64,000 bases of DNA from Anaerolineales bacterium. GTDB lineage: Bacteria > Chloroflexota > Anaerolineae > Anaerolineales > Villigracilaceae. Shown one piece after another: positions 1 through 64,000 of the stretch; position 1 is the first letter of the stretch, and the number at the start of each line of letters is the position of its first letter. The notes under the pieces were generated by a model, which saw only the letters and a program-made list of their open reading frames with translations, was not told where the DNA came from and made no database searches. Both the position numbers and the translations under genes were made by a program. The DNA lies in contig DATJAH010000044.1 in NCBI GenBank assembly GCA_035516425.1, forward strand, positions 147 through 64,146, in the 5' to 3' direction.

Positions 1-184
1 AAAACCACCAATATTAAGGTGACTTGCAAAATTGTCTTACGCATTGTTTTCTTCTCCTTATTGAATTATTTTCTTATTTAGTGACGTTGAAAAATTTAGT
101 ACGCCGCAGTGGGCCTCCTTTCGAATTTGTCTGTACAATTTTATCATCAGATATTCTTTTCGTGAAGAAACTTACAACTCTATT

Positions 185-2203
185 TTACGGCAAACACTGA
201 AACTTAGTACGCAATTCGTTTAGACTACTTCGTTTTTCATCACTTGCTGGAACCTCGCGGTCAATTCTTGCTAGCAATTTACACAACAACGGCCCCACAT
301 AACTTGGCGAAACTCGATAAGATTCCAAAGACAATTCTTTTGCCTCGGACCAATTCCCTTCATGGGCATAGCCTTCAATAAATACAAATCGCTCAACCGG
401 GTCATTGGGATAATCGTTCAGGTTGAATGCAATGTCGCCCAGGCTTGCCACCCGCGACCAGTCTCCCCGTTGGCGCGCCAGGTCGGCTTGCTCGAAATAA
501 TAACAAAAGCCATGCGCGATCTCAGGATCAAAAAAGGAGGGCGGCGGCAGGACGGCGCCGCCGGCATCGATCATGGCGTAATTATTGAGGGCGGCCGCTT
601 GCCTCATGATTTCAGGCAACAACCTGTTTTCCGAATCGATCTCCGGATCCAGCACGCGCAAACAGGCGGGCGGATCAAATTTGATCGCTACGACTCGGGA
701 CGTACTACCGTCAAATATCTTGGGAAGGTAATTAATGTGAATGGGAAGATTCGGCTCGAGAGCAGGGTACGCGGTCCCCGTCCGGATGGATGCAAACAAT
801 AAAATGTGATCCATCTGACCGACCGGGCTGTACATCCAGTTCAATGGGCCTGAAAGAGAGTTGTCGCTGGAGTAAGTGACGGGCAGATCATTGACGAGGA
901 TGGTCGAATCCGGCGCAAGAGACGGAATACGCCACGACATCTGCCAGAAGAAGTCGCGCTGGGTCGTCCAATCGCGGCGGTAGTCTGTATTGGCCTGAAA
1001 TTGTTTGCCAATCGAAAATCCGATGAGAAGCGCCAGAACGGCAAATTGAACTCTCGATCTGGCTCTTATTAATCCGACCGCGGCAACCACGAGCAGACTG
1101 GAACCAAGCATGAATGGCATCGTGAAACGATCTTCAGAAAAATGCAACTGAGGCTGGATCCCGACCAACCAAAACGATCCACCTGCTAACAACCAGGCAA
1201 ACGCACCCAGAATCAAGGCCTGGCCAATCCAATCCTCTTTGAATCGATCGAAGCGAAAAAAACAATAAAAATAAAGCCCGATCAATAGCACCGAGAGAAT
1301 TGCCAGGCCGAAGGCAAATGCCGTGGTCCGGGGGCCCAGCCCAGAGATAGCGACAGGTTGAAAAGGAAAGAGCCAGGCGTGCAGCACAGTTTCCCAAAAG
1401 GAAAGGGAAATATTAGAAACAAGCGACCACGCACCAGCCATTGGATTTTGGCGGATCAGAGCCAGGGCTGTATAGCCATAACTGGCATTTTGATTCTTGA
1501 AAAAGAAGGCGCGCCAGATTGAAACACCGAAGAACGCCAACAAATACGGAACGGAAAGCAGGGCAAGCCGCCGCCACCTTTGCTTGCCCTGTTCATCCAA
1601 AATGAACCAGAATAAGGCGATTCGGAAGAGCTCAAGAAAATAAAAATATTCCATTGTCAGCAGGTTGACCAGGGCCAACGCGACTGCGGCAATCGTCAAC
1701 GGTATGCGTCGGGAAGGAATGCGAACGGCCAGAACGGAAAGATAAAGCGAAAGAAGAAAACAATCCAGAACGATATAGAAATGAGTGTACATCAAGGCGA
1801 TAAAGTTCTGTCCCAATCCCGGGTAGACCAAAAACAGGAGACTCGTCCATACGGCCGGGTGAGGATTCTTCGGCCAAACCTGCCGCAACACGGCCCAGAC
1901 CAATAAGGCAGACAGCCAGCGCATGATTATGACCAACACCTGCCAGCGCCCCGGAACCGGGCCAATCACTGGCAGGGTGAGTTGATAAATCATCCCCCAA
2001 AACGGGCGGCTGGTGGAAAAGGTTTTTGTTAGAGCGGCCGGTCCGAGGCGATAATAAATCCATGTCCACGGCTCTTCATCCCAGTAAAAGCCGCGCTGCC
2101 AGAAAAACAATCCATAAGTCACGACCGCAGTAAGGAAGAGCAGCAGGGGAACACTGCGCTCTGAAAAAGACACCGCCGCGAGTTTCTTCAACCATCGTTT
2201 CAT
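185..2203 (-). CDS. Polytopic membrane glycosyltransferase-like protein (GT39/ArnT/PMT-like architecture) with a soluble C-terminal domain
   Basis: 672-aa ORF. The N-terminal ~440 aa are a run of hydrophobic helices and the C-terminal ~230 aa are soluble. ATGA start/stop overlap with the upstream GNAT gene suggests an operon. Confidence 0.5.
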   Translation of the reverse strand: MKRWLKKLAAVSFSERSVPLLLFLTAVVTYGLFFWQRGFYWDEEPWTWIYYRLGPAALTKTFSTSRPFWGMIYQLTLPVIGPVPGRWQVLVIIMRWLSALLVWAVLRQVWPKNPHPAVWTSLLFLVYPGLGQNFIALMYTHFYIVLDCFLLSLYLSVLAVRIPSRRIPLTIAAVALALVNLLTMEYFYFLELFRIALFWFILDEQGKQRWRRLALLSVPYLLAFFGVSIWRAFFFKNQNASYGYTALALIRQNPMAGAWSLVSNISLSFWETVLHAWLFPFQPVAISGLGPRTTAFAFGLAILSVLLIGLYFYCFFRFDRFKEDWIGQALILGAFAWLLAGGSFWLVGIQPQLHFSEDRFTMPFMLGSSLLVVAAVGLIRARSRVQFAVLALLIGFSIGKQFQANTDYRRDWTTQRDFFWQMSWRIPSLAPDSTILVNDLPVTYSSDNSLSGPLNWMYSPVGQMDHILLFASIRTGTAYPALEPNLPIHINYLPKIFDGSTSRVVAIKFDPPACLRVLDPEIDSENRLLPEIMRQAAALNNYAMIDAGGAVLPPPSFFDPEIAHGFCYYFEQADLARQRGDWSRVASLGDIAFNLNDYPNDPVERFVFIEGYAHEGNWSEAKELSLESYRVSPSYVGPLLCKLLARIDREVPASDEKRSSLNELRTKFQCLP

Positions 2204-2805
2204 GAGGATAGTTTTCGCTCCATACGATAGCGCTCAAACCAGCCTTCCTTGAAGATCCTTTTTACGGCGAATCCGGTCTTTTCATACAGGGCCAGCGCGT
2301 GAAGGTTATCTATCTCCGTGCTAAGTTCCATGGAACAATATCCCAGCGAACGGCTGGCCTCCGTAAAAGCATCCAACAGGGCGCGTCCGATTCCATTGCC
2401 CTGTACACCAGGGGCAACACCGATGTAGGTCAATTCAACCGTGCGAGGAGCAAGCTGGGACTGGGCCGCGTGAAATACAGAAAGCCACATTTGCAAAAGT
2501 ACCCCTGGTTTCGTGACCGCAATACGAAGCATTTGCCCGAACAGCCAGATCCAGGGCGTCTGCAAGCGGGTGTTCAGCGCACGCGGATCAGGGGATCCAA
2601 CCACCCACCCAAGAAATTCGCGGGAGGCGGACAGAGCATAAAAGCCAATGACCGATGGATCGCTTCTGGCGATCTGATAGTACCGCAGGATGATGGAATA
2701 ACCCAGATCCGTCAACAGATTATGCATGACAGATTGATGGAGCGCAGCCAGCTGCTCCAACAAAGGATCATCGATATTGGCAAAAGGCTGGATCCTGTAT
2801 TCCAT
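2200..2805 (-). CDS. GNAT family N-acetyltransferase
   Basis: Acetyl-CoA motif IGVAPGVQGNGIGRALL and the C-terminal ALALYEKTGF signature. I chose the start at MEYRIQ (2805) because the longer ORF to 2889 overlaps the upstream gene, which ends at 2817. Confidence 0.75.
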   Translation of the reverse strand: MEYRIQPFANIDDPLLEQLAALHQSVMHNLLTDLGYSIILRYYQIARSDPSVIGFYALSASREFLGWVVGSPDPRALNTRLQTPWIWLFGQMLRIAVTKPGVLLQMWLSVFHAAQSQLAPRTVELTYIGVAPGVQGNGIGRALLDAFTEASRSLGYCSMELSTEIDNLHALALYEKTGFAVKRIFKEGWFERYRMERKLSS

Positions 2806-2816
2806 CGCCGTAGAAT

Positions 2817-3893
2817 TCAAGCGAGACCCCGGATAAGGAACGGCCCGAGCGGGCGGACCATGAATTCGGGCAGGTGCTTCCATATCCAAATTGCAATTTG
2901 GAATTTTGGATTCTTCTGATTCAGTTCCGGTATGGTCCTATCGGGCCGCAAAGCGTACCAATAGGCCAGCCTTTGCCTGTGAGGTTTCCATTTCATCTTG
3001 AACGCCTCATTCCCGGAACCAATCAAGCTTCGGCCGATATCAAAAACGGAAAAACCTTTTTGCCCGTATCGGGCCATCACGGACCAATACAAAAATTCGC
3101 CCACGTAGCCGGGACGAAATCGGCGGAGCACATTGGCGTGAAGATTGGTGATGACATTTCCGTGAAGGATCAGCACCGCCGCGCCCGCCAGCTCCCCGCC
3201 CCATCCATGGACAACCGCCAATTCAAGCTTGTCGCCCAGCGACTCAGCCATCCTTCGCAAATACGTCTTGCTGTGGTATGGCGAGCCTAACTCGTGCATG
3301 CTGCGGGCCAGAACCTCATAAGCATCGTCCAGCAGATCGAGATGTCCAAACTTTATATGGAAACCTTTCTTCAGTGACTTGCGAATATGGTTGCGATGAT
3401 CCGAATTATACGTGGCGAGCATCGCTTCCGTATCCGGCGATAGATCCGCGCGGTAGGTCGAATAGATTGGCTGCTGAACCCAGCCCGGGGGCGGGATCGA
3501 TTCGCCCGCTTCGAAGCGGACGTTTGCGTAATCGGCGTTCAAGTCTGCCCGTAGTTGATCAGCTTTTTCCAATAATGCATCGCGGGCATCCAGGGAAGAG
3601 AATGCAAAGCCGCCATATGAGGCAAAAGGCGCGGTGGTTAAGTAGTTGCCAAAGACAGGATGTTTCACATGCAGCAGCGCAAGCAAGCCGGCAACCCTGC
3701 CTTGATCCTCGGCCACAAAACGATACAGAGAGAATCCATAGACGTTCGACGCAAACTTCATCCATGAATCCAACGCCGGAAACGCCGCCATGCTTTGCAA
3801 TGCCGCGGGGCAGGATGAACTTTCTGTCTGCGCGAGCAGACGGACATTGATCGTTGACACGGTTTGTGTTGGATCCACAGCGATACTCATCAT
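2817..3893 (-). CDS. FemAB-like / Acetyltransf_6 family protein (EPS or peptidoglycan side-chain transferase-like)
   Basis: 358 aa. Size and sequence style match the FemAB-related GNAT proteins found next to polysaccharide deacetylases in EPS loci. Assigned by eye only. Confidence 0.5.
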   Translation of the reverse strand: MMSIAVDPTQTVSTINVRLLAQTESSSCPAALQSMAAFPALDSWMKFASNVYGFSLYRFVAEDQGRVAGLLALLHVKHPVFGNYLTTAPFASYGGFAFSSLDARDALLEKADQLRADLNADYANVRFEAGESIPPPGWVQQPIYSTYRADLSPDTEAMLATYNSDHRNHIRKSLKKGFHIKFGHLDLLDDAYEVLARSMHELGSPYHSKTYLRRMAESLGDKLELAVVHGWGGELAGAAVLILHGNVITNLHANVLRRFRPGYVGEFLYWSVMARYGQKGFSVFDIGRSLIGSGNEAFKMKWKPHRQRLAYWYALRPDRTIPELNQKNPKFQIAIWIWKHLPEFMVRPLGPFLIRGLA

Positions 3894-3897
3894 GGCA

Positions 3898-4752
3898 TCA
3901 GGCCAGCGCGCCCGCCCTTAAGGCATCGTTCAAATATGTTCCAATCGGCGAAACTGAAAAATTCCTCAGCAGGGCGGAAAAGAACTCGGACTTATTCCAA
4001 GTGAAGGGCCATAGCAAGGGATGAGATAAGACATCCCGCCAGGTGCGGGATGCCCAATGGGCGGGGCTGATCAATTCATAAGGATGCATAAAGAGAACGG
4101 GACTGAATCCTTTTTTCAATTCCCTCTCGAGGATGTATAAAATCGTTTTGCCCATCAAGCCAATGCTGAAACTCGAACCATAAGGATATTCCCCATTCAA
4201 GAGCAGACTCCACGTAAACTGACGCGGAGCGGTATAACGCTTTTCGCCGCGGCCCAGGCGCATGGTGCTGACCGGGATTTCCCAAACGTTCCCTTTTTGC
4301 AAAAGGGTTCCAGCGGGGGCATAGATGGAGGAGCTGTACTGGAATCCGGACTCTTCCAGCAAGGAATAAGCGGCTTCGCTCATCCCGACCATGGGAGCGC
4401 GATAGCCTCTCACACCATAATCTTTAACCCACGAGGCGCTGGCGCGGATATCCGAGGCCAATTCAGCCATGCTGACCAGCGAGCGATGGAATTGACAATG
4501 AAGTCCAAGCTCATGCCCTGACTTGATGATTTTCTGCGGAATCTCGGGATACCACTCCGCGATTTCCCCCACCAGATAAAAACTGATCTTCGAGTCACCG
4601 AGTTTTTCAAGGATTGGATCAATCGCTTGAAGAGTGAAGGCATCATCCAGATTCCTCCGCTCCACGGAATCCTTCAAACTATCATAACGGCGAAAAAGCG
4701 CAAACCACGGCTCATAATCTATGCTGAGAAGGACTCGAGGGGACGGAAGCAT
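3898..4752 (-). CDS. Polysaccharide deacetylase family protein (CE4-like)
   Basis: 284 aa. N-terminal LLSIDYEPW and HCQFHR motifs are typical of the deacetylases that pair with FemAB-like genes. Confidence 0.6.
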   Translation of the reverse strand: MLPSPRVLLSIDYEPWFALFRRYDSLKDSVERRNLDDAFTLQAIDPILEKLGDSKISFYLVGEIAEWYPEIPQKIIKSGHELGLHCQFHRSLVSMAELASDIRASASWVKDYGVRGYRAPMVGMSEAAYSLLEESGFQYSSSIYAPAGTLLQKGNVWEIPVSTMRLGRGEKRYTAPRQFTWSLLLNGEYPYGSSFSIGLMGKTILYILERELKKGFSPVLFMHPYELISPAHWASRTWRDVLSHPLLWPFTWNKSEFFSALLRNFSVSPIGTYLNDALRAGALA

Positions 4753-4817
4753 AAGGACGATGTATGTTACCGATTCACGACACGCTTGTCAAGCTTGCTT
4801 GCCATGGGCGAACAGGG

Positions 4818-4856
4818 AATGGGTCTGGCATTCAAGAGCGACGTGCCAGACCCATT
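4818..4856 (-). terminator. Strong hairpin separating the purine operon from the EPS genes
   Basis: 13-bp perfect stem AATGGGTCTGGCA / TGCCAGACCCATT with a 13-nt loop, 18 nt after the carbamate kinase stop. There is no clear U-tract. Confidence 0.4.
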
Positions 4857-4873
4857 GCCGTACAAAGGAAAGG

Positions 4874-5833
4874 CTATCCCGGGACAATCCACGTGCCGGT
4901 CTCGCCTTTGAGGGCCCGGCCAATGTTTTCAGGGTTGGTGATCACGGCCTGTTTTCCTCCGGCTTCGAGGAAGCGGATGATCGCCTGAACCTTGGGTGCC
5001 ATCGAACCCTTCGCGAAATGCGTGCCTTCGGCGAGATATTTCTTCGCCTCCGTCAGGGTGATCTTATCCAGCCACTTCTGGTCGGGCTTGCCAAAATTCA
5101 GCGCGGCTTTCTCGACCGCGGTCGAAATGACAAACACTTCCGCTCCGACATTATTGGCCAACAAGCTCGAGCCAAAATCCTTATCAATGACGGCGGCCAC
5201 ACCTTCCAAGTCACCTTTCTCGTTGCGGATGACAGGAATGCCTCCACCGCCGGTCGAGATCACGATCACACCGGCGCTGATCAGGGCTTTGATCGCATCG
5301 ATTTCGACGATTTCTTTCGGAAGCGGCGAGGCAACGACTCTCCTCCAGCCGCGTCCGGCGTCCTCGACCACCGTCCAACTCATTTCTTTTTCGCGGCGTT
5401 TCGCCTCCGATTCCTGCATGAACCCGCCGATAGGTTTGGACGGATTCTTGAAGGCGGGGTCATTTCGGTCGACCAACGTTTGAGTGACAACGGTGGCAAC
5501 AGGCTTCTGGATGCCGCGGCGCTTTAATTCGTTTTGGAGGTTTTGCTGCAGCGCATAACCGATCGCGCCCTGACTGTCCGCGCCGCACACGTCGAGCGGA
5601 ACTTCATGCATCCCTTCGATCTTGGCGGCGATCTCGGAGCGTCGCAAAATGAAACCGACCTGAGGGCCGTTGCCATGTCCGATCACGACTTCGTAACCAG
5701 CCTCGATCATATCTGCGATATGAAAGGCAGATTCCTTTGCGGCCTCGTATTGATCCTCCACGCTTTGATGCTTGGGGTCCTTGATCAGAGAATTTCCACC
5801 AATTGCGATGACAGCAACTTTTTTCTTTGCCAT
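4874..5833 (-). CDS. arcC: Carbamate kinase
   Basis: 319 aa. VAVIAIGGNSL and GHGNGPQVG signatures and the overall length fit carbamate kinase. Confidence 0.9.
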   Translation of the reverse strand: MAKKKVAVIAIGGNSLIKDPKHQSVEDQYEAAKESAFHIADMIEAGYEVVIGHGNGPQVGFILRRSEIAAKIEGMHEVPLDVCGADSQGAIGYALQQNLQNELKRRGIQKPVATVVTQTLVDRNDPAFKNPSKPIGGFMQESEAKRREKEMSWTVVEDAGRGWRRVVASPLPKEIVEIDAIKALISAGVIVISTGGGGIPVIRNEKGDLEGVAAVIDKDFGSSLLANNVGAEVFVISTAVEKAALNFGKPDQKWLDKITLTEAKKYLAEGTHFAKGSMAPKVQAIIRFLEAGGKQAVITNPENIGRALKGETGTWIVPG

Positions 5834-5844
5834 GATGAACTCCT

Positions 5845-6834
5845 CTACGCCATCGTCAAAGCCATGACGGCCTTCTGGGCGTGCAAGCGGTTCTCGGCTT
5901 CATCGAACACGACGGAATGGGGGCCATCCATCACAGCGCTGGCAACCTCCACATCGCGGTCGGCAGGCAGCGGATGCATGTAGATCGAGTCGTCCTTGGC
6001 CAGCGCCATCTTCTTTTCATCGGTGATCCAGTGCTTGTATTTGTCAATGATCTTCGCGCCTTCGTTGGCGTCTTCCGTGGTCAGCATCGCGCCCCACGAT
6101 TTGGCGTAAACCACATCCGCGTCCTTGAAGGCTTTCTCCATGCCATTCGGGTCGGAGATGACCTCAAAGCCGGTATGGAATTTCTTGGCCTGTTCCCTGG
6201 CCGCATCCATGATCTCGGGCATGAGTTTGAACTCCGGCGGATGAGCCAGCACGACGTCCAGGCCGAAGCGCGGCATTTGCAAGATCAAAGACTGCGGCAC
6301 GGAAATCGGCTTCTGATACGAAGCCGCATAGGCCCAGGACACCACCATCTTCTTTTTCCGGAGGTCGCGGCCCTTCTTTTCCACGATGGTCATCAGATCC
6401 GCAAGGCATTGAAAGGGATGATAGATCTCGCACTGCATGTTGAGAACGGGCGAGCGGGAATACTTGGCCACATCGCTGATATACCGGTTGCCCACCTTCC
6501 AATCCACGTGGCGGATGGCAATGCCGTCGAAATATCGTCCGAAGATTTCGCCGATTTCAACCGGTGTATCGCCGTGTGCGATCTGCGTCGTTCTGCTCTC
6601 GATGAAGGCGGCATGCCCGCCGAGCTGATCGATGCCCGCCTCAAAGGAACCGCGCGTGCGCGTGCTGCTGAAGAAGAACAACATTGCCAGCACTTTATCA
6701 CGCAGGTAAGCGTGCGGCTCGCCGAGCGCGCGTTTGCGCTTAAGGTCGAAGGCGACATCCAGAACCGTTTCGACTTCCTCCTTGCTGAAATCCAGATCGC
6801 CGATCATATCCCGGCCGTGTAAGTTGGTCTGCAT
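5845..6834 (-). CDS. ygeW: YgeW-like (knotted-type) carbamoyltransferase
   Basis: STRTR, QIAHGDT, NMQCEIYHPFQCLADL, SWAYAASYQKPISVPQS, FKDADVVYAKSW and YMHPLPAD blocks line up with my recollection of E. coli YgeW. At 329 aa it is shorter than YgeW. Confidence 0.75.
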   Translation of the reverse strand: MQTNLHGRDMIGDLDFSKEEVETVLDVAFDLKRKRALGEPHAYLRDKVLAMLFFFSSTRTRGSFEAGIDQLGGHAAFIESRTTQIAHGDTPVEIGEIFGRYFDGIAIRHVDWKVGNRYISDVAKYSRSPVLNMQCEIYHPFQCLADLMTIVEKKGRDLRKKKMVVSWAYAASYQKPISVPQSLILQMPRFGLDVVLAHPPEFKLMPEIMDAAREQAKKFHTGFEVISDPNGMEKAFKDADVVYAKSWGAMLTTEDANEGAKIIDKYKHWITDEKKMALAKDDSIYMHPLPADRDVEVASAVMDGPHSVVFDEAENRLHAQKAVMALTMA

Positions 6835-6900
6835 AAGTCATCTCCTTAGCTTACTTCATGCCCTTCTTCATCAGGAAAGGCACGAAGTTCAATTGATAAT

Positions 6901-7857
6901 CTATTCCATCGCGCCGAGCACGAGCGCCAGGAGCGCCATGCGCATGACCACCCCGTTGAAGGCTTCCTGCCAATAACGAGACCAATGCGTGATATCCACG
7001 TCCGTGGGGATTTCATCCATGCGCGGCAGGGAATGCAGAAGAATCGCATCCGACTTGGCCTTCTTCTCCAAAAGCTCGCGCGTGATCTTATAATTGGCAG
7101 GGGTCAGCCCGACCTCCTTGCCTGAGCGCTCATCGCGGCTCTTCGTGTAATCGGGCTGCACCACCGGCTCTACCAAAATCACGTCGGCATCGCCAATGGC
7201 CTTTTCGACGTGATCCACTTCCTTATAGTTCAAGCTGTAGTCCTTGAGCTCTTTCTTGAACTCATCGGTCAGACTCATATCGGGCGGCGACACAAACGAG
7301 ATCGGGCAATCGAACTGAGTCAACGCGTAAGCCAGCGAATGCATCGTCCTCATGCGCATATCGCCGACCGCCAGCCACTTCAATCCGTCTATGCGGCCCT
7401 TTTCGCGCCAGACCGTGTAGAGATCGGTCAGGATTTGGGTCGGGTGCTCGCCCCAACCGTCGCCGCCGTTGATGATCGGAATGCTCGCCCATTTGGCAGC
7501 CTCATGCGGCGCGCCCTGCTGGAAGTGGCGCATCACGATCACATCGCCGTAGAATTCCAGCATCTTGACCGTGTCCTTGATCGACTCCTGATAGAAGTCG
7601 CCCGCGCGGGTGTTCTTGGCATCCGAGAAACCAGTCACATGTCCGCCAAGACGGTGCATGGCGCCCTCGTGGGCGAGACGCGTGCGCGTGGATGGCTGGT
7701 AGAAAGCGGTCACCAGCGTCTTCTCCTTGAGTAGATCCACATTCTTCCTCGACCTCGCGATGGGCTCCATTTTCTGCGCCACATCGAGCACGTGGAAGAA
7801 CTCATTCCGCTCGAAATCCTTCAGCGACAGAATATCACGACCTGCAAAACTACGCAT
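6901..7857 (-). CDS. Aspartate carbamoyltransferase catalytic-chain paralogue (PyrB-like, substrate uncertain)
   Basis: STRTR, HPTQ and LHSLPRMDEIPTDVD (ATCase-type LPRvDEI) motifs. There is no adjacent pyrI or other pyr genes. It sits inside a catabolic cluster. Confidence 0.7.
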   Translation of the reverse strand: MRSFAGRDILSLKDFERNEFFHVLDVAQKMEPIARSRKNVDLLKEKTLVTAFYQPSTRTRLAHEGAMHRLGGHVTGFSDAKNTRAGDFYQESIKDTVKMLEFYGDVIVMRHFQQGAPHEAAKWASIPIINGGDGWGEHPTQILTDLYTVWREKGRIDGLKWLAVGDMRMRTMHSLAYALTQFDCPISFVSPPDMSLTDEFKKELKDYSLNYKEVDHVEKAIGDADVILVEPVVQPDYTKSRDERSGKEVGLTPANYKITRELLEKKAKSDAILLHSLPRMDEIPTDVDITHWSRYWQEAFNGVVMRMALLALVLGAME

Positions 7858-7987
7858 ACGAACCTCCTATACTTTAATTGATTTTTTTGACGTTAAGAAC
7901 CTCAGGTGCTTCAGTGTTTCCTTCTTTAGCGTCTTACTCAGTCATCAAGTCAGCAGCCTCCAGCGAGGATCGGGCCCGTTCGACTTG

Positions 7988-9220
7988 TTAGACCTTCTCA
8001 GATAATATCTTCGGCAACAGGGCGTAAAACTCCGTTGCCGCGACCACTTCCTCGAGCGGAACTTGCTCGAGGTTCGTATGGGCGAACTTCTCATCGCCAG
8101 GGCCAAACCCGATGGAGGGGATCTGGGCCTTGCCAGCCCAGTACGTTCCATTGGTCGAGAAATCCCATGTACCCAGCGGACGTTGTTCGCCCCACAGGGC
8201 CACGATCGTGGATTGCCCGGCCTGTGTCAGCGGATGGTCGTCTTCCAGCAACCAGGGCGGATAATACTTGGACACCGGGAAGACAAAACCAGTATAGGAG
8301 GGCGCGTCGTAGAATAATTCCTCGACGTGAATTTCATCCTGCAAGTAATCCGGGATCAATCCCCGGATGACCGAGATGACCTCCTCGCGGGATTCGCTCG
8401 AAGTGATGCGCCGGTCGAGATAAATCGTGAACTGATCCGGCACCGCGTTAAGCGAGGCGGTGCGCGCTTCGACATCTGTCACGGCAACGGATGGATAGCC
8501 CTGCACCGGATGATAGCCCATGCCGAAGCGCATCCGACGATCCAACTCGCGGATTTGGGTAATAATGGACATCATCTTATAAACGGCGTTATCGCCAAGA
8601 TAATGGGAAGCCGCGTGGGCTGACTTTCCCTGTGCCGTGATCTTCAACTCGATGCGGCCCTTATGTCCGCGATAAACACACATCTTGGTCGGTTCGCCGA
8701 TCAGCACAAAATCAGGTTTGACCTTTGGGTCCACCTCGACAAAGGCATTGGGAGCAATTCCATCGCACCATTCTTCCATATTGCCGAAGTAATAGGCGGT
8801 CGTGCCCTCAAGGTACCCCAGGTCGCGCGCCAGGGCGAGGCCATGGATCATGCCCGGTGTGGAACCTTTCTCATCGCATGAACCGCGTCCATACAGAATC
8901 CCGTTCTCGACTTTTCCTCTAAACGGATCCCAGCCCCAGGTCGAAGGATCACCCACCCCAACGGTGTCCACGTGCGAGTCATAGACGATAACGCGTTTGC
9001 TCTGCGCTGAACTTGTCGAGGGGCCCACGCGTCCCAGGATGTTGCCCATTTTGTCGAAGCGGACATCCTCGAAGCCGAGCCCCGTCATCTCCGCGCCGAT
9101 GCGGTCGCCGACGTCCTTCAGCTTGCCCTCCAGGCTTGGAATGGCGACAATGTCCTGCATGAATTGGATAATCTTTTCGCGCGAGCTCCCCACCCGCTGC
9201 TTGATTTCCTTTACCTTCAT
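7988..9220 (-). CDS. ygeY: YgeY-type M20 family metallohydrolase
   Basis: 410 aa. DIVAIPS, DSHVDTVG, GRGSCDEKG and FSTNGT...IGFGPG blocks match the YgeY / M20 deacylase pattern. Confidence 0.8.
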   Translation of the reverse strand: MKVKEIKQRVGSSREKIIQFMQDIVAIPSLEGKLKDVGDRIGAEMTGLGFEDVRFDKMGNILGRVGPSTSSAQSKRVIVYDSHVDTVGVGDPSTWGWDPFRGKVENGILYGRGSCDEKGSTPGMIHGLALARDLGYLEGTTAYYFGNMEEWCDGIAPNAFVEVDPKVKPDFVLIGEPTKMCVYRGHKGRIELKITAQGKSAHAASHYLGDNAVYKMMSIITQIRELDRRMRFGMGYHPVQGYPSVAVTDVEARTASLNAVPDQFTIYLDRRITSSESREEVISVIRGLIPDYLQDEIHVEELFYDAPSYTGFVFPVSKYYPPWLLEDDHPLTQAGQSTIVALWGEQRPLGTWDFSTNGTYWAGKAQIPSIGFGPGDEKFAHTNLEQVPLEEVVAATEFYALLPKILSEKV

Positions 9221-9247
9221 TGAAACCGACTCCTTTGGCAGGTCATT

Positions 9248-9961
9248 TCAGCCACCCACGCGGCGATTGACATGGAAGTGGAAATACCCCGGAATAAAGT
9301 AACTGGAGGAATAATCGATCACTTTTCCGGCAGAGTTATACAACTGTGAGGTAAACTGCAACAGCACATCGCCGCGCTGGATTTCAAGCGGCTTGGCAAC
9401 TTCCGCGGTTGCGTCAATGGCAGAGATCGCTGCCCTCGAGACGGTCAGCCGATCCCCGCGATCAATCAAAAAGTCCAGCACCGAGCCTTTGAAAGAAGCG
9501 GGTAATTGCGAGGGCTTGAGCACCTCTTCGGGAAGACAATCCACCAGGTAGGCAACGGGGCGGCCATCGGCGCGCATCACGCGGCGGACGCGCGTCACTT
9601 TCGACGAAGGCGGAACGGCCAAGGCCGCGGCGTGGTCTTTGTCTGCCGGAATGCCATCGACATGCAGATCGCTTACCGATACTTCCAGCCCAAGCCGATC
9701 CGCCATCGTGTCCAAACTCTCGAGCATTTCCAGGCCGGCGTCCATGACAGGCACTTGTCCAACGACAAATGTGCCCGCGCCCTGCCGCCGGTGGATGAGC
9801 CCCTGCGTCTCAAATGTCCGCATGGCCTCGCGCAGCGTTGCGCGCGAAACGCCCAATTGCTTTGCCAGATCAGGTTCTGAGGGAAGGCGATCACCCGCCC
9901 TGGTTTTGGAAATCAAGGCGGCCAGGTCAGCCTGCAACCGTTGAAAAGGAAAGTGTGACAT
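9248..9961 (-). CDS. GntR/HutC family transcriptional regulator (wHTH + UTRA)
   Basis: SEPDLAKQLGVSRATLREAMRTFETQGLIHRRQGAGTFV helix-turn-helix followed by a UTRA-length C-terminus. I chose the start at MSHFPF (9961) to avoid overlap with ade. Confidence 0.8.
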   Translation of the reverse strand: MSHFPFQRLQADLAALISKTRAGDRLPSEPDLAKQLGVSRATLREAMRTFETQGLIHRRQGAGTFVVGQVPVMDAGLEMLESLDTMADRLGLEVSVSDLHVDGIPADKDHAAALAVPPSSKVTRVRRVMRADGRPVAYLVDCLPEEVLKPSQLPASFKGSVLDFLIDRGDRLTVSRAAISAIDATAEVAKPLEIQRGDVLLQFTSQLYNSAGKVIDYSSSYFIPGYFHFHVNRRVGG

Positions 9962-9992
9962 AGATACCTCACAGCAACGGCTCGCGTTGCTT

Positions 9993-11801
9993 TTATATTT
10001 TCTCCAGCACCGGGACAAATTCAAATTGCGTCACGTCGACGAGCCCTTTGTCGGAGATCCGCAGCTCGGGGATCACGACTAAAGCCAGCAATGATAGCTG
10101 CATGTTGGGGTTATTGAGCCTGCAGCCGCAGGCCTTGAAACCAGCCAGGACCGTTTCGGCTTTCTGCGCGACCACTTCGGCCCGTTCCATGGACATCAAG
10201 CCGGCGATCCCCAATTCGACCAAACCGATCACACTGCCATTTTTCACCACAACTTGCCCGCCGCCTACTTCCGCGAGTTTGTTCGCGGCGGTCGCCATGT
10301 CTTCGTCGTCTGTGCCCACCACAATCATATGATGGCTGTCATGAGCAACGGTGGAAGCAATCGCGCATTTCTCAGTGAAGCCAAATCCGCTGACCAGTCC
10401 CATGGTAATCCCGCTCATGCCCTTGTGGCGCCGTACCAAAGCGACCTTGGCAACATCGGCAGATGAATAACGGGTGATATGCGAGGCCCGGACTTCATCG
10501 TCGGTGACGGGAAGCGTCATCATCAGGTGGCGGGTCGGTGCTTGGTTTTCGATCACGCCGATCACGTGGGCTTTGACGCTGCCGGCATGGCCCTTCGGCG
10601 CCCGCAGGAGAAAATCGTTCGCTTCCAATTTCTTATTAAGATATACCGAATTTTTCACCCAGGCTGGATAAGAAAAACCGGAAAGTTCCACTTCCCAATT
10701 GCCGTGCTGGGCGATCACATTGCCTTTTGCGATCACCGTGTCCGCCCTGAAATCATACAGATCCTTGACCAGGACTACGTCCGCCCAACGGCCCGGAGCG
10801 ATCATACCCAGCTCACGCGCCAAACCAAAATGTTCCGCGGCGTTGATCGTGCACATCTGGATGGCCGTGATCGGTTCCAGTCCATGACCAATGGCATGAC
10901 GCAAAACGCGGTCCATGTGCCCATCCTGAGACAGCGTCTGGGCGTGAGAGTCATCGGTGCATAGGACGAAGCGCCTCGAGTCCAGCCCCAGATGCGTGAT
11001 GGCACCCAGCTGCGACTCAACGTCATGCCAGGCTGAGCCATATCTCAACATGGCTTTCATGCCCTGACGAACGCGCGCCACGGCATCCTCCAGGCGCGTA
11101 CCTTCGTGATCGTCTTCCGGGCCGCCCGCCACATAACCGTGAAATGGAATTCCGAGATCGGGAGATGGATAATGACCGCCGATGGTTTTATGCGCGGCCT
11201 GCGTAGCGGCCATTTCGGAGATCATTTTGTCATCGCTGTTGAGCACACCAGCGAAGTTCATCATCTCGCCCAGGCCGATGATGCCGGGCCAGGTCATCGC
11301 TTCAGCCACTTCCTCCGGACCGATCGACGCACCCGGAGTCTCAAACCCCGGCGCAGACGGAACGCAGGAAGGCATCTGCACCCAGACATGGATGGGCTGT
11401 TTGGCGGCCTCATCGACCATCAACTTGACGCCTTTGAGTCCAAAGATGTTCGCCATTTCATGGGGATCAATGAACATGCCGGTCGTTCCATGGGGTGCGA
11501 CGGCGCGCACAAACTCCGTCACCGTGACCATGCCGGATTCAACGTGCATGTGCGCGTCGAGCAGGCCGGGGACGATATAACGTCCGCGCGCTTCGATGAC
11601 CTGCGTGCCTTCGCCAACCGTATGTTTGGCATCCGGTCCAACAAAAGCGATATGCCCGCCGACGATGGCGACATCGGTGTGAGCGATGATCTCGCCTGAT
11701 TGCACGCAGACCCATTGACCATTTTTGATGACAAGGTCAGCGGGCTTGCGGCCCATGGCAACATCGATGAGGGAATGAGTCAGTTTGGCAGAATTGGGCA
11801 T
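9993..11801 (-). CDS. ade: Adenine deaminase
   Basis: About 600 aa amidohydrolase with PGLLDAHMHVESG and the two-domain length typical of Ade. The start at MPNSAKL (11801) has a GGAG 5 nt upstream; the ORF is open to 11849. Confidence 0.85.
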   Translation of the reverse strand: MPNSAKLTHSLIDVAMGRKPADLVIKNGQWVCVQSGEIIAHTDVAIVGGHIAFVGPDAKHTVGEGTQVIEARGRYIVPGLLDAHMHVESGMVTVTEFVRAVAPHGTTGMFIDPHEMANIFGLKGVKLMVDEAAKQPIHVWVQMPSCVPSAPGFETPGASIGPEEVAEAMTWPGIIGLGEMMNFAGVLNSDDKMISEMAATQAAHKTIGGHYPSPDLGIPFHGYVAGGPEDDHEGTRLEDAVARVRQGMKAMLRYGSAWHDVESQLGAITHLGLDSRRFVLCTDDSHAQTLSQDGHMDRVLRHAIGHGLEPITAIQMCTINAAEHFGLARELGMIAPGRWADVVLVKDLYDFRADTVIAKGNVIAQHGNWEVELSGFSYPAWVKNSVYLNKKLEANDFLLRAPKGHAGSVKAHVIGVIENQAPTRHLMMTLPVTDDEVRASHITRYSSADVAKVALVRRHKGMSGITMGLVSGFGFTEKCAIASTVAHDSHHMIVVGTDDEDMATAANKLAEVGGGQVVVKNGSVIGLVELGIAGLMSMERAEVVAQKAETVLAGFKACGCRLNNPNMQLSLLALVVIPELRISDKGLVDVTQFEFVPVLEKI

Positions 11802-11899
11802 AATGTCTCCAGGGGTCATTGCGAGGCGAGCGGAGGCCGCCGTCGCCATCTCGCCTTACGAAGGTCAGTTGAGATGGCTTCGCTGCGCTCGCAATGACA

Positions 11900-13279
11900 T
11901 CAAGATAATAACCTCTGCGCGGCTTGATTGTGTTTCTCGACCAACTTGCATTCGTCCAGAGTTGCTAACGTACCTTCTTTCACAACAAACTTTCCTCCGA
12001 CTATGGTGTAGTCCACCTTGACCGGCTGGCAAAAAACCAAGGCGGACACAGGATCATGTAGTGCGCCTGCGAAATCAAGCTTGTTCAGATTGACCGCAAA
12101 GAAGTCGGCGCATTTGCCTTTTTCCAGTGAACCGATGTCCGTGCGTCCAAGCACCGCCGCCCCTCCGCGCGTCCCAAGCCACAGGGCCTCGCGGGCTGTC
12201 ATCAGCTTGCGATTGGGATCCTTCGACAATGAATAACCAGTAATTCCTTCTTTAACACGCGACAACAACATCGCCTGCCGGACTTCAGCCAATAGATGCG
12301 AACCATCGTTCGAGGCGGAACCATCCACGCCGAGGCCAACCTTGACGCCAGCGGCACGATATTCCTTGATCGGCGCGATGCCGGAAGCCAGACGCATGTT
12401 CGAGGTCGGGCAATGTGCCACGCCGCATTTATGTTTGGCAAACGCTGTGATCTCCTCGCGGTTGACCCACACGGCGTGGGCGAACCAAACATCATCGCCG
12501 ATCCAATCCACTTCCTGCATATATTCCACCGGGCGATGCCCAAATTTCTGCAGGCAGAACTGCTCCTCGTCTTCCGTCTCCGCCAAATGGGTGTGCAGGT
12601 GAACGCCATATTCGCGCGCGAGCTTGGCAGATTGCTTCATCAACTCGCCGGTCACGCTGAATGGTGAACATGGCGCCAGAACAATTTGAACCATCGCGCC
12701 CGGTTTCGAATCGTGATATTTTTGGATGAGGCGCTGCGAATCTTTCAGAATCGATTCTTCGCTATCGACAACGGAATCCGGCGGAAGTCCGCCTTCGGAT
12801 TCGCCCAGCGACATCGAGCCGCGTGAAGCCTGAAGGCGGAGTCCGGCGGCTTGAGCGCCGGAAATTTCATCATCCAGCTTTGAGCCGTTGGGGAAAAGAT
12901 AAAGATGATCGGAAGCAGTGGTGCAGCCCGATAAAGCCAGTTCGCAGAGCGCCATCTGTGTCGAGACGAAAATATCGTCGGCGTTCAGGCGCGCCCAAAT
13001 CGGATAGAGCGTCTTGAGCCAGTTGAAGAGGTTGGCATCCTGCGCGGCAGGCACGGCCCGCGTCAGGGTTTGATAGAAATGATGGTGCGTGTTGACGAGC
13101 CCCGGCAGAACCACGTGGCCCTTCAGATCCAGCACTTCATCCGCCGATCTGGGAAGTTCATTTGTCGCCCCTACTTGCTCAATGAAGCCGTCGCGCATAA
13201 AAAGACCACCTTCGGGGATTTCCCGTTGATGGTCATCCATGGTGACGATCAAAGCATTTTTGACGAGAAGAGTGGACAT
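11900..13279 (-). CDS. Amidohydrolase, 8-oxoguanine deaminase / guanine-deaminase-like (COG0402-type)
   Basis: VVLPGLVNTHHHFYQTLTR, SRGSMSLGE..GGLPPD, APCSPFSV, HTHLAET, CPTSNMRLASG and GVDGSASND blocks match my recollection of 8-oxoguanine deaminases. Confidence 0.75.
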   Translation of the reverse strand: MSTLLVKNALIVTMDDHQREIPEGGLFMRDGFIEQVGATNELPRSADEVLDLKGHVVLPGLVNTHHHFYQTLTRAVPAAQDANLFNWLKTLYPIWARLNADDIFVSTQMALCELALSGCTTASDHLYLFPNGSKLDDEISGAQAAGLRLQASRGSMSLGESEGGLPPDSVVDSEESILKDSQRLIQKYHDSKPGAMVQIVLAPCSPFSVTGELMKQSAKLAREYGVHLHTHLAETEDEEQFCLQKFGHRPVEYMQEVDWIGDDVWFAHAVWVNREEITAFAKHKCGVAHCPTSNMRLASGIAPIKEYRAAGVKVGLGVDGSASNDGSHLLAEVRQAMLLSRVKEGITGYSLSKDPNRKLMTAREALWLGTRGGAAVLGRTDIGSLEKGKCADFFAVNLNKLDFAGALHDPVSALVFCQPVKVDYTIVGGKFVVKEGTLATLDECKLVEKHNQAAQRLLS

Positions 13280-13314
13280 ATCGGGGACCAGTGATCGAGT
13301 GGCAGCAACCGGTG

Positions 13315-13331
13315 AAGTTGTCTGACAACTT
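13315..13331 (-). promoter_or_regulatory. 17-bp perfect palindrome AAGTTGTC-N-GACAACTT, candidate GntR/HutC operator
   Basis: Perfect inverted repeat directly downstream of the -10 box, so it overlaps the predicted transcription start. It contains the GT-N-AC core typical of GntR-family operators. Confidence 0.45.
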
Positions 13332-13332
13332 T

Positions 13333-13361
13333 ATTATAGTGCCGCACGGGGAAGATGTCAA
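13333..13361 (-). promoter_or_regulatory. Consensus sigma70-type promoter of the purine cluster
   Basis: On the minus strand it reads TTGACA, 17 nt, TATAAT (both hexamers perfect), about 50 nt upstream of the deaminase ATG. Confidence 0.6.
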
Positions 13362-13478
13362 ATGGAGTTTCGCCACGGCCTGTCCATCATAGCCATACTT
13401 TTGGTGGATGACCTCTCCAGGGCAAAGGAGGTACACTTCGGGCAGTTCAACTCAAGAGAAGATTCAGGAGTAAAGAAA

Positions 13479-13733
13479 ATGCAAGCAGAAATAGAAATCT
13501 ACAAACTGCGCGACCGGATCGCACACCTGGAGGCCGAGGTTGCATTTTTATATAAGCATCTGGGGATCGAGTATGTGCCGGAGGCCGGGCCGGCGGATGA
13601 CCCGCGCATCATCGAGCAGCTCCAAAAGGGAAACAAGCTCGAGGCCATTAAGCTCTATCGGCAGATTTATAGCACTGGTTCGCAAGAAGCCGTCAGCGCC
13701 GTGGATGAGATGAAAGGGCGCCTCGGGCTATAG
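13479..13733 (+). CDS. Small protein with an N-terminal coiled coil and a ribosomal L7/L12 C-terminal-domain-like segment
   Basis: 84 aa starting at ATG 13479, with GGAG 9 nt upstream. GNKLEAIKLYRQIYSTGSQEAVSAVDEM resembles the L7/L12 CTD helix pattern. Confidence 0.5.
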   Translation: MQAEIEIYKLRDRIAHLEAEVAFLYKHLGIEYVPEAGPADDPRIIEQLQKGNKLEAIKLYRQIYSTGSQEAVSAVDEMKGRLGL

Positions 13734-13789
13734 GGCCATGCAGGGCGCCTTGCGCCGTGCCATCCTGCGCTCATCCTTCGCCGCACCCG

Positions 13790-13815
13790 CCCCGCCGCAA
13801 GGCGGGGTTCTGTTT
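13790..13815 (+). terminator. Rho-independent terminator
   Basis: CCCCGCC-GCAA-GGCGGGG hairpin followed by TTCTGTTT. Confidence 0.6.
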
Positions 13816-13969
13816 CCATAATAAGTAGACTGCCTCAAAATCGAATAGAATTACAAAACAGGAAAAGCAATTCAGTAAAGCATCGATTGGTCCTGGCCGG
13901 CGTTAATTCCAACCTGTCTCATTTCCTCCTTCAGCGGGATTATTACAGCAGAGAGGCTCAACCTGCTGA

Positions 13970-14557
13970 ATGAAACCAAACCAGCGTGAAAGCACCCTGT
14001 CCTTGATGAAACTCCACCGAGCCAAACCGAAAGTCGCAGAAGCCAACGATCAAGCTTTTGAAGAGTATTTTGAGCAATACTGGGCTTTGGTCTACCGGAT
14101 GCTGGCGCACATGCTGGGCGACGCGGACGAGGCCGAAGATCTGGCTCTCGAGGCTTTCTATCGCCTCTATCAGCGCAATCCCAATCCTGCGCCGGAGTTC
14201 AACATTGGCGGCTGGTTGGTGCGAGTGGCCACCCATTTGGGATTGCATTCCATTCGCAGTTTCAAGCGCCGCCAGGGCTACGAGCTGCAGGCCGGCAAAA
14301 TGAACCTGGAAGAGGCCGCTGAAAATCGTCCCGCACAAATCCACGAGCTCGAAGAGGAACGGCGCCTCGCCCGTCTGTCGCTGGCGCGCATGAATCGTCG
14401 TCAATCCCAATTGCTGGTGATGCGTTATTCCGGAATGACCTACAAAGAGATCGCCTCAGCCCTGAACCTCTCGCCCACATCCATCGGGCCGTTGTTGTTG
14501 CGCGCGGAACGCGAATTTGAAAAGCAGTATCGCACGCTCGTGCAGGAGGAACCATGA
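13970..14557 (+). CDS. ECF-type RNA polymerase sigma factor
   Basis: Region 2 (DAEDLALEAFYRLYQ) and region 4 (MTYKEIASALNLSPTSIGPLLLRAEREF) signatures. 195 aa. Confidence 0.85.
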   Translation: MKPNQRESTLSLMKLHRAKPKVAEANDQAFEEYFEQYWALVYRMLAHMLGDADEAEDLALEAFYRLYQRNPNPAPEFNIGGWLVRVATHLGLHSIRSFKRRQGYELQAGKMNLEEAAENRPAQIHELEEERRLARLSLARMNRRQSQLLVMRYSGMTYKEIASALNLSPTSIGPLLLRAEREFEKQYRTLVQEEP

Positions 14558-15717
14558 AGGAACATTTGAACGATGGTCAATTGCGAGCCGCCCTCGACGG
14601 AGAACTGGATGCGGAGGCACAACATCACCTTGTGGCCTGTTCCGCTTGCCAGGCACGCCAGCGCGCACTGCAAACGCAGGTCATGATGACCGCCCAGCGG
14701 CTGGCCTTCCTGACCCTCGAGGAGCGGGATGAGGCGCCTGCGGCGCAGTCGAGCCTGAAACACTTTTATTCCCGCAAAGTCCTTCAAAAGGAGATTCCAA
14801 TGTTAAAGAAAATATACATGTCAAGTGCCGTACGCTATGCCGTGCTGGCCGCGTTGGTCCTGGCGCTGATCGTCTCCATTCCCGCCACGCGCGCCTGGGC
14901 CGACCAGTTGCTGAACCTGTTCCGCGTGGAACAAGTTACGGTCGTACCGATTGATTATACGGGCCTGCAAGAGTTGACCGGCAACGGTGCGCTTGGCAAA
15001 CAGATCAGCGAATTGATTTCCAGCTCGATCACCATGGAACAGAAACCCGGCAATTCCGTGACTGTTGCTGATGCCGCCACGGCAAGCCAGAAGGCAGGCT
15101 TCACGGTTCGCCTGCCGCAGAATGCCACGTCGTCGCGCCTCAGCGTGATGGGCCGCGCGGCGTTCACATTCACCGTTGACCGGACCAAAGCCCAGGCCCT
15201 GCTGAACGAGGCGGGACGCAGTGATTTGGTCTTGCCTGACTCGATTAACGGCGCGGTGATCGCAGTGAATATTCCCGCTTCGGTCCAGGCCGACTATGGT
15301 TCCTGCCCCGACCCCTCCACGTTCGACCCCGACCAGCGAGGCTCGATGAGTCGACAATATCCGGATTGTGTTATCCTTTCCGAAATTCCCAGTCCGACGG
15401 TGAACGCGCCCGCCAACGTGGATGTCGCCCAATTGGCTCAGATCGGACTCGAATTCACCGGCATGAGCAGCGATCAGGCCGCGGCCTTCACCAGGAGCGT
15501 GGACTGGACGTCGACGCTGGTGGTTCCCATACCGAAAAATGCAGCGACCTATCAACAGTTGACCGTGGATGGTGTCACCGGCACGCTCATCCAGCGTCCG
15601 GCAGATGACGCGCCTCAATTCGTTCTGATCTGGGTCAAGAACGGAATCGTGTACGCCATCGGCAGTTTGGGCGTCAATTCACAGCAAGCGATCGACATGG
15701 CGAACTCAATGCCCTAG
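14554..15717 (+). CDS. Anti-sigma factor (zf-HC2-like N-terminus, one TM helix, extracytoplasmic domain)
   Basis: ATGA overlap with the sigma gene. HHLVACSACQARQ motif, a TM helix near aa 95-115 and a large C-terminal domain. Confidence 0.65.
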   Translation: MKEHLNDGQLRAALDGELDAEAQHHLVACSACQARQRALQTQVMMTAQRLAFLTLEERDEAPAAQSSLKHFYSRKVLQKEIPMLKKIYMSSAVRYAVLAALVLALIVSIPATRAWADQLLNLFRVEQVTVVPIDYTGLQELTGNGALGKQISELISSSITMEQKPGNSVTVADAATASQKAGFTVRLPQNATSSRLSVMGRAAFTFTVDRTKAQALLNEAGRSDLVLPDSINGAVIAVNIPASVQADYGSCPDPSTFDPDQRGSMSRQYPDCVILSEIPSPTVNAPANVDVAQLAQIGLEFTGMSSDQAAAFTRSVDWTSTLVVPIPKNAATYQQLTVDGVTGTLIQRPADDAPQFVLIWVKNGIVYAIGSLGVNSQQAIDMANSMP

Positions 15718-15796
15718 GAAATTCTTTCGGTACGCGGATTTCGCGGATCACACGGATTCCTTCTAAAAACTCTTTCCGGGTGAATCCGCGAAGTCT

Positions 15797-16759
15797 GTGG
15801 CAGGGATGTCCGAAAAAGCAGATTCACTCAAGAGAATTATGTCTGAAGCCTTTGCGATTGAAACTCTCGCGCTGAGAAAAGTATTCGGCGAGCAAGCCGC
15901 AGTAAAGAGCCTCACCCTGCAGGTCCAGCAGGGTGAGGTGTTTGGATTCCTGGGGCCCAACGGCGCGGGTAAAACCACCTCCATCAAAATGCTGCTCGGC
16001 CTCGTGGCGCCGACATCGGGAAGCGCGTCCTTATTGGGCGCGCCGATTGGAAATAAGGAAATGCTCAGGTGCATGGGATTTCTGCCGGAGCATTTCCGCT
16101 TTCAAGAATGGTTGACGGCCAGCGAGTTCCTCGAACTCCATGGTCAGCTTTATGGAATGCCGGGACCCGATCTAAGATCGCGGATCGATGAATTGCTGGA
16201 AAGGGTCGGGCTTTCCGATTTTCGCAACAAATTGTTACGAACTTTTTCCAAGGGCATGCTGCAACGCATCGGATTGGCGCAGGCCCTGCTCAATCGTCCG
16301 CGTCTGGTTTTTCTGGACGAACCCACCTCCGGCCTCGACCCGGTCGGCCGGCGCCTGGTGCGGGACATCATCCATGAATTAAAGGACCAGGGCACCAGCG
16401 TATTTCTCAATTCGCATCTGCTGAGCGAGATCGAAGTCACGTGTGACCGGGTGGCGTTCATCCGCCATGGTGAAGTCGTGCGCGTCATGGAATTATCTTC
16501 GTTGGATATCGGTCAAATCAACGTGACCATGCGCGCCAAGGGCTTGACAGCCGATATGACCGCGGGATTATCCCAGTGGGGTAAAAACATTCAGATCGAT
16601 GGTGAGAATGTAAGCATGAGTTTATCTGCAGAGTCTGCGATGCCGGAGATCACGCGTTATCTGGTTCTGCACGGCGCGGAGGTTTACGCGCTGACTCCGA
16701 AGCACGCTTCCCTGGAAGAGGTTTTTATCGAAACGGTCGGAAAGGATGGCGGCTTATGA
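15797..16759 (+). CDS. ABC transporter ATP-binding protein
   Basis: Walker A GPNGAGKTT, signature FSKGMLQR, Walker B LVFLDEPTSGLD. The start is uncertain: GTG 15797, ATG 15806 or ATG 15839. Confidence 0.85.
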   Translation: MAGMSEKADSLKRIMSEAFAIETLALRKVFGEQAAVKSLTLQVQQGEVFGFLGPNGAGKTTSIKMLLGLVAPTSGSASLLGAPIGNKEMLRCMGFLPEHFRFQEWLTASEFLELHGQLYGMPGPDLRSRIDELLERVGLSDFRNKLLRTFSKGMLQRIGLAQALLNRPRLVFLDEPTSGLDPVGRRLVRDIIHELKDQGTSVFLNSHLLSEIEVTCDRVAFIRHGEVVRVMELSSLDIGQINVTMRAKGLTADMTAGLSQWGKNIQIDGENVSMSLSAESAMPEITRYLVLHGAEVYALTPKHASLEEVFIETVGKDGGL

Positions 16760-17622
16760 AGAACATTTGGATCCTCAGCCGCATGACGTTCCGCGAAGCC
16801 GTCCGCCGTCGCATCGTGGCGACCGGTTTGGCGCTTGGCCTCTGTTTTTTGATGGTGTATTCGATCGGATTCCATTTTATCTATGTTTCAGCCAGAAGCG
16901 CCGAAACCGCATTGCAGAGCAGTGCCATGAATCAAGCGGTGGTGCAAATTGCGGATGTGGAGGGAATAAATACGCTGCTGTTGGCAGGCTTGTACGCAGT
17001 CACCTTCCTGGCGATTGCGATGGCGGCGCTCTTAGCCGCGGATACCCTGTCTGGTGAGATCAGTTCGGGGACGATCCAAACCATCCTCACAAAGCCGATC
17101 CGACGATTCGAGATCATTTTGGGCAAATGGCTGGGGTTTGCTTTTCTATTGGGCCTATATTTATTGTTGATGGGTGGTGGAACCGTGGCAAGTGTATTCA
17201 TCCAGGCGGCATATCTTCCCGATCATCTCGCCGCTGGACTCGCTCTCATATATTTCGAAGCTTTATTGATCATGACCATCTCGATGGCATGTTCGAGCAC
17301 CATGTCCGCCTTGGCCACAGGCGGCGTCGTTTTCGGTTTATACGGCCTGGCATTCATTGGCGGATGGATCGAACAGTTCGGCGCGATCATCCAAAATCAA
17401 ACCGCGATCAAAGTCGGGATCATCGCCAGCCTGATCATCCCGAGCGAATCACTCTGGCGCAGAGCCGCCTTCGAAATGCAGACGCCTCTTACCGGCGCTT
17501 TGGGCATGTCGCCTTTTGGAACCTTCTCCGTCCCAAGCCTATTGATGATCGCATATACCGCAGTGTATTTGATCGTGACATTGATCATCACGGTTCGCGT
17601 TTTCGAGAGACGCGACATCTAG
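16756..17622 (+). CDS. ABC-2 type permease
   Basis: 288 aa with six hydrophobic segments. ATGA overlap with the ATPase gene. Confidence 0.7.
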   Translation: MKNIWILSRMTFREAVRRRIVATGLALGLCFLMVYSIGFHFIYVSARSAETALQSSAMNQAVVQIADVEGINTLLLAGLYAVTFLAIAMAALLAADTLSGEISSGTIQTILTKPIRRFEIILGKWLGFAFLLGLYLLLMGGGTVASVFIQAAYLPDHLAAGLALIYFEALLIMTISMACSSTMSALATGGVVFGLYGLAFIGGWIEQFGAIIQNQTAIKVGIIASLIIPSESLWRRAAFEMQTPLTGALGMSPFGTFSVPSLLMIAYTAVYLIVTLIITVRVFERRDI

Positions 17623-17703
17623 CCCTCCACAATGGATCGCTGATTCGACTCCTTCCTTGTGCATCACGGGGATTTCATCTACAATACAGCCAGCGGAAAC
17701 GCC

Positions 17704-18489
17704 ATGATGGAAAATCAAAGTCAACCACCGGAGTCAGCCCAACCATCCAACCGAAAATGGATCGCGCTTGCCGTTGGCGGCGGATGCGCCTTGGTGGCCG
17801 TTCTTATTGTCCTTGCCGCCCTCGCTTTCTATTTCCTCGGTCCAAGCATCGGAAGAACCTTCGGCTCGCTGGCTGGGATCCCCAGCGCGGCCGCGCCGGC
17901 CACCGACACCCCACAAAGTCAATCGTCGAACGTGGTCATGCCGCCGGCCAGGGACCATCCGCAGGCCGAGGGCAACAAGATGGGCGATCCGAATGCGCCG
18001 GTCAAGATCATCGAGTACGCAGATTTTCAATGCCCCTTCTGCCTGCACTATTGGCAGGAGACCGAGCCGCAGATCATCCAGGATTACGTTGCAACCGGAA
18101 AGGTCTATTACGAATATCGTTCCGTCGGCGGCTTCATCGGCCCCGAGTCGGCCGATGCGGCGAACGCCGCCTACTGCGCCGGGGATCAAAATAAATTCTG
18201 GGAATATCACGACGTGCTCTTCGCCAACTGGACAGGCGAGAACGCCGGCGATTTTACGCCGGATAAACTCCGTCAATATGCCGCGGCCATCGATTTGAAC
18301 ATGGACCAATTCAATACGTGTCTCAGCTCCGGCGCGCATACCGATCAAGTCAATCAAGATGTCCGCGATGCCAAAGTCGCAGGAGTTCAAGGCACGCCGG
18401 CGTTCCTCATCAACGGAAAATTGATCGAGGGCGCCCAACCCTATTCCTCCTTCCAGCAGGCCATTGACGCTGCACTGAACGGGCAATAA
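17704..18489 (+). CDS. DsbA-family thiol:disulfide oxidoreductase, membrane anchored
   Basis: TM anchor followed by a thioredoxin fold with an FQCPFC active site. The ATG at 17704 is preferred over the GTG at 17659. Confidence 0.8.
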   Translation: MMENQSQPPESAQPSNRKWIALAVGGGCALVAVLIVLAALAFYFLGPSIGRTFGSLAGIPSAAAPATDTPQSQSSNVVMPPARDHPQAEGNKMGDPNAPVKIIEYADFQCPFCLHYWQETEPQIIQDYVATGKVYYEYRSVGGFIGPESADAANAAYCAGDQNKFWEYHDVLFANWTGENAGDFTPDKLRQYAAAIDLNMDQFNTCLSSGAHTDQVNQDVRDAKVAGVQGTPAFLINGKLIEGAQPYSSFQQAIDAALNGQ

Positions 18490-18497
18490 GTTCGATC

Positions 18498-19286
18498 ATG
18501 CTCCGACGTCTGATGCTTGGGATCTGTCTAGCCTGCCTGCTGGCCTCCTGCAGGTCCGCTCCCCTATCGCTTCCGTCCACACCGACAAAGGCAGCCACAA
18601 CTGAAATACCTCCCCCGCCGACATCCACCGTCACGCTGGCCCCTTACCCATCCGATACACCGCCACCCACCGAAACGGCCACTCCATCCACCACGCCGAC
18701 ATTTGCGATTCTGCGCGGAACCGTGTTGGAAACATCCAATTGCCGTTACGGTCCCGGGGCACCTTATCTCTATTTCACCGGTTTGGTCGCCGGAAGCCAT
18801 CTGGAGGTGATCGGCCGACGCGAAGATTCGCAATGGCTTTATGTGCAGGCCATAGGCGGGCACAAACCCTGTTGGGTCAAGGCTTCGCAGATGGATGTTC
18901 CGGGCGATATCAACTCGCTGGAGATTTATTATCCCGATTTGGCACCGCTGCCGCAGTCGCCGTTTTATCCGCCGACAGCTGTAACCAAGGTGGTGCGCAA
19001 TGGTACACAGGTCAAAGTGACCTGGCTGGATATCCCATTACATCCCGGCGATGCAGAAAGCCCATCCATGCAGCATTACATCATCGAAGTATGGCACTGC
19101 GTCGGCGGACAAATTGTGTTCGACCCGCTGGCGACCAACGACACCTCCGTCACGTTTGCCGATGAACTGGGATGCAGCCAGTCAAGCCATGGAAGAATCT
19201 TTGTGCAGGAAAAACATGGCTTCGCTGGCCCGGCCGACATTCCGTGGCCGCCGTACACAACGGCACCCATGACGGCAACCCCTTAA
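18498..19286 (+). CDS. Lipoprotein with Pro/Thr linker, SH3-like and FN3-like segments
   Basis: Lipobox LLASC, then a PT-rich linker, then a CRYGPG...HLEVIGRR..WLYVQ segment. Function unknown. Confidence 0.45.
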   Translation: MLRRLMLGICLACLLASCRSAPLSLPSTPTKAATTEIPPPPTSTVTLAPYPSDTPPPTETATPSTTPTFAILRGTVLETSNCRYGPGAPYLYFTGLVAGSHLEVIGRREDSQWLYVQAIGGHKPCWVKASQMDVPGDINSLEIYYPDLAPLPQSPFYPPTAVTKVVRNGTQVKVTWLDIPLHPGDAESPSMQHYIIEVWHCVGGQIVFDPLATNDTSVTFADELGCSQSSHGRIFVQEKHGFAGPADIPWPPYTTAPMTATP

Positions 19287-19290
19287 GGTG

Positions 19291-20565
19291 TTACGGTAAC
19301 TCTTTGATCTGCGGGATTTTTCGCAGAACGACCAGGGTCAACGCCAAACTCAGCACGGCAAAGATCAGAATCGAATCGCCCAGTCCAATGGTTTGCGCCA
19401 GCGCCCCGATCGCCAGATTGCCCAGCGGCGTGAAGCCCAAGAAGGTCAGGGTGTATAAAGCCATCACTCGGCCGCGCAGTTGATCCTCGACCCGTGTTTG
19501 CAGAATGGTGTTGATCATCGTATATTGAATCATGAAGCCGATCCCCAGGCCCAGCGCAAGGATCAGGCAGACCGCGAGGAAGGGCGTAAAAGCAAAGATG
19601 CTGAGCAGGATCGGAAAGGCAATTCCCGAAATCATCAACCATGAGCCGCGCCAGCTTCTGCCATGTTGGTTGGCGACTATGATCGCGCCCGTCACCGCGC
19701 CAGCCCCGATGGCGGCATTGACCCATCCGTAGGAGGCTGCGCCCTGATGGAGCACCTGCTCAACAAAGGCAGGCAGCAGGGTGGCGTAGGAAACCCCAAA
19801 GGTGCTGAAGATCAAAGAGATCAGCAAGAGGCCGCCCATCTCGCGCCGCTTGAAAACATAGTGAAGGCCCTCGGTCAACTGCCTCCACGAGGATCCGATC
19901 GTCCGCAACCGGGTAGGAGGCTTGACCTCCATGATCGACAATCCGACGAGCACTGCAAGAAAAGAAATTCCATTGATCGTAAAGCACCATGCCGTGCCGA
20001 CCAGGGCCAGCAGGATTCCTCCGAGGGCGGGACCCACCACCCGCGCACTGTTGATCATCAAAGAGTTCAAGGCAATGGCATTCGGCATGTCCTGGCGTCC
20101 CACCATTTCCACCACAAATGCCTGTCCGCCCGGAGAATCGAACGAGTTGACCAATCCGAGACCGCCAGCCAGGAGAATGATGTGCCACTCGCGGACCGCG
20201 CCGGTAAAAGTCAAGGCGGCGAGAATGAACGCAAGCATCATCGCACTGGCCTGGGTAGTGATCAAGAGCCTGCGCTTCGGGACTCGATCCACCACTGCGC
20301 CCGCCCACGGTGAGATCACCAAAGCGGGAACCGCCGCCGCGAAGCCAACGATGCCGAGTGCCAGATCCGAATGCGTGAGTTGATAGACCAGCCAGCCTTG
20401 AGCGATGGTTTGCATCCAGGTGCCGATGTTCGAGATGAGTTGTCCGCCAAAATAAAGCTGAAAGCTTCGATACCTCAGGGCCGCGAACGCATCCGGCGCA
20501 GTTTCGATGCGCTTCGTCTCCTGCGACGATTCGATCGGCGATTCGTTAGCAATCGGTTCTTCCAA
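19291..20565 (-). CDS. MFS transporter (EntS/MFS_3-like)
   Basis: 424 aa with 12 predicted helices and an N-terminal FRSFQLYFGGQLISNIG motif. Confidence 0.8.
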   Translation of the reverse strand: MEEPIANESPIESSQETKRIETAPDAFAALRYRSFQLYFGGQLISNIGTWMQTIAQGWLVYQLTHSDLALGIVGFAAAVPALVISPWAGAVVDRVPKRRLLITTQASAMMLAFILAALTFTGAVREWHIILLAGGLGLVNSFDSPGGQAFVVEMVGRQDMPNAIALNSLMINSARVVGPALGGILLALVGTAWCFTINGISFLAVLVGLSIMEVKPPTRLRTIGSSWRQLTEGLHYVFKRREMGGLLLISLIFSTFGVSYATLLPAFVEQVLHQGAASYGWVNAAIGAGAVTGAIIVANQHGRSWRGSWLMISGIAFPILLSIFAFTPFLAVCLILALGLGIGFMIQYTMINTILQTRVEDQLRGRVMALYTLTFLGFTPLGNLAIGALAQTIGLGDSILIFAVLSLALTLVVLRKIPQIKELP

Positions 20566-20586
20566 AAGGGTTTACTCCACAGAATC

Positions 20587-20625
20587 CAAAACTTGCGCCG
20601 GCAACGTACGCTCGGGGGCGCAAGT
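20587..20625 (-). terminator. Probable terminator of the marR-ABC operon
   Basis: 9-bp stem ACTTGCGCC/GGCGCAAGT followed by TTTTGG on the minus strand. Confidence 0.45.
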
Positions 20626-20654
20626 TTATCCAACCCGTCCAATCTGACACCGCT

Positions 20655-21506
20655 TTATACGACGACCCGTGGATAGAGAATGGACCCAAGGATGACCAAT
20701 ACGGTCGTTGCAATCACCAGGATGAGGAAGTCAAAACCAAAGCTGTAGGTCATTTGACCGCCCGCCAGCATCAGCCCGCGCAGGGCGTCCACTTCATAGG
20801 TCAGCGGGTTGACGCGTGAGATGACCTGCAGCCAAGCGGGCATGATGCTGATCGGATAGATGGCATTGCTCGCAAAGAAAAGCGGCATGGTCATGACCTG
20901 GCCGATCCCCATGAAGCGCTCGCGCGTTTTGACCAGGCAGGCGATGATCAGCGAGAATGTCGCAAAGAACGCCGCGCCCAGAATCACGATGACAAGCATC
21001 CCCAGCAGCGCCAGCAGGTTCCAGTTCATCTTCACGGAAAGTAACAAGGCGAGGATATAAATAAAGAGCGCCTGTGCCAGGCTGCGAACACCGGCGGAGA
21101 GGGCCTTGCCCAGAACCAGCGCGCCGCGCGGCGTGGGCGTGGCGAGGAACTTATGGACAATGCCCAGGTCACGTTCCCAGATGATCGCAATGCCATAAAA
21201 GATCGAGACGAATAGCACGCTCTGGGCCAGGATGCCCGGCGTCATGAATTCAATATACGATTCCGAACCGGTCGGGATGGCGCGGATGCGCGTGAACACT
21301 TCGCCGAAGACCAGCAGCCACAACGCCGGTTGTACGGCGCGCGTGACCAGTTCGGTGGGATCATGCTTCAGTTTGCGAATTTCAAGTTCTGCAATAACGA
21401 AAGTCTTTTGGATAAAGCCAAGGATTGCAGAGACAAAACCGAAGGGCTGATGTTGAACCGGTTCAACCCAAGCGGCGAGCGGTACGTCTTGTTCTAGATG
21501 TTTCAC
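20655..21506 (-). CDS. ABC-2 type permease (DrrB-like)
   Basis: Six hydrophobic segments. The GTG start at 21506 has GGAGGT 8 nt upstream; the ORF is open to 21560. Confidence 0.75.
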   Translation of the reverse strand: MKHLEQDVPLAAWVEPVQHQPFGFVSAILGFIQKTFVIAELEIRKLKHDPTELVTRAVQPALWLLVFGEVFTRIRAIPTGSESYIEFMTPGILAQSVLFVSIFYGIAIIWERDLGIVHKFLATPTPRGALVLGKALSAGVRSLAQALFIYILALLLSVKMNWNLLALLGMLVIVILGAAFFATFSLIIACLVKTRERFMGIGQVMTMPLFFASNAIYPISIMPAWLQVISRVNPLTYEVDALRGLMLAGGQMTYSFGFDFLILVIATTVLVILGSILYPRVVV

Positions 21507-22266
21507 GGAAGTTACCTCCAGAATCGATTTTGCTGCCGGCATAATAGATAAACACATCATCCAACGTGGTGCCTTTTCCTCCGATGGAAGCCTTCAGTTC
21601 AGTGGGCGTTCCCATCGCCGCGACCTTGCCCAGATGCATGATCGCCACCCGGTGGCACAAGTGATCCGCCTCTTCCATAAAGTGTGTGGTGAGGACGATC
21701 GTGGTTCCATAATCATCTCGCAGCCGCTCGACATGCTCCCAGACGACGCGGCGGGCCGTGGGATCGAGGCCGGTGGTGGGCTCGTCCAGGAAGAGGACGC
21801 GTGGACGATGAATGAACGATTCCGCCACTTCCAGCCGGCGGATCATCCCGCCCGAATAATCGCGCACCAATTTATTGGCGGAATCAGCCAGTCCCATGAA
21901 TTCCAACGAGTCATGGATCCGTTTTTCCCGTTCCGCACGCGGGATATCGTAGAGCTTTGCAAACACATCCAGGTTTTCAAAGCCGGTCAGCGTCCCATCT
22001 GCGGAAAGCATTTGTGGAACGTAACCGATCACTCGACGAACATCGCGGGCGTGATGAACGATATCACGCCCGGCGATCCTGGCCTCGCCTGAAGTGGGCG
22101 GCAAAAGCGTGGTCAACATTTTTAAAGTCGTGGTTTTCCCCGCGCCGTTCGGGCCGACCAAGCCGAAGATCTCCCCTGCGGAGACTGCGAGGTTCAAGCT
22201 ATCCACGGCGGTGAGCGTCCCAAAGCGACGCGTCAAGGCACGAGTTTCCAGAATAGGGGACGGCAT
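21463..22266 (-). CDS. ABC transporter ATP-binding protein (DrrA-like)
   Basis: Walker A GPNGAGKTT, signature YSGGMIRR, Walker B LFLDEPTTGLD. Confidence 0.85.
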   Translation of the reverse strand: MPSPILETRALTRRFGTLTAVDSLNLAVSAGEIFGLVGPNGAGKTTTLKMLTTLLPPTSGEARIAGRDIVHHARDVRRVIGYVPQMLSADGTLTGFENLDVFAKLYDIPRAEREKRIHDSLEFMGLADSANKLVRDYSGGMIRRLEVAESFIHRPRVLFLDEPTTGLDPTARRVVWEHVERLRDDYGTTIVLTTHFMEEADHLCHRVAIMHLGKVAAMGTPTELKASIGGKGTTLDDVFIYYAGSKIDSGGNFRETSRTRRTARRLG

Positions 22267-22267
22267 A

Positions 22268-22741
22268 TTATTTGGTTTCTTTCAATCCTTTCATGAATAA
22301 AGGTTGCAGGAGATTCATGGCACGCAGGATCGTTGATAATTCCTCCGCGGACAGCTCGTGCAAAACGTCCTTCAGATGATTCTGCGCGGCATCGCGCGCG
22401 GCGCGCAAAATATCCTCGCCGCTCTTTGTTAATACCAGCGTTAATCGTCTGCGATCCTCCTTTGACTCGCGGCGGGTGATGATCTTCTGGTTCACCAGCC
22501 CATCCACGAGTTTCGAGGTGGAAGGCAAAGTCAATCCCAGATGGTCGGCAAGATGCGATAAGGAAGCTTCGGGATTCCGGTTGATGAAGGTCAGGGTGCG
22601 GAATTGCGGCACCGAAAGATCATGTCCACGATGACTCCGCATTTCGGCGCGAATGGAACGCATGACCTGCGGAGCGGTATCGAGCAATTGGCGGGCGCAT
22701 TCGTCTAGTTTTTCCATAGTAAGTCTTTCTAATAGTTTCAA
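22268..22741 (-). CDS. MarR family transcriptional regulator
   Basis: Winged-helix block LSHLADHLGLTLPSTSKLVDGLVNQKIITRRESKEDRR. Its stop abuts the ABC ATPase start. Confidence 0.85.
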   Translation of the reverse strand: MKLLERLTMEKLDECARQLLDTAPQVMRSIRAEMRSHRGHDLSVPQFRTLTFINRNPEASLSHLADHLGLTLPSTSKLVDGLVNQKIITRRESKEDRRRLTLVLTKSGEDILRAARDAAQNHLKDVLHELSAEELSTILRAMNLLQPLFMKGLKETK

Positions 22742-22826
22742 TTTCTAACTATATCACCTTTCCCAATTTTGACAAGAGGGCATTTTGGCGGTCAAACCGC
22801 CGCCGCGACCGCTTATAATTCAGCGC

Positions 22827-23711
22827 ATGAGCGTGTATGATCTCTGCCTCACATGGTATTGGCAATATGATGACGATTTTGTTCGATACCTCGAACAAGA
22901 GTGCGTTTCACGCGGCCTGACGCTCTGGCAGATCACACCGCGCACCATCCTCGATTCCATCACGTCCATTCATTCAGGCCAATCCAGCTTTCGCACATTG
23001 CTGGATCGGGCCAGCGACGATCTGCGCTTCGAACCGGTTCGACGCTTTGCACGGGATCATCAATTGCGCCGCATCAACCCGCTGGAGCTTTCCCATTGGG
23101 CGGAAGACAAAGCCACGATGCATCTGGAGCTGATCCAGGCGGGTGTCGAAACGCCTTATACGATTCTGATCGCGCCCTTCGTGGATCAACCGCTTCTGGC
23201 GGCACTGGATTTGACCCCCCTGGGAGGGAAGTTTGTGCTCAAACCGGCGGTTGGAGGAGGCGGCGAAGGCGTGATGCTGAATGCGTCCACGCTCGACGAT
23301 GTTCGCTGCGCCCGCCTCGAATTCCCCGATCAGAAATATTTGGCACAGGCGCACATCGAACCGCGCCTGTTGGCCGGACGAAAAGCCTGGTTCCGGATCT
23401 TTTATGTGGGCGGCGACTGCATCCCTTGCTGGTGGAATCCTTCCACGCACATTTATCAGGTCCTGACACCTGCTGAAGAAACGCAATTTCAGCTTTTCCC
23501 CCTGCGCCGGGTCACCGAACGAATCGCTCGCGTCTGCAGGCTGGATTGGTTCTCCACGGAGATCGCATTTACGAACGATGACAAATTTGTGGTCGTGGAT
23601 TATGTCAACGATAGCATCGACACCCGCATCCAATCCAAAGCGATGGATGGCGTACCGGATGACGTGATGCGGCAGATCACGAACAAGTTGGTGGGATTGG
23701 CGGCGCCATGA
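22827..23711 (+). CDS. ATP-grasp fold protein (unknown ligase)
   Basis: FVLKPAVGGGGEGV and a downstream acidic/Asn pattern look like ATP-grasp. ATG 22827 sits 7 nt after a TATAAT box. Confidence 0.5.
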   Translation: MSVYDLCLTWYWQYDDDFVRYLEQECVSRGLTLWQITPRTILDSITSIHSGQSSFRTLLDRASDDLRFEPVRRFARDHQLRRINPLELSHWAEDKATMHLELIQAGVETPYTILIAPFVDQPLLAALDLTPLGGKFVLKPAVGGGGEGVMLNASTLDDVRCARLEFPDQKYLAQAHIEPRLLAGRKAWFRIFYVGGDCIPCWWNPSTHIYQVLTPAEETQFQLFPLRRVTERIARVCRLDWFSTEIAFTNDDKFVVVDYVNDSIDTRIQSKAMDGVPDDVMRQITNKLVGLAAP

Positions 23712-23722
23712 TCTCTTAAATG

Positions 23723-23760
23723 AACGAACTCCCGCTCTTCATTCAAAGCGGGAGTTCGTT
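23723..23760. terminator. Bidirectional terminator between convergent genes
   Basis: 14-bp perfect stem AACGAACTCCCGCT/AGCGGGAGTTCGTT with a 10-nt loop, between the ATP-grasp gene and folD. Confidence 0.6.
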
Positions 23761-23771
23761 TGCTGGTCCGA

Positions 23772-24650
23772 CTACTTGTCCTGGATCTCTGCCGCGCGCG
23801 CGGTATTCTTCATCAACATCGCAATGGTCATGGGACCGACGCCGCCGGGGACCGGCGTGATGAATCCCGCGACTTCCTTGGCTTCATCGAAATTCACGTC
23901 GCCCACCAGGCGATAGCCGCTTTTCTTGGTGGCATCCGGCTTGGAATTCATGCCGACATCAATGACTGCCGCGCCGGGTTTGATCCAGTCGCCGCGCACC
24001 ATTTCGGTCTTGCCGATGGCCGCGATCAGGATATCCGCCTGCTTCACCACGCCTGCCAGGTTCTTCGTGCGCGAATGGCAAATGGTCACAGTGGCGTTGC
24101 GGCTCACCAATAACAAGGAAGCCGGCATGCCGACGATGTTGGATCGTCCAAGCACCACCGCATTGGCGCCTTCGATGGGGACCCCGGCTTTATCCAGCAG
24201 ATAGATACAACCGTTCGGCGTGCAGGGAACGAACAGCGGTTCGCGTCCTTTTTGAGCAAGGCGCCCGATATTGATCGGCGAGAAACCATCCACATCTTTT
24301 TCAATGCTGATGAGCTGCAGGACGCGTTCCTCGTTGAGATGCGAAGGTAACGGCAGTTGCACCAAAATGCCGTTGACCGTTTTATCGTCGTTCAAACTCT
24401 TGATCAACTTCTCCAGCTCCGCCTGACTGATATCCGCCGGCAGGTGATGGCTGACCGAACCCATTCCAAGTTCCTCGCACGCCTTGCCCTTCGATTTGAC
24501 ATAGGTCGCCGAGTCCACCCGGTCGCCGACCAGGACGGTCGCCAGCGTCGGCTTGGACTTGCCCGCCGCGGTGCGCTTTGCCACTGCCGCCGCCACACCA
24601 TCGCGCACTTCTTGCGCGATGACTTTGCCGTCAATCAATTGTGCAGTCAT
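23772..24650 (-). CDS. folD: Bifunctional methylenetetrahydrofolate dehydrogenase/cyclohydrolase
   Basis: MTAQLIDGK start, ATVLVGD..S..YV..K, VQLPLP and GRSNIVG.P motifs. 292 aa. Confidence 0.9.
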   Translation of the reverse strand: MTAQLIDGKVIAQEVRDGVAAAVAKRTAAGKSKPTLATVLVGDRVDSATYVKSKGKACEELGMGSVSHHLPADISQAELEKLIKSLNDDKTVNGILVQLPLPSHLNEERVLQLISIEKDVDGFSPINIGRLAQKGREPLFVPCTPNGCIYLLDKAGVPIEGANAVVLGRSNIVGMPASLLLVSRNATVTICHSRTKNLAGVVKQADILIAAIGKTEMVRGDWIKPGAAVIDVGMNSKPDATKKSGYRLVGDVNFDEAKEVAGFITPVPGGVGPMTIAMLMKNTARAAEIQDK

Positions 24651-24726
24651 GTTGTCTCCTTATGCAATCTTTATGAACGATAGCAAAAATATTATACAAT
24701 CTCTCCCCCATCCGCAAAAGTGACAC

Positions 24727-25988
<1,262 letters not shown>

Positions 25989-25992
<4 letters not shown>

Positions 25993-26453
25993 TTCGGCTC
26001 CACCGGCTGACCATAAAACTCATAGGCCGCGCGGCACCATGGAAGCTCTTCATTTTTCCAACTTCCGAAAATCCAATCTCTGCCAAACGTTTGCGTTGTA
26101 TCGGTCATCCTGCCGTTTGACCATGTTGTGGAAGTTTTGACCCCGAGCTTCAAAGCTTCATTCATCAGGGAAGACGTCAGCCGCATGCAATATTGAGTGC
26201 CATAACAAAATGCGAGCAGGATCCCGGAAAGGGGCTGCACGAGCGCCGGGGTTCCATAAACGAGGCAGCGACAATCCGCCGGCAATGCCTTGCCCAACGT
26301 ATCCCATACGCGCTCGACAATGTCCGGATGGCTGCCTTGACTGAGATATGGATCCCGTACGCTGCCGGGCATCGCAATCAATTCGTCCGTTTTCAATCGT
26401 CCTCGGAGATTTATCAGAACGCTTTCGTTGAGTTCACTGGATGCGACAAACAT
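25989..26453 (-). CDS. Hypothetical protein
   Basis: 154-aa ORF with a 4-nt overlap to mtaB. No recognisable motif. Confidence 0.4.
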
Positions 26454-26457
26454 GAGT

Positions 26458-27120
26458 CTATGGTTTCAATACAACAAAATTGTCGAAGATCACATCCACG
26501 CCGGCATGAGAGAACGTGCCCGCCAATAGTCCAACATCACCATGAGTCAGGGTTGAATCATGCGCTTGTGCCAATTGTGATCCGTTGACATAAAGCGTCA
26601 AGGCAGCGCCGTTGCAATCGGCGCGCAGGTGGTTGACCGCGATCCCGGTCTTGATCTGACCGCTGGGTTGCATTTCACTTTGTCCGAGCAAGGCGGTTTG
26701 AGCATTGTTAAAAATCCCAATCCCGTAATAACCGTCGCTGCTGATCACAAAGAAATAATATTGCTTACCCGTATCGCGGCAGATCAAGCCGATGCGATTC
26801 TCGTCCGGACCGGCAATTTTCCCCGCATCCACTTCCAGGCGGACATCGCTGAAGTCCTTGTGCGGTGTTGACCAGAAATCAACCTGCAGAGCGTTGACCA
26901 GCATTCGGTAGGCTCCGCCGTCGTAATCCATCGTCCCTTCCGCCGACTTATACCGATCCCAGCCGCTGGTGGCTGAGGAGAAATCATCTTTGAACAGCTC
27001 TGTCCCCGACGGTGCATTGGCCGACGTTGCGCCCAAGGACGGCAGAGCACAGGCAAAAATCGATAAGGACAGAGCCAGGCACACAAAAGAAAAATAACGG
27101 CGACTCGGCATGACATTCAT
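26458..27120 (-). CDS. Secreted lipoprotein with a DUF1080/LamG-like jelly-roll domain
   Basis: Signal peptide with an FAC lipobox. The C-terminal ...VDVIFDNFVVLKP is typical of DUF1080-type domains. Confidence 0.5.
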   Translation of the reverse strand: MNVMPSRRYFSFVCLALSLSIFACALPSLGATSANAPSGTELFKDDFSSATSGWDRYKSAEGTMDYDGGAYRMLVNALQVDFWSTPHKDFSDVRLEVDAGKIAGPDENRIGLICRDTGKQYYFFVISSDGYYGIGIFNNAQTALLGQSEMQPSGQIKTGIAVNHLRADCNGAALTLYVNGSQLAQAHDSTLTHGDVGLLAGTFSHAGVDVIFDNFVVLKP

Positions 27121-27148
27121 TTTATCATGTCCCTTCCCTGTGTATTTC

Positions 27149-28552
27149 TTATGGAAAATATTGTTTCAATATTTGCGCGGCACTCTGCCCCGGCGTTCCG
27201 TCCTTGTCCAATTGGACGGTGAGATTCAGCTCCGTGAACGCCGAGGCCCGGTCCCCCTGCCTTAAATAATTCTCGGCGAGATGCAGATGGGCCATGGCAA
27301 GATTTGGCGAGAGCTTGACAGCCTTCAGCAGGTTTTGCTCGGCGTCATAAAGCAAGCCCGCGTTGGAATACGACCAACCCAGCACATCCAACGTCTGCGG
27401 ATCGTCCGGCGCGAGGAGCGCGGCTTGTCTTGCGGCGGGCAGACCAATATCCAGAACGTACAGATCGTTATCTGAACAAAACATCGCCAATAAACGCCAA
27501 TAGGTCGCATCGCTCGGCGCAAGCTGTGTCGCCTTTTGATACGCCGCCAATGCCGAGACCAAATCACCTGCCTGAGTATACGAATCCCCGATGGAAGCCT
27601 GCCAGGCGGGATTATTCGGATCGATTTGCGCGGCGTGCAGATCTTCCGTCAGGGCCTGCGGGTTATTTCCCTGACGCCTCCAATACAAGCCTCGCAAGGC
27701 ATGGACGATCGCATCGTTGGAATTAAGCTTCAGCGCTTGATTCAAAGCACCGCTCCCGTCCTGACCATTTTGCTGCCGCGCCTCACCAAGCCACGCCCAC
27801 GCCTCGGCATTTTTCCCGTCCGCCTGGACGGCTTGTTCGAAGGCGTTCTGCGCAAGTCCCCATTCCTGGACGAGTCCCAACCCCCGCCCAATGGTCACAA
27901 AACGACTGGCCGGATCGGATTCGGTGCCGGCGACGGCTATGGCCGCGCGCAGAGTCTGAACTGCAGGATCGAATTGAGGGTCGAGCGACGAGGCAGTGGC
28001 GAGTTGGTTCAAGGCCGAATTGGTATCGGATAGCGTCAACAACAAACCCAGTTGGTAGGACGCATTCGCATCCGGAGCCAGCGATAAACGTTTAACCAAA
28101 GCATTTTTTTCGGAAACGTAGTCGCCGTTTTCGTGATAAGCCAGTACCAGATTGTCATACAGCACGACGCCGGTTGGATAAGCCTGCGAACCCTGCTGCC
28201 AAATGGCGAGGGCCGTCTTATGATCATTGCTGTTCCAATAAGCGATACCCAGCGTGTTCCATCCCAGCGGGGAAAGCGATTTTTTTTCGAGCGCGATGTT
28301 CAATAAGCGGATGGCTTCCGCATTGTCCTGGTCCAGAGACGCCGCCAGCCCTGCCTGCTCCCAAAGCCCACTGCGCCAAACCAGGCGCCGCGCGGCCGAT
28401 TCAAAGAGTCGCGCGGCATCGCCATATTTTTTGGCGGCCAGAGCGATTTGTGCGGAATGCAAGGATGCATAACCCGAATAAAGGATCGGGCTGAAAACTG
28501 CCGCAAGGATAAGCAGCACAACACCAACGATGGAAAGGGTTCGACCGCGCAC
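27149..28552 (-). CDS. TPR repeat protein with an N-terminal TM anchor
   Basis: Repeated A..Y..A/L..P 34-aa units throughout the 467 aa. Confidence 0.7.
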   Translation of the reverse strand: MRGRTLSIVGVVLLILAAVFSPILYSGYASLHSAQIALAAKKYGDAARLFESAARRLVWRSGLWEQAGLAASLDQDNAEAIRLLNIALEKKSLSPLGWNTLGIAYWNSNDHKTALAIWQQGSQAYPTGVVLYDNLVLAYHENGDYVSEKNALVKRLSLAPDANASYQLGLLLTLSDTNSALNQLATASSLDPQFDPAVQTLRAAIAVAGTESDPASRFVTIGRGLGLVQEWGLAQNAFEQAVQADGKNAEAWAWLGEARQQNGQDGSGALNQALKLNSNDAIVHALRGLYWRRQGNNPQALTEDLHAAQIDPNNPAWQASIGDSYTQAGDLVSALAAYQKATQLAPSDATYWRLLAMFCSDNDLYVLDIGLPAARQAALLAPDDPQTLDVLGWSYSNAGLLYDAEQNLLKAVKLSPNLAMAHLHLAENYLRQGDRASAFTELNLTVQLDKDGTPGQSAAQILKQYFP

Positions 28553-28605
28553 AAAAACAATTATAGTTTACGCCGCCGCAATAATCGCAGTATAATCGCC
28601 ATCGA

Positions 28606-30984
28606 ATGGGCGCCTTATTCAGCCAGATTTTTTCGCTGTTAACCGCTCCGCCAGGAAATCTGATCTATCATCTTGTGCTGGTCTTCTCCATCGCCAGCGC
28701 ATTTCAGTCCGCCTTCAATCACTGGCGTTCAAGCGAATTTCCCCAAGCCCGCCGCACCATGGTAGGACTCGGGTTTTTGCTTCTCGCACAATTCTTCATG
28801 TTTGCTTTCAGCGGACTAGGGTGGCAAGGTATCATCAATCCAACCGCCAGTTTGCCTCCGCTGGATCGCGCCTTCACCCTCTTCAGCCTGGTTTGGATCA
28901 CATGGCTCTGGGCGTTTCCAGAACCAAGCCAGCCGGCGGACGCGGCCGCCGCCTTATTGAGTCTCTTGATCGCTGCCGCCATGGGACTCAGCCTGCTGAC
29001 CTGGGCGCCCCAATCCTCGGTCACGACCTATAACCTCACGATCGACGATTTACTTTGGCAGCTGGCCTCGCTCGGGATGATCTTCATTGGCGCCTTGACC
29101 CTGCTCATTCGGCGGCCCAACGGTTATGGCAACGGGCTGGCTGTGTTGGGATTGGCATGCCTCGGGCATTTCGGCCGTTTGGCATTCCATGAGGATGGCA
29201 ATTATTCCGGGATCATTCGCCTGGCCTATATGGCGGCTTACCCGATTCTGTTGACCCTGCCCCAACGATTTCCCGTACCGGTTAACCTTGGAACCGTCGC
29301 TGTGAACGTCAGCGCGCCCGTCGACAAGCGCGCAAATAAGCGGCAGGAGGCGCCGGTTCAGGAACGCCGCCGCTACAGCACCGATCCGAAAACATTCCAT
29401 GCGCTGCTCGCATTAGCTGCTGAGTCGAGCGCGCCCAAAGTGAGTCAAGCCATCACACGCGCCATCGCGCAGACCATGCTGGCTGATCTGTGCTTTTTGA
29501 TGTACTTGACAGAAGATAAGAATCAGATGGTCATCGCCAGCGGCTACGATCTGATCCGCGAAGAGGGCCTGGAGGGCGGAAGCCTCAACAAGACTTCCAT
29601 CCCAATGCTGGCCAACGCGATCCAACGCGGCCGGCCGCTGCGGATGCCGGCCTCCAGCACATCGGCAGACATTAAAGGTTTAAGTGACCTGCTCGGCCTT
29701 CAAAACCCCGGAAATCTGTTGGGAGTTCCCATCACCACCCCCGAGAAGGATTCGCTGGGAGGCATCCTCCTGCTCTCACCGTACTCCAACCGTTTGTGGA
29801 GCGCGGAGGATCAGGCTTTCCTCGCCAATATCGCTATCTCACTCGTGCCAATTATCCAGCGCAGCAGGAAGATCGTCAAACTGGAGCAGCTCGGCGAGCA
29901 GGCCAAGCAGGCGCTGGAAGCCGCGCACAATCGGATCGCGCAACTGGAAAAACAGGACAACGAGCTGAAACAGGAAATGGAAGGGCTCAGATCGGAATCC
30001 GAAAAGGCCGCATCGCAGAGCGAGAACGTGGCTGCCCTGCTGGCGGTTCAGGAGGAATCCCAGCGGACCATCGAGCAACTCAAAAAGGAACTGGAGTCGC
30101 TGCGCGGCAAGGGCAAGCGCCCGGACGCACAAGTTGAAACCGATCTTAAGACCACGTTGCAAGACATGGCGCGTCTCCAGAACCAGCTGGCAGAGGCTAA
30201 TATCAAGATCCTGGAGCTTGAGACCAGCTCCCAGGCGGGAGCCAACCGCCCCAGCGAGCAGGCAGAAGTGATTGCCTCCATTTCACAGGAACTGCGACAG
30301 CCCATGTCGTCCATTGTGGGCTACACTGATCTGCTGCTGGGCGAGTCGATCGGAATTCTTGGCGCCTTGCAACGCAAATTCGTCGAGCGGATCAAAGCCT
30401 CCACCGAACGGCTTGGCAGTTTGATCGACGATATGATCCAAGTCACCACGCTGGAGAGCGGCCTTTCCGAAATGAAGCCGGAACCGGTCGACTTGAACAC
30501 GATCATAGATAATGCCATGGCTTATACCAGCAGTCAGGTACGCGAAAAAAACATATCTCTGCACCTGGACCTGCCGAAAAGACTTTCGCCGCTGAACGCG
30601 GACCGGGAATCCCTGCAGCAAATCATGATCCATCTCTTGCAAAACGCAGGAGCCGCGACGCCTGTCGAAGGCACGATCCACCTCAAGGTCCAGACCACGA
30701 GCGAAAAAGAGCAGGATTACATCATGATCCAGGTCACGGACAGCGGTGGCGGAATCCCGGCCGAAGACTTGCCGCGCGTGTTTACGCGTCTATACCGGGC
30801 CGACAACGTCCTCATTCAAGGCATCGGGGATACCGGCGTGGGGCTCTCCATCGCGAAGACTCTGACCGAAGCGCAGCATGGACGCATTTGGGTGGATAAT
30901 GAACCCGGCAAAGGCGCGACCTTCAGTGTACTCATGCCAATCTCCAAGGACGCGGATGCCTCTCTGGCTAAAAAGGAAAAATAA
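28606..30984 (+). CDS. Membrane sensor histidine kinase (multi-TM, GAF-like, coiled coil, HisKA, HATPase_c)
   Basis: N-terminal hydrophobic helices, a long coiled coil (aa ~440-540), an H-box region SQELRQPMSSIVGY, and N/G boxes DSGGGIP and GDTGVGLSIAK. Confidence 0.85.
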   Translation: MGALFSQIFSLLTAPPGNLIYHLVLVFSIASAFQSAFNHWRSSEFPQARRTMVGLGFLLLAQFFMFAFSGLGWQGIINPTASLPPLDRAFTLFSLVWITWLWAFPEPSQPADAAAALLSLLIAAAMGLSLLTWAPQSSVTTYNLTIDDLLWQLASLGMIFIGALTLLIRRPNGYGNGLAVLGLACLGHFGRLAFHEDGNYSGIIRLAYMAAYPILLTLPQRFPVPVNLGTVAVNVSAPVDKRANKRQEAPVQERRRYSTDPKTFHALLALAAESSAPKVSQAITRAIAQTMLADLCFLMYLTEDKNQMVIASGYDLIREEGLEGGSLNKTSIPMLANAIQRGRPLRMPASSTSADIKGLSDLLGLQNPGNLLGVPITTPEKDSLGGILLLSPYSNRLWSAEDQAFLANIAISLVPIIQRSRKIVKLEQLGEQAKQALEAAHNRIAQLEKQDNELKQEMEGLRSESEKAASQSENVAALLAVQEESQRTIEQLKKELESLRGKGKRPDAQVETDLKTTLQDMARLQNQLAEANIKILELETSSQAGANRPSEQAEVIASISQELRQPMSSIVGYTDLLLGESIGILGALQRKFVERIKASTERLGSLIDDMIQVTTLESGLSEMKPEPVDLNTIIDNAMAYTSSQVREKNISLHLDLPKRLSPLNADRESLQQIMIHLLQNAGAATPVEGTIHLKVQTTSEKEQDYIMIQVTDSGGGIPAEDLPRVFTRLYRADNVLIQGIGDTGVGLSIAKTLTEAQHGRIWVDNEPGKGATFSVLMPISKDADASLAKKEK

Positions 30985-30986
30985 CG

Positions 30987-31781
30987 ATGCGGGCTGTGCG
31001 CCAGATGGGGAGCGGAATATTTTATGGCTTGGTCTCCGTCCTTCTTGTGATCGGAGGCCTTTCCTTAGCACTGGCGGAAAGTTACACCGCGCCGTCCGCC
31101 ACGCCTACCGTAATCCTGCCGACGGTTCCTCAAACCCTGACCTCCACTCAAACCGGCCCAACCGCCCCGCCCTCCTCAACACCTTTCCCCACCGCACCTG
31201 CTCCTCCGACAAATTGTCCTCCGCCCGCCGGCTGGATGCTGATCTCCGTCCAGCCATACGATACACTGGAAAGTCTCGCAGAGCGTTTCAACGTGGCCCC
31301 TTATCAGCTCGCGCAAGCCAACTGTTTATTCACCAACAGCCTCGAACCCGGCTTTAACATCTATGTGCCTCCACTGCCCATGTCCGCGCCTGTTTCATGC
31401 GGGGCACCATTCGGCTGGGTGCGCACGTATGTTGTCCAGCCGGGGGATTCGCTGTATCGCATTGCCACATTGCATGGCACTTCTTTATCCGAACTCCAGC
31501 GCGCAAATTGTCTTTCCACCTCATTCATTGCGCCAGGCGATTTGTTGTGGGTGCCGAATGTGTCGCCCGCCACGCCCAGCGTCATCATCCTCCTTGTTTT
31601 CGGTACGCCAACTCCGACCGCCAGCGACACCGCCCTGCCCACCAATCCGCCGACTTTGACTTCCTTGCCGCCCAGTGCAACAAATGGTCCAACCGCCACC
31701 CTTCTCTCCGTTGAGCATCCATCACCCACGGTGCCACCAGCAAGTCCAACGATTACAGCATTTCCAACTTCCACGCCTTAA
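30987..31781 (+). CDS. LysM-domain protein with Pro/Thr-rich linkers
   Basis: Two LysM units (YDTLESLAERFNVAPYQLAQANCL and GDSLYRIATLHGTSLSELQRANCL) after a TM anchor. Confidence 0.8.
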   Translation: MRAVRQMGSGIFYGLVSVLLVIGGLSLALAESYTAPSATPTVILPTVPQTLTSTQTGPTAPPSSTPFPTAPAPPTNCPPPAGWMLISVQPYDTLESLAERFNVAPYQLAQANCLFTNSLEPGFNIYVPPLPMSAPVSCGAPFGWVRTYVVQPGDSLYRIATLHGTSLSELQRANCLSTSFIAPGDLLWVPNVSPATPSVIILLVFGTPTPTASDTALPTNPPTLTSLPPSATNGPTATLLSVEHPSPTVPPASPTITAFPTSTP

Positions 31782-31807
31782 TTGGCAAACGCCGCCAGAA
31801 CCAATTC

Positions 31808-33301
31808 ATGTCAAAGAAATTATTGCCGCGCTCCGCGCTGATCATTGCCTTCTTCCTAACATCCTGTGGCGTTGCTCCGCCGGATGTGCAGGCTCCCCCG
31901 CCTTTCGTCCTGATCACCGAGGCGCCCCATGCTTCCCCCACGCCGACTCCGTTTCAGCCTCCGAATATATCCCGGGCCACGCCCACATCGCTTTATTCCA
32001 TTGAGGTTCCAACACTCGAACCGTTCTTCCCGACTGCGACTCCGTCGCCGACCCCCATTCCCGCATCGCAACCCACGGCGACCGTTGACTTGAATTCCTT
32101 ATTCCCAACGGCCGCTGTCCCTCCGCCGGTTGCGCCAGATATCGGCATCACTCCAATTCCGGCCCTTTCTGATAACAACACGATCAACTTTCTGCTCATT
32201 GGCCACGATCAAGGCTCGCCCACCTCCTTTCGAACCGATACCATGGTCGCTGTAATATTATGGCCTCAGGATGGACAGGTTTCCATGATCTCCATCCCGC
32301 GTGACTTGTGGGTCTACATCCCAACGGTCGGCATGCAGCGCATCAACACGGCCTATGAATACGGCATTGGAAATTATCCGGGAGGCGGAGCCGCGCTGCT
32401 TCGAGATACGATTGCATACAATCTCGGTATTCGCATTGACCACATGGCGATGGTTGACTTCACCGGCTTCAGCAAAATCGTCGACACGCTGGGCGGCATT
32501 GATGTGCCGGTGGCCTGTCCTTACACGGACTGGCGGCTCAGCGATCCCAGTTACGACCCAAACAATCCCGACAATTGGGCGGAATATACCGTGCAGGCCG
32601 GGTTGATTCACATGAACGGCGATCTCGCTTTATGGTATGCGCGCTCCCGCGAAGAATCCAGCGACTTCGATCGGAGCCGTCGTCAGCAGGAAGTATTGCG
32701 CGCGATCTTTACGCAAGCACTAAAGACGAACACCCTGGGCCACATCCCACAATTGTACAGCGAGTTCTCATCCACGGTCACCACCGACCTCGGCCTGGCC
32801 GACATCTTGAAACTGGCGATCTACGCGCCCAAACTGACCAACGCAAACATCCGCGGATTCTATATTCGCCCACCGTACGTCAGCGCCTGGGTGACGCCCG
32901 GCGGCGCCGACGTGCTTCTGCCTGATCAGCCGTCGCTCCAACAATTCCTCGCCGGAGCCACGACGCTCTCGACGGCGTCGACTCAACGTGAGGCGATCAA
33001 CATTCAAGTGGAAAACGGCACACCCTTCAGTAATTGGGCGGCCCTGGCCGCGAACCGGCTCAATTATGCAGGTTATCAAACTTCCATCTCCAACGCCGAC
33101 CGTCAAAATTACGCCCGTTCCGTCCTGATCGACATGACCAAATCACAGGACCCGAACGCGCGCAACCTCATTCTCGCCAACCTCGGACTTTCCTCAGCGA
33201 GCCTATTGTCCATACCAAACGCGACCGGCCCGATCCAATACCGCCTGATCCTTGGTGCTGATTACCAGCCCTGCTTCCAGCCGCAGGATTTATCACACTG
33301 A
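31808..33301 (+). CDS. LytR-CpsA-Psr (LCP) family protein with a LytR_C-like C-terminus
   Basis: INFLLIGHD....RTDTM..ISIPRDLWV and INTAY core motifs. Lipoprotein-like N-terminus. Confidence 0.8.
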   Translation: MSKKLLPRSALIIAFFLTSCGVAPPDVQAPPPFVLITEAPHASPTPTPFQPPNISRATPTSLYSIEVPTLEPFFPTATPSPTPIPASQPTATVDLNSLFPTAAVPPPVAPDIGITPIPALSDNNTINFLLIGHDQGSPTSFRTDTMVAVILWPQDGQVSMISIPRDLWVYIPTVGMQRINTAYEYGIGNYPGGGAALLRDTIAYNLGIRIDHMAMVDFTGFSKIVDTLGGIDVPVACPYTDWRLSDPSYDPNNPDNWAEYTVQAGLIHMNGDLALWYARSREESSDFDRSRRQQEVLRAIFTQALKTNTLGHIPQLYSEFSSTVTTDLGLADILKLAIYAPKLTNANIRGFYIRPPYVSAWVTPGGADVLLPDQPSLQQFLAGATTLSTASTQREAINIQVENGTPFSNWAALAANRLNYAGYQTSISNADRQNYARSVLIDMTKSQDPNARNLILANLGLSSASLLSIPNATGPIQYRLILGADYQPCFQPQDLSH

Positions 33302-33363
33302 GCCTCTTGGAGATCCTGCCTCTTCCCCAAGAAAATGGACGTGGTCGCGGGCAGGAACAGCAG

Positions 33364-33392
33364 TTGACATCCCTCCGCCTTTTCGCTAAACT
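33364..33392 (+). promoter_or_regulatory. Sigma70-type promoter of the Xer-like gene
   Basis: TTGACA, 17 nt, TAAACT, ending 14 nt before ATG 33407. No Shine-Dalgarno in between. Confidence 0.5.
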
Positions 33393-33406
33393 ATCCATAG
33401 AATAAC

Positions 33407-34303
33407 ATGAGCGCAAAAGATTCCGGCCGCGTTACGCCCAACACCCTGCTGAATCCTGCCATCAAGGCCTGGGAGTCGTATCTCTACGACAAGGGAAGTT
33501 CTCCCTACACCGTCAAGGCGTTCACATCGGATGTGCGTCTGCTGACCAAATTCTTTCCCCCCGACAAATCCGTTGGAGCCGTCACGACCAACGATTTGAA
33601 CCGTTTCTTTGAATGGATGGAAAAGGAGCGCGAGGTGCCCTGCAGCCCCAAGACCTTGGCACGCCGCATCACATCCACCAAAGCCTTTTATCGATGGTTG
33701 ACTCAATACGGCGTTTTGATAGTTGACCCGGCGGAAAAGGTCGTTCAGCATTCGGTCATCAGCCCGCTGCCTCAGGTGCTCACCGAGGAGGAGGTGAACG
33801 ATGTTCTGGCCGCGGCTGACCGTCATCGCCGCGCGGAAGAACCGGATGCGCGTCCGTTCACGCTGATCCATCTGCTATTGATCACCGGAATCAAAAAGAG
33901 CGAATGCCTCGGCATCCACATGAATCACGTTGACCTTGAGACGCCGAATGGTCCGCAGGTTTTTATCCGCTATCCCAGTCCCGCCAATCGCTATAAAGAA
34001 CGAAAACTTCTTCTGACAGAGGATTGGCTTCCGCCGTATCACGAGTACCTCCGGCAATATCAACCGACCGACCGCCTCTTTCCATGGTCGCCGCGCAATC
34101 TGGAGTACGTGCTGGAAGACATCGGAAAAGAAGCGGGGCTCGCCAAACACCTATCGTTCGACATGTGCCGCTGGACCTGTGCGCTCCGCGATTTTCGTTC
34201 GGGGATCGAAGCAGAAAAGATTCGCGTCAAATTGGGGATTTCAAAGATCCAGTGGCGGGAAATTGGGATGAAGCTAAGACAACTCAGTGAACAGGTCAGC
34301 TGA
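33407..34303 (+). CDS. Tyrosine-recombinase-fold protein with a degenerate active site
   Basis: Xer-like SAM-like N-domain plus catalytic-domain layout, but Arg-I reads GIKKSE, the HxxR box reads FDMCRW, LGH reads LGI, and the nucleophile Tyr position reads KIQW. Confidence 0.7.
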   Translation: MSAKDSGRVTPNTLLNPAIKAWESYLYDKGSSPYTVKAFTSDVRLLTKFFPPDKSVGAVTTNDLNRFFEWMEKEREVPCSPKTLARRITSTKAFYRWLTQYGVLIVDPAEKVVQHSVISPLPQVLTEEEVNDVLAAADRHRRAEEPDARPFTLIHLLLITGIKKSECLGIHMNHVDLETPNGPQVFIRYPSPANRYKERKLLLTEDWLPPYHEYLRQYQPTDRLFPWSPRNLEYVLEDIGKEAGLAKHLSFDMCRWTCALRDFRSGIEAEKIRVKLGISKIQWREIGMKLRQLSEQVS

Positions 34304-35732
34304 GCTCGCCCGGGCGGGCCATTGAAAAGTAAATCACTTTTCGGGACGACTGCTTTAGTTTAAAGGATTCCGCCGGGCGAAAACCCGGCACCCAAATGAT
34401 CTTCTCCGCCGCGCACAGCAGGGGCCAGCGCGAGCGGGCCCGCGCCGGCAGCTTTTCATTCGTGAAGAAATCGGATAATTTCTGCGAATGATTTTTCATC
34501 CCCAACGGCTCAAAGACATCGCCCTCGCGTCGGATGCGCAACTGCAAGGGATCGGGCATGCCTTCCGCGTCCAGCCAGACCTGAAATGGATCGCCGTTTC
34601 GAGAAGATTGTTCCCATGCCAGTGCGGGAAGCCGCCATGGCTCTGCGGAGAATTTCCAGCCCCCGGGGAGGCTCACCTCTCCCGGCACCGAGAGGCCGAT
34701 CAAGTCTTCTTGAGCCGGCATTTGCGGCCAGCGGTCAAACGGCAGCTCCGCATTCGGTTTGGCAACGTACAACGCATCGCCTTCACGGAACAGGGTCAAG
34801 CCGCCCGCTAGATCCATGCGCAGGCGCGCCGTATCGGTGATGAAGTGGGAGGCCCGCTCCAGGACGGCGAAAACCGTCTCTTGACCGGGCAAAAGGCTTT
34901 CCACGGCGAGGCGGATGACATGGCGCTGTAATCCCGCCGAACAGGCGGAAAGAAACGACAGGTCAAGCATCACGTACTCGCGCTCGAGCAGGATCAAGCT
35001 CTTGTGCCAAGCGGCCTCAAGGGTTTCGCTCAGGATTGCATAATCAGCATTCAGCGATTGGACCATGCGCCAGATCGCTTCACGAAATTTCGGATTGTAT
35101 GTTTCGAGGGAGGGAATCAGAATGTTGCGCAAACGATTGCGTAGAAAGTTGAGCGAATCGTTGCTGGAATCATAATGGGGCCAAAGTCCATGGGCAGCGC
35201 AATACGCGACGGTTTCTTCGCGCCAGACATCCAGGAGGGGGCGAACGATGGGAATCTCCGCGTCGAAGGTCGGAAGGATCGTGCGATATGACATGCCCTT
35301 CAGTCCAGCCAAACCCGTCCCGCGAATCATATGCATCAATACGGTCTCGACCTGATCGTCTGCGGTGTGTCCGACGGCAACCGCCTGCGCCTTAAGCCGA
35401 CGTGCCTGTGTGAACAAAAAGCGATACCGCAGATTTCGCGCGGCTTCCTCAATGGATAGGCTGTTGGCTTTTGCATAATGGCCCACATCCGCACTCTCGG
35501 CCACGAATGGAACTGCCAGGCGGGCGGAGGTGCGCTCGACGGCGTTCGCTTCGGCATCTGCGGCCTCACGCAACTGGTGATTGAAATGGGCAACGATGAT
35601 TTGATGACCAGCCTGTCGGAGGCTTTGCATGAGGCACAAACTGTCGGGGCCGCCTGAAACGCCGACGACAATCGGCTTCGATTTGTCGAGCCCGCATGGA
35701 CCGCGGAGGATCGATTCGATATTTTCGAGCAT
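34296..35732 (-). CDS. tilS: tRNA(Ile)-lysidine synthetase
   Basis: PP-loop VGVSGGPDSLCL and the length of TilS with a C-terminal domain. The start at MLENIES (35732) avoids overlap with the upstream gene. Confidence 0.85.
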   Translation of the reverse strand: MLENIESILRGPCGLDKSKPIVVGVSGGPDSLCLMQSLRQAGHQIIVAHFNHQLREAADAEANAVERTSARLAVPFVAESADVGHYAKANSLSIEEAARNLRYRFLFTQARRLKAQAVAVGHTADDQVETVLMHMIRGTGLAGLKGMSYRTILPTFDAEIPIVRPLLDVWREETVAYCAAHGLWPHYDSSNDSLNFLRNRLRNILIPSLETYNPKFREAIWRMVQSLNADYAILSETLEAAWHKSLILLEREYVMLDLSFLSACSAGLQRHVIRLAVESLLPGQETVFAVLERASHFITDTARLRMDLAGGLTLFREGDALYVAKPNAELPFDRWPQMPAQEDLIGLSVPGEVSLPGGWKFSAEPWRLPALAWEQSSRNGDPFQVWLDAEGMPDPLQLRIRREGDVFEPLGMKNHSQKLSDFFTNEKLPARARSRWPLLCAAEKIIWVPGFRPAESFKLKQSSRKVIYFSMARPGELS

Positions 35733-35763
35733 GGTCCGTATTATAACGAATGAGGCTGCTCCG

Positions 35764-36177
35764 CTACGACTTCTGGATTTGATATAACTCCACGAGCACA
35801 CCGCTGGTCGACTCGGGGTGAACGAATGCGTATTTCCTGCCATCCGACGTGGCGCGCGGCTCCTCGTTGATGAGCCGGATTCCTTTGGATCTCAATTGCC
35901 TCAGCATCCCTTCCAGATCGTCCACTTCAACACAGACGTGATGCATCCCCGGTCCGCGTTTGGCAAGGTATTTGGCAATGCCCGAATCCTCCGAGGTGGG
36001 CTTGACCAGCTCGATCTCGGAACCGGCCAGCGGCAAAAACGCCACTTGCGACGTTTCTGCAGGCACATCGCGTAATTCATGCAGATCGATTCCAAGCGCA
36101 TCGCGCCAGAAGGAAAGTGACTTCTCCATATCGTCGACCACTACCGCGATATGATTGATGGCTTTAACTTTGGGCAT
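35764..36177 (-). CDS. Methylmalonyl-CoA epimerase / VOC family protein
   Basis: INHIAVVVDDMEKSLSFW and HHVCVEVDD motifs. 137 aa. Confidence 0.7.
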   Translation of the reverse strand: MPKVKAINHIAVVVDDMEKSLSFWRDALGIDLHELRDVPAETSQVAFLPLAGSEIELVKPTSEDSGIAKYLAKRGPGMHHVCVEVDDLEGMLRQLRSKGIRLINEEPRATSDGRKYAFVHPESTSGVLVELYQIQKS

Positions 36178-36195
36178 GATCTTCTCCTTGCAGTG

Positions 36196-36705
36196 TTATT
36201 GTTTGAGCAAATCCATATAAGCACCATCGATTAAATCGGTTGGTTCAATGCCAAGTTTCTTCATCAGCTCGGAAGCAATGGTTTGACCCTCTGCATCGGA
36301 TTGATCGTCACGCAGAACAACCTCCAATTCCATGAATTGACCCAATCCTTCCACATCATCGAGATGCACACGGGTTTGCCCGACCATATAGAGATAACGT
36401 GTCTTCCTGACCACGCCGCGAACGCCCAACGCGAGACTGAGCGCGGCCTTTAAATTCTCTGGATCATTCGTATTGAAGATAAAATAGTCGGAGCGCTTTG
36501 GGCCGCCCTGATCCGGACGTTCGTAATAAACCAATTGAGCCTGGTCGGGCGCGAGGACCCGCAGCTTGAGTCGTCCCTTCGCTGTGACGAAGAAAGTATC
36601 CTCCTGCGGAATCACCTGCAGCGGCGAATCGCTCATGGCCTCAGCCCGCCGCTTCAATTCGTGAGGGTCACGGACACGGGCTTTGATCTCGATGTTGGTC
36701 GGCAT
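36196..36705 (-). CDS. CYTH-domain protein / class IV adenylate cyclase (CyaB-like)
   Basis: N-terminal NIEIKAR (ExExK) motif. 169 aa. Confidence 0.75.
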   Translation of the reverse strand: MPTNIEIKARVRDPHELKRRAEAMSDSPLQVIPQEDTFFVTAKGRLKLRVLAPDQAQLVYYERPDQGGPKRSDYFIFNTNDPENLKAALSLALGVRGVVRKTRYLYMVGQTRVHLDDVEGLGQFMELEVVLRDDQSDAEGQTIASELMKKLGIEPTDLIDGAYMDLLKQ

Positions 36706-36716
36706 GCATCACCAAA

Positions 36717-37310
36717 CTAATACACAAAGGGAATGAAGCGCTTGGTACGCTGCCTATATTGACGATAGGGCTCGCCCAAGGCCTCGACCAGCGCCTTCTC
36801 TTCCACCCCGACACGGTAGCTATATCCGAAAAAGGCAATGGCAAGAACGAGGACCAAACTCAACCAGTTGGTGAAGGCCAATCCCAGGCCGAAGATCGTG
36901 AGCAGGGCCCCGCTGTACGATGGATGACGGATCCAGCGATAGGGTCCATTTTCCACGACGGTCTGTCCGGGCTGAATGGCAACCTGCCGCGTAAAATATT
37001 TTCCCAATACACGGATCGCATACCAGCGAAATGCCACACCCGCCAACACAAAGAAGATGCCGACAGCAAACAATGAAGTTCGATGCCAGGGGATGGCCAA
37101 GGAGGGGACCGCAAACGCAATGTTTATCGATACAAAAATGCCGAGCCACAGACAAAGGAGTAAAACCACGCCCGAAGCGCGGTCACGCACCTGGAGATCC
37201 TTGCCTTTGGCAGCGGTAAACGACGAGATGACCTCCGGCAATAGCCAAATGAAAAAAGCCGCGTAAAGAATATCAGCAGCCAGGCGATTGGTCGCAAACA
37301 CAGGAAGCAT
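36717..37310 (-). CDS. Isoprenylcysteine carboxyl methyltransferase (ICMT/PEMT) family membrane protein
   Basis: GPYRWIRHPSYSG signature and 4-5 TM helices. Confidence 0.75.
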   Translation of the reverse strand: MLPVFATNRLAADILYAAFFIWLLPEVISSFTAAKGKDLQVRDRASGVVLLLCLWLGIFVSINIAFAVPSLAIPWHRTSLFAVGIFFVLAGVAFRWYAIRVLGKYFTRQVAIQPGQTVVENGPYRWIRHPSYSGALLTIFGLGLAFTNWLSLVLVLAIAFFGYSYRVGVEEKALVEALGEPYRQYRQRTKRFIPFVY

Positions 37311-37335
37311 ACGTTAATCGACTCCTTGCGGAGAA

Positions 37336-38226
37336 CTACGCCAACTCCGGATCAGCCCGAACATAATTCGCCTTCTTATCTCCAAGAATCCCGACGACCA
37401 AATGATAGATCGCATACAACTCAAGGGAGAATGGGAGATAGCCGCCATAACCGAGCAGCGGCATCTCAAAGATGTGGAACCAGCCGCCCCAGGCAACATG
37501 GTAGATCCACTTCGGATAGGAAAAATAGTTCCACATTTCCCAGAACAAGGCGGTCAGCAGCACGCCGAGCCAGAGCGAAATGACCGGACGCCAATCGCCT
37601 TGCCTCGTCCAATCGGCAAGCGAATGATGCCCGAGCCAGATATTGAGCGGCTCAATCATGAAATACGGAGACAACCAAATGAAGGGGAAGAAAATATTCG
37701 GCCAGATTAACACCAAGGCCAGCATGGCCCAGCCCGCAACGAAGAAACTGATGGTCGTCGGTTTGTCGGTACCGATCACCAGTCCAGGTTTGAGGCGCTT
37801 TATAAAATCGAAGCTGGCGATGAACTCCGCGCTTCCAAAAACGGCGGGGATGACCGTCGTGAAGCTGATCGTCGTCCAAATCGCATACTGCACCGGCGTG
37901 AACCCATCGATACCGAGATAAATCCAGTTTTGAGTCCGGAGGTTGAGCGCCTCAAAGAGCCACCAGACGGGCGCCGAAATCATGAACAGCCCCAGATATT
38001 TCCGCCAGCTGCGCGCAAGCAGGGATGTGCGCGTCCGCCAGAAGACCAGCCCGTCCACGGTCAAACAATAGCCCAGCCACATGGGAAAGAATCCCCAGTT
38101 CGTGCGCGGCCCGGACAGAGTCCAGTTGAGAAACCAGAAGAGGCAGGCAAGAATCAACCCCACCCAGCCATGAAGAGGGAATTTTGTTTTTTCGCCTTCG
38201 AGGTTTTCAGCGGTATCGGTGGCCAT
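37336..38226 (-). CDS. Trp-rich polytopic membrane protein, unknown function
   Basis: 296-aa ORF with about 8 hydrophobic segments, tightly packed in an operon. Confidence 0.5.
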   Translation of the reverse strand: MATDTAENLEGEKTKFPLHGWVGLILACLFWFLNWTLSGPRTNWGFFPMWLGYCLTVDGLVFWRTRTSLLARSWRKYLGLFMISAPVWWLFEALNLRTQNWIYLGIDGFTPVQYAIWTTISFTTVIPAVFGSAEFIASFDFIKRLKPGLVIGTDKPTTISFFVAGWAMLALVLIWPNIFFPFIWLSPYFMIEPLNIWLGHHSLADWTRQGDWRPVISLWLGVLLTALFWEMWNYFSYPKWIYHVAWGGWFHIFEMPLLGYGGYLPFSLELYAIYHLVVGILGDKKANYVRADPELA

Positions 38227-38230
38227 AGCC

Positions 38231-38722
38231 CTAGTTTACACTTAAGAAGCCAAACATGCGCCACATCCTTCGCATCAGGCCGTGGCCGAAATCGGGCTTC
38301 AGAAACTGATTCGGGCAGGTCCCCGGAATCACCGCGATCCCGTTGGCTTTACACGTCTCGACCGCTGCGCGCGAGACACTCGTTATGCCCGCCGCCAAGC
38401 CGGGTTTGGTGCCCATCATGCAGTGCATCCAAACGTGCTTGATACCCAACGCCACGCATTGACGGACGATGTCGTCCGCCACCTTGGGGTTTGCAAAAAT
38501 GAACACGGCATCGGGCTTTTCAGGGATGGACTTCAAATCAGGGTAACAGGGAGCGCCGTCATATGTGGAGATATGCGGATTGACCGCGTAGACCCGATAG
38601 CCTGCATTTTTGAATTTCTCATAGTTCGAGTTGCAGCCCGTTGTGCGTTCATTGGAAACTCCAACGACAGCTATTCTCCTCTGAGAGAGGAAATCCTGTA
38701 CCAGAGCATCGACTGTGGACAT
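38231..38722 (-). CDS. CoA-binding domain protein (YccU-like)
   Basis: RIAVVGVSNE......Y..L...GY.VYAVNP pattern. The start at MSTVDAL (38722) has AAGGAAGGA upstream. Confidence 0.75.
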   Translation of the reverse strand: MSTVDALVQDFLSQRRIAVVGVSNERTTGCNSNYEKFKNAGYRVYAVNPHISTYDGAPCYPDLKSIPEKPDAVFIFANPKVADDIVRQCVALGIKHVWMHCMMGTKPGLAAGITSVSRAAVETCKANGIAVIPGTCPNQFLKPDFGHGLMRRMWRMFGFLSVN

Positions 38723-38742
38723 GGAGACTCCTTCCTTTTTTT

Positions 38743-39741
38743 CTATGGTTCCGTGACAGCCCATTGATCGCGACCATTCTTCTTCGCCTGATAAAGCGCC
38801 TGATCCGATCGTTTGAGAAGCTGTTCCCAATTCTCCTGATGGATTCGATACTGCGCAATGCCAATGCTGATCGTCATGTGAATTACACGGCTGCCGGAAT
38901 TAATCGGTGTGGAGCGCACCAGCTCGCACAGGCGTTCCGCCTGCTCACTGGCTGCCTGGATCGTGCTGTTCGGCAACAAAAGCAAAAACTCCTCACCGCC
39001 ATATCGTCCCAAGATATCCGGCGAACGCACATGATCGCGCAGCTGCAGGGCCACAGACCTCAATACCTCGTCGCCGACCGAGTGGCCGTACTCATCATTG
39101 ATATTCTTAAAATGGTCGAAATCCAGGATGGAGATGGAGAGTGGCTGTTGGTAGCGCTCGGAGGACATGACCTGACGTTGTAAGTCGGCGATGATCTGTT
39201 TGCGGTTGGAAAGCAAGGTCAACGAGTCGGTGTGCGAAACTTCATCCGCCTGGGCAATTACCGCTGCCACCTCCTGTTGCTTTTTCTCCAGTGCCTGCTT
39301 CGTCTCACTCAATTCCGCCTGAACGTGTTGAAAGTCTTGAGCCAGGCGTTGATAGCTATCAATCAGGTCAGAGGTGAGATCAACAGGCTCTCCGAAGAAT
39401 AATACGCGGCCATCCTCCAAAGGAACGAACAGACACGTATGCCGCCGGGGCTGGCTCTCCAGACCGAGATCCAGATCGCTTTGCGTCACTCTGCGCTCGC
39501 CCGTTGCCTCGTGGAACAACCGATCAAACTCGGTACGCGCTGGCGGCACAACAATCTCCCGGAGCGCATTCATGCTTGGCAAAGTCTGGGTCAAACCTTC
39601 CAGTGCCGCGTTCGATGCAAGCAAGCGCCCGTCCGAGTCCAATAGAGCGACCAACACGCGCGTCGTCTTCAGGAATGGCTCAAGACCGTGCTGGAAGATC
39701 AGTTTATTCAAATCATGGAGCGAGGCAAGTTTGGACGACAA
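38743..39741 (-). CDS. Diguanylate cyclase (PAS-like sensor + GGDEF)
   Basis: RYGGEEFLLLL active-site motif preceded by D..H.K.IND.YGH. Confidence 0.85.
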   Translation of the reverse strand: MSSKLASLHDLNKLIFQHGLEPFLKTTRVLVALLDSDGRLLASNAALEGLTQTLPSMNALREIVVPPARTEFDRLFHEATGERRVTQSDLDLGLESQPRRHTCLFVPLEDGRVLFFGEPVDLTSDLIDSYQRLAQDFQHVQAELSETKQALEKKQQEVAAVIAQADEVSHTDSLTLLSNRKQIIADLQRQVMSSERYQQPLSISILDFDHFKNINDEYGHSVGDEVLRSVALQLRDHVRSPDILGRYGGEEFLLLLPNSTIQAASEQAERLCELVRSTPINSGSRVIHMTISIGIAQYRIHQENWEQLLKRSDQALYQAKKNGRDQWAVTEP

Positions 39742-39826
39742 TTTATCCCTTAGGTTTTGAGGTGTTTTCGAGAAACAGGCAGCAATCCATCAAGGCACAA
39801 ACCGATCATTGATCATCTCTCCCCAA

Positions 39827-41176
39827 TTATACGATACAAGAGCTCTGGCGATTTATGGATATGCCCGCCGATGAACACCAGCAACTTGATCTGACGGGTT
39901 GCATGGGTTTTCCGATGCTTCCCGTAGCATTCCACAGTTCTTTTGAGTGACTCTGGATCTTCCTGATGGCCGCCACGGCACCGTCCACTCCCTTTCGTCC
40001 GGCGCGGAAAATCGATTCATCCAACCAAAGTGCTTCATGCTCACAAGCACGTTCGGCTTCCGGCAGGTTCATCTAATCGAAGCGGAAGCGCTCAGGGAAA
40101 GCATTGGGAACGGCGAGCATCGATTTTTGCGGCTGGAAAAGCTCATAATAATGCATGGCTTCATATGCGCTCCAACATCCCACACCTTCCGCGCGCAACG
40201 CCGCCGCCAACAAATCGTGCTCCAGTCCAAAGACCGCGGGCCCGATCGTGAAGATATAACGATTAAAGGAACGGGTCGTGTGGCGCTCATCCCGCTTTAG
40301 AACCCGCACTCCGGGGATCTCGCTTTGGGCTTCATCCAGATAAGCCGCCATTTCTTCACGCGGCCTGGCTTGTTCAGGGAATCATGCCAAGCCGACCAGG
40401 GCGAGGGCGGCCTGGATCTCGGACAAACGATAATTCGCGCCCATTGCAGCAAGGCCGCTTGGATCCTCCGCTCCGCCGCCCAGGGCATGCGGCCTTCCAC
40501 AATCAATGATGGAGGCAGCCTTCGCAGCTAATTCCGGCGTCCGGCGCAACAGGATTCCGCCTTCGCCGGACGTTAACGTTTTCGATGATTGAAGGCTGAA
40601 CGAACCGAAATGTCCGATGGTGCCTGCACCTTTTCCGCACCACTTGGCTCCATGTGCGTGAGCACAGTCCTCAACGATGATCAAGTCATGTTCATCTGCC
40701 AGAGCCGTAATGGCATCCATGTCCGCCATTTGATGGCCGAGATGCACGGGCATCACGGCTTTCGTCCTTGAAGTGATAGCCTGCTCGGCGGCTTTGGGAT
40801 CGATGCCATAGGTATTCGGATCGATATCCACAAGGACCGGGATCGCGCCCGCCGCCGTGGCCTGAAACGGATAAGCCGGGACAATGACTTCATCGCCCCA
40901 ACCAATATCCGCCGCTCGCAGCGCCACTTCCATCGTGACGGTGCCATTGATCATCGGCACAGCATAGCCGCCGCCTTGAAATTCCGCGAAGCGACGCGCC
41001 AGTTCCGCAGTCCTGGGGCCAGGGTATGGGAAGCCGCCCCATCGTCCCGACTTGACAACCGCGATGACGGCCTCGATATCACGCTCATCCCAAACGGGCC
41101 ATTCCGGATACGGCTCGACTCGTGTTTTGGGTCCGCCTAAAATTGCAAGTTCAGTGATAGGCCTCCAGCCGGGCAT
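39827..41176 (-). pseudogene. DegT/DnrJ/EryC1/StrS-type PLP aminotransferase interrupted by two in-frame stop codons
   Basis: ORFs 40382-41176, 40073-40351 and 39827-40072 share one frame. They are separated only by TGA (40382-40384) and TAG (40073-40075). PLP-lysine block FSLQSSKTLTSGEGG. Read-through text stays DegT-like across both stops. Confidence 0.75.
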
Positions 41177-41187
41177 CTCATCGGTCT

Positions 41188-42165
41188 CTATTCCAGGCCA
41201 ATGCAGTTTTTCGTGGATTCGATCAGAGCCTTGTGCACAGGCGCAGTGGACAGGCCAAGCTTCTGCATGGCCAGGATCACGCCGCCCACCACGGGCGGCG
41301 CTTCCAGTTTGACCATCTTTGCTTTCGGAGCGAGCTCCTGAATGGTGCGAAACAGCGGCTCAATATACAGGCTACCGCCGTCGAACACGCTACCTGCCAT
41401 GACAACCTCGAATTCCTCGCGCTCAATTCCCAGTTGACGAATCACCGCGCAGGCTGATTCCCCGAGTTCCCGTGCCGACCATGCAATCACTTCCCTCGCG
41501 AGGGGATCTCCCAAAGAAGCAGCTTCAAAAACGATCGGCGCCCATGCTGGACTGGTCTGGTAGCGTTCCATATCCATGCCTTCGATCAGGTCATCCAGAT
41601 CTTTTGCGCCTGCCAGACGGATAAACAGTTCGCTCAGGCTGGTCTTGGGTCCGCGCCGGCTCCACTGATAGGCGACCGCATGAAGGGCTTTCATGACGAT
41701 CTCATGGGCGCCACCATATTCTCCAAACCTGATTCCCTCCCCAGTGATGCGGGCTTCACATTGATTCCGATCGCGACCACGACAATTATTGCCGGTGCCC
41801 GCGACAAGCACAACACCCCAACCTTGCTCCGCCCCCGCCATCAGGCCGATGATGGAATCGTTCGTCAACTCCATGGGGCAGCTCAAACCTATCGAGGCCA
41901 TCGCCGCGAAATGCGCTTGAAACTGGGATGGCCAGTCATAACCGGCGATTCCAAAACCGGCTGCCGAGACTTGGTCAAGGCGCAGGTTCGCAGAAATTAG
42001 AGCCTGATGGATGGTTGTGGCCACGACTTTTCGCAGGCCGTCAAAACCTACGGATTGCCAGTTCCCTGCCCCATCCATGCCAAAACCCAAGGCGCTCCCG
42101 CTTTCATCCGCGATCAAGGCCTGAGTCTTTGTCCCACCCACGTCGACACCGAGAAAATAACGCAT
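41188..42165 (-). CDS. BadF/BadG/BcrA/BcrD-type ATPase (N-acetylglucosamine-kinase-like)
   Basis: MRYFLGVDVGGTKT phosphate-1 motif and a GAGNN-type motif (VAGTGNNC). ATG 42165 sits 7 nt after AGGGA. Confidence 0.7.
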   Translation of the reverse strand: MRYFLGVDVGGTKTQALIADESGSALGFGMDGAGNWQSVGFDGLRKVVATTIHQALISANLRLDQVSAAGFGIAGYDWPSQFQAHFAAMASIGLSCPMELTNDSIIGLMAGAEQGWGVVLVAGTGNNCRGRDRNQCEARITGEGIRFGEYGGAHEIVMKALHAVAYQWSRRGPKTSLSELFIRLAGAKDLDDLIEGMDMERYQTSPAWAPIVFEAASLGDPLAREVIAWSARELGESACAVIRQLGIEREEFEVVMAGSVFDGGSLYIEPLFRTIQELAPKAKMVKLEAPPVVGGVILAMQKLGLSTAPVHKALIESTKNCIGLE

Positions 42166-42181
42166 GACCATTCCCTTTGGG

Positions 42182-43474
42182 TCAATCAAAGAATTGCGGA
42201 AGCCAGGACTTATTCGTTTCCAATAGATCATCGAGAACCGCCGGGACACGATCTGCCGGCGGCCCCAAGGGATGAGCCAGCAGCGCTTGATAGGCGGCAT
42301 TGCGGTCACCGTGGACCGCGGCCTCGACCGTTAGGAGCTCGTACATCTTGACTTGAGCGATGAGCCCGAAGCAGGCAGCCGGCAAGGGGTCGGCGCGAAG
42401 CGGATGAATGCCGCCTCGATCCACTCTCGCTGGCAGTTCCAGAACCCAGTCCGATGGCCAGTCCTTGACCGCACCATTATTTCGAACGTTGACCACGTGA
42501 ATCTGTCCGAGATCATTATGGTGCGAGTGGATCAGCTGAGTGGCCAGCGTCGAATAATACGCGCCGCCGCGTTTCATTAGATCGGGGGGCGGTTCGGTGA
42601 GATTCGGGTCCGCATAGTCGCGCAGCAAGTCTTTTTCGATCTCCATCACTTCTTCCGCGCGCGATGGGGGCCACTTTTCCTGAGCCTTGAGTTTTTTGTC
42701 GGTGTAATAGAAATATTGGAGATAGTAGTTCGGAATCATGCCAAGTGACTCGATCGTCCTCACATCCCACTCCGGCTCCGGCTCTTGTTTCAGCGATTTC
42801 ACAAATGCTGAAAAGATTTCAGGCCAGAGATCCTCGCCAGCCACCGAGAAGCCGCGATGCCAAGTCAAATGGTTGAGGCCGAGCGTATCGAGCACGGCAT
42901 GTTCCGGGTCGAGGCGCGAACCGGTGGCTTTTTCAAGTTGCCCGAGCATGTGCATCTTGGCTGTGATGCCGACATTGCACACACCCACTGCGGAAATCCC
43001 CGGCGCATAACGGGTCAGTGCTTCCGTAACCAGCCCTGCCGGATTCGTAAAATTTGCCAGCAGGGCATCCGGCGCCGCTTCCAGAATATCTTTGGCAATA
43101 CTCAAAACCGCGGGGATGGTCCGCAAGGCTTTTGCCATGCCACCGATGCCGGTTGTCTCCTGCCCGATCAGTCCATGGCGTTTGCCGAGGTATTCATCGC
43201 CCCGGCGCGCGGGCATCATCCCGACCCGCAGTTGCGTCACAACATACGAGGCGCCTGCGATGCTCGCACGCTGATTCGTACTCAATATGACCTTGAACGG
43301 TTCGCCTCTGCCCTTGACCATGCGCTGGGCAAATCCGCCAACGATGTTCAGCCGCTCCGGATCAATGTCCATCAGCCACAGTTCTTGGAGAGGGAGGGAA
43401 TCGACGCAGGCCAGAAATCCATTAACCAATTCCGGAGTATAGGTGGATCCGCCGCCGACGACTGTGATCTTCAC
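42182..43474 (-). CDS. GH4 family 6-phospho-beta-glucosidase-like hydrolase
   Basis: MKITVVGGGSTYTPELV NAD-binding N-terminus and GH4 length (430 aa). Confidence 0.8.
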   Translation of the reverse strand: MKITVVGGGSTYTPELVNGFLACVDSLPLQELWLMDIDPERLNIVGGFAQRMVKGRGEPFKVILSTNQRASIAGASYVVTQLRVGMMPARRGDEYLGKRHGLIGQETTGIGGMAKALRTIPAVLSIAKDILEAAPDALLANFTNPAGLVTEALTRYAPGISAVGVCNVGITAKMHMLGQLEKATGSRLDPEHAVLDTLGLNHLTWHRGFSVAGEDLWPEIFSAFVKSLKQEPEPEWDVRTIESLGMIPNYYLQYFYYTDKKLKAQEKWPPSRAEEVMEIEKDLLRDYADPNLTEPPPDLMKRGGAYYSTLATQLIHSHHNDLGQIHVVNVRNNGAVKDWPSDWVLELPARVDRGGIHPLRADPLPAACFGLIAQVKMYELLTVEAAVHGDRNAAYQALLAHPLGPPADRVPAVLDDLLETNKSWLPQFFD

Positions 43475-44472
43475 AGTTCAACAACCCTTCCCGTTTCGCT
43501 TGATTCATACGCTGCATCGACGACTTTCATATTGACCCATCCCTCCGCGCCGCCGGGATTTGGCGTCCTGCCGTTCACCACACAATCCACAAAATAGTTT
43601 AACTGAGCATCATACAGACTCTGCGGCGCATGCTCGGTGCGCGGGAACTCAAACCCTGATTCGATCACACTGAACTTTTTTTCATTCGCGGCGGGCAGCT
43701 CGATCCGGGTCGGGAAGAGCTGACCAAACCCTTTCGTTCCATAAAGCTGTGTCCCCGCTTCGGGACCATCCGCATGAGTCTGCCACCAGCCCGATTCGAT
43801 GAAGGAGGTTGTGCCGTTCGCCCAATTGACCATGATCATCCCGGTGTCATCGACATCAAAATCCTTGTAATAGGTTCCGATTCGCGCATAGACTGAGATC
43901 GGCTTCGGATCGCCGAGCAAAAACCGCACCGTATCCAAGGCGTGGATTCCCACATCAGCCATGGCGCCGCCGCCTGCAAATTTCTTCTGCGTAAACCATC
44001 CGCCGGGACCCCAATGCGTGTGCACGCCAATCCCTTTCGTGCGGATGATCTTTCCAAGTTTTTCGCTTTGGGCTTTAAGCCACAGGACGTCCGGGTCGAA
44101 CCGCCAGCAATGGGCGACCATCAGCGCCGCGCCGGATTTTTCCGAGGCCTCACACATCTGCCCGGCTTCGTCAGCGTTTTGCGCCATCGGCTTTTCGACC
44201 ATCACATGGATCCCCGCCTTGAGAGCGGTGATCGTTTGCAGAGCATGAAGATAGTTTGGGGTACTGACGACCAGCGCATCGACGCGGCCTCCTTTCAGCA
44301 TGGCATCCATCGTCGGGTACTGATTCGGAATGTTGAATTCTCCGGCAAATGCCGCCATCGACTCGGGTTTGTGATTGATCACCGCACACAATGCCAAGCC
44401 GCACGCTTGCGCGGCACGCGCATGGATTTTATTGATATACCCTGTCCCTGCAAAGGCAATTTTGAGCGTCAT
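43471..44472 (-). CDS. Gfo/Idh/MocA family oxidoreductase
   Basis: LKIAFAGTGYI Rossmann start and an EKP motif (VMVEKPMA). Confidence 0.85.
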   Translation of the reverse strand: MTLKIAFAGTGYINKIHARAAQACGLALCAVINHKPESMAAFAGEFNIPNQYPTMDAMLKGGRVDALVVSTPNYLHALQTITALKAGIHVMVEKPMAQNADEAGQMCEASEKSGAALMVAHCWRFDPDVLWLKAQSEKLGKIIRTKGIGVHTHWGPGGWFTQKKFAGGGAMADVGIHALDTVRFLLGDPKPISVYARIGTYYKDFDVDDTGMIMVNWANGTTSFIESGWWQTHADGPEAGTQLYGTKGFGQLFPTRIELPAANEKKFSVIESGFEFPRTEHAPQSLYDAQLNYFVDCVVNGRTPNPGGAEGWVNMKVVDAAYESSETGRVVEL

Positions 44473-44476
44473 GTTT

Positions 44477-45871
44477 TTACTTCCAGAATTGAGGCAAATA
44501 TTCTTTATAGGTTAGCAAATAATCGTCGAGGATGGATTTGGCGCGGTCCATATCTGTGATCATGGGATCCAGCAAAAGACATTGCAGTGCTTTCGCGCGC
44601 GAACCTTCAACGGCCGAGTCGACGCACAACTGCGCGACAACCAATTCACGGCGGCAAAGCTCGGCAATACCCTCAGGCAATTCACCCACAGGCACGGGAT
44701 GCACCCCGGCACCATCCACAAAGACCGGCGTCTCGACCGTTGAACCTTTCGGGAGATTTGAGATTTGTCCGACATTGGGCAGGTTGGCGGCAAGGTGATA
44801 ATGACTGCCATTGCCGGCGAGGTTCTCGATCATTTCCAGGGCCCCCTCGGAATCCGTATCAAGCAAGCCATCAAGGCTCATTTCGCCCCTTGCCATTTTG
44901 TCAAGGCGCGCCAGATCGAGGTCGCGCAGGTTCGCACGTTGGTCCCATTCATAAAGACGGATATTGTATTTCTGCCATGGCTGGGTGGTTGGATCCGCAA
45001 CCCACGGCAGATATTCGCATAAATGCGTGTCGCCGGGCACAGGGAACCAGCCGAAGGCCTCGAACACGTCCCTGGTCAGGGGCTCAAACTTGGGATCGAA
45101 GGATGCGAAACGCTCGCGAAAAAGGGGATATAGATCAGCCCCTGTGCGTTTATCGCGAATGGAAAGAATCCACGTAAAATGATTCGTGCCGGCGGCGCGA
45201 ATATCCACAAGCGGCATCGTCTGATGTACCACCTGGGCACGCAGATCGCGTTCGACGAGATCCGCCTGCATGCCGGTGATGCCGGTTGGAATTTCAATGC
45301 CGAGTTCGCTGCTCAACACCATGCCGACGAAACAATATCCGATCAAAACCTGGTGGCACAAACCGACGGCTTTTATCTTTGTGTGACGATTGACAAGATC
45401 ACAGATCCGCACCATTGGATTGGTGAAATTGATGAACCACGCATCGGGGCAGGCCTGCTCCATGCTGCGCACGATTTCAAGCATCGGCAGGATATTGCGC
45501 GCCGCATGGGCAAAGCCACCGGGACCGCCGTTCTCCCCATACGGCTGACGAAGTCCGTGCTTCTGCGTGAGTTCAAAATCCTTCCGCCACAGTTCTTCGC
45601 GCGGACCCACCTCGATGGCGGAGATCACAAATCGTGCGCCTTCCAGCGCATCTTCGTGGTGAGTATGTGCGCTGATCCTCATCTGCGCATTCCACTCCAC
45701 GTTGAGTCGGTTCGCCAGTCGATGGACAATGTCCAGGCTGGAGGCGTTTCGATCCACAAGCCGCAATGTCGAACCGCGCAGTCTCGACGAGCGCATCAGG
45801 GCGGCCAGTGTGTTTTCACCAAACGAGGCGCTGCCTGCACCGATCACAGCAATGGTGGTGGGTAAGGTCAT
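44477..45871 (-). CDS. GH4 family alpha-glucosidase/alpha-galactosidase-like hydrolase
   Basis: IAVIGAGSASFG N-terminus, GLCH and NHFTW blocks. 464 aa. Confidence 0.8.
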   Translation of the reverse strand: MTLPTTIAVIGAGSASFGENTLAALMRSSRLRGSTLRLVDRNASSLDIVHRLANRLNVEWNAQMRISAHTHHEDALEGARFVISAIEVGPREELWRKDFELTQKHGLRQPYGENGGPGGFAHAARNILPMLEIVRSMEQACPDAWFINFTNPMVRICDLVNRHTKIKAVGLCHQVLIGYCFVGMVLSSELGIEIPTGITGMQADLVERDLRAQVVHQTMPLVDIRAAGTNHFTWILSIRDKRTGADLYPLFRERFASFDPKFEPLTRDVFEAFGWFPVPGDTHLCEYLPWVADPTTQPWQKYNIRLYEWDQRANLRDLDLARLDKMARGEMSLDGLLDTDSEGALEMIENLAGNGSHYHLAANLPNVGQISNLPKGSTVETPVFVDGAGVHPVPVGELPEGIAELCRRELVVAQLCVDSAVEGSRAKALQCLLLDPMITDMDRAKSILDDYLLTYKEYLPQFWK

Positions 45872-46128
45872 TCCATGTCCTTTGTTGAGTGTTCCTCTTC
45901 CTTCGTACCGGTCAATTTTATACCCTGAACAAACGTCTTCTGCGCGAAGAAGAAGGCGATGACGATAGGCACCGTAAAGACCACCGAGGCCGCCATTAAT
46001 TGATTCCAGACCATGGTGCGCTGCCCCTGGAAGTCGCGCAGTCCGAGTGCCATGGTAAACATGTTGGGCTTATCGAGAAAGAGCAGCGGGCCGATGAGAT
46101 CATGCCATGCCTGGCGGTATGATTTCAT
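45868..46128 (-). pseudogene. C-terminal stub (about 85 codons) of a MalG-type sugar ABC permease
   Basis: W.D..GPLLFL...N..T.ALGL..F.G......WN.LMAAS....VPIVI.FFFAQK.FVQGI..TG matches only the last two helices of CUT1 permeases. Its stop overlaps the GH4 ATG (ATGA). Its 5' end runs directly into the lacI stop. Confidence 0.65.
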
Positions 46129-47189
46129 TTCACCTCCTCTATGAACGAAAGTCCGTTGATGTGCGGGCTTTGAGGCGGACATCCGCACGATTCTCTAAGC
46201 ACCAACTCTGTTGGTAACAAAGTAATCGCATCGGCGTGGCCGCGTTGGATGAGCTTCACCAATTGTCTTACCGCTTCGCGTCCGACCTGTTCAAGCGGGG
46301 CGCGCACGGTGGTCAGCGGCGGAGTCAAATATTTGGCCAGGGGAATATCATCGAATCCAACCACAGCCACATCGTCCGGAACGCGGCGGCCTGCATTTCG
46401 CAACGCGGACAATGCACCGGTGGCGGCATCGTCGTCTCCGGTAAAGATGGCATCAAAGTCCACACCGTTTCTCAACAGGCGGCGGACAGCCTCCGCCGCC
46501 TGCAATTCGTCGAAGCCGCCGCGCGAAACAAGACCACGATCAAAGCGAATCTGGTTTCTCCTCAATGCTTCGCGATAACCCCGTTCCCTCCATTCCGAAT
46601 CTTCATGCCCTTCCGAACCCTTGAGAAACGCGATTCGACGATAACCATGAACTTGAACCAAATGCTCCACGAGCTTCTCAGCGCCGGACTTGTTCTCAAT
46701 GGTGATGACCGGAATGTCCAGCTCTTCCGACGGAGTCTGATGTAGCAAGACCACGGGGAATCTATTTTGGCGCAAGTAGACCAGCTCTTCTTGCTCGAGG
46801 CTCTTGGTGAAAACGATCAGGCCGTCCGTATTATGCATCCCCAGCGCCCGCTTGGAAGCCTCTAAGGGATACGTTACACTGGCCGTATGGATCAGCAGGT
46901 CAAATCCGAGTTGCCGCGCCGCGGATTCGATGCCGCGCAGCATGGGCGGGAAAAACCAGCCGCCGATCTCGGGCAGGAGCAGTCCGATGGCATTCGTCTT
47001 CCTGCTTGCCAGAACACGGGCGGCAGAGCGCGGGACATAATGCAACTTCTTTATGGCAGCCTGAACGCGGCCAACGGTTGGGGCAATCACCAGCGGATTG
47101 CCATTCAGCACGCGACTGACCGTGGCGATGGATACCCCGGCGCGTCGGGCAACGTCGGAAATCGTGGGAGAACGTCGATGAGCCTGCAT
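46125..47189 (-). CDS. LacI family transcriptional regulator
   Basis: TISDVARRAGVSIATVSRVLNG HTH plus a periplasmic-binding-fold C-terminus. Confidence 0.9.
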   Translation of the reverse strand: MQAHRRSPTISDVARRAGVSIATVSRVLNGNPLVIAPTVGRVQAAIKKLHYVPRSAARVLASRKTNAIGLLLPEIGGWFFPPMLRGIESAARQLGFDLLIHTASVTYPLEASKRALGMHNTDGLIVFTKSLEQEELVYLRQNRFPVVLLHQTPSEELDIPVITIENKSGAEKLVEHLVQVHGYRRIAFLKGSEGHEDSEWRERGYREALRRNQIRFDRGLVSRGGFDELQAAEAVRRLLRNGVDFDAIFTGDDDAATGALSALRNAGRRVPDDVAVVGFDDIPLAKYLTPPLTTVRAPLEQVGREAVRQLVKLIQRGHADAITLLPTELVLRESCGCPPQSPHINGLSFIEEVK

Positions 47190-47281
47190 TTTATGAAAGC
47201 GCTTTCATAGTATACAGAGGTTTTTCATTCTCGTCAACACAGAAAGCCATAAAGGCGGAACATGATATATAATTCCTTCAC

Positions 47282-49312
47282 ATGAAGAAATCGGAGGTTT
47301 TCGAGCAAATTGGCAGGCTCATCATGCCGCCCCAGCTGGATGACCCGGAAAAGGATCTCCGTGCCCGGCTACTGAACTTCATCGCTTGGAGCGGCTTCTT
47401 CATGGTCTTGGCCGAAATCATCGTCCGAGTTGTCCAAGGCACTCACTTGCTGGATCCCGCCAACTTGGTCTTGGAAGCCCTTTTCATCGTGGTTTCGATC
47501 TTGATCTGGTCCATTCACCGTGGATATCTACAGACAACCAGTGTGCTTCTGGTGCTGAGCAGTTGGTCTGCAATGGCCCTCGAAGCGTGGATCGGTTCAG
47601 GGGTCCGCGATACGGCCGTGGCAGGCGAATTGGTCATTGTGTTGGTGGGCGGTTTATTGTTAGGATGGCAGGCCACCGTGGGATTAAGCCTCTTAAGCAT
47701 CGCGTTGCTATGGATCATGAATATCCTGGCAGCGCATGGCATCCTGCAACCGGGGATGGATAACCTGAACGGCATCTCCCGTGACCTGACGGCGGCCTTT
47801 CTGCTGGACGGAATCATTATTTTCCTGGTGATGAATAATTTGAAGCGCAACATGACGGCCCTCCATACGAGCGAGGAGCGCTTCCGAAAGTTCTTTCACG
47901 CCAGCCCGCTGGCGATCGCGATCTGCACGTTGGAGGACGGCCGTTTCATGGAAGCCAATGATGCTTTCTGGAGGCTCAGTGGACTGAGCCCCGACCAGGC
48001 CATTGGTCATGCGCCGCTCGAGCTGGGCCTGTGGAGCAATGCAGAAGAACGTCAGCAGTTTGTCAAGGAGCTGAAGGAAAAGCATTCCATTCAGAACATG
48101 GAATATCGCTTCGTCAGCCAGAGCGGGGAAAAACACGATACCCTGGCCTTTTATGAATTAATTCTTCTTGAAGATCAAACCTGCATTCTTGCGGTTTTTT
48201 ACGATGTCACGGAAGAGAAGACCACGCGGGAGGAACTCCATCAAAGCGAGGCTCGCAACCGCGCTCTTTTGAATGCCATCCCGGACATGATTTTCGAATT
48301 GGATAAGAATGGTGTTTTCATCAATTTCTTTAAATCCGAAGAGACCGGCCCGGCGTTTTCCCCAAAGGAATTCCTGGGCAAAAGCATACGGGAGGTCATG
48401 CCTGATTTCATCGCCTCGCCTACGTTGTTCGGAATCGAAAGGACGCTGTTGACCAATCAGACTTATGCATTCGAATATCAACTGCCGGCCAAGGACGGCG
48501 TTCACGATTACGAATCGCGTCTGATCGCCAGCGGCGAGGACCGCGTGCTGGGAATGGTCCGGGATATTACCGTGCGAAAATGGGCTGAGACCGAGCGCGA
48601 GGCGCTGATCAATGAACTCGAGGCGAAGAACTCTGAATTGGAGCGCTTTACGTATACAGTCTCACATGATCTAAAGTCGCCCCTCATCACCATCAAGGGA
48701 TTCCTGGGCTTCCTGCGTGAGGATTCAGAAAAGGGAGATAAAGCGCGCCTGCAAAAGGATCTGGAACGGATCTCGGATGCCAGCGATAAAATGCAGCTCC
48801 TGCTCAACGAATTGCTGGAACTTTCGCGTATCGGCCGGCTTGTGAATCCATCCGAGGAGATCCCATTCGGAGTCTTGGCGAAGGAGGCCATCGACCTGGT
48901 GCAGGGACGCATCCAAGCCCACGGCATTCAAGTGGACATCCAACCCGATTTGCCGAATATCTATGGAGACCACCAAAGGATAGTGGAGGTCCTCCAGAAT
49001 CTGATTGACAATGCCGCCAAATTCATGGGCAACCAGGTCCAACCGCGTATCGAAATCGGCCTGCAAGAATACGCCGAGGATGGAAAACCGATCTTCTTTG
49101 TGCGAGATAACGGCATCGGTATTGCGCCCGAATATCATGACCGTGTGTTTGGTTTATTCAACAAGCTGGACACGCAGTCTGAGGGAACAGGAGTCGGTTT
49201 GTCCATTGTCAAGCGGATCATCGAAGTGCATGGCGGGCGCATCGGGGTCAAGAGCGAAGCAGGAAAAGGTGCCACATTTTTCTTTTCCCTGCCTTCGCGG
49301 CCCAAATCTTGA
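47282..49312 (+). CDS. Sensor histidine kinase (membrane domain, two PAS, HisKA, HATPase_c)
   Basis: Hydrophobic N-terminal 190 aa, PAS-like segments, H-box FTYTVSHDLKSPL, and N/G boxes NLIDNAAKF, DNGIGI and GTGVGLSIVK. Confidence 0.85.
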   Translation: MKKSEVFEQIGRLIMPPQLDDPEKDLRARLLNFIAWSGFFMVLAEIIVRVVQGTHLLDPANLVLEALFIVVSILIWSIHRGYLQTTSVLLVLSSWSAMALEAWIGSGVRDTAVAGELVIVLVGGLLLGWQATVGLSLLSIALLWIMNILAAHGILQPGMDNLNGISRDLTAAFLLDGIIIFLVMNNLKRNMTALHTSEERFRKFFHASPLAIAICTLEDGRFMEANDAFWRLSGLSPDQAIGHAPLELGLWSNAEERQQFVKELKEKHSIQNMEYRFVSQSGEKHDTLAFYELILLEDQTCILAVFYDVTEEKTTREELHQSEARNRALLNAIPDMIFELDKNGVFINFFKSEETGPAFSPKEFLGKSIREVMPDFIASPTLFGIERTLLTNQTYAFEYQLPAKDGVHDYESRLIASGEDRVLGMVRDITVRKWAETEREALINELEAKNSELERFTYTVSHDLKSPLITIKGFLGFLREDSEKGDKARLQKDLERISDASDKMQLLLNELLELSRIGRLVNPSEEIPFGVLAKEAIDLVQGRIQAHGIQVDIQPDLPNIYGDHQRIVEVLQNLIDNAAKFMGNQVQPRIEIGLQEYAEDGKPIFFVRDNGIGIAPEYHDRVFGLFNKLDTQSEGTGVGLSIVKRIIEVHGGRIGVKSEAGKGATFFFSLPSRPKS

Positions 49313-49376
49313 GCGGCCATTCGGTTGGGTGTATACTGAAATAGATTCATCATGGTTTGGAGGAAGGAGATCGTTT

Positions 49377-50285
49377 ATGAAACGCGCAGTCAGCATCAGC
49401 ATTGGGTCATCCAAACGGGACAAAGCCGTGGAGGTAAACTTATTGGGCGAAACCGTAAGCATTGAGCGCATCGGCACCAACGGGGATATGGAGGCTGCTG
49501 CCCGCAAGTATCAGGAACTGGACGGCGAAGTGGATGCTTTTGGGGTGGGTGGCGCCGATCTGGGATTGATGGTGGACAACAAATGGTATCCGCTCTATTC
49601 GGTCCAACCGATGGTCCGCTTCGTAAAACAGACGCCGCTGGTAGACGGAGTCGGATTGAAGAACACGCTGGAAAATAGATCGGCTGCTTTACTCGAGTCG
49701 AAAATCGGCGATTACATCAATAAGGCAGGCGGTAAAAAAGTCTTCGTGGTCAGCGGCGCGGATCGCTGGGGTATGTCCAGCGGCTTTTTTAACGCGGGCT
49801 ACGAATGCACGTTCGGCGATCTGATGTTCGGGCTGGGAATTCCGATTGCCTTCCACACCCTGGGACAGCTGAAGACTTTCGCCGCCATTTTGATGCCTCT
49901 GGCTGGGCGCCTGCCATTTGAATGGGTGTACCCGACCGGCGAAAAGCAGGAAGTCCGGATTCCCAAGTTTCAAAATTATTATCACGCGGCCACCGTGATT
50001 GCCGGCGACTGTCTTTACATCAAGCGCCATTTGCCCGATGATATGCAGGGCAAAATCATTGTGACGAATACCACCACGCCCGAAGATGTAGCTCTTTTCA
50101 AGCAATGCGGGATCAAGTATCTGATGACGACCACACCCGTGTTGGATGGCCGTTCGTTCGGGACCAACATGATGGAGGCCGCGCTGGTTGCCGTCTCCGG
50201 AAAGAAGCGGCCGCTGACGCACGATGAATACAACGAACTGTTGGCGAAACTCAAGTTCGAGCCGCAGCTACAGGAAATCAATTAA
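49377..50285 (+). CDS. Conserved hypothetical protein (Rossmann-like, function unknown)
   Basis: 302 aa starting at ATG 49377, with AGGAAGGAG 8 nt upstream. The longer ORF from 49005 overlaps the kinase gene and is not credible. Confidence 0.55.
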   Translation: MKRAVSISIGSSKRDKAVEVNLLGETVSIERIGTNGDMEAAARKYQELDGEVDAFGVGGADLGLMVDNKWYPLYSVQPMVRFVKQTPLVDGVGLKNTLENRSAALLESKIGDYINKAGGKKVFVVSGADRWGMSSGFFNAGYECTFGDLMFGLGIPIAFHTLGQLKTFAAILMPLAGRLPFEWVYPTGEKQEVRIPKFQNYYHAATVIAGDCLYIKRHLPDDMQGKIIVTNTTTPEDVALFKQCGIKYLMTTTPVLDGRSFGTNMMEAALVAVSGKKRPLTHDEYNELLAKLKFEPQLQEIN

Positions 50286-50359
50286 GGTCATGGCGAAGAG
50301 GCCCCAGGCCAAGATATCTGACTTCCCTGGGCCATTCGCAACAAGACGAGGAGATAACT

Positions 50360-51271
50360 ATGGATGCAGTAGTCACCGCGGGTGGGATCCCACAACCCGA
50401 TGAGCCATTATACAAATATACGCAAGGCGAATCAAAAGCGATGGTGGACGTCGCCGGCAAGCCGATGATCCAGTGGGTGCTGGATGCATTGAGCGAAGCC
50501 AAAAACGTGGATAACGTCGTCGTGACCGGCCTTTCACCGAAAAGCAATTTGAAGTGCAAGAAACCGCTTCATTATCTTTCCAACCAGGGCAAAATGCTGG
50601 ACAACCTGATTTTGGGCATGAATAAGTCGCTCGAACTCAATCCCAAAAACAAATATGTCCTGCTGGTGTCTTCTGACATTCCGGCCCTTAAGGCGGAGAT
50701 GGTGGACTGGCTGATCAATGCCTGCATGGAAACCCGCGACGACATCTATTACGGCGTCTGTCCACGCGAAGTGATGGAGATGCGTTATCCAGAATCGAAA
50801 CGAACGTATACGAAACTCAAGGACATGGAGGTTTGCGGTGCCGATATCAATGTTGCGCATGTTCGGATGGCAAACGAACACCTCGATTTGTGGAACGCAT
50901 TAATTACCAGACGTAAGAGCCCCTTAGCGCTGGCATCGGTCATGGGACCGGTCGTTTCTTATCTCTATATCACGCGGCAGCTTACCCTGGCTGACGCCCT
51001 TGACCGCATTACCAAACGCTATAACATTACAGGCCGCGCCATCGTCTGGCCTTACGCTGAGCCTTGCATGGATGTGGATAAACCCAATCAGCTGGAAATG
51101 ATGCGTGCAGATCTGGCCAAGCAGACCAGATCCGCGCCGCACAAAGCCTCTGCCAAAAAGTCTGCAGTACACCCGAAGAAAAAAGCGGCGGCAAAAAGAC
51201 CGGCCGCGCCGGCCAGGAAAAAGGCCGCCGCAAAGAAATCCAAGGCCAGACCAAAAGCCAAAAAGAAATAG
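50360..51271 (+). CDS. MobA-like nucleotidyltransferase (NTP_transf_3-like) with a Lys/Ala/Pro-rich histone-H1-like C-terminal tail
   Basis: MDAVVTAGGIPQP...K.M....GKPMIQWVLDAL N-terminus. The last ~50 aa read KKSAVHPKKKAAAKRPAAPARKKAAAKKSKARPKAKKK. Confidence 0.7.
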   Translation: MDAVVTAGGIPQPDEPLYKYTQGESKAMVDVAGKPMIQWVLDALSEAKNVDNVVVTGLSPKSNLKCKKPLHYLSNQGKMLDNLILGMNKSLELNPKNKYVLLVSSDIPALKAEMVDWLINACMETRDDIYYGVCPREVMEMRYPESKRTYTKLKDMEVCGADINVAHVRMANEHLDLWNALITRRKSPLALASVMGPVVSYLYITRQLTLADALDRITKRYNITGRAIVWPYAEPCMDVDKPNQLEMMRADLAKQTRSAPHKASAKKSAVHPKKKAAAKRPAAPARKKAAAKKSKARPKAKKK

Positions 51272-51289
51272 CCTCTTAATCTCTCGCTT

Positions 51290-51342
51290 AACATGTCACT
51301 CTGAAGCTGCAGGCCTCTCATGGCTGTTCAGAGTGACATGTT
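51290..51342 (+). terminator. Long hairpin after the nucleotidyltransferase gene
   Basis: 16-bp perfect stem AACATGTCACTCTGAA/TTCAGAGTGACATGTT with a 21-nt loop, followed by TGTT. Confidence 0.5.
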
Positions 51343-51354
51343 TGTTGACAGCCC

Positions 51355-51915
51355 ATGAACTTCACATTCCTTCTAAAACTCGATGCGCGCCTCTCGGATC
51401 AACTGCGCGTGGCAGAAAAACCCGGTGTGCTTCGGGACATTGCCATCTTCTTTGCCCATTCCGGCGACTCGTGGTTTTGGGGCGCGGCCCTGATTATCTT
51501 GTGGCGGCTCGGAAATTCGTTCTGGAAGCAATGGGCGATCCTTGAACTCGCCGACATATCTGTCCTGGCCGCGGTGGTGATGTCGCTGAAATTCATCATC
51601 CGCAGGCGGCGTCCGGAAGGCGAATGGGGAAGCATTTATCGAAACACCGATCCGCATTCCTTCCCATCCGGTCATGCCGCGCGCGCGTTTCTGATCGCGG
51701 TGGTCGCCGCGGGACTAGGTCCAAGTGGAGCCGCGTCCATTCTATGGATTTGGGCTCCACTGGTGGCGCTGGCGCGCGTCGCCATGGGAGTCCATTACGT
51801 GTCCGATATTGTGGCAGGATTTCTGGTCGGCACCGTGTTGGGATTGGTTTTTCTGCAATTCCACCAGTCATTCCTGACATGGCTGGCGATGCTCATTCAT
51901 CTTCCGCTTTGGTAG
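51355..51915 (+). CDS. PAP2 family phosphatase (undecaprenyl-diphosphatase-like)
   Basis: The three PAP2 motifs: KFIIRRRRP, PSGH and ARVAMGVHYVSD. Confidence 0.8.
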   Translation: MNFTFLLKLDARLSDQLRVAEKPGVLRDIAIFFAHSGDSWFWGAALIILWRLGNSFWKQWAILELADISVLAAVVMSLKFIIRRRRPEGEWGSIYRNTDPHSFPSGHAARAFLIAVVAAGLGPSGAASILWIWAPLVALARVAMGVHYVSDIVAGFLVGTVLGLVFLQFHQSFLTWLAMLIHLPLW

Positions 51916-51924
51916 CCGTTGTTC

Positions 51925-52392
51925 TTACTTCACCTTCTTCACCGTTGCCAAATGTTCCTCGATGTGTTTGAGACTGCGCTCAACCCATGTCTGAAGCGTC
52001 AGGCCGCCGCCCTGAGTCGCATGACGTGACTCACGCGACCACTCCGCACCGGATAAACCGCGCAACATTTCCGTTAATTCATCGATGCTGGCGACCAATT
52101 CATTCAAGATCGACGAAAGCGATTGCTTGGCATCGTAATGCGCCGCCATGTATGCATCGCCATCGAAGTTTTGAAATTCGGGATTATCCTCCTGGAGGGT
52201 GCGGCGGGCGCGCATCCCGTAGATCATCTTGTCCACATCGCGGGTATGCGCAGCCAATTGGTGCACGTTCCATCCGGCGTCAATCGGCGTAAATGGATTC
52301 TTCACTGCCAGGCAGGCGGAGCGAAATTCCCTTACCGCCTCGGGCAATCGGCCCAGTAATTGCTTGCGGTATTCAATTAATTCTTCCATCAT
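51925..52392 (-). CDS. DinB-family protein
   Basis: 155-aa four-helix pattern with His residues spaced as in DinB_2 (HQLAAHTRD ... HIEEH). Confidence 0.65.
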   Translation of the reverse strand: MMEELIEYRKQLLGRLPEAVREFRSACLAVKNPFTPIDAGWNVHQLAAHTRDVDKMIYGMRARRTLQEDNPEFQNFDGDAYMAAHYDAKQSLSSILNELVASIDELTEMLRGLSGAEWSRESRHATQGGGLTLQTWVERSLKHIEEHLATVKKVK

Positions 52393-53051
52393 GCCTCCAC
52401 ATTGACAATCTGCCCATTCAACGATGCATTATGGGATAAATACAATACGGCCTCAACAAAACTGGACGGAACATTGGCGTCTGAGTTCTGATACTTTTCC
52501 AATCCTGCCCCAACCGCATGAACGCGGATGCCAAACGGCGAGAGTTCCTCTTCGGCGCTGCGAGTCAGCGCGAGCAAGCCATGCATGCTTGCAAGATACG
52601 CCCCTTCTTTCTGCGCCTCGGATGGACTCGCCATAACCAAATTGATGATCACACCGGATCCCTTTTCCCTCATCACGCGCCCTACTGATTGCATCATCAA
52701 GAACGCACCCGTGAGATTGACATCCAAGACTCGATGCCAATCCCATTCGTCCATATCGAGTAAACCTACGCGCGGCTCGACCGCGGCGTGATTGATCAGG
52801 ATATCGATCCTGCCGAAATCATCTTCCGCCTGTTTAACAACAGTTTGCGCGCCGACTTTCTTGGCGACATCATCCACATAGGCTTTGATACGCCCATTGT
52901 GCTGGGCCGCTAACGGATCGAGATTGACCGGAGAAATATCGTTCACCGCCACGCACGCACCGCGCGCTGCGAATGCCTCGGCTAGAGCGTGTCCATGCCC
53001 CCTGCCAGCGCCCGTGATCAAAACTACTTTGTCGCTGAATTCATCCGGCAT
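52389..53051 (-). CDS. Short-chain dehydrogenase/reductase-fold protein with an atypical active site
   Basis: TGAGRGHG cofactor motif and NHAA. The catalytic box reads YLASM instead of YxxxK. Confidence 0.75.
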   Translation of the reverse strand: MPDEFSDKVVLITGAGRGHGHALAEAFAARGACVAVNDISPVNLDPLAAQHNGRIKAYVDDVAKKVGAQTVVKQAEDDFGRIDILINHAAVEPRVGLLDMDEWDWHRVLDVNLTGAFLMMQSVGRVMREKGSGVIINLVMASPSEAQKEGAYLASMHGLLALTRSAEEELSPFGIRVHAVGAGLEKYQNSDANVPSSFVEAVLYLSHNASLNGQIVNVEA

Positions 53052-53115
53052 GATGCCGTCATCATATCAGCAATTGATGCCATTGCGCGGAGGAACAATC
53101 CCATTGGGACGCTGC

Positions 53116-53144
53116 TTGACCGACGGTGTGCCTCACGGTAAAAT
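53116..53144 (+). promoter_or_regulatory. Sigma70-type promoter placed for a tRNA transcript
   Basis: TTGACC, 17 nt, TAAAAT, ending 9 nt before tRNA position +1 (53154). Confidence 0.5.
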
Positions 53145-53153
53145 CATCTCATT

Positions 53154-53209
53154 GCGGGAGTCGCCAAGCGGTAAGGCGTCAGCCTTCCAAGCTGATATTC
53201 GCGGGTTCG
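53154..53209 (+). repeat. Left direct repeat (attL-like): nt 1-56 of tRNA-Gly(UCC), not a functional tRNA
   Basis: 56/56 identity to 61569-61624. After GGGTTCG the sequence diverges, and there is no 3' acceptor strand. Confidence 0.85.
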
Positions 53210-53283
53210 GTCCCCACGTTGGTAGCACCCATATCCAGAAACTCATTTGAAACCGTCATCCAACCCACAGGAGGCGGTTCTTT

Positions 53284-54207
53284 ATGGCTATTTCCAAGGA
53301 CACAAAGCAAGGATGGGCATCAGCCTCGAGCGCGCTGAGTGAGGCATTGACAGACTTCATTCTGTCACGGCAGGCTATGTTGTGTTCACAAAGAACGTTG
53401 GCATGGTACAGCTTTACATTGGGGAAATTCATGCAGTGGCTGGAAGACAATGGCGCGACAACGGCTCAGGAGATCACGGCGAAGCATGTCAGAGCCTACT
53501 TGGCCAGTCTGGCCGAACGGAGACTAGAGGACAGCACCATCAATAACCACGGCCGGGCAATCCGAACCCTGCTGCGTTTCTTCCATGCCGAGAAATATAT
53601 CCGCGAACCCATCACCTTTCAGATCCCGTCGATCGCTGAAAAGCGGCTCCCCTGTCTATCCGGGGAAGCAGTAACGCAACTATTGGATGCCTGCCAATTA
53701 CCCCGAGACAGGGCTCTTCTTCTTCTGATGGTGGACACAGGCCTGCGAAGAGCTGAATTGTGTGCTCTGAACTGGGAGGATATGGACATAGCGACGGGCG
53801 TTGTGCGAGTTGTGCGCGGAAAAGGCGGGAAAGCCAGGAGCGTGGTGGTGGGCGTTTCCACTCGGAGAGCGCTACTAGCCTACCGCAGATCCTTGACAAC
53901 GACCGACGAAAAACCGGTCTTCCAAACAAGCAGTGGCGGCCGCCTGTCTTTCAATGGTTTGCGGTCGCTGCTGCTGAGGCTGGGCAAACGAGCCGGCGTC
54001 AAGGTATCCCCGCATGCGCTTCGGCGAACTTTCGCGACCCTGTCGCTCCGAGCCGGCATGAACTTGATCCATCTCCAAGGTCTGATGGGGCATTCCACCA
54101 TCGAGATGACGAAGCACTATGTTCAGCTTCTTGATGAAGATCTTGTGCAAGCACATCGGGCTCATGGACCCATCGACAACTTGCTGCGCAAAGAAAGGAA
54201 CGATTAG
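53284..54207 (+). CDS. Tyrosine recombinase / integrase (XerC/D-like, complete catalytic set)
   Basis: GLRRAE (Arg-I), GKGGKAR (Lys), HALRRTFAT (HxxR), GHSTIEMTKHY (His, Tyr). AGGAGG RBS. Confidence 0.85.
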   Translation: MAISKDTKQGWASASSALSEALTDFILSRQAMLCSQRTLAWYSFTLGKFMQWLEDNGATTAQEITAKHVRAYLASLAERRLEDSTINNHGRAIRTLLRFFHAEKYIREPITFQIPSIAEKRLPCLSGEAVTQLLDACQLPRDRALLLLMVDTGLRRAELCALNWEDMDIATGVVRVVRGKGGKARSVVVGVSTRRALLAYRRSLTTTDEKPVFQTSSGGRLSFNGLRSLLLRLGKRAGVKVSPHALRRTFATLSLRAGMNLIHLQGLMGHSTIEMTKHYVQLLDEDLVQAHRAHGPIDNLLRKERND

Positions 54208-54487
54208 AGGCACAAGACAAGAGGGCGGCGCGCCTGGAGCAGTAAGCTTGTGCGTGGCCGGAAGCAATCTGTGCAACGAAAGATGGCCGCTTGGCCTTCA
54301 GTGCTTCGGCATGCCTGTATCGAGAGGCCAGCTGGCGTTCAAACGTACGCCGGTTCTCATGCAGTGTCCTTTTGCAAGTACCAACCGAGAAATATTACAT
54401 TTGTCTTGATTTCGCGTTCAAATTGCACTTTCATTTGCGTTGCCATCAAATCAATAATGAAAAGGTAGGGAAAGGAGAGTGGATATC

Positions 54488-57400
54488 ATGGACACGAAAT
54501 TTCGATGGGCCACTTTTGCACTGACTGTGTTGTTGGCAGTTGCCCTGAGCGCGATGGCAGCAGCGCCTGTGCTGGCGGATGGCGGCACAACGCCGCCCCA
54601 GCCGACAGGCAGGACCGCTAGGAAGGGATCTTCGCCGACCACCACCGGCCAGGTGCCCGCGGGGACCAAAATCGTGATTTTGGACACCAACGGAAACAAG
54701 GTCGTGATGGGAACACAGGAGGCCGAGCAAATCCTAGCAAGTGGTGATCCTGTCTGGTGTCCGGCCACGCTGGCGGCGCCGTCCCCTGGTACGGGAGGAT
54801 GTACAAGTCCTGGCGGATCGACCTATGATGCGGACAGTCTTGTCAGCCTGCTGAACTACCTAGCCAAAAACCAATCGCTGTTTGCCAAGAACGGGACGAT
54901 CTGGATTGAAGCCTCTTATAACAGCGGGTCAGCAAGCTCTCCAGATTATGGGGTGACCGCATTTACGTTGGACGGCGATGCTGGTTTCGGTACCATGAAG
55001 AACTTTTCCTTGACCATTCAAGGCGGCTGGATTGGCACGCCGGGGAGCCATGAGATCACAGGTCAATCGGAATTTGATGGCACGCTGAACATCCTGCACT
55101 GGAATGGAAATGTCACGGTGAACGATGTATTGATACAGAACACCACGACCGGCGATGCCCTGACTATTTCCACAACCAAGAACATTGTGCTAGGTGGAGC
55201 CAAAGGGGTGGAGGCGAACTACAACACGGGCGGGAAAGGCGCTAGCTTGGACAACACAAGTGGCACCGGAACGGTGACCGTGAACAACAGCGAATTTGAC
55301 GGGAACTCAGATGACGGTCTTCAGGTCCTCAGCCGTGGAGCGATAGCCGTCGACAACTTGAAGGCTGTCAGCAACGGCGAGACCGGAGCGTACCTGGACA
55401 ATTGTCAGTCCTATCAGTACGATACAGCTAATGACCTGTGGAAATGCTCGACCTTGGCTGCATCTGGTGTTACGTTGAGCGGCAACAACTACTTTGACGG
55501 CAATGGCCAGGATGGGCTCGAAGTCTACAGCAACGGCGCGATCGCTGCGCACAATCTGGTGGCGGGCGACACCCTGGGCAACCTAGTGGACGGGGCATAC
55601 CTTGATAATTGCCAATTTGGTGATCCGACAAATTGGACAGTTGGATGTACGGTGGCCGGCGCGCCACCCGTGACATTGACCGGGACGAACCAGTTTGACA
55701 ACAACGGAGAAAGGGGCTTGGCTGTCGAGACCACAGGAAATATCACAACGAATAACCTCACGGCCGTGAACAACGGAGCAAATACCGTTGGTTCGGGAGG
55801 CGTCTCACTCCAGAACTGCCAGGAGTACGAGTACAATACTGACCTGGCCTACTGGAAGTGTTCTGTGTCCACGCCACATACGGTGACACTAACTGGCCAA
55901 AATCTCTTCGAAGACAACGGCGTTGACGGCGTGGACATCGCTAGTACCGGTGCGATTACGATCAATGCACTTACCGCATCCGGTAACGGTAGCAACGTCT
56001 CATCGCCCTACTTGGAAACAGAGCAAACCGGCGGCGTAGGTGCTGCGATAGGAAACTGCACTTGGGACGGCGGGACCGACAAATGCGACGGAAGCGGAAA
56101 CGTCACACTCACGGGCACAACCACGCTGAATGGAAATCACTCCGCTTACATCGAACCGGGTATCTATGATCAACCCTCAGCTGCCCTGACAATCAACAGC
56201 AGTGGGGCCATAAGCATTCAGGACGTGACATCGACCCACGACTATCGGGGCGCCGGCGCCTGGTTGGACAATTGTAATAACGTTGATGGCACAGGTTGCG
56301 GCACCGCTGCGGCATATCCAGTCACGGTTGCGTCTGGCACGTTCAATGGGAACGCCACCGATGGTTTGGACATTGACAGCAACGGAGACGTTGCGCTTGA
56401 GAATATCACCGCCGGAGTTGCTGGGCTTGGTAACGGTGGCAACGGGGCTCTCGTGGACAATTGCCAGGCCAACTACGTTGAACAGTGCACGGTTCCAGTT
56501 GGCCAGTCGGTTTCCCTTACGGGCACCAACACATTCGCGGACAACGGCTATTACGGACTGGATGTTAATAGTAACGGCAATATCTTCGCTAGCAACCTGG
56601 TCGCCACGGACAACGGAACCGGTGGGATAGTGCTGCTCAATAACGGGCACGATGGGAAGCAAAACATCACGCTTGCGGGCTACACCAGGGCCGACAACAA
56701 CCGCGGCGACGACGGCCTAGGCATTTCAACTGATGGTAATGTCGCGGCCAGCAATCTGGAGGCCTCAGGCAACCAGCGGCAGGGCGTTTTGATCATGGCC
56801 GATGAAGTTGTCCTGGCTGGTACGAACACATTTGAAAACAATGCTGCAGAGGGGTTGGATGTTGCGTCCTTCGGAGGCGCGACCATCAAGAATGTCAGTA
56901 CGAGCGGTAACGGCATAGGGCTGTATGTGGACGCCGGAGGCCCAATTGCGGTCTATAACATTACGGCCAAGGCAAACCTCGGCGGGGATGGCGTCCACCT
57001 GGATAACTGCAACGATTTCGGTGGGGAAGGATGCAGCACAGCAGGCGGACAACCTGTTACCTTACTTGGCACCAATGTATTTGACGACAACCACGGCATG
57101 GGTTTGGAAGTGGAAAGCTACGGGAGCATTACTACCAGCAACCTCGAGGCCAGTGGCAACACTGGGTCAGGCGTACATCTGGAAAATGATTACGTCTTCT
57201 ACAACTTGTATGGCATCAAGAACGATGGTACCCAGTCCAATGGCCTAGTGACGCTCACCGGAACCAACTTATTTTCCGGCAACTTGGAGGGCCTGATCGT
57301 GGATAGTTACGGCGCGATCAAAGCCGGCAACGTGAACGCGATTTCCAATGCTGGAGATGGCGCCTACTTTACGAACTCCGGCCCCGCCAAAGCCCAATCC

Positions 57401-58600
57401 ATCACGCTGACAAACAGCAACTCCTTTTCCTACAATGACGATAACGGGTTGGAAGTTCATTCCAACGGCGCGATTAACGTAAGCAGTATCACGGCCGATG
57501 CAAATACGGGAGGTGATGGTGTTCTCCTGGACAATTGTGGAGAGGCTGCTCCTCTAACTCCGCCCTGCACCATAAAAACAGCCCGGGCCATTACATTGAC
57601 TGGCAGTGACGTGTTCAACGGCAATAAGTACAATGGTTTGGAGATAAATAGCGGCGGATCAATCGCTGTGAACACAACAGCCCTGATTGCCAACGCCGAC
57701 GGAGTGAGCGGTTCTGCAGGCAGTGGCGTTGCTTTGAATAACGCCGGCGCGGCTACGCCAATGTCAGTGACCGTCAATGGCACTAGTTTCTTTGACGGCG
57801 ACTTTGGCAACGGTATGTATATCCTTTTCAGGGGCGCCATCACAACCAACAACATTACGGCGATAAACACGGTTACGCAATCAGGTCTGGTGTTTGATAA
57901 TTCCGTACTGGACTATCCTGGCGCAGTGGGCAGCGTGACCATGAATGGAACGAACGTAGTAGACGACGATGCGCTTAATGGCGTGGCGATTTCGTCAGCC
58001 GGTGCGATCACGGTCGACAACGTAACTGTGGACGGCAACCAGATGAGCGGCCTTTGGCTGGATAACTGTATGGAGGCTACGCTCGGAACTCCGCCCTGTA
58101 CAACACCTACAGCCCAGACTGTCATTTTGAATAATGTCGTCGCCAATAATAATGGCGTCGCAGGCAAATTTAATGGCATTGAAGTAATGAGCAAAGGCAC
58201 AATCAAAGCTAAGAATATCACAGCCAGTGGCAACACCGGGAATGGCGCAAGTCTCGATAACAGTCAAGGTTCGTCCCTTGCCGCGGTGATATTTGCCGGA
58301 GCCAACTTCTTCAATGCCAATACTAGCGGTGATGGCTTGTTGATCAAATCTCACGGCCCGGTGTCGCTAACCAAGATCACAGCCAACTTGAACAGCGCCG
58401 ACGGATTGAATGTCACTACGCCGTCCACCTTAACGCTCACGTGCGGCACCTTCGTGAACAACGCCGGATACGGCGTCAATCTGGATACGGGTCTGAGCGC
58501 GACCCTGAATGGTGTCGTGTTTATTAATGACACGGCTGGCAATACGAACCAGACAGGCGGCGGAGCACCGATCATAACCTCCACCTGCACGCTACCTTAA
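54488..58600 (+). CDS. Giant secreted right-handed beta-helix-type repeat protein
   Basis: Signal peptide ...AAAPVLADG, then about 18 degenerate 45-80-aa units (G-L/V-x-V-x-S-x-G-x-I...N-L/I-T-A..N...VTLTG.N.F..N). Nine units contain an N-C...C loop. The ORF is also open from GTG 54479. Confidence 0.8.
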   Translation: MDTKFRWATFALTVLLAVALSAMAAAPVLADGGTTPPQPTGRTARKGSSPTTTGQVPAGTKIVILDTNGNKVVMGTQEAEQILASGDPVWCPATLAAPSPGTGGCTSPGGSTYDADSLVSLLNYLAKNQSLFAKNGTIWIEASYNSGSASSPDYGVTAFTLDGDAGFGTMKNFSLTIQGGWIGTPGSHEITGQSEFDGTLNILHWNGNVTVNDVLIQNTTTGDALTISTTKNIVLGGAKGVEANYNTGGKGASLDNTSGTGTVTVNNSEFDGNSDDGLQVLSRGAIAVDNLKAVSNGETGAYLDNCQSYQYDTANDLWKCSTLAASGVTLSGNNYFDGNGQDGLEVYSNGAIAAHNLVAGDTLGNLVDGAYLDNCQFGDPTNWTVGCTVAGAPPVTLTGTNQFDNNGERGLAVETTGNITTNNLTAVNNGANTVGSGGVSLQNCQEYEYNTDLAYWKCSVSTPHTVTLTGQNLFEDNGVDGVDIASTGAITINALTASGNGSNVSSPYLETEQTGGVGAAIGNCTWDGGTDKCDGSGNVTLTGTTTLNGNHSAYIEPGIYDQPSAALTINSSGAISIQDVTSTHDYRGAGAWLDNCNNVDGTGCGTAAAYPVTVASGTFNGNATDGLDIDSNGDVALENITAGVAGLGNGGNGALVDNCQANYVEQCTVPVGQSVSLTGTNTFADNGYYGLDVNSNGNIFASNLVATDNGTGGIVLLNNGHDGKQNITLAGYTRADNNRGDDGLGISTDGNVAASNLEASGNQRQGVLIMADEVVLAGTNTFENNAAEGLDVASFGGATIKNVSTSGNGIGLYVDAGGPIAVYNITAKANLGGDGVHLDNCNDFGGEGCSTAGGQPVTLLGTNVFDDNHGMGLEVESYGSITTSNLEASGNTGSGVHLENDYVFYNLYGIKNDGTQSNGLVTLTGTNLFSGNLEGLIVDSYGAIKAGNVNAISNAGDGAYFTNSGPAKAQSITLTNSNSFSYNDDNGLEVHSNGAINVSSITADANTGGDGVLLDNCGEAAPLTPPCTIKTARAITLTGSDVFNGNKYNGLEINSGGSIAVNTTALIANADGVSGSAGSGVALNNAGAATPMSVTVNGTSFFDGDFGNGMYILFRGAITTNNITAINTVTQSGLVFDNSVLDYPGAVGSVTMNGTNVVDDDALNGVAISSAGAITVDNVTVDGNQMSGLWLDNCMEATLGTPPCTTPTAQTVILNNVVANNNGVAGKFNGIEVMSKGTIKAKNITASGNTGNGASLDNSQGSSLAAVIFAGANFFNANTSGDGLLIKSHGPVSLTKITANLNSADGLNVTTPSTLTLTCGTFVNNAGYGVNLDTGLSATLNGVVFINDTAGNTNQTGGGAPIITSTCTLP

Positions 58601-58653
58601 CAGTGCTCGCACCTCAATCGAGTAGAGGGCAGTGATTAACTGCCCCCTCTCAC

Positions 58654-58685
58654 ACCACCGAGCATGCGGGGCCGCACTCGGCGGT
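58654..58685 (-). ncRNA. Group II intron domain V-like hairpin
   Basis: Minus strand reads ACCGCCGAG-UGC-GGCCCC-GCA-UG-CUCGGUGGU: a 9-bp lower stem, a 2-nt 3' bulge, a 3-bp upper stem, and CGC in the triad position. It starts 3 nt after the RT stop. Confidence 0.5.
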
Positions 58686-58688
58686 TCA

Positions 58689-59858
58689 TCAAGTAAAACG
58701 CAGTTCGTGATACCGTTTGTTGATACTCTTCAACCCTGAGGTATGCCAATAGACATTGCTGAGGGCTTCTTTCGTCACAGGGTTGTTGGCCATTCGCCAG
58801 GGGCTTGTGCCTCCAGCTCCTTCTTGTGCCCATTGTTTCGGAACACCCAGCTTCACGAGTTCCCGATAGCGAGTTGTGCCGCGCTTCCAGCGTTTCCAGA
58901 TTAGTTGCCTTAGCCGTCGTCTTATCCATTGATCCAGTTCTTCAAAGATACTCGGGGTATCCGCCAGCCGGTAATATCCAATCCAGCCGATAACATAGCG
59001 GTTGATTTCTTTCAGGATTTGTTCCAATGTGCCGCTCCGAGTACGCTTAGTCAGGATGCGTAGCCTCTCCATAAAGCGTTCTTTTGTTTCGTTCGCGATG
59101 CGGATCAATACAATCCCTTTCCGTTTGAAGAAACTGAACCCAAGAGTTTTCACCTTCACTGCTCTTTCCACCTTACTTTTCTTGGGATTAACTTTCAGCT
59201 TGAGCTTCTTTTCCAGAAATCCTTTCACGCTTTCCATGACCCGTTCCCCAGCACGCTGCGTCTTGACATAAATGTTGCAGTCATCAGCGTAGCGTACAAA
59301 CTTATGCCCACGTTTCTCCAATTCCTTATCCAGATCATCCAGCATGATGTTAGAGAGTAATGGTGAGAGTGGCCCGCCTTGCGGCACGCCTTCTTCCACA
59401 TTAATTACTACCCCATTGATCATCACGCCTGATCCCAGATAGGCTCGGATTAGTTTCAGCACTCGTTTGTCTTTCACTATCCGTGCAACACGGGCCATCA
59501 GCATATCGTGGTTCACCCGATCAAAGTATTTCTCTAGATCGATGTCCACACACCATTCGTATCCTTCCTGCACGTACGCTTGGGCTTGCCTCACGGCTCC
59601 ATGTGCACTGCGGCCAGGTCGAAACCCATAACTGTGTTCCGAGAACAGCGGTTCAAAGATCGGAACCAGCTCCTGTGATATCGCTTGTTGGAGAAAGCGA
59701 TCCAACACATTCGGTATCCCTAGCTGCCTGACCCCTCCGTCTGGCTTGGCTATCTCAACTCGCCTGACTGCGCTGGGTCGGTAGCTTCCGCTTTCAAGAG
59801 CTGTCCTGATCTCCAACCAATGTTCCTTCAGGTACGGGCGAAGTTCTTTCACCGTCAT
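58689..59858 (-). CDS. Group II intron reverse transcriptase/maturase, N-terminally truncated
   Basis: RRVEIAKPDGGVRQLGIP, SYGFRPGRSAH, DLEKYFD, GVPQGGPLSPLL, RYADDCNIYV, then an X/maturase block GWIGYYRLAD...WIRRRLRQLIWKRWK. No En domain. The consensus ...NKGxxGVDG before MTVxEL is absent. Confidence 0.85.
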   Translation of the reverse strand: MTVKELRPYLKEHWLEIRTALESGSYRPSAVRRVEIAKPDGGVRQLGIPNVLDRFLQQAISQELVPIFEPLFSEHSYGFRPGRSAHGAVRQAQAYVQEGYEWCVDIDLEKYFDRVNHDMLMARVARIVKDKRVLKLIRAYLGSGVMINGVVINVEEGVPQGGPLSPLLSNIMLDDLDKELEKRGHKFVRYADDCNIYVKTQRAGERVMESVKGFLEKKLKLKVNPKKSKVERAVKVKTLGFSFFKRKGIVLIRIANETKERFMERLRILTKRTRSGTLEQILKEINRYVIGWIGYYRLADTPSIFEELDQWIRRRLRQLIWKRWKRGTTRYRELVKLGVPKQWAQEGAGGTSPWRMANNPVTKEALSNVYWHTSGLKSINKRYHELRFT

Positions 59859-60693
59859 CCCGGATCTCCTGCTCGCTCTTGCCGTACTTCTTCTGCGCCT
59901 CGGCGACGACCTGCGCGAACGTGCCGGTGTAGTCCTTCGTCTTCGTCTCAGCCATGGCTTGCGCCGTAAGGCTGTTTTCCGATGTCGGAATGGAAGCGCG
60001 TACTGGTGCATCCGCCCCGCCCGCCATCCAGTCCGCCAACACTTTGAAGAACTTGAGGTCCGGCTTGACCATCTGGCGATCGGCGAGGTCTTTGCAGCGC
60101 GACTTGGACACGATCAAGCGATGGTCCACGTCCATATCGCAGACGATGGTGAACTCGTATTCCACGCCTGCGCGCTGAATGGGCGCCATGCCCAGTTTCT
60201 TGATGGTCTTCTTGCCGCCTTCATCGACCTGCTCGTAGTCCATCTTGGAGCGCATGGTCACGATGATGTGGGCCGGGGATTGAAGCATGGCATCGATCAA
60301 TTTGTTGTGCAGCGGCGTCACCTTTCTCCAGGCCACATAGGAATTGCCGGACTTGGAGGCCGCCACCGCCTGATCCACGAGAGACAGCGCGCCGCCCTCG
60401 CCTTCCCAAGCGTGCGACATGCTGTCGATCACGATCACGTCATATCCCGCATCTTCCGCCGAGTGGATCGCCTCCACGTAGACTTCGGGCGAGAAATTGC
60501 GATGATCCATCGGGAGTTCGAGGACATCGAATTTGAAATAGTCGGCATACAAGCGGGCAGAACCGCGCTCGGTATCGATGACTGCGACCTTGCCACCATC
60601 GGCCAGCGCCGTGGCAGCCATCAGCGCGGTATAGGTCTTACCCGCACCAGATGGACCGCGGACTACGTTTAAGGGGCACCGGGCGCAGCACTG
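59794..60693 (-). pseudogene. Phage-type RecA-fold ATPase (AAA_24/Sak4-like), decayed at both ends
   Basis: Walker A GPSGAGKT (60634-60657) lies upstream of the first ATG/GTG/TTG (60621), only 13 codons after an in-frame TGA. Walker B VIVIDSMSH. The 3' end runs into the truncated intron near 59860. Confidence 0.6.
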
Positions 60694-60803
60694 TCACCGT
60701 TCGCACGCTCCAGGCTCACCGGTGAAACAGAAAGGAGCCTCCCTCTCAGCACGCTGTATAATGTATAGAGATAGAGAGTTTACGGCTGAAGAGAGCGGGA
60801 ACC

Positions 60804-61376
60804 ATGACAGACCCAGAGCCAAGGGAACCACCAAAAGCTGCAAAGAGCGAAAAGCTGGCGGTCGCCGGTTTGGTCTCGGGCGCGAAGCCGGTGCTTGTCT
60901 GGCTGGTGTTGATCGCGGCAGCGGCAATCGTCGCGCTAATCCTGCTGTACAACGCCCTGTTCCCCCAAACGCATTGGCAAAATCGCGAGCTGGACCGAAA
61001 CCTCGCCAAGTGGACGAAGCAAGGTATTACCCACTACCGGATGTCCGTAGATGTAGGGGGCTACGGCAACTTCGCCAACATGCCGTTGAGGGTGGAAGTC
61101 CAGAATGACGATGTCGTGTGGGCAGTGGACGCGCAGGGACGCAAGGTGACCACTGGAGATGGCTTGGGCGTGGGCCCGTACTTCCCGTCTAAATTGACGA
61201 TCACTGGGCTGTTCTCTTTTTCGCATGAGTTAATCTTGCGAAAGCCGGCCATGCTGCTTATCAGCTATGATCCTGCCCTGGGTTATCCTCAGTCAATTTA
61301 CATTGACCCTTGGCATGAGCCCTGCTGCCAGGACTATGCGATCGGAGTGGAGGACTTCAAAATCCTTTCACCTTAA
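60804..61376 (+). CDS. Membrane-anchored hypothetical protein
   Basis: 190 aa with one TM helix (aa ~30-52) and a C-terminal CC pair. TATAAT lies about 40 nt upstream. Confidence 0.5.
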   Translation: MTDPEPREPPKAAKSEKLAVAGLVSGAKPVLVWLVLIAAAAIVALILLYNALFPQTHWQNRELDRNLAKWTKQGITHYRMSVDVGGYGNFANMPLRVEVQNDDVVWAVDAQGRKVTTGDGLGVGPYFPSKLTITGLFSFSHELILRKPAMLLISYDPALGYPQSIYIDPWHEPCCQDYAIGVEDFKILSP

Positions 61377-61568
61377 GAGCTGCTGCCAACGGGAGCCAAG
61401 CTGGCACCGGGGTCGACGTCTTCATTGCGTTTCGCCTTGCCCAATGGACATAATTCCAATATAATCAGATAACAAAAAGAGGCATCAGCCTCAACGGTTC
61501 GAATGAGTTTCAGATCCCCGAAAAACGAGAGTTTCGAGAGGATCCAGGGGTAAAACACCCTATTTCCT

Positions 61569-61640
61569 GCGGGAGTCGCCAAGCGGTAAGGCGTCAGCCT
61601 TCCAAGCTGATATTCGCGGGTTCGAATCCCGTCTCCCGCT
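61569..61640 (+). tRNA. tRNA-Gly (anticodon UCC, 61601-61603)
   Basis: Full cloverleaf folded by hand: acceptor GCGGGAG/CTCCCGC, D stem GCC/GGC, anticodon stem TCAGC/GCTGA with loop CTTCCAA, T arm GCGGG-TTCGAAT-CCCGT, discriminator T. No encoded CCA. Confidence 0.9.
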
Positions 61641-61709
61641 CTGCTTAGCGGTTAGTCATTAGCGTTCCGTGGTCCATCAACGTTAACTGCTAATCGCTAA
61701 TTGCTTTCC

Positions 61710-61750
61710 GGGCCCGTGGCGCAGTGGTTAGCGCAGGCGACTCAAAATCA
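61710..61750 (+). repeat. Orphan tRNA 5' fragment (acceptor 5' strand, D arm, anticodon stem-loop CUCAAAA; Leu-CAA if the loop is native)
   Basis: GGGCCCG-TG-GCGC-AGTGGTTA-GCGC-A-GGCGA-CTCAAAA then TCA; tRNA-like structure stops here. No variable arm, T arm or acceptor 3' strand within the next 100 nt. Confidence 0.55.
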
Positions 61751-61841
61751 CTTTTAGCGATCTCACACCACCACCACATCTGCTTTTCCAGATCAATGAT
61801 CAGTAGCTCTATCCCATATATGGGGGTATCGTTTCAGGTCA

Positions 61842-62951
61842 CTACTGCAATTTTAATGCGACCGGAGTGATCTTTTCCTCGATCTTTTCAGCAGCTTCTT
61901 CCTGTGAACGGCCAATGGAATGACCATAGATATCGGTGGTGACGCTCGCCTTCGAGTGACCCGATCTCTGCTGCACCGTATTGACCGGTGTGCCCATCTC
62001 CAACAGGAAAGTAATCGATGTGTGACGCAGGTCGTGAAAGCGGATATCGGGGAGACCCGCTTTCATCAGCACCTTCTTGAACTCCTTGGATACCTTGCTA
62101 TCATCCAAAAAAGTACCGAGGCTGTTGGTGAATATCAGGTCATCTTCTGTCCATGGATTTTGGAGTCTTCGATGAACTTCCAGTCTTCTCAACGTCTCAG
62201 GACCGAGTTGGATCTGGCGCCGTCCAGCCTTCGTCTTGGGCGGCACAAGCTCAAAGCGTCCAGAGATCTGTTGAAGCTGCCGCTGAACCAGAAGGATTCC
62301 TTTCTCCCGATCAAGGTCGGTCCACTTCAAACCTAGGAGTTCTCCTTTGCGCATCCCACTCGCAAGTGCCAGGTAAAAGAGCATTTCATAGGGCGAGCCG
62401 CAGCAAGCGATTAGGAACTGTTGAACTTGTTCTTCGTTCAAGATTTGGAATTCCCTGCGTTCCACCCTCGGTCTTTGGACCGCATCTGCTGGGTTGCGAC
62501 CCAGGATGCCTTCCTTCACCGCTTGTTGCAACGCTGCATGCAGCACCACGTGCGCCAACTGGATCATGCGCGCCCCCTTGCCTTCCTCTTTCAGCTGGGC
62601 ATATAAACGCTTGAGATGATCCGGTTGGATTTGCTGAAGCCGCATTTTGCCAAGATAGGGAAGGATATCTCGCTCGGCCGTGCCGCGATACCCACGCGCG
62701 GTCCAGGGTCGGACAGACAGCACCTTGCTTCCCAGCCAGGTTCTCAAGAACGACTCTAAGGTGATCTTCGTACTATCATAGGTCAAGCCGCCTTCGATCC
62801 GTTCCATGGTTACCTTGATCCATTCTCGGCATTCCGTTGGGCTCTTACCGTATTTCGTGACTCGTCTTCCATTCAGACTGACTTGCGCGCACCAAAATCC
62901 ATCTTTTCGCTGATAGAGCGTGCCTTCGTGGTTTCCTCTTCTTTTAGCCAT
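61842..62951 (-). CDS. Phage-type tyrosine integrase
   Basis: N-terminal GTLYQRKDGFWCAQV arm-binding-type domain. Catalytic residues ASGMRKGE, HDLRHT and GHSKASVTTDIY. ATG 62951 sits 7 nt after AAGGAGG. Confidence 0.85.
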   Translation of the reverse strand: MAKRRGNHEGTLYQRKDGFWCAQVSLNGRRVTKYGKSPTECREWIKVTMERIEGGLTYDSTKITLESFLRTWLGSKVLSVRPWTARGYRGTAERDILPYLGKMRLQQIQPDHLKRLYAQLKEEGKGARMIQLAHVVLHAALQQAVKEGILGRNPADAVQRPRVERREFQILNEEQVQQFLIACCGSPYEMLFYLALASGMRKGELLGLKWTDLDREKGILLVQRQLQQISGRFELVPPKTKAGRRQIQLGPETLRRLEVHRRLQNPWTEDDLIFTNSLGTFLDDSKVSKEFKKVLMKAGLPDIRFHDLRHTSITFLLEMGTPVNTVQQRSGHSKASVTTDIYGHSIGRSQEEAAEKIEEKITPVALKLQ

Positions 62952-63081
62952 GTACATACCTCCTTGCAATTGTGGAGGTCAAGTTCAGAAGAATGAGTCT
63001 GGATGACTGTACTATTTGAATGTTAAGGTGCCATCTGCCACTAGGCAGATTGTAACCCATACGCAAACACATCCTTTGAAA

Positions 63082-63291
63082 TTACTCCCCATCGCTCGGT
63101 GATGGCATCGTGAGATTGCCCTGCACTGCATTGCTGTGGAGATATCCTTCCAGATCTTCCGGTCTGACACGTAATGACTTTCCAACATGCACCACTGGAA
63201 GTTCACCGCGCTTCAACATGAGATACGCATAGGAACGACTGACTTTCAAAATCTTGGCGACTTCATCGCCGGTGAGTAGGGGTTGTGTCAT
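63082..63291 (-). CDS. Excisionase-family helix-turn-helix protein (HTH_17/MerR-like), copy 1
   Basis: 69 aa. LLTGDEVAKILKVSRSYAYLMLKRGELPVVHVGKSLRVRPEDLEGYL. ATG lies 7 nt after TATAAT. Confidence 0.7.
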   Translation of the reverse strand: MTQPLLTGDEVAKILKVSRSYAYLMLKRGELPVVHVGKSLRVRPEDLEGYLHSNAVQGNLTMPSPSDGE

Positions 63292-63592
63292 GGACGGCAT
63301 TATAGAAAATAGACCATCCAAAGTCAAGCGATGGCTCATCCACTGCTTCCATAGCGTTATTTGGCTTATAGACTTTTTTAAACTCAATAACCTATGGACA
63401 GAATGGACGGGGCTTCTAACTTCACCATGCAGCCTGGGCGAACATAAGAATTGGTACAAAGAATTGGAGCAGATCACTTCATTCGTGACTGCGCAGCGGT
63501 ATCGTATACCAATGTGCCGCTGTGCTTGAGTGCCATCGTAACCCAAGGAAGAGAAAATTGCGATTGATTGATCTGACACTGGATCAAAGCAG

Positions 63593-63802
63593 TCAATCTC
63601 TTTCGAGGAAAGATTGCGCGACGGTATAGCTCCCTGACGCATTATCATTGATATATCGTTCTAGATCTTCTGGCCTCACCCGCACTGCACCTCCGACATG
63701 CACAGTTGGAATGTCGCCGCGCTTCATCAATAGATAAGCGAATGAGCGGCTTACATGGAGGATCTTGGCGACCTCCTCACTCTTAAGTAATTGTTGCTGC
63801 AT
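63593..63802 (-). CDS. Excisionase-family helix-turn-helix protein, copy 2
   Basis: 69 aa. LLKSEEVAKILHVSRSFAYLLMKRGDIPTVHVGGAVRVRPEDLERYI. GAGGAG lies 8 nt upstream of the ATG. Confidence 0.7.
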   Translation of the reverse strand: MQQQLLKSEEVAKILHVSRSFAYLLMKRGDIPTVHVGGAVRVRPEDLERYINDNASGSYTVAQSFLERD

Positions 63803-64000
63803 TTGATAACTCCTCAGATCAAAACGATGAATGGGTGGCATTATAGAGACCACATAATCCGAAGTCAAGCAACGGCTTGTCCATTGATTACATGGGGTTG
63901 CTTGGCTTATAGACTTTTTAAAACTTGAGACACTATGGAAAAAGATGTAAGGCTTGGAAAACAATGAGTACACTGATCGCCGACACCAACCACCCAATCA

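Follow-up and report, generated by a model that had tools for sequence, protein, structure and literature searches.

Elements that integrate into tRNA genes strongly favour the 3′ side of the gene, and the standard explanation is that transcription of the restored gene then continues from the host promoter. Promoters of the Pcirc type, for example that of ICEclc, point outward at one end of an element and lie upstream of the integrase gene only after circularisation. A tyrosine-integrase element that is reversed relative to its target tRNA gene was reportedly described by Zhao and Williams in 2002, and we return to it below. Of the 3919 islands counted with Islander, 159 have a 5′ tDNA fragment and 3760 a 3′ fragment (Hudson et al., PMC4383910), and use of the 5′-distal region has been termed 'considerably less frequent' by Krupovic et al. 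(2019), who cite Zhao and Williams and also include archaeal elements recombining with the 5′-distal part of a tRNA gene, such as CalSub-E1 in tRNA-Ser (PMC6563490). The statement in a first-pass annotation of the present locus that known tRNA-targeting elements carry the 3′ portion of the tRNA is therefore too strong, the 5′ layout being rare but documented (PMC4383910, PMC6563490). In the literature searched we found no further reports of 5′-side usage, and no Anaerolineales family analysed in such a way.

The island described here lies in a 64-kb stretch of Anaerolineales (Chloroflexota) DNA, which we refer to as the window, and is one more case of this rare kind; the layout itself was already known. 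The island shares with the element said to have been reported by Zhao and Williams a tyrosine integrase and a reversed position on a tRNA gene, and differs in its Chloroflexota host, in its Xer-like integrase family, and in that a whole clade is reversed, the reversal recurring in a family of mostly usual layout. The archaeal CalSub-E1-type elements also recombine on the 5′ side, but have archaeal hosts and unrelated integrases. Further counterparts are the anticodon-loop islands (Islander sublocation 'A'; class I of Williams 2002), with which our island has in common the integrase type, the tRNA target, the probable crossover, and a gene made whole again by tRNA sequence from attP; in those islands the identity block runs 3′-ward from the crossover, whereas here it runs 5′-ward and has a putative promoter function. 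The features of the island are as follows.

53116..53144, plus strand: host tRNA-Gly promoter TTGACC-17-TAAAAT, now preceding the dead fragment and int1 (promoter scan; same sequence immediately before intact tRNA-Gly in L110, L012 and L014)
53153..53209, plus strand: left direct repeat, attL core, tRNA-Gly(UCC) nt −1 to 56 (perfect repeat; partial Rfam match)
53210..53283, plus strand: island left arm (sequence; inverted repeat with right arm; motif and hairpin recur in relatives)
53228–53236, plus strand: family motif CCCATATCC in the left arm (recurs in relatives)
53238–53256, plus strand: left arm of the inverted repeat (pairs with the right arm)
53251–53283, plus strand: hairpin followed by a T-run, just ahead of the int ATG (recurs in relatives)
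53284..54207, plus strand: int1, Xer-like simple tyrosine integrase, 307 aa (Pfam Phage_integrase 4.8e-32; alignment A1; PDB 4a8e)
54479..58600, plus strand: cargo, right-handed beta-helix repeat protein, 1373 aa (Pfam Beta_helix 2.4e-22; internal repeats D2, D5 and D6)
58617..59858, minus strand: group II intron remnant, 5′-truncated (Rfam Intron_gpII 40 bits; Pfam RVT_1 and GIIM; translation)
59794..60621, minus strand: cargo, AAA_24 ATPase, the 3′ end running into the intron remnant (Pfam AAA_24 2.1e-20)
60804..61376, plus strand: cargo, DUF6174 protein, on the tRNA strand (Pfam 2.8e-18)
61437..61465, plus strand: candidate outward promoter TTGCCC-17-TATAAT (promoter scan)
61494..61511, plus strand: inverted-repeat motif in the right arm, ACGGTTCGAATGAGTTTC (inverted repeat with left arm)
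61568..61624, plus strand: right direct repeat, attR core (perfect repeat)
61569..61641, plus strand: functional tRNA-Gly(UCC) (ARAGORN; Rfam over the full model)

Sequence comparison across the window identified 53153–53209 and 61568–61624 as a perfect direct repeat with a start-to-start spacing of 8415 nt; the repeat has two matches in the window and none in 100 dinucleotide shuffles. A perfect repeat had been reported at this position before, although at 56 nt; its length is 57 nt, as the T preceding tRNA nt 1 is included. ARAGORN predicts a single tRNA in the whole 64 kb, tRNA-Gly(tcc) at 61569–61641, and the right copy scores 68 bits against the full Rfam model compared with 32 bits for the left copy over model positions 10–63 only, in agreement with the earlier view that the right copy alone is complete. 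Beyond nt 56 the two part ways, with GTCCCCACGTTGGTAGC in the left copy and AATCCCGTCTCCCGCT in the tRNA; the left copy has no 3′ acceptor strand and retains a weak T-arm remnant at 53211–53217 (TCCCCAC, compared with TCCCGTC in the tRNA). From its sequence the left copy is a displaced, non-functional 5′ fragment. Identity is 57/57 and then stops abruptly with no fading, which suggests that the insertion is recent or actively maintained. The same two junctions are present in three more independent metagenome assemblies (L001, L002, L003; 99.67–99.98% identical, no gaps), and since four assemblies agree, the junctions are not an assembly artefact.

The boundaries of the island are defined by empty sites in relatives. 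L110, L111 and L112 have the same host genes as the window (SDR, DinB, PAP2 and onward) at about 76–82% nucleotide identity, and in all three the promoter context of 53116–53153 runs straight into an intact tRNA-Gly and then into the spacer at 61642–61709, the sole break with the window in blastn being 53209|61568. L014 and L012 have the same empty site, and int1 is absent from the empty sites. We aligned attL and attR with three attB sites (alignment A2), and the spacer downstream of the functional tRNA-Gly matches attB of L110 and L012. Because the empty sites have one intact tRNA running between the 53153 and 61625 flanks, the insertion is exactly 53210–61567, the left flank is native, the sequence ahead of the functional copy is island-borne, and the layout is mirrored. 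The mirrored geometry and the native origin of the left promoter had both been proposed in the first-pass annotation, together with the expectation that relatives would have that promoter directly fused to an intact tRNA-Gly, and all three are borne out by these sites. We also defined an attP junction pattern (GGTAAAACACCCTATTTCC–57-nt core–GTCCCCACGTTGGTAGC) and an attB pattern (GGTAAAATCATCTCAT–core–AATCCCGTCTCCCGCT); the attP-specific pattern had no match in viral contigs, and neither a circular attP junction nor a same-strain empty site was recovered among assembled contigs.

The island is retained by each of the Islander filters as described in PMC4383910, and resembles the 5′-fragment islands of that collection in having an intact tDNA, a cognate 5′ end fragment upstream that points the same way, an integrase gene between the two, and a length inside 2–200 kb. 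The full-length tRNA-Gly and its cognate fragment (53154–53209) are both on the plus strand of one replicon, the fragment starts at tRNA nt 1 in a legal position 8.4 kb upstream of the gene, a tyrosine integrase is encoded within the interval, and L110–L112, L014 and L012 provide the empty attB. The orientation is the reverse one, with the tRNA 5′ part in attP and the rebuilt gene at the end with island DNA upstream (alignment A2).

Between the repeats, an intact integrase ORF begins 75 nt downstream of the dead left copy, as noted from the outset. The product has the domain and catalytic residues of a tyrosine recombinase (PF00589, R-K-H-R-H/W-Y), with H244, R247, H270, Y279, the Arg in GLRRAE and the Lys in GKGGKAR all invariant in alignment A1 and aligned with those of the XerC-like protein in PDB 4a8e (1e-26). 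Its NCBIfam scores are under the cut-offs for XerA (172.7 vs 220 bits), XerC (159.5 vs 335 bits) and XerD (147.6 vs 330 bits), and on these scores, together with its location in a repeat-bounded insertion missing from relatives, we rejected the possibility that int1 is the host XerC/D. Int1 relatives in viral contigs are only distant, at 32–41% identity.

The comparisons show an 8.4-kb integrative element that was inserted site-specifically by its own Xer-like integrase and whose attP carries the 5′ part of the tRNA; together with the exchange point and promoter use proposed below, we consider this account likely. The element consists of 53210–61567 plus one copy of the repeat, with the tRNA-Gly(UCC) gene as target and nt −1 to 56 in attP. 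Recombination leaves attL, on the integrase side, with the host promoter and a dead 5′ fragment, and at attR rebuilds a complete tRNA, with the 5′ part up to the crossover contributed by the island and the 3′ part and spacer by the host. The two ends belong to one element, as indicated by the inverted-repeat motif common to the left and right arms; this inverted repeat is also present in six relatives (L068, 14 nt; L069, 16 nt; L046, L084, L032 and L036).

Whether the element is still active is less apparent from its contents, as excisionase, replication and transfer genes are not recognisable in the island, and its cargo includes a dead intron; the island may therefore be a decaying remnant. 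The intron consists of domains V–VI at 58617–58686 and a reverse transcriptase/maturase ORF without the N-terminal RT-0 part, and domains I–III were not found in the remnant. We also considered the intron as the maker of the repeat, and rejected this because the 5′-truncated remnant is well inside the island. The gene content would suit an old, immobile island that is fixed in place and whose repeat stays identical only through selection on the right copy and a left copy that is young or gene-converted, as would the occupied state of all seven contigs encoding exact int1 wherever a junction is reached. We nonetheless regard such a relic as unlikely, because the int1 ORF is intact with its catalytic residues, the repeats are perfect, genus-level relatives are without the island, and relatives of the element occupy this tRNA across several host backgrounds.

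To place the island in its family we surveyed 80 metagenome loci encoding int1 relatives. In 47 of the 80, which have the ordinary layout, an intact tRNA on the int strand precedes the gene by 46–146 nt, and 11 have a 5′ fragment only, behind a strong promoter. The wider family mostly has the usual layout or whole-tRNA direct repeats of 75–97 nt (L032, L068, L069, L084), with 5′-fragment cases scattered among them. The distance from nt 1 of the tRNA to a conserved CCCATAT motif is about 66–76 nt in 5′-fragment loci and about 73–83 nt in intact loci, and in more than 60 related loci the integrase is at a conserved distance from the tRNA copy. The eight closest int1 relatives with upstream DNA examined (L113, L106, L018, L098, L102, L104, L019 and L107; 66–75% aa identity) all adjoin tRNA-Gly(UCC) 5′ fragments, which end at nt 41–56 and have different left flanks where these are readable. 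No second two-ended 5′-type element was found in this tRNA-Gly(UCC) clade, as L019, L098 (the closed genome OW818655.1), L102, L104, L106, L107 and L113 end before a right-hand copy; an intact far-end tRNA is thus assumed for the other clade members, the right end being seen only for the island in the window. Besides this clade, we count at least five scattered 5′-type lineages.

Taken by itself, the window would accommodate a T-loop crossover equally well. Across the family, usual-type elements have identity blocks beginning at nt 5, 16, 25 or 29 (L046, L091, L036, L090), those of 5′-type elements end at nt 40–62, whole-tRNA blocks are also found, and nt 29–40 is the only stretch common to the identity blocks. 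This limited overlap suggests that the crossover is probably in the anticodon stem-loop, at about nt 29–40, which presumes one sublocation family-wide. The alternative, implied in the first-pass annotation, is that the mirrored layout is kept and strands are exchanged where the identity block ends, within the T loop, making this an element of the T-loop sublocation class. Identity in the window does end within the T loop (GGGTTCG|), and the left copy retains a stem-loop-like sequence (GCGGG TTCGGTC CCCAC) that could be an imperfect core site. However, identity in close relatives stops at nt 41, 42, 48, 52 and 54, short of the T loop, and that of usual-type relatives starts at nt 25–29. A T-loop crossover is impossible for relatives ending before the T loop, and as a shift of sublocation within a clade of 66–75% identity is unlikely, we find T-loop exchange improbable.

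The mirrored appearance might also be secondary, if a whole-tRNA attP gave two complete tRNAs and the promoter-proximal left copy later lost its 3′ end. Whole-tRNA repeats do occur within the int1 family, the similar spacing from nt 1 to CCCATAT suggests a 3′ part that was replaced rather than simply absent, and the T-arm remnant could be a trace of it. Against such decay, identity falls from 57/57 to essentially none at one position and not gradually, and the eight closest relatives share this state but differ in end points and, where these are legible, in host flanks, a pattern that nine independent decays would explain less well than inherited attP variants. Moreover, excision of a decayed prophage would itself yield a 5′-type attP, such that this explanation, to which we give slightly less weight still than to T-loop exchange, mainly concerns the origin of the design. 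Misassembly, or duplication via a transposon, intron or recombination with no integrase event, is scarcely credible given identical junctions in four independent assemblies, syntenic empty sites that bound the insertion to the base, and the conserved distance of int from a tRNA copy, as in more than 60 related loci, with nothing more in its favour than the group II intron remnant inside the island.

Along with the 5′ part of the tRNA, the element brings whichever promoter drives the rebuilt gene. The first-pass annotation described only a weak resemblance to a promoter upstream of the right copy; the proximal GGTAAAAC is indeed weak, but a better, sigma-70-like site (TTGCCC-17-TATAAT, 10 of 12 matches) was missed at 61437–61465, 102 nt upstream of the right repeat. 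We found no plus-strand terminator between this site and the tRNA. Outward promoter-like sites within 180 nt of the right repeat are present in seven of nine two-ended family elements, compared with 0.96 expected among nine by shuffles, and in 8% each of random windows of the same loci. The 61437–61465 site is the best candidate driver of the rebuilt tRNA, and of int after excision; possible contributors in its place are transcription running on from the DUF6174 gene and the degenerate proximal GGTAAAAC. The rebuilt tRNA would be transcribed from the 61437–61465 site and an approximately 95-nt leader trimmed, and once the element is circular, transcription from this site would cross the core and enter int. 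An outward promoter may be a family feature that makes 5′-side restoration workable. The likeness to Pcirc is in the outward promoter at the element end; the one here is predicted, and would in 5′-type elements also drive the host tRNA while integrated.

A second island adjoins the first, with the following features.

61710..61744, plus strand: tRNA-Met(CAU) 5′ fragment, nt 1–35, left end of the second island (compared with intact tRNA-Met in L011–L013 and L015–L017)
61842..62969, minus strand: int2, tyrosine integrase unrelated to int1, 375 aa, of the tRNA-Met island (Pfam Phage_integrase 5e-25, Phage_int_SAM_3)
63082..63648, minus strand: HTH_17 DNA-binding protein adjoining int2 (Pfam HTH_17 8.8e-12)

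The break in the tRNA-Met(CAU) fragment is in the anticodon loop, and L110–L112 have a fragment of this kind too. Int2 has 3165 homologues, with no relatives in viral contigs. The pairing of an integrase with an HTH_17 protein recurs in L108, L111 and L112, and the HTH_17 protein in the window is possibly an excisionase or regulator of the second island. L014 is missing tRNA-Met, and we rejected another island as the reason since host genes (P-type ATPase, M50 peptidase, PPK2) lie downstream. Two adjacent tRNA genes, Gly and Met, are thus both occupied in the mirrored layout, and such islands may be under-counted in Chloroflexota. The Islander filter against hits inside full-length tRNA genes would drop the whole-tRNA relatives (PMC4383910), and island finders that reject such repeats miss the whole-tRNA members of the family.

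What is new here is the association of the eight closest relatives with tRNA-Gly(UCC) 5′ fragments, the nt 29–40 overlap, the outward promoters in seven of nine elements, and the scattered 5′ cases. One set of related integrases with 3′-restoring, whole-tRNA and 5′-restoring elements, most with an outward promoter-like site, constitutes a natural comparison, and the promoter-supply explanation of the 3′ rule is thereby testable. It is possible, although we lean against it, that the ancestral attP of this Xer-like family in Anaerolineae was a complete tRNA copy behind an outward promoter. With integration at the anticodon loop, two usable genes would result, which half of attP is retained would be selectively neutral, and layouts could flip repeatedly between 3′- and 5′-restoring, with one promoter serving the host tRNA in the integrated state and int once excised. 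If this is true, the near-universal 3′ rule would be a promoter-supply constraint from which the int1 family has escaped.

In the 64-kb window, 53153–53209 and 61568–61624 form a perfect direct repeat of 57 nt, the perfect identity agreeing with the first-pass annotation and the length correcting its 56 nt. At up to 3 mismatches the repeat has two matches in the window and none in 100 dinucleotide shuffles. It consists of one upstream base and nt 1–56 of tRNA-Gly(UCC), starting with the 5' acceptor strand and ending within the T loop. The left copy had been read as dead and the right as intact, and both tools concur: the sole tRNA called by ARAGORN across the 64 kb is tRNA-Gly(tcc) at 61569–61641, and the right copy scores 68 bits over the full Rfam model, whereas the left scores 32 bits over model positions 10–63 only. 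Past nt 56 the tRNA has AATCCCGTCTCCCGCT and the left copy GTCCCCACGTTGGTAGC; the left copy retains a faint T-arm remnant without the 3' acceptor strand. The promoter annotated ahead of this copy and the tyrosine integrase annotated 75 nt after it were both located. Three other metagenome assemblies yielded contigs that are 99.67–99.98 % identical and gapless with both junctions present, and the structure is therefore real. The features of the region are as follows.

53116–53144: promoter TTGACC-17-TAAAAT, ahead of the left tRNA-Gly copy
53284–54207, + strand: int1, tyrosine integrase, 307 aa
54479–58600, + strand: beta-helix repeat protein, 1373 aa
58617–59858, − strand: group II intron remnant, domains V–VI at 58617–58686 (Rfam)
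59794–60621, − strand: AAA_24 ATPase
60804–61376, + strand: DUF6174 protein
61437–61465, + strand: promoter-like site TTGCCC-17-TATAAT, 10/12 matches, 102 nt before the repeat
61710–61744: tRNA-Met(CAU) 5' fragment
61842–62969, − strand: int2, a second integrase unrelated to int1
63082–63648, − strand: HTH_17 protein

A search of species-representative genomes with the 56-nt core returned seven Anaerolineales/Chloroflexota MAGs with one intact tRNA-Gly apiece, followed in six of the seven by an intact tRNA-Met just downstream. At two fetched loci, L012 and L014, the intact tRNA-Gly is preceded by the window's left-hand promoter (cTTGACC...cacGGTAAAATca...) and followed by its right-hand spacer. 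The decisive comparison was with three loci reached through an int2 homologue, L110, L111 and L112: they have the host genes of the window's left flank (SDR, DinB_2, PAP2, NTP_transf_3, PAS histidine kinase, glycosyl hydrolase 4) at ~76–82 % nucleotide identity, and here the promoter is joined straight to an intact tRNA-Gly and then the spacer. Such an empty-site comparison had been proposed as a check on the mirrored reading, and it supports that reading. By blastn, L110 1613–2915 corresponds to window 53209–51926 and L110 145–1669 to window 63057–61568, the sole difference at the tRNA-Gly site being the insertion of 53210–61567 plus one repeat copy. When the left junction (attL) and the right junction (attR) were aligned with three empty sites (attB), the upstream sequence of attB matched that of attL, and the downstream sequence that of attR. 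By both comparisons the flank at the left copy is native and, as first suggested, the island supplies the DNA ahead of the live tRNA. The arrangement is confirmed as observed, and its interpretation as a 5'-restoring tDNA island is supported.

Judged by sequence, int1 belongs to the simple Xer-like recombinases. The closest solved structure is the XerC-like protein 4a8e (1e-26), and int1 scores under the NCBIfam XerA, XerC and XerD cut-offs; across 27 aligned family members its catalytic residues do not vary. Within the island interval we recognised no excisionase, replication or transfer genes. The reverse transcriptase/maturase ORF of the intron remnant lacks the N-terminal RT-0 part, domains I–III were not found ahead of the ORF, and the 3' end of the AAA_24 gene borders the remnant, which probably arose by incomplete retrohoming. 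It is possible that the island is a fixed relic, in keeping with its lack of accessory genes, the dead intron inside it, and the occupied state of all junction-reaching contigs found with exact int1.

There are 1033 homologues of int1 at E ≤ 1e-20, and we surveyed 80 fetched metagenome loci encoding int1 relatives. The ordinary layout is present at 47 of these, where the integrase gene is preceded on the same strand by an intact tRNA (Gly-CCC, Gly-UCC, Pro-UGG, Arg or Leu) whose end lies 46–146 nt upstream. Eleven of the 80 have only a 5' fragment with a strong promoter ahead (L018 nt 1–42; L019 1–54; L029 1–48; L033 1–49; L038 1–61; L056 1–42; L062 Pro 1–47; L063 and L071 Arg-CCG 1–40; L085 Leu 1–47; L093). 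More close relatives with 5' fragments are L098 (closed genome OW818655.1, 1–48), L102 (1–56), L104 (1–52), L106 (1–41), L107 and L113 (1–54). In a neighbour-joining tree the window integrase groups with L018, L102, L019, L098 and L104, all adjoining tRNA-Gly(UCC) 5' fragments, and the remaining 5'-fragment cases are dispersed among ordinary ones (L029 and L033 beside L025, L085 beside L092, L062 beside L055). Left host flanks within the window's clade vary where readable (the window has SDR; L019, L098 and L113 have tRNA-Arg on the − strand; L102 has an ECF sigma factor and L106 a beta-lactamase-family gene). Elements of one kind are therefore inserted at this same tRNA in more than one host. 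The left fragment could instead derive from a whole-tRNA attL that decayed after integration, but identity is lost in a step-like manner and all eight closest relatives examined are in the same state, favouring an inherited variant of the circle junction (attP); excision of a decayed copy would make the same attP anyway. Misassembly or a non-integrase duplication is ruled out by the junctions shared with other assemblies and the blastn-defined insertion relative to L110.

In the window and six relatives, a left-arm motif of 10–19 nt has an inverted copy in the right arm (53238–53256 versus 61494–61511 in the window; up to 16 exact bases in relatives, L069), which shows that the left and right ends belong together. 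At many loci the tRNA copy is followed by a CCCATAT-type motif, and many family members have a hairpin and T-run ending at the integrase start codon (window 53251–53283; L068 9946–10006; L098 9966–10002; L102 8572–8610), with a strength of −30 kcal/mol (z = −8.7) in L068 and weak in the window (z = −0.7). This hairpin probably halts transcription running on from the tRNA promoter, or it may act on integrase translation. The L098 island (OW818655.1 2049201–2070127, at 11141–20927) contains a second integrase, a NACHT ATPase and three TIR-pentapeptide-repeat genes, cargo that looks like anti-phage defence. In a viral contig, L114 (IMGVR_UViG_3300042114_000212; 245–2796, 3900–4075), an intact tRNA-Gly(UCC) is directly preceded by portal and terminase genes. 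The contig has ggaTATAATcagaaa ~70 nt before the tRNA, and the window has the counterpart caaTATAATcagata ~100 nt before its tRNA; the contig may be a prophage right end with the same 5'-side or whole-gene layout.

Nine elements are two-ended (L032, L068, L069, L084, L046, L091, L036, L090 and the window's island). The first four duplicate the whole tRNA in perfect direct repeats of 75–97 nt, at times with flanks (L032 420–494/8347–8421; L068 9849–9945/20044–20140; L069 9850–9932/15110–15192; L084 49–123/11022–11096), and therefore have a complete tRNA at both ends. Duplications of the 3' end start at nt 5 (L046), 16 (L091), 25 (L036) and 29 (L090), the repeat of the window's island spans nt −1 to 56, family 5' fragments end at nt 40–62, and L041, L053 and L057 have attP-like junctions with a tRNA 3' fragment from ~nt 20–22. 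Since all identity blocks overlap at nt 29–40 only, inside the anticodon stem-loop (raw positions 26–42 in this tRNA), we infer a crossover in the anticodon loop, the commonest known crossover sublocation, on the premise of one sublocation family-wide. Identity in the window to nt 56 would then be leftover homology and not the exchange point. In the three attP-like loci the integrase gene is preceded by the 3' fragment with non-tRNA DNA further upstream (L041 ~6250–6440, L053 ~780–925, L057 ~1095–1242), and likewise in L052 (~9815–10000, 3' fragment from ~nt 39); these may be elements in excised form or in tandem array, or replicons that have not integrated. Another two-ended locus, L047, departs from the family pattern: the repeat (far copy 9239–9278) is tRNA-Gly(CCC) nt 1–40, the intact tRNA (1343–1415, − strand) diverges from the integrase gene (1522–2424, + strand) on the opposite strand, and 13 nt of the tRNA 3' end recur ~30 nt past the far repeat.

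A second island, seen from one end only with its far end beyond the window, adjoins tRNA-Met(CAU), 68 nt downstream of tRNA-Gly, which is cut to a 5' fragment of nt 1–35 and broken in the anticodon loop. The same tRNA-Met arrangement is present in L110 (1380–1530), L111 and L112, with the break at nt 38. An int2 homologue in L108 (73 % identical) has the ordinary layout adjoining an intact tRNA-Leu(CAA), and the window's tRNA-Met junction loop is CTCAAAA, matching tRNA-Leu(CAA). Inside this second island, near the HTH_17 gene, is a direct repeat, 63290–63398 and 63831–63939 (109 nt, 76 % identity, 541 nt apart).

The weak −10 likeness annotated near the right copy holds for the proximal GGTAAAAC, which aligns with GGTAAAAT in the junction alignment and resembles a decayed version of the host −10 region, its last T missing and no −35 that could serve it; the better site farther upstream, at 61437–61465, had been missed. 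No terminator-like sites were found on the + strand between that site and the tRNA. Transcription from this predicted promoter would give the rebuilt tRNA a leader of ~95 nt, which RNase P would presumably trim. Outward-facing promoter-like sites within 180 nt of the right repeat are present in seven of the nine two-ended elements (shuffles predict 0.96 elements, and random 180-nt windows from the same loci 8 % each), and an opposite-strand site in only one of the nine, so that the outward site seems to be characteristic of the family. In the excised circle the promoter would stand upstream of the core and the integrase gene, and we infer from this position that it may be a circularisation-dependent integrase promoter, which would also serve the tRNA in 5'-type elements.

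The mirrored geometry had been described as unlike known elements; the layout is rare yet documented. Islander, a published tDNA-island database, takes a 5' fragment upstream of a tDNA as a valid island and holds 159 islands with a 5' fragment versus 3760 with 3' fragments (PMC4383910), and Krupovic et al., who describe use of the 5'-distal region as much less common, point to Zhao & Williams 2002 and to several cases in archaea (PMC6563490). The window's island agrees with every Islander criterion and therefore joins an already known layout. The family's whole-tRNA members differ in that Islander, which filters out hits lying within full-length tRNA genes, would drop them (PMC4383910), and island finders that discard such hits would miss these relatives. 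We found no description in the literature of one integrase family with ordinary, whole-tRNA and 5'-restoring members and a conserved outward promoter. The novelty is modest, and it is this family-level pattern that is worth attention.
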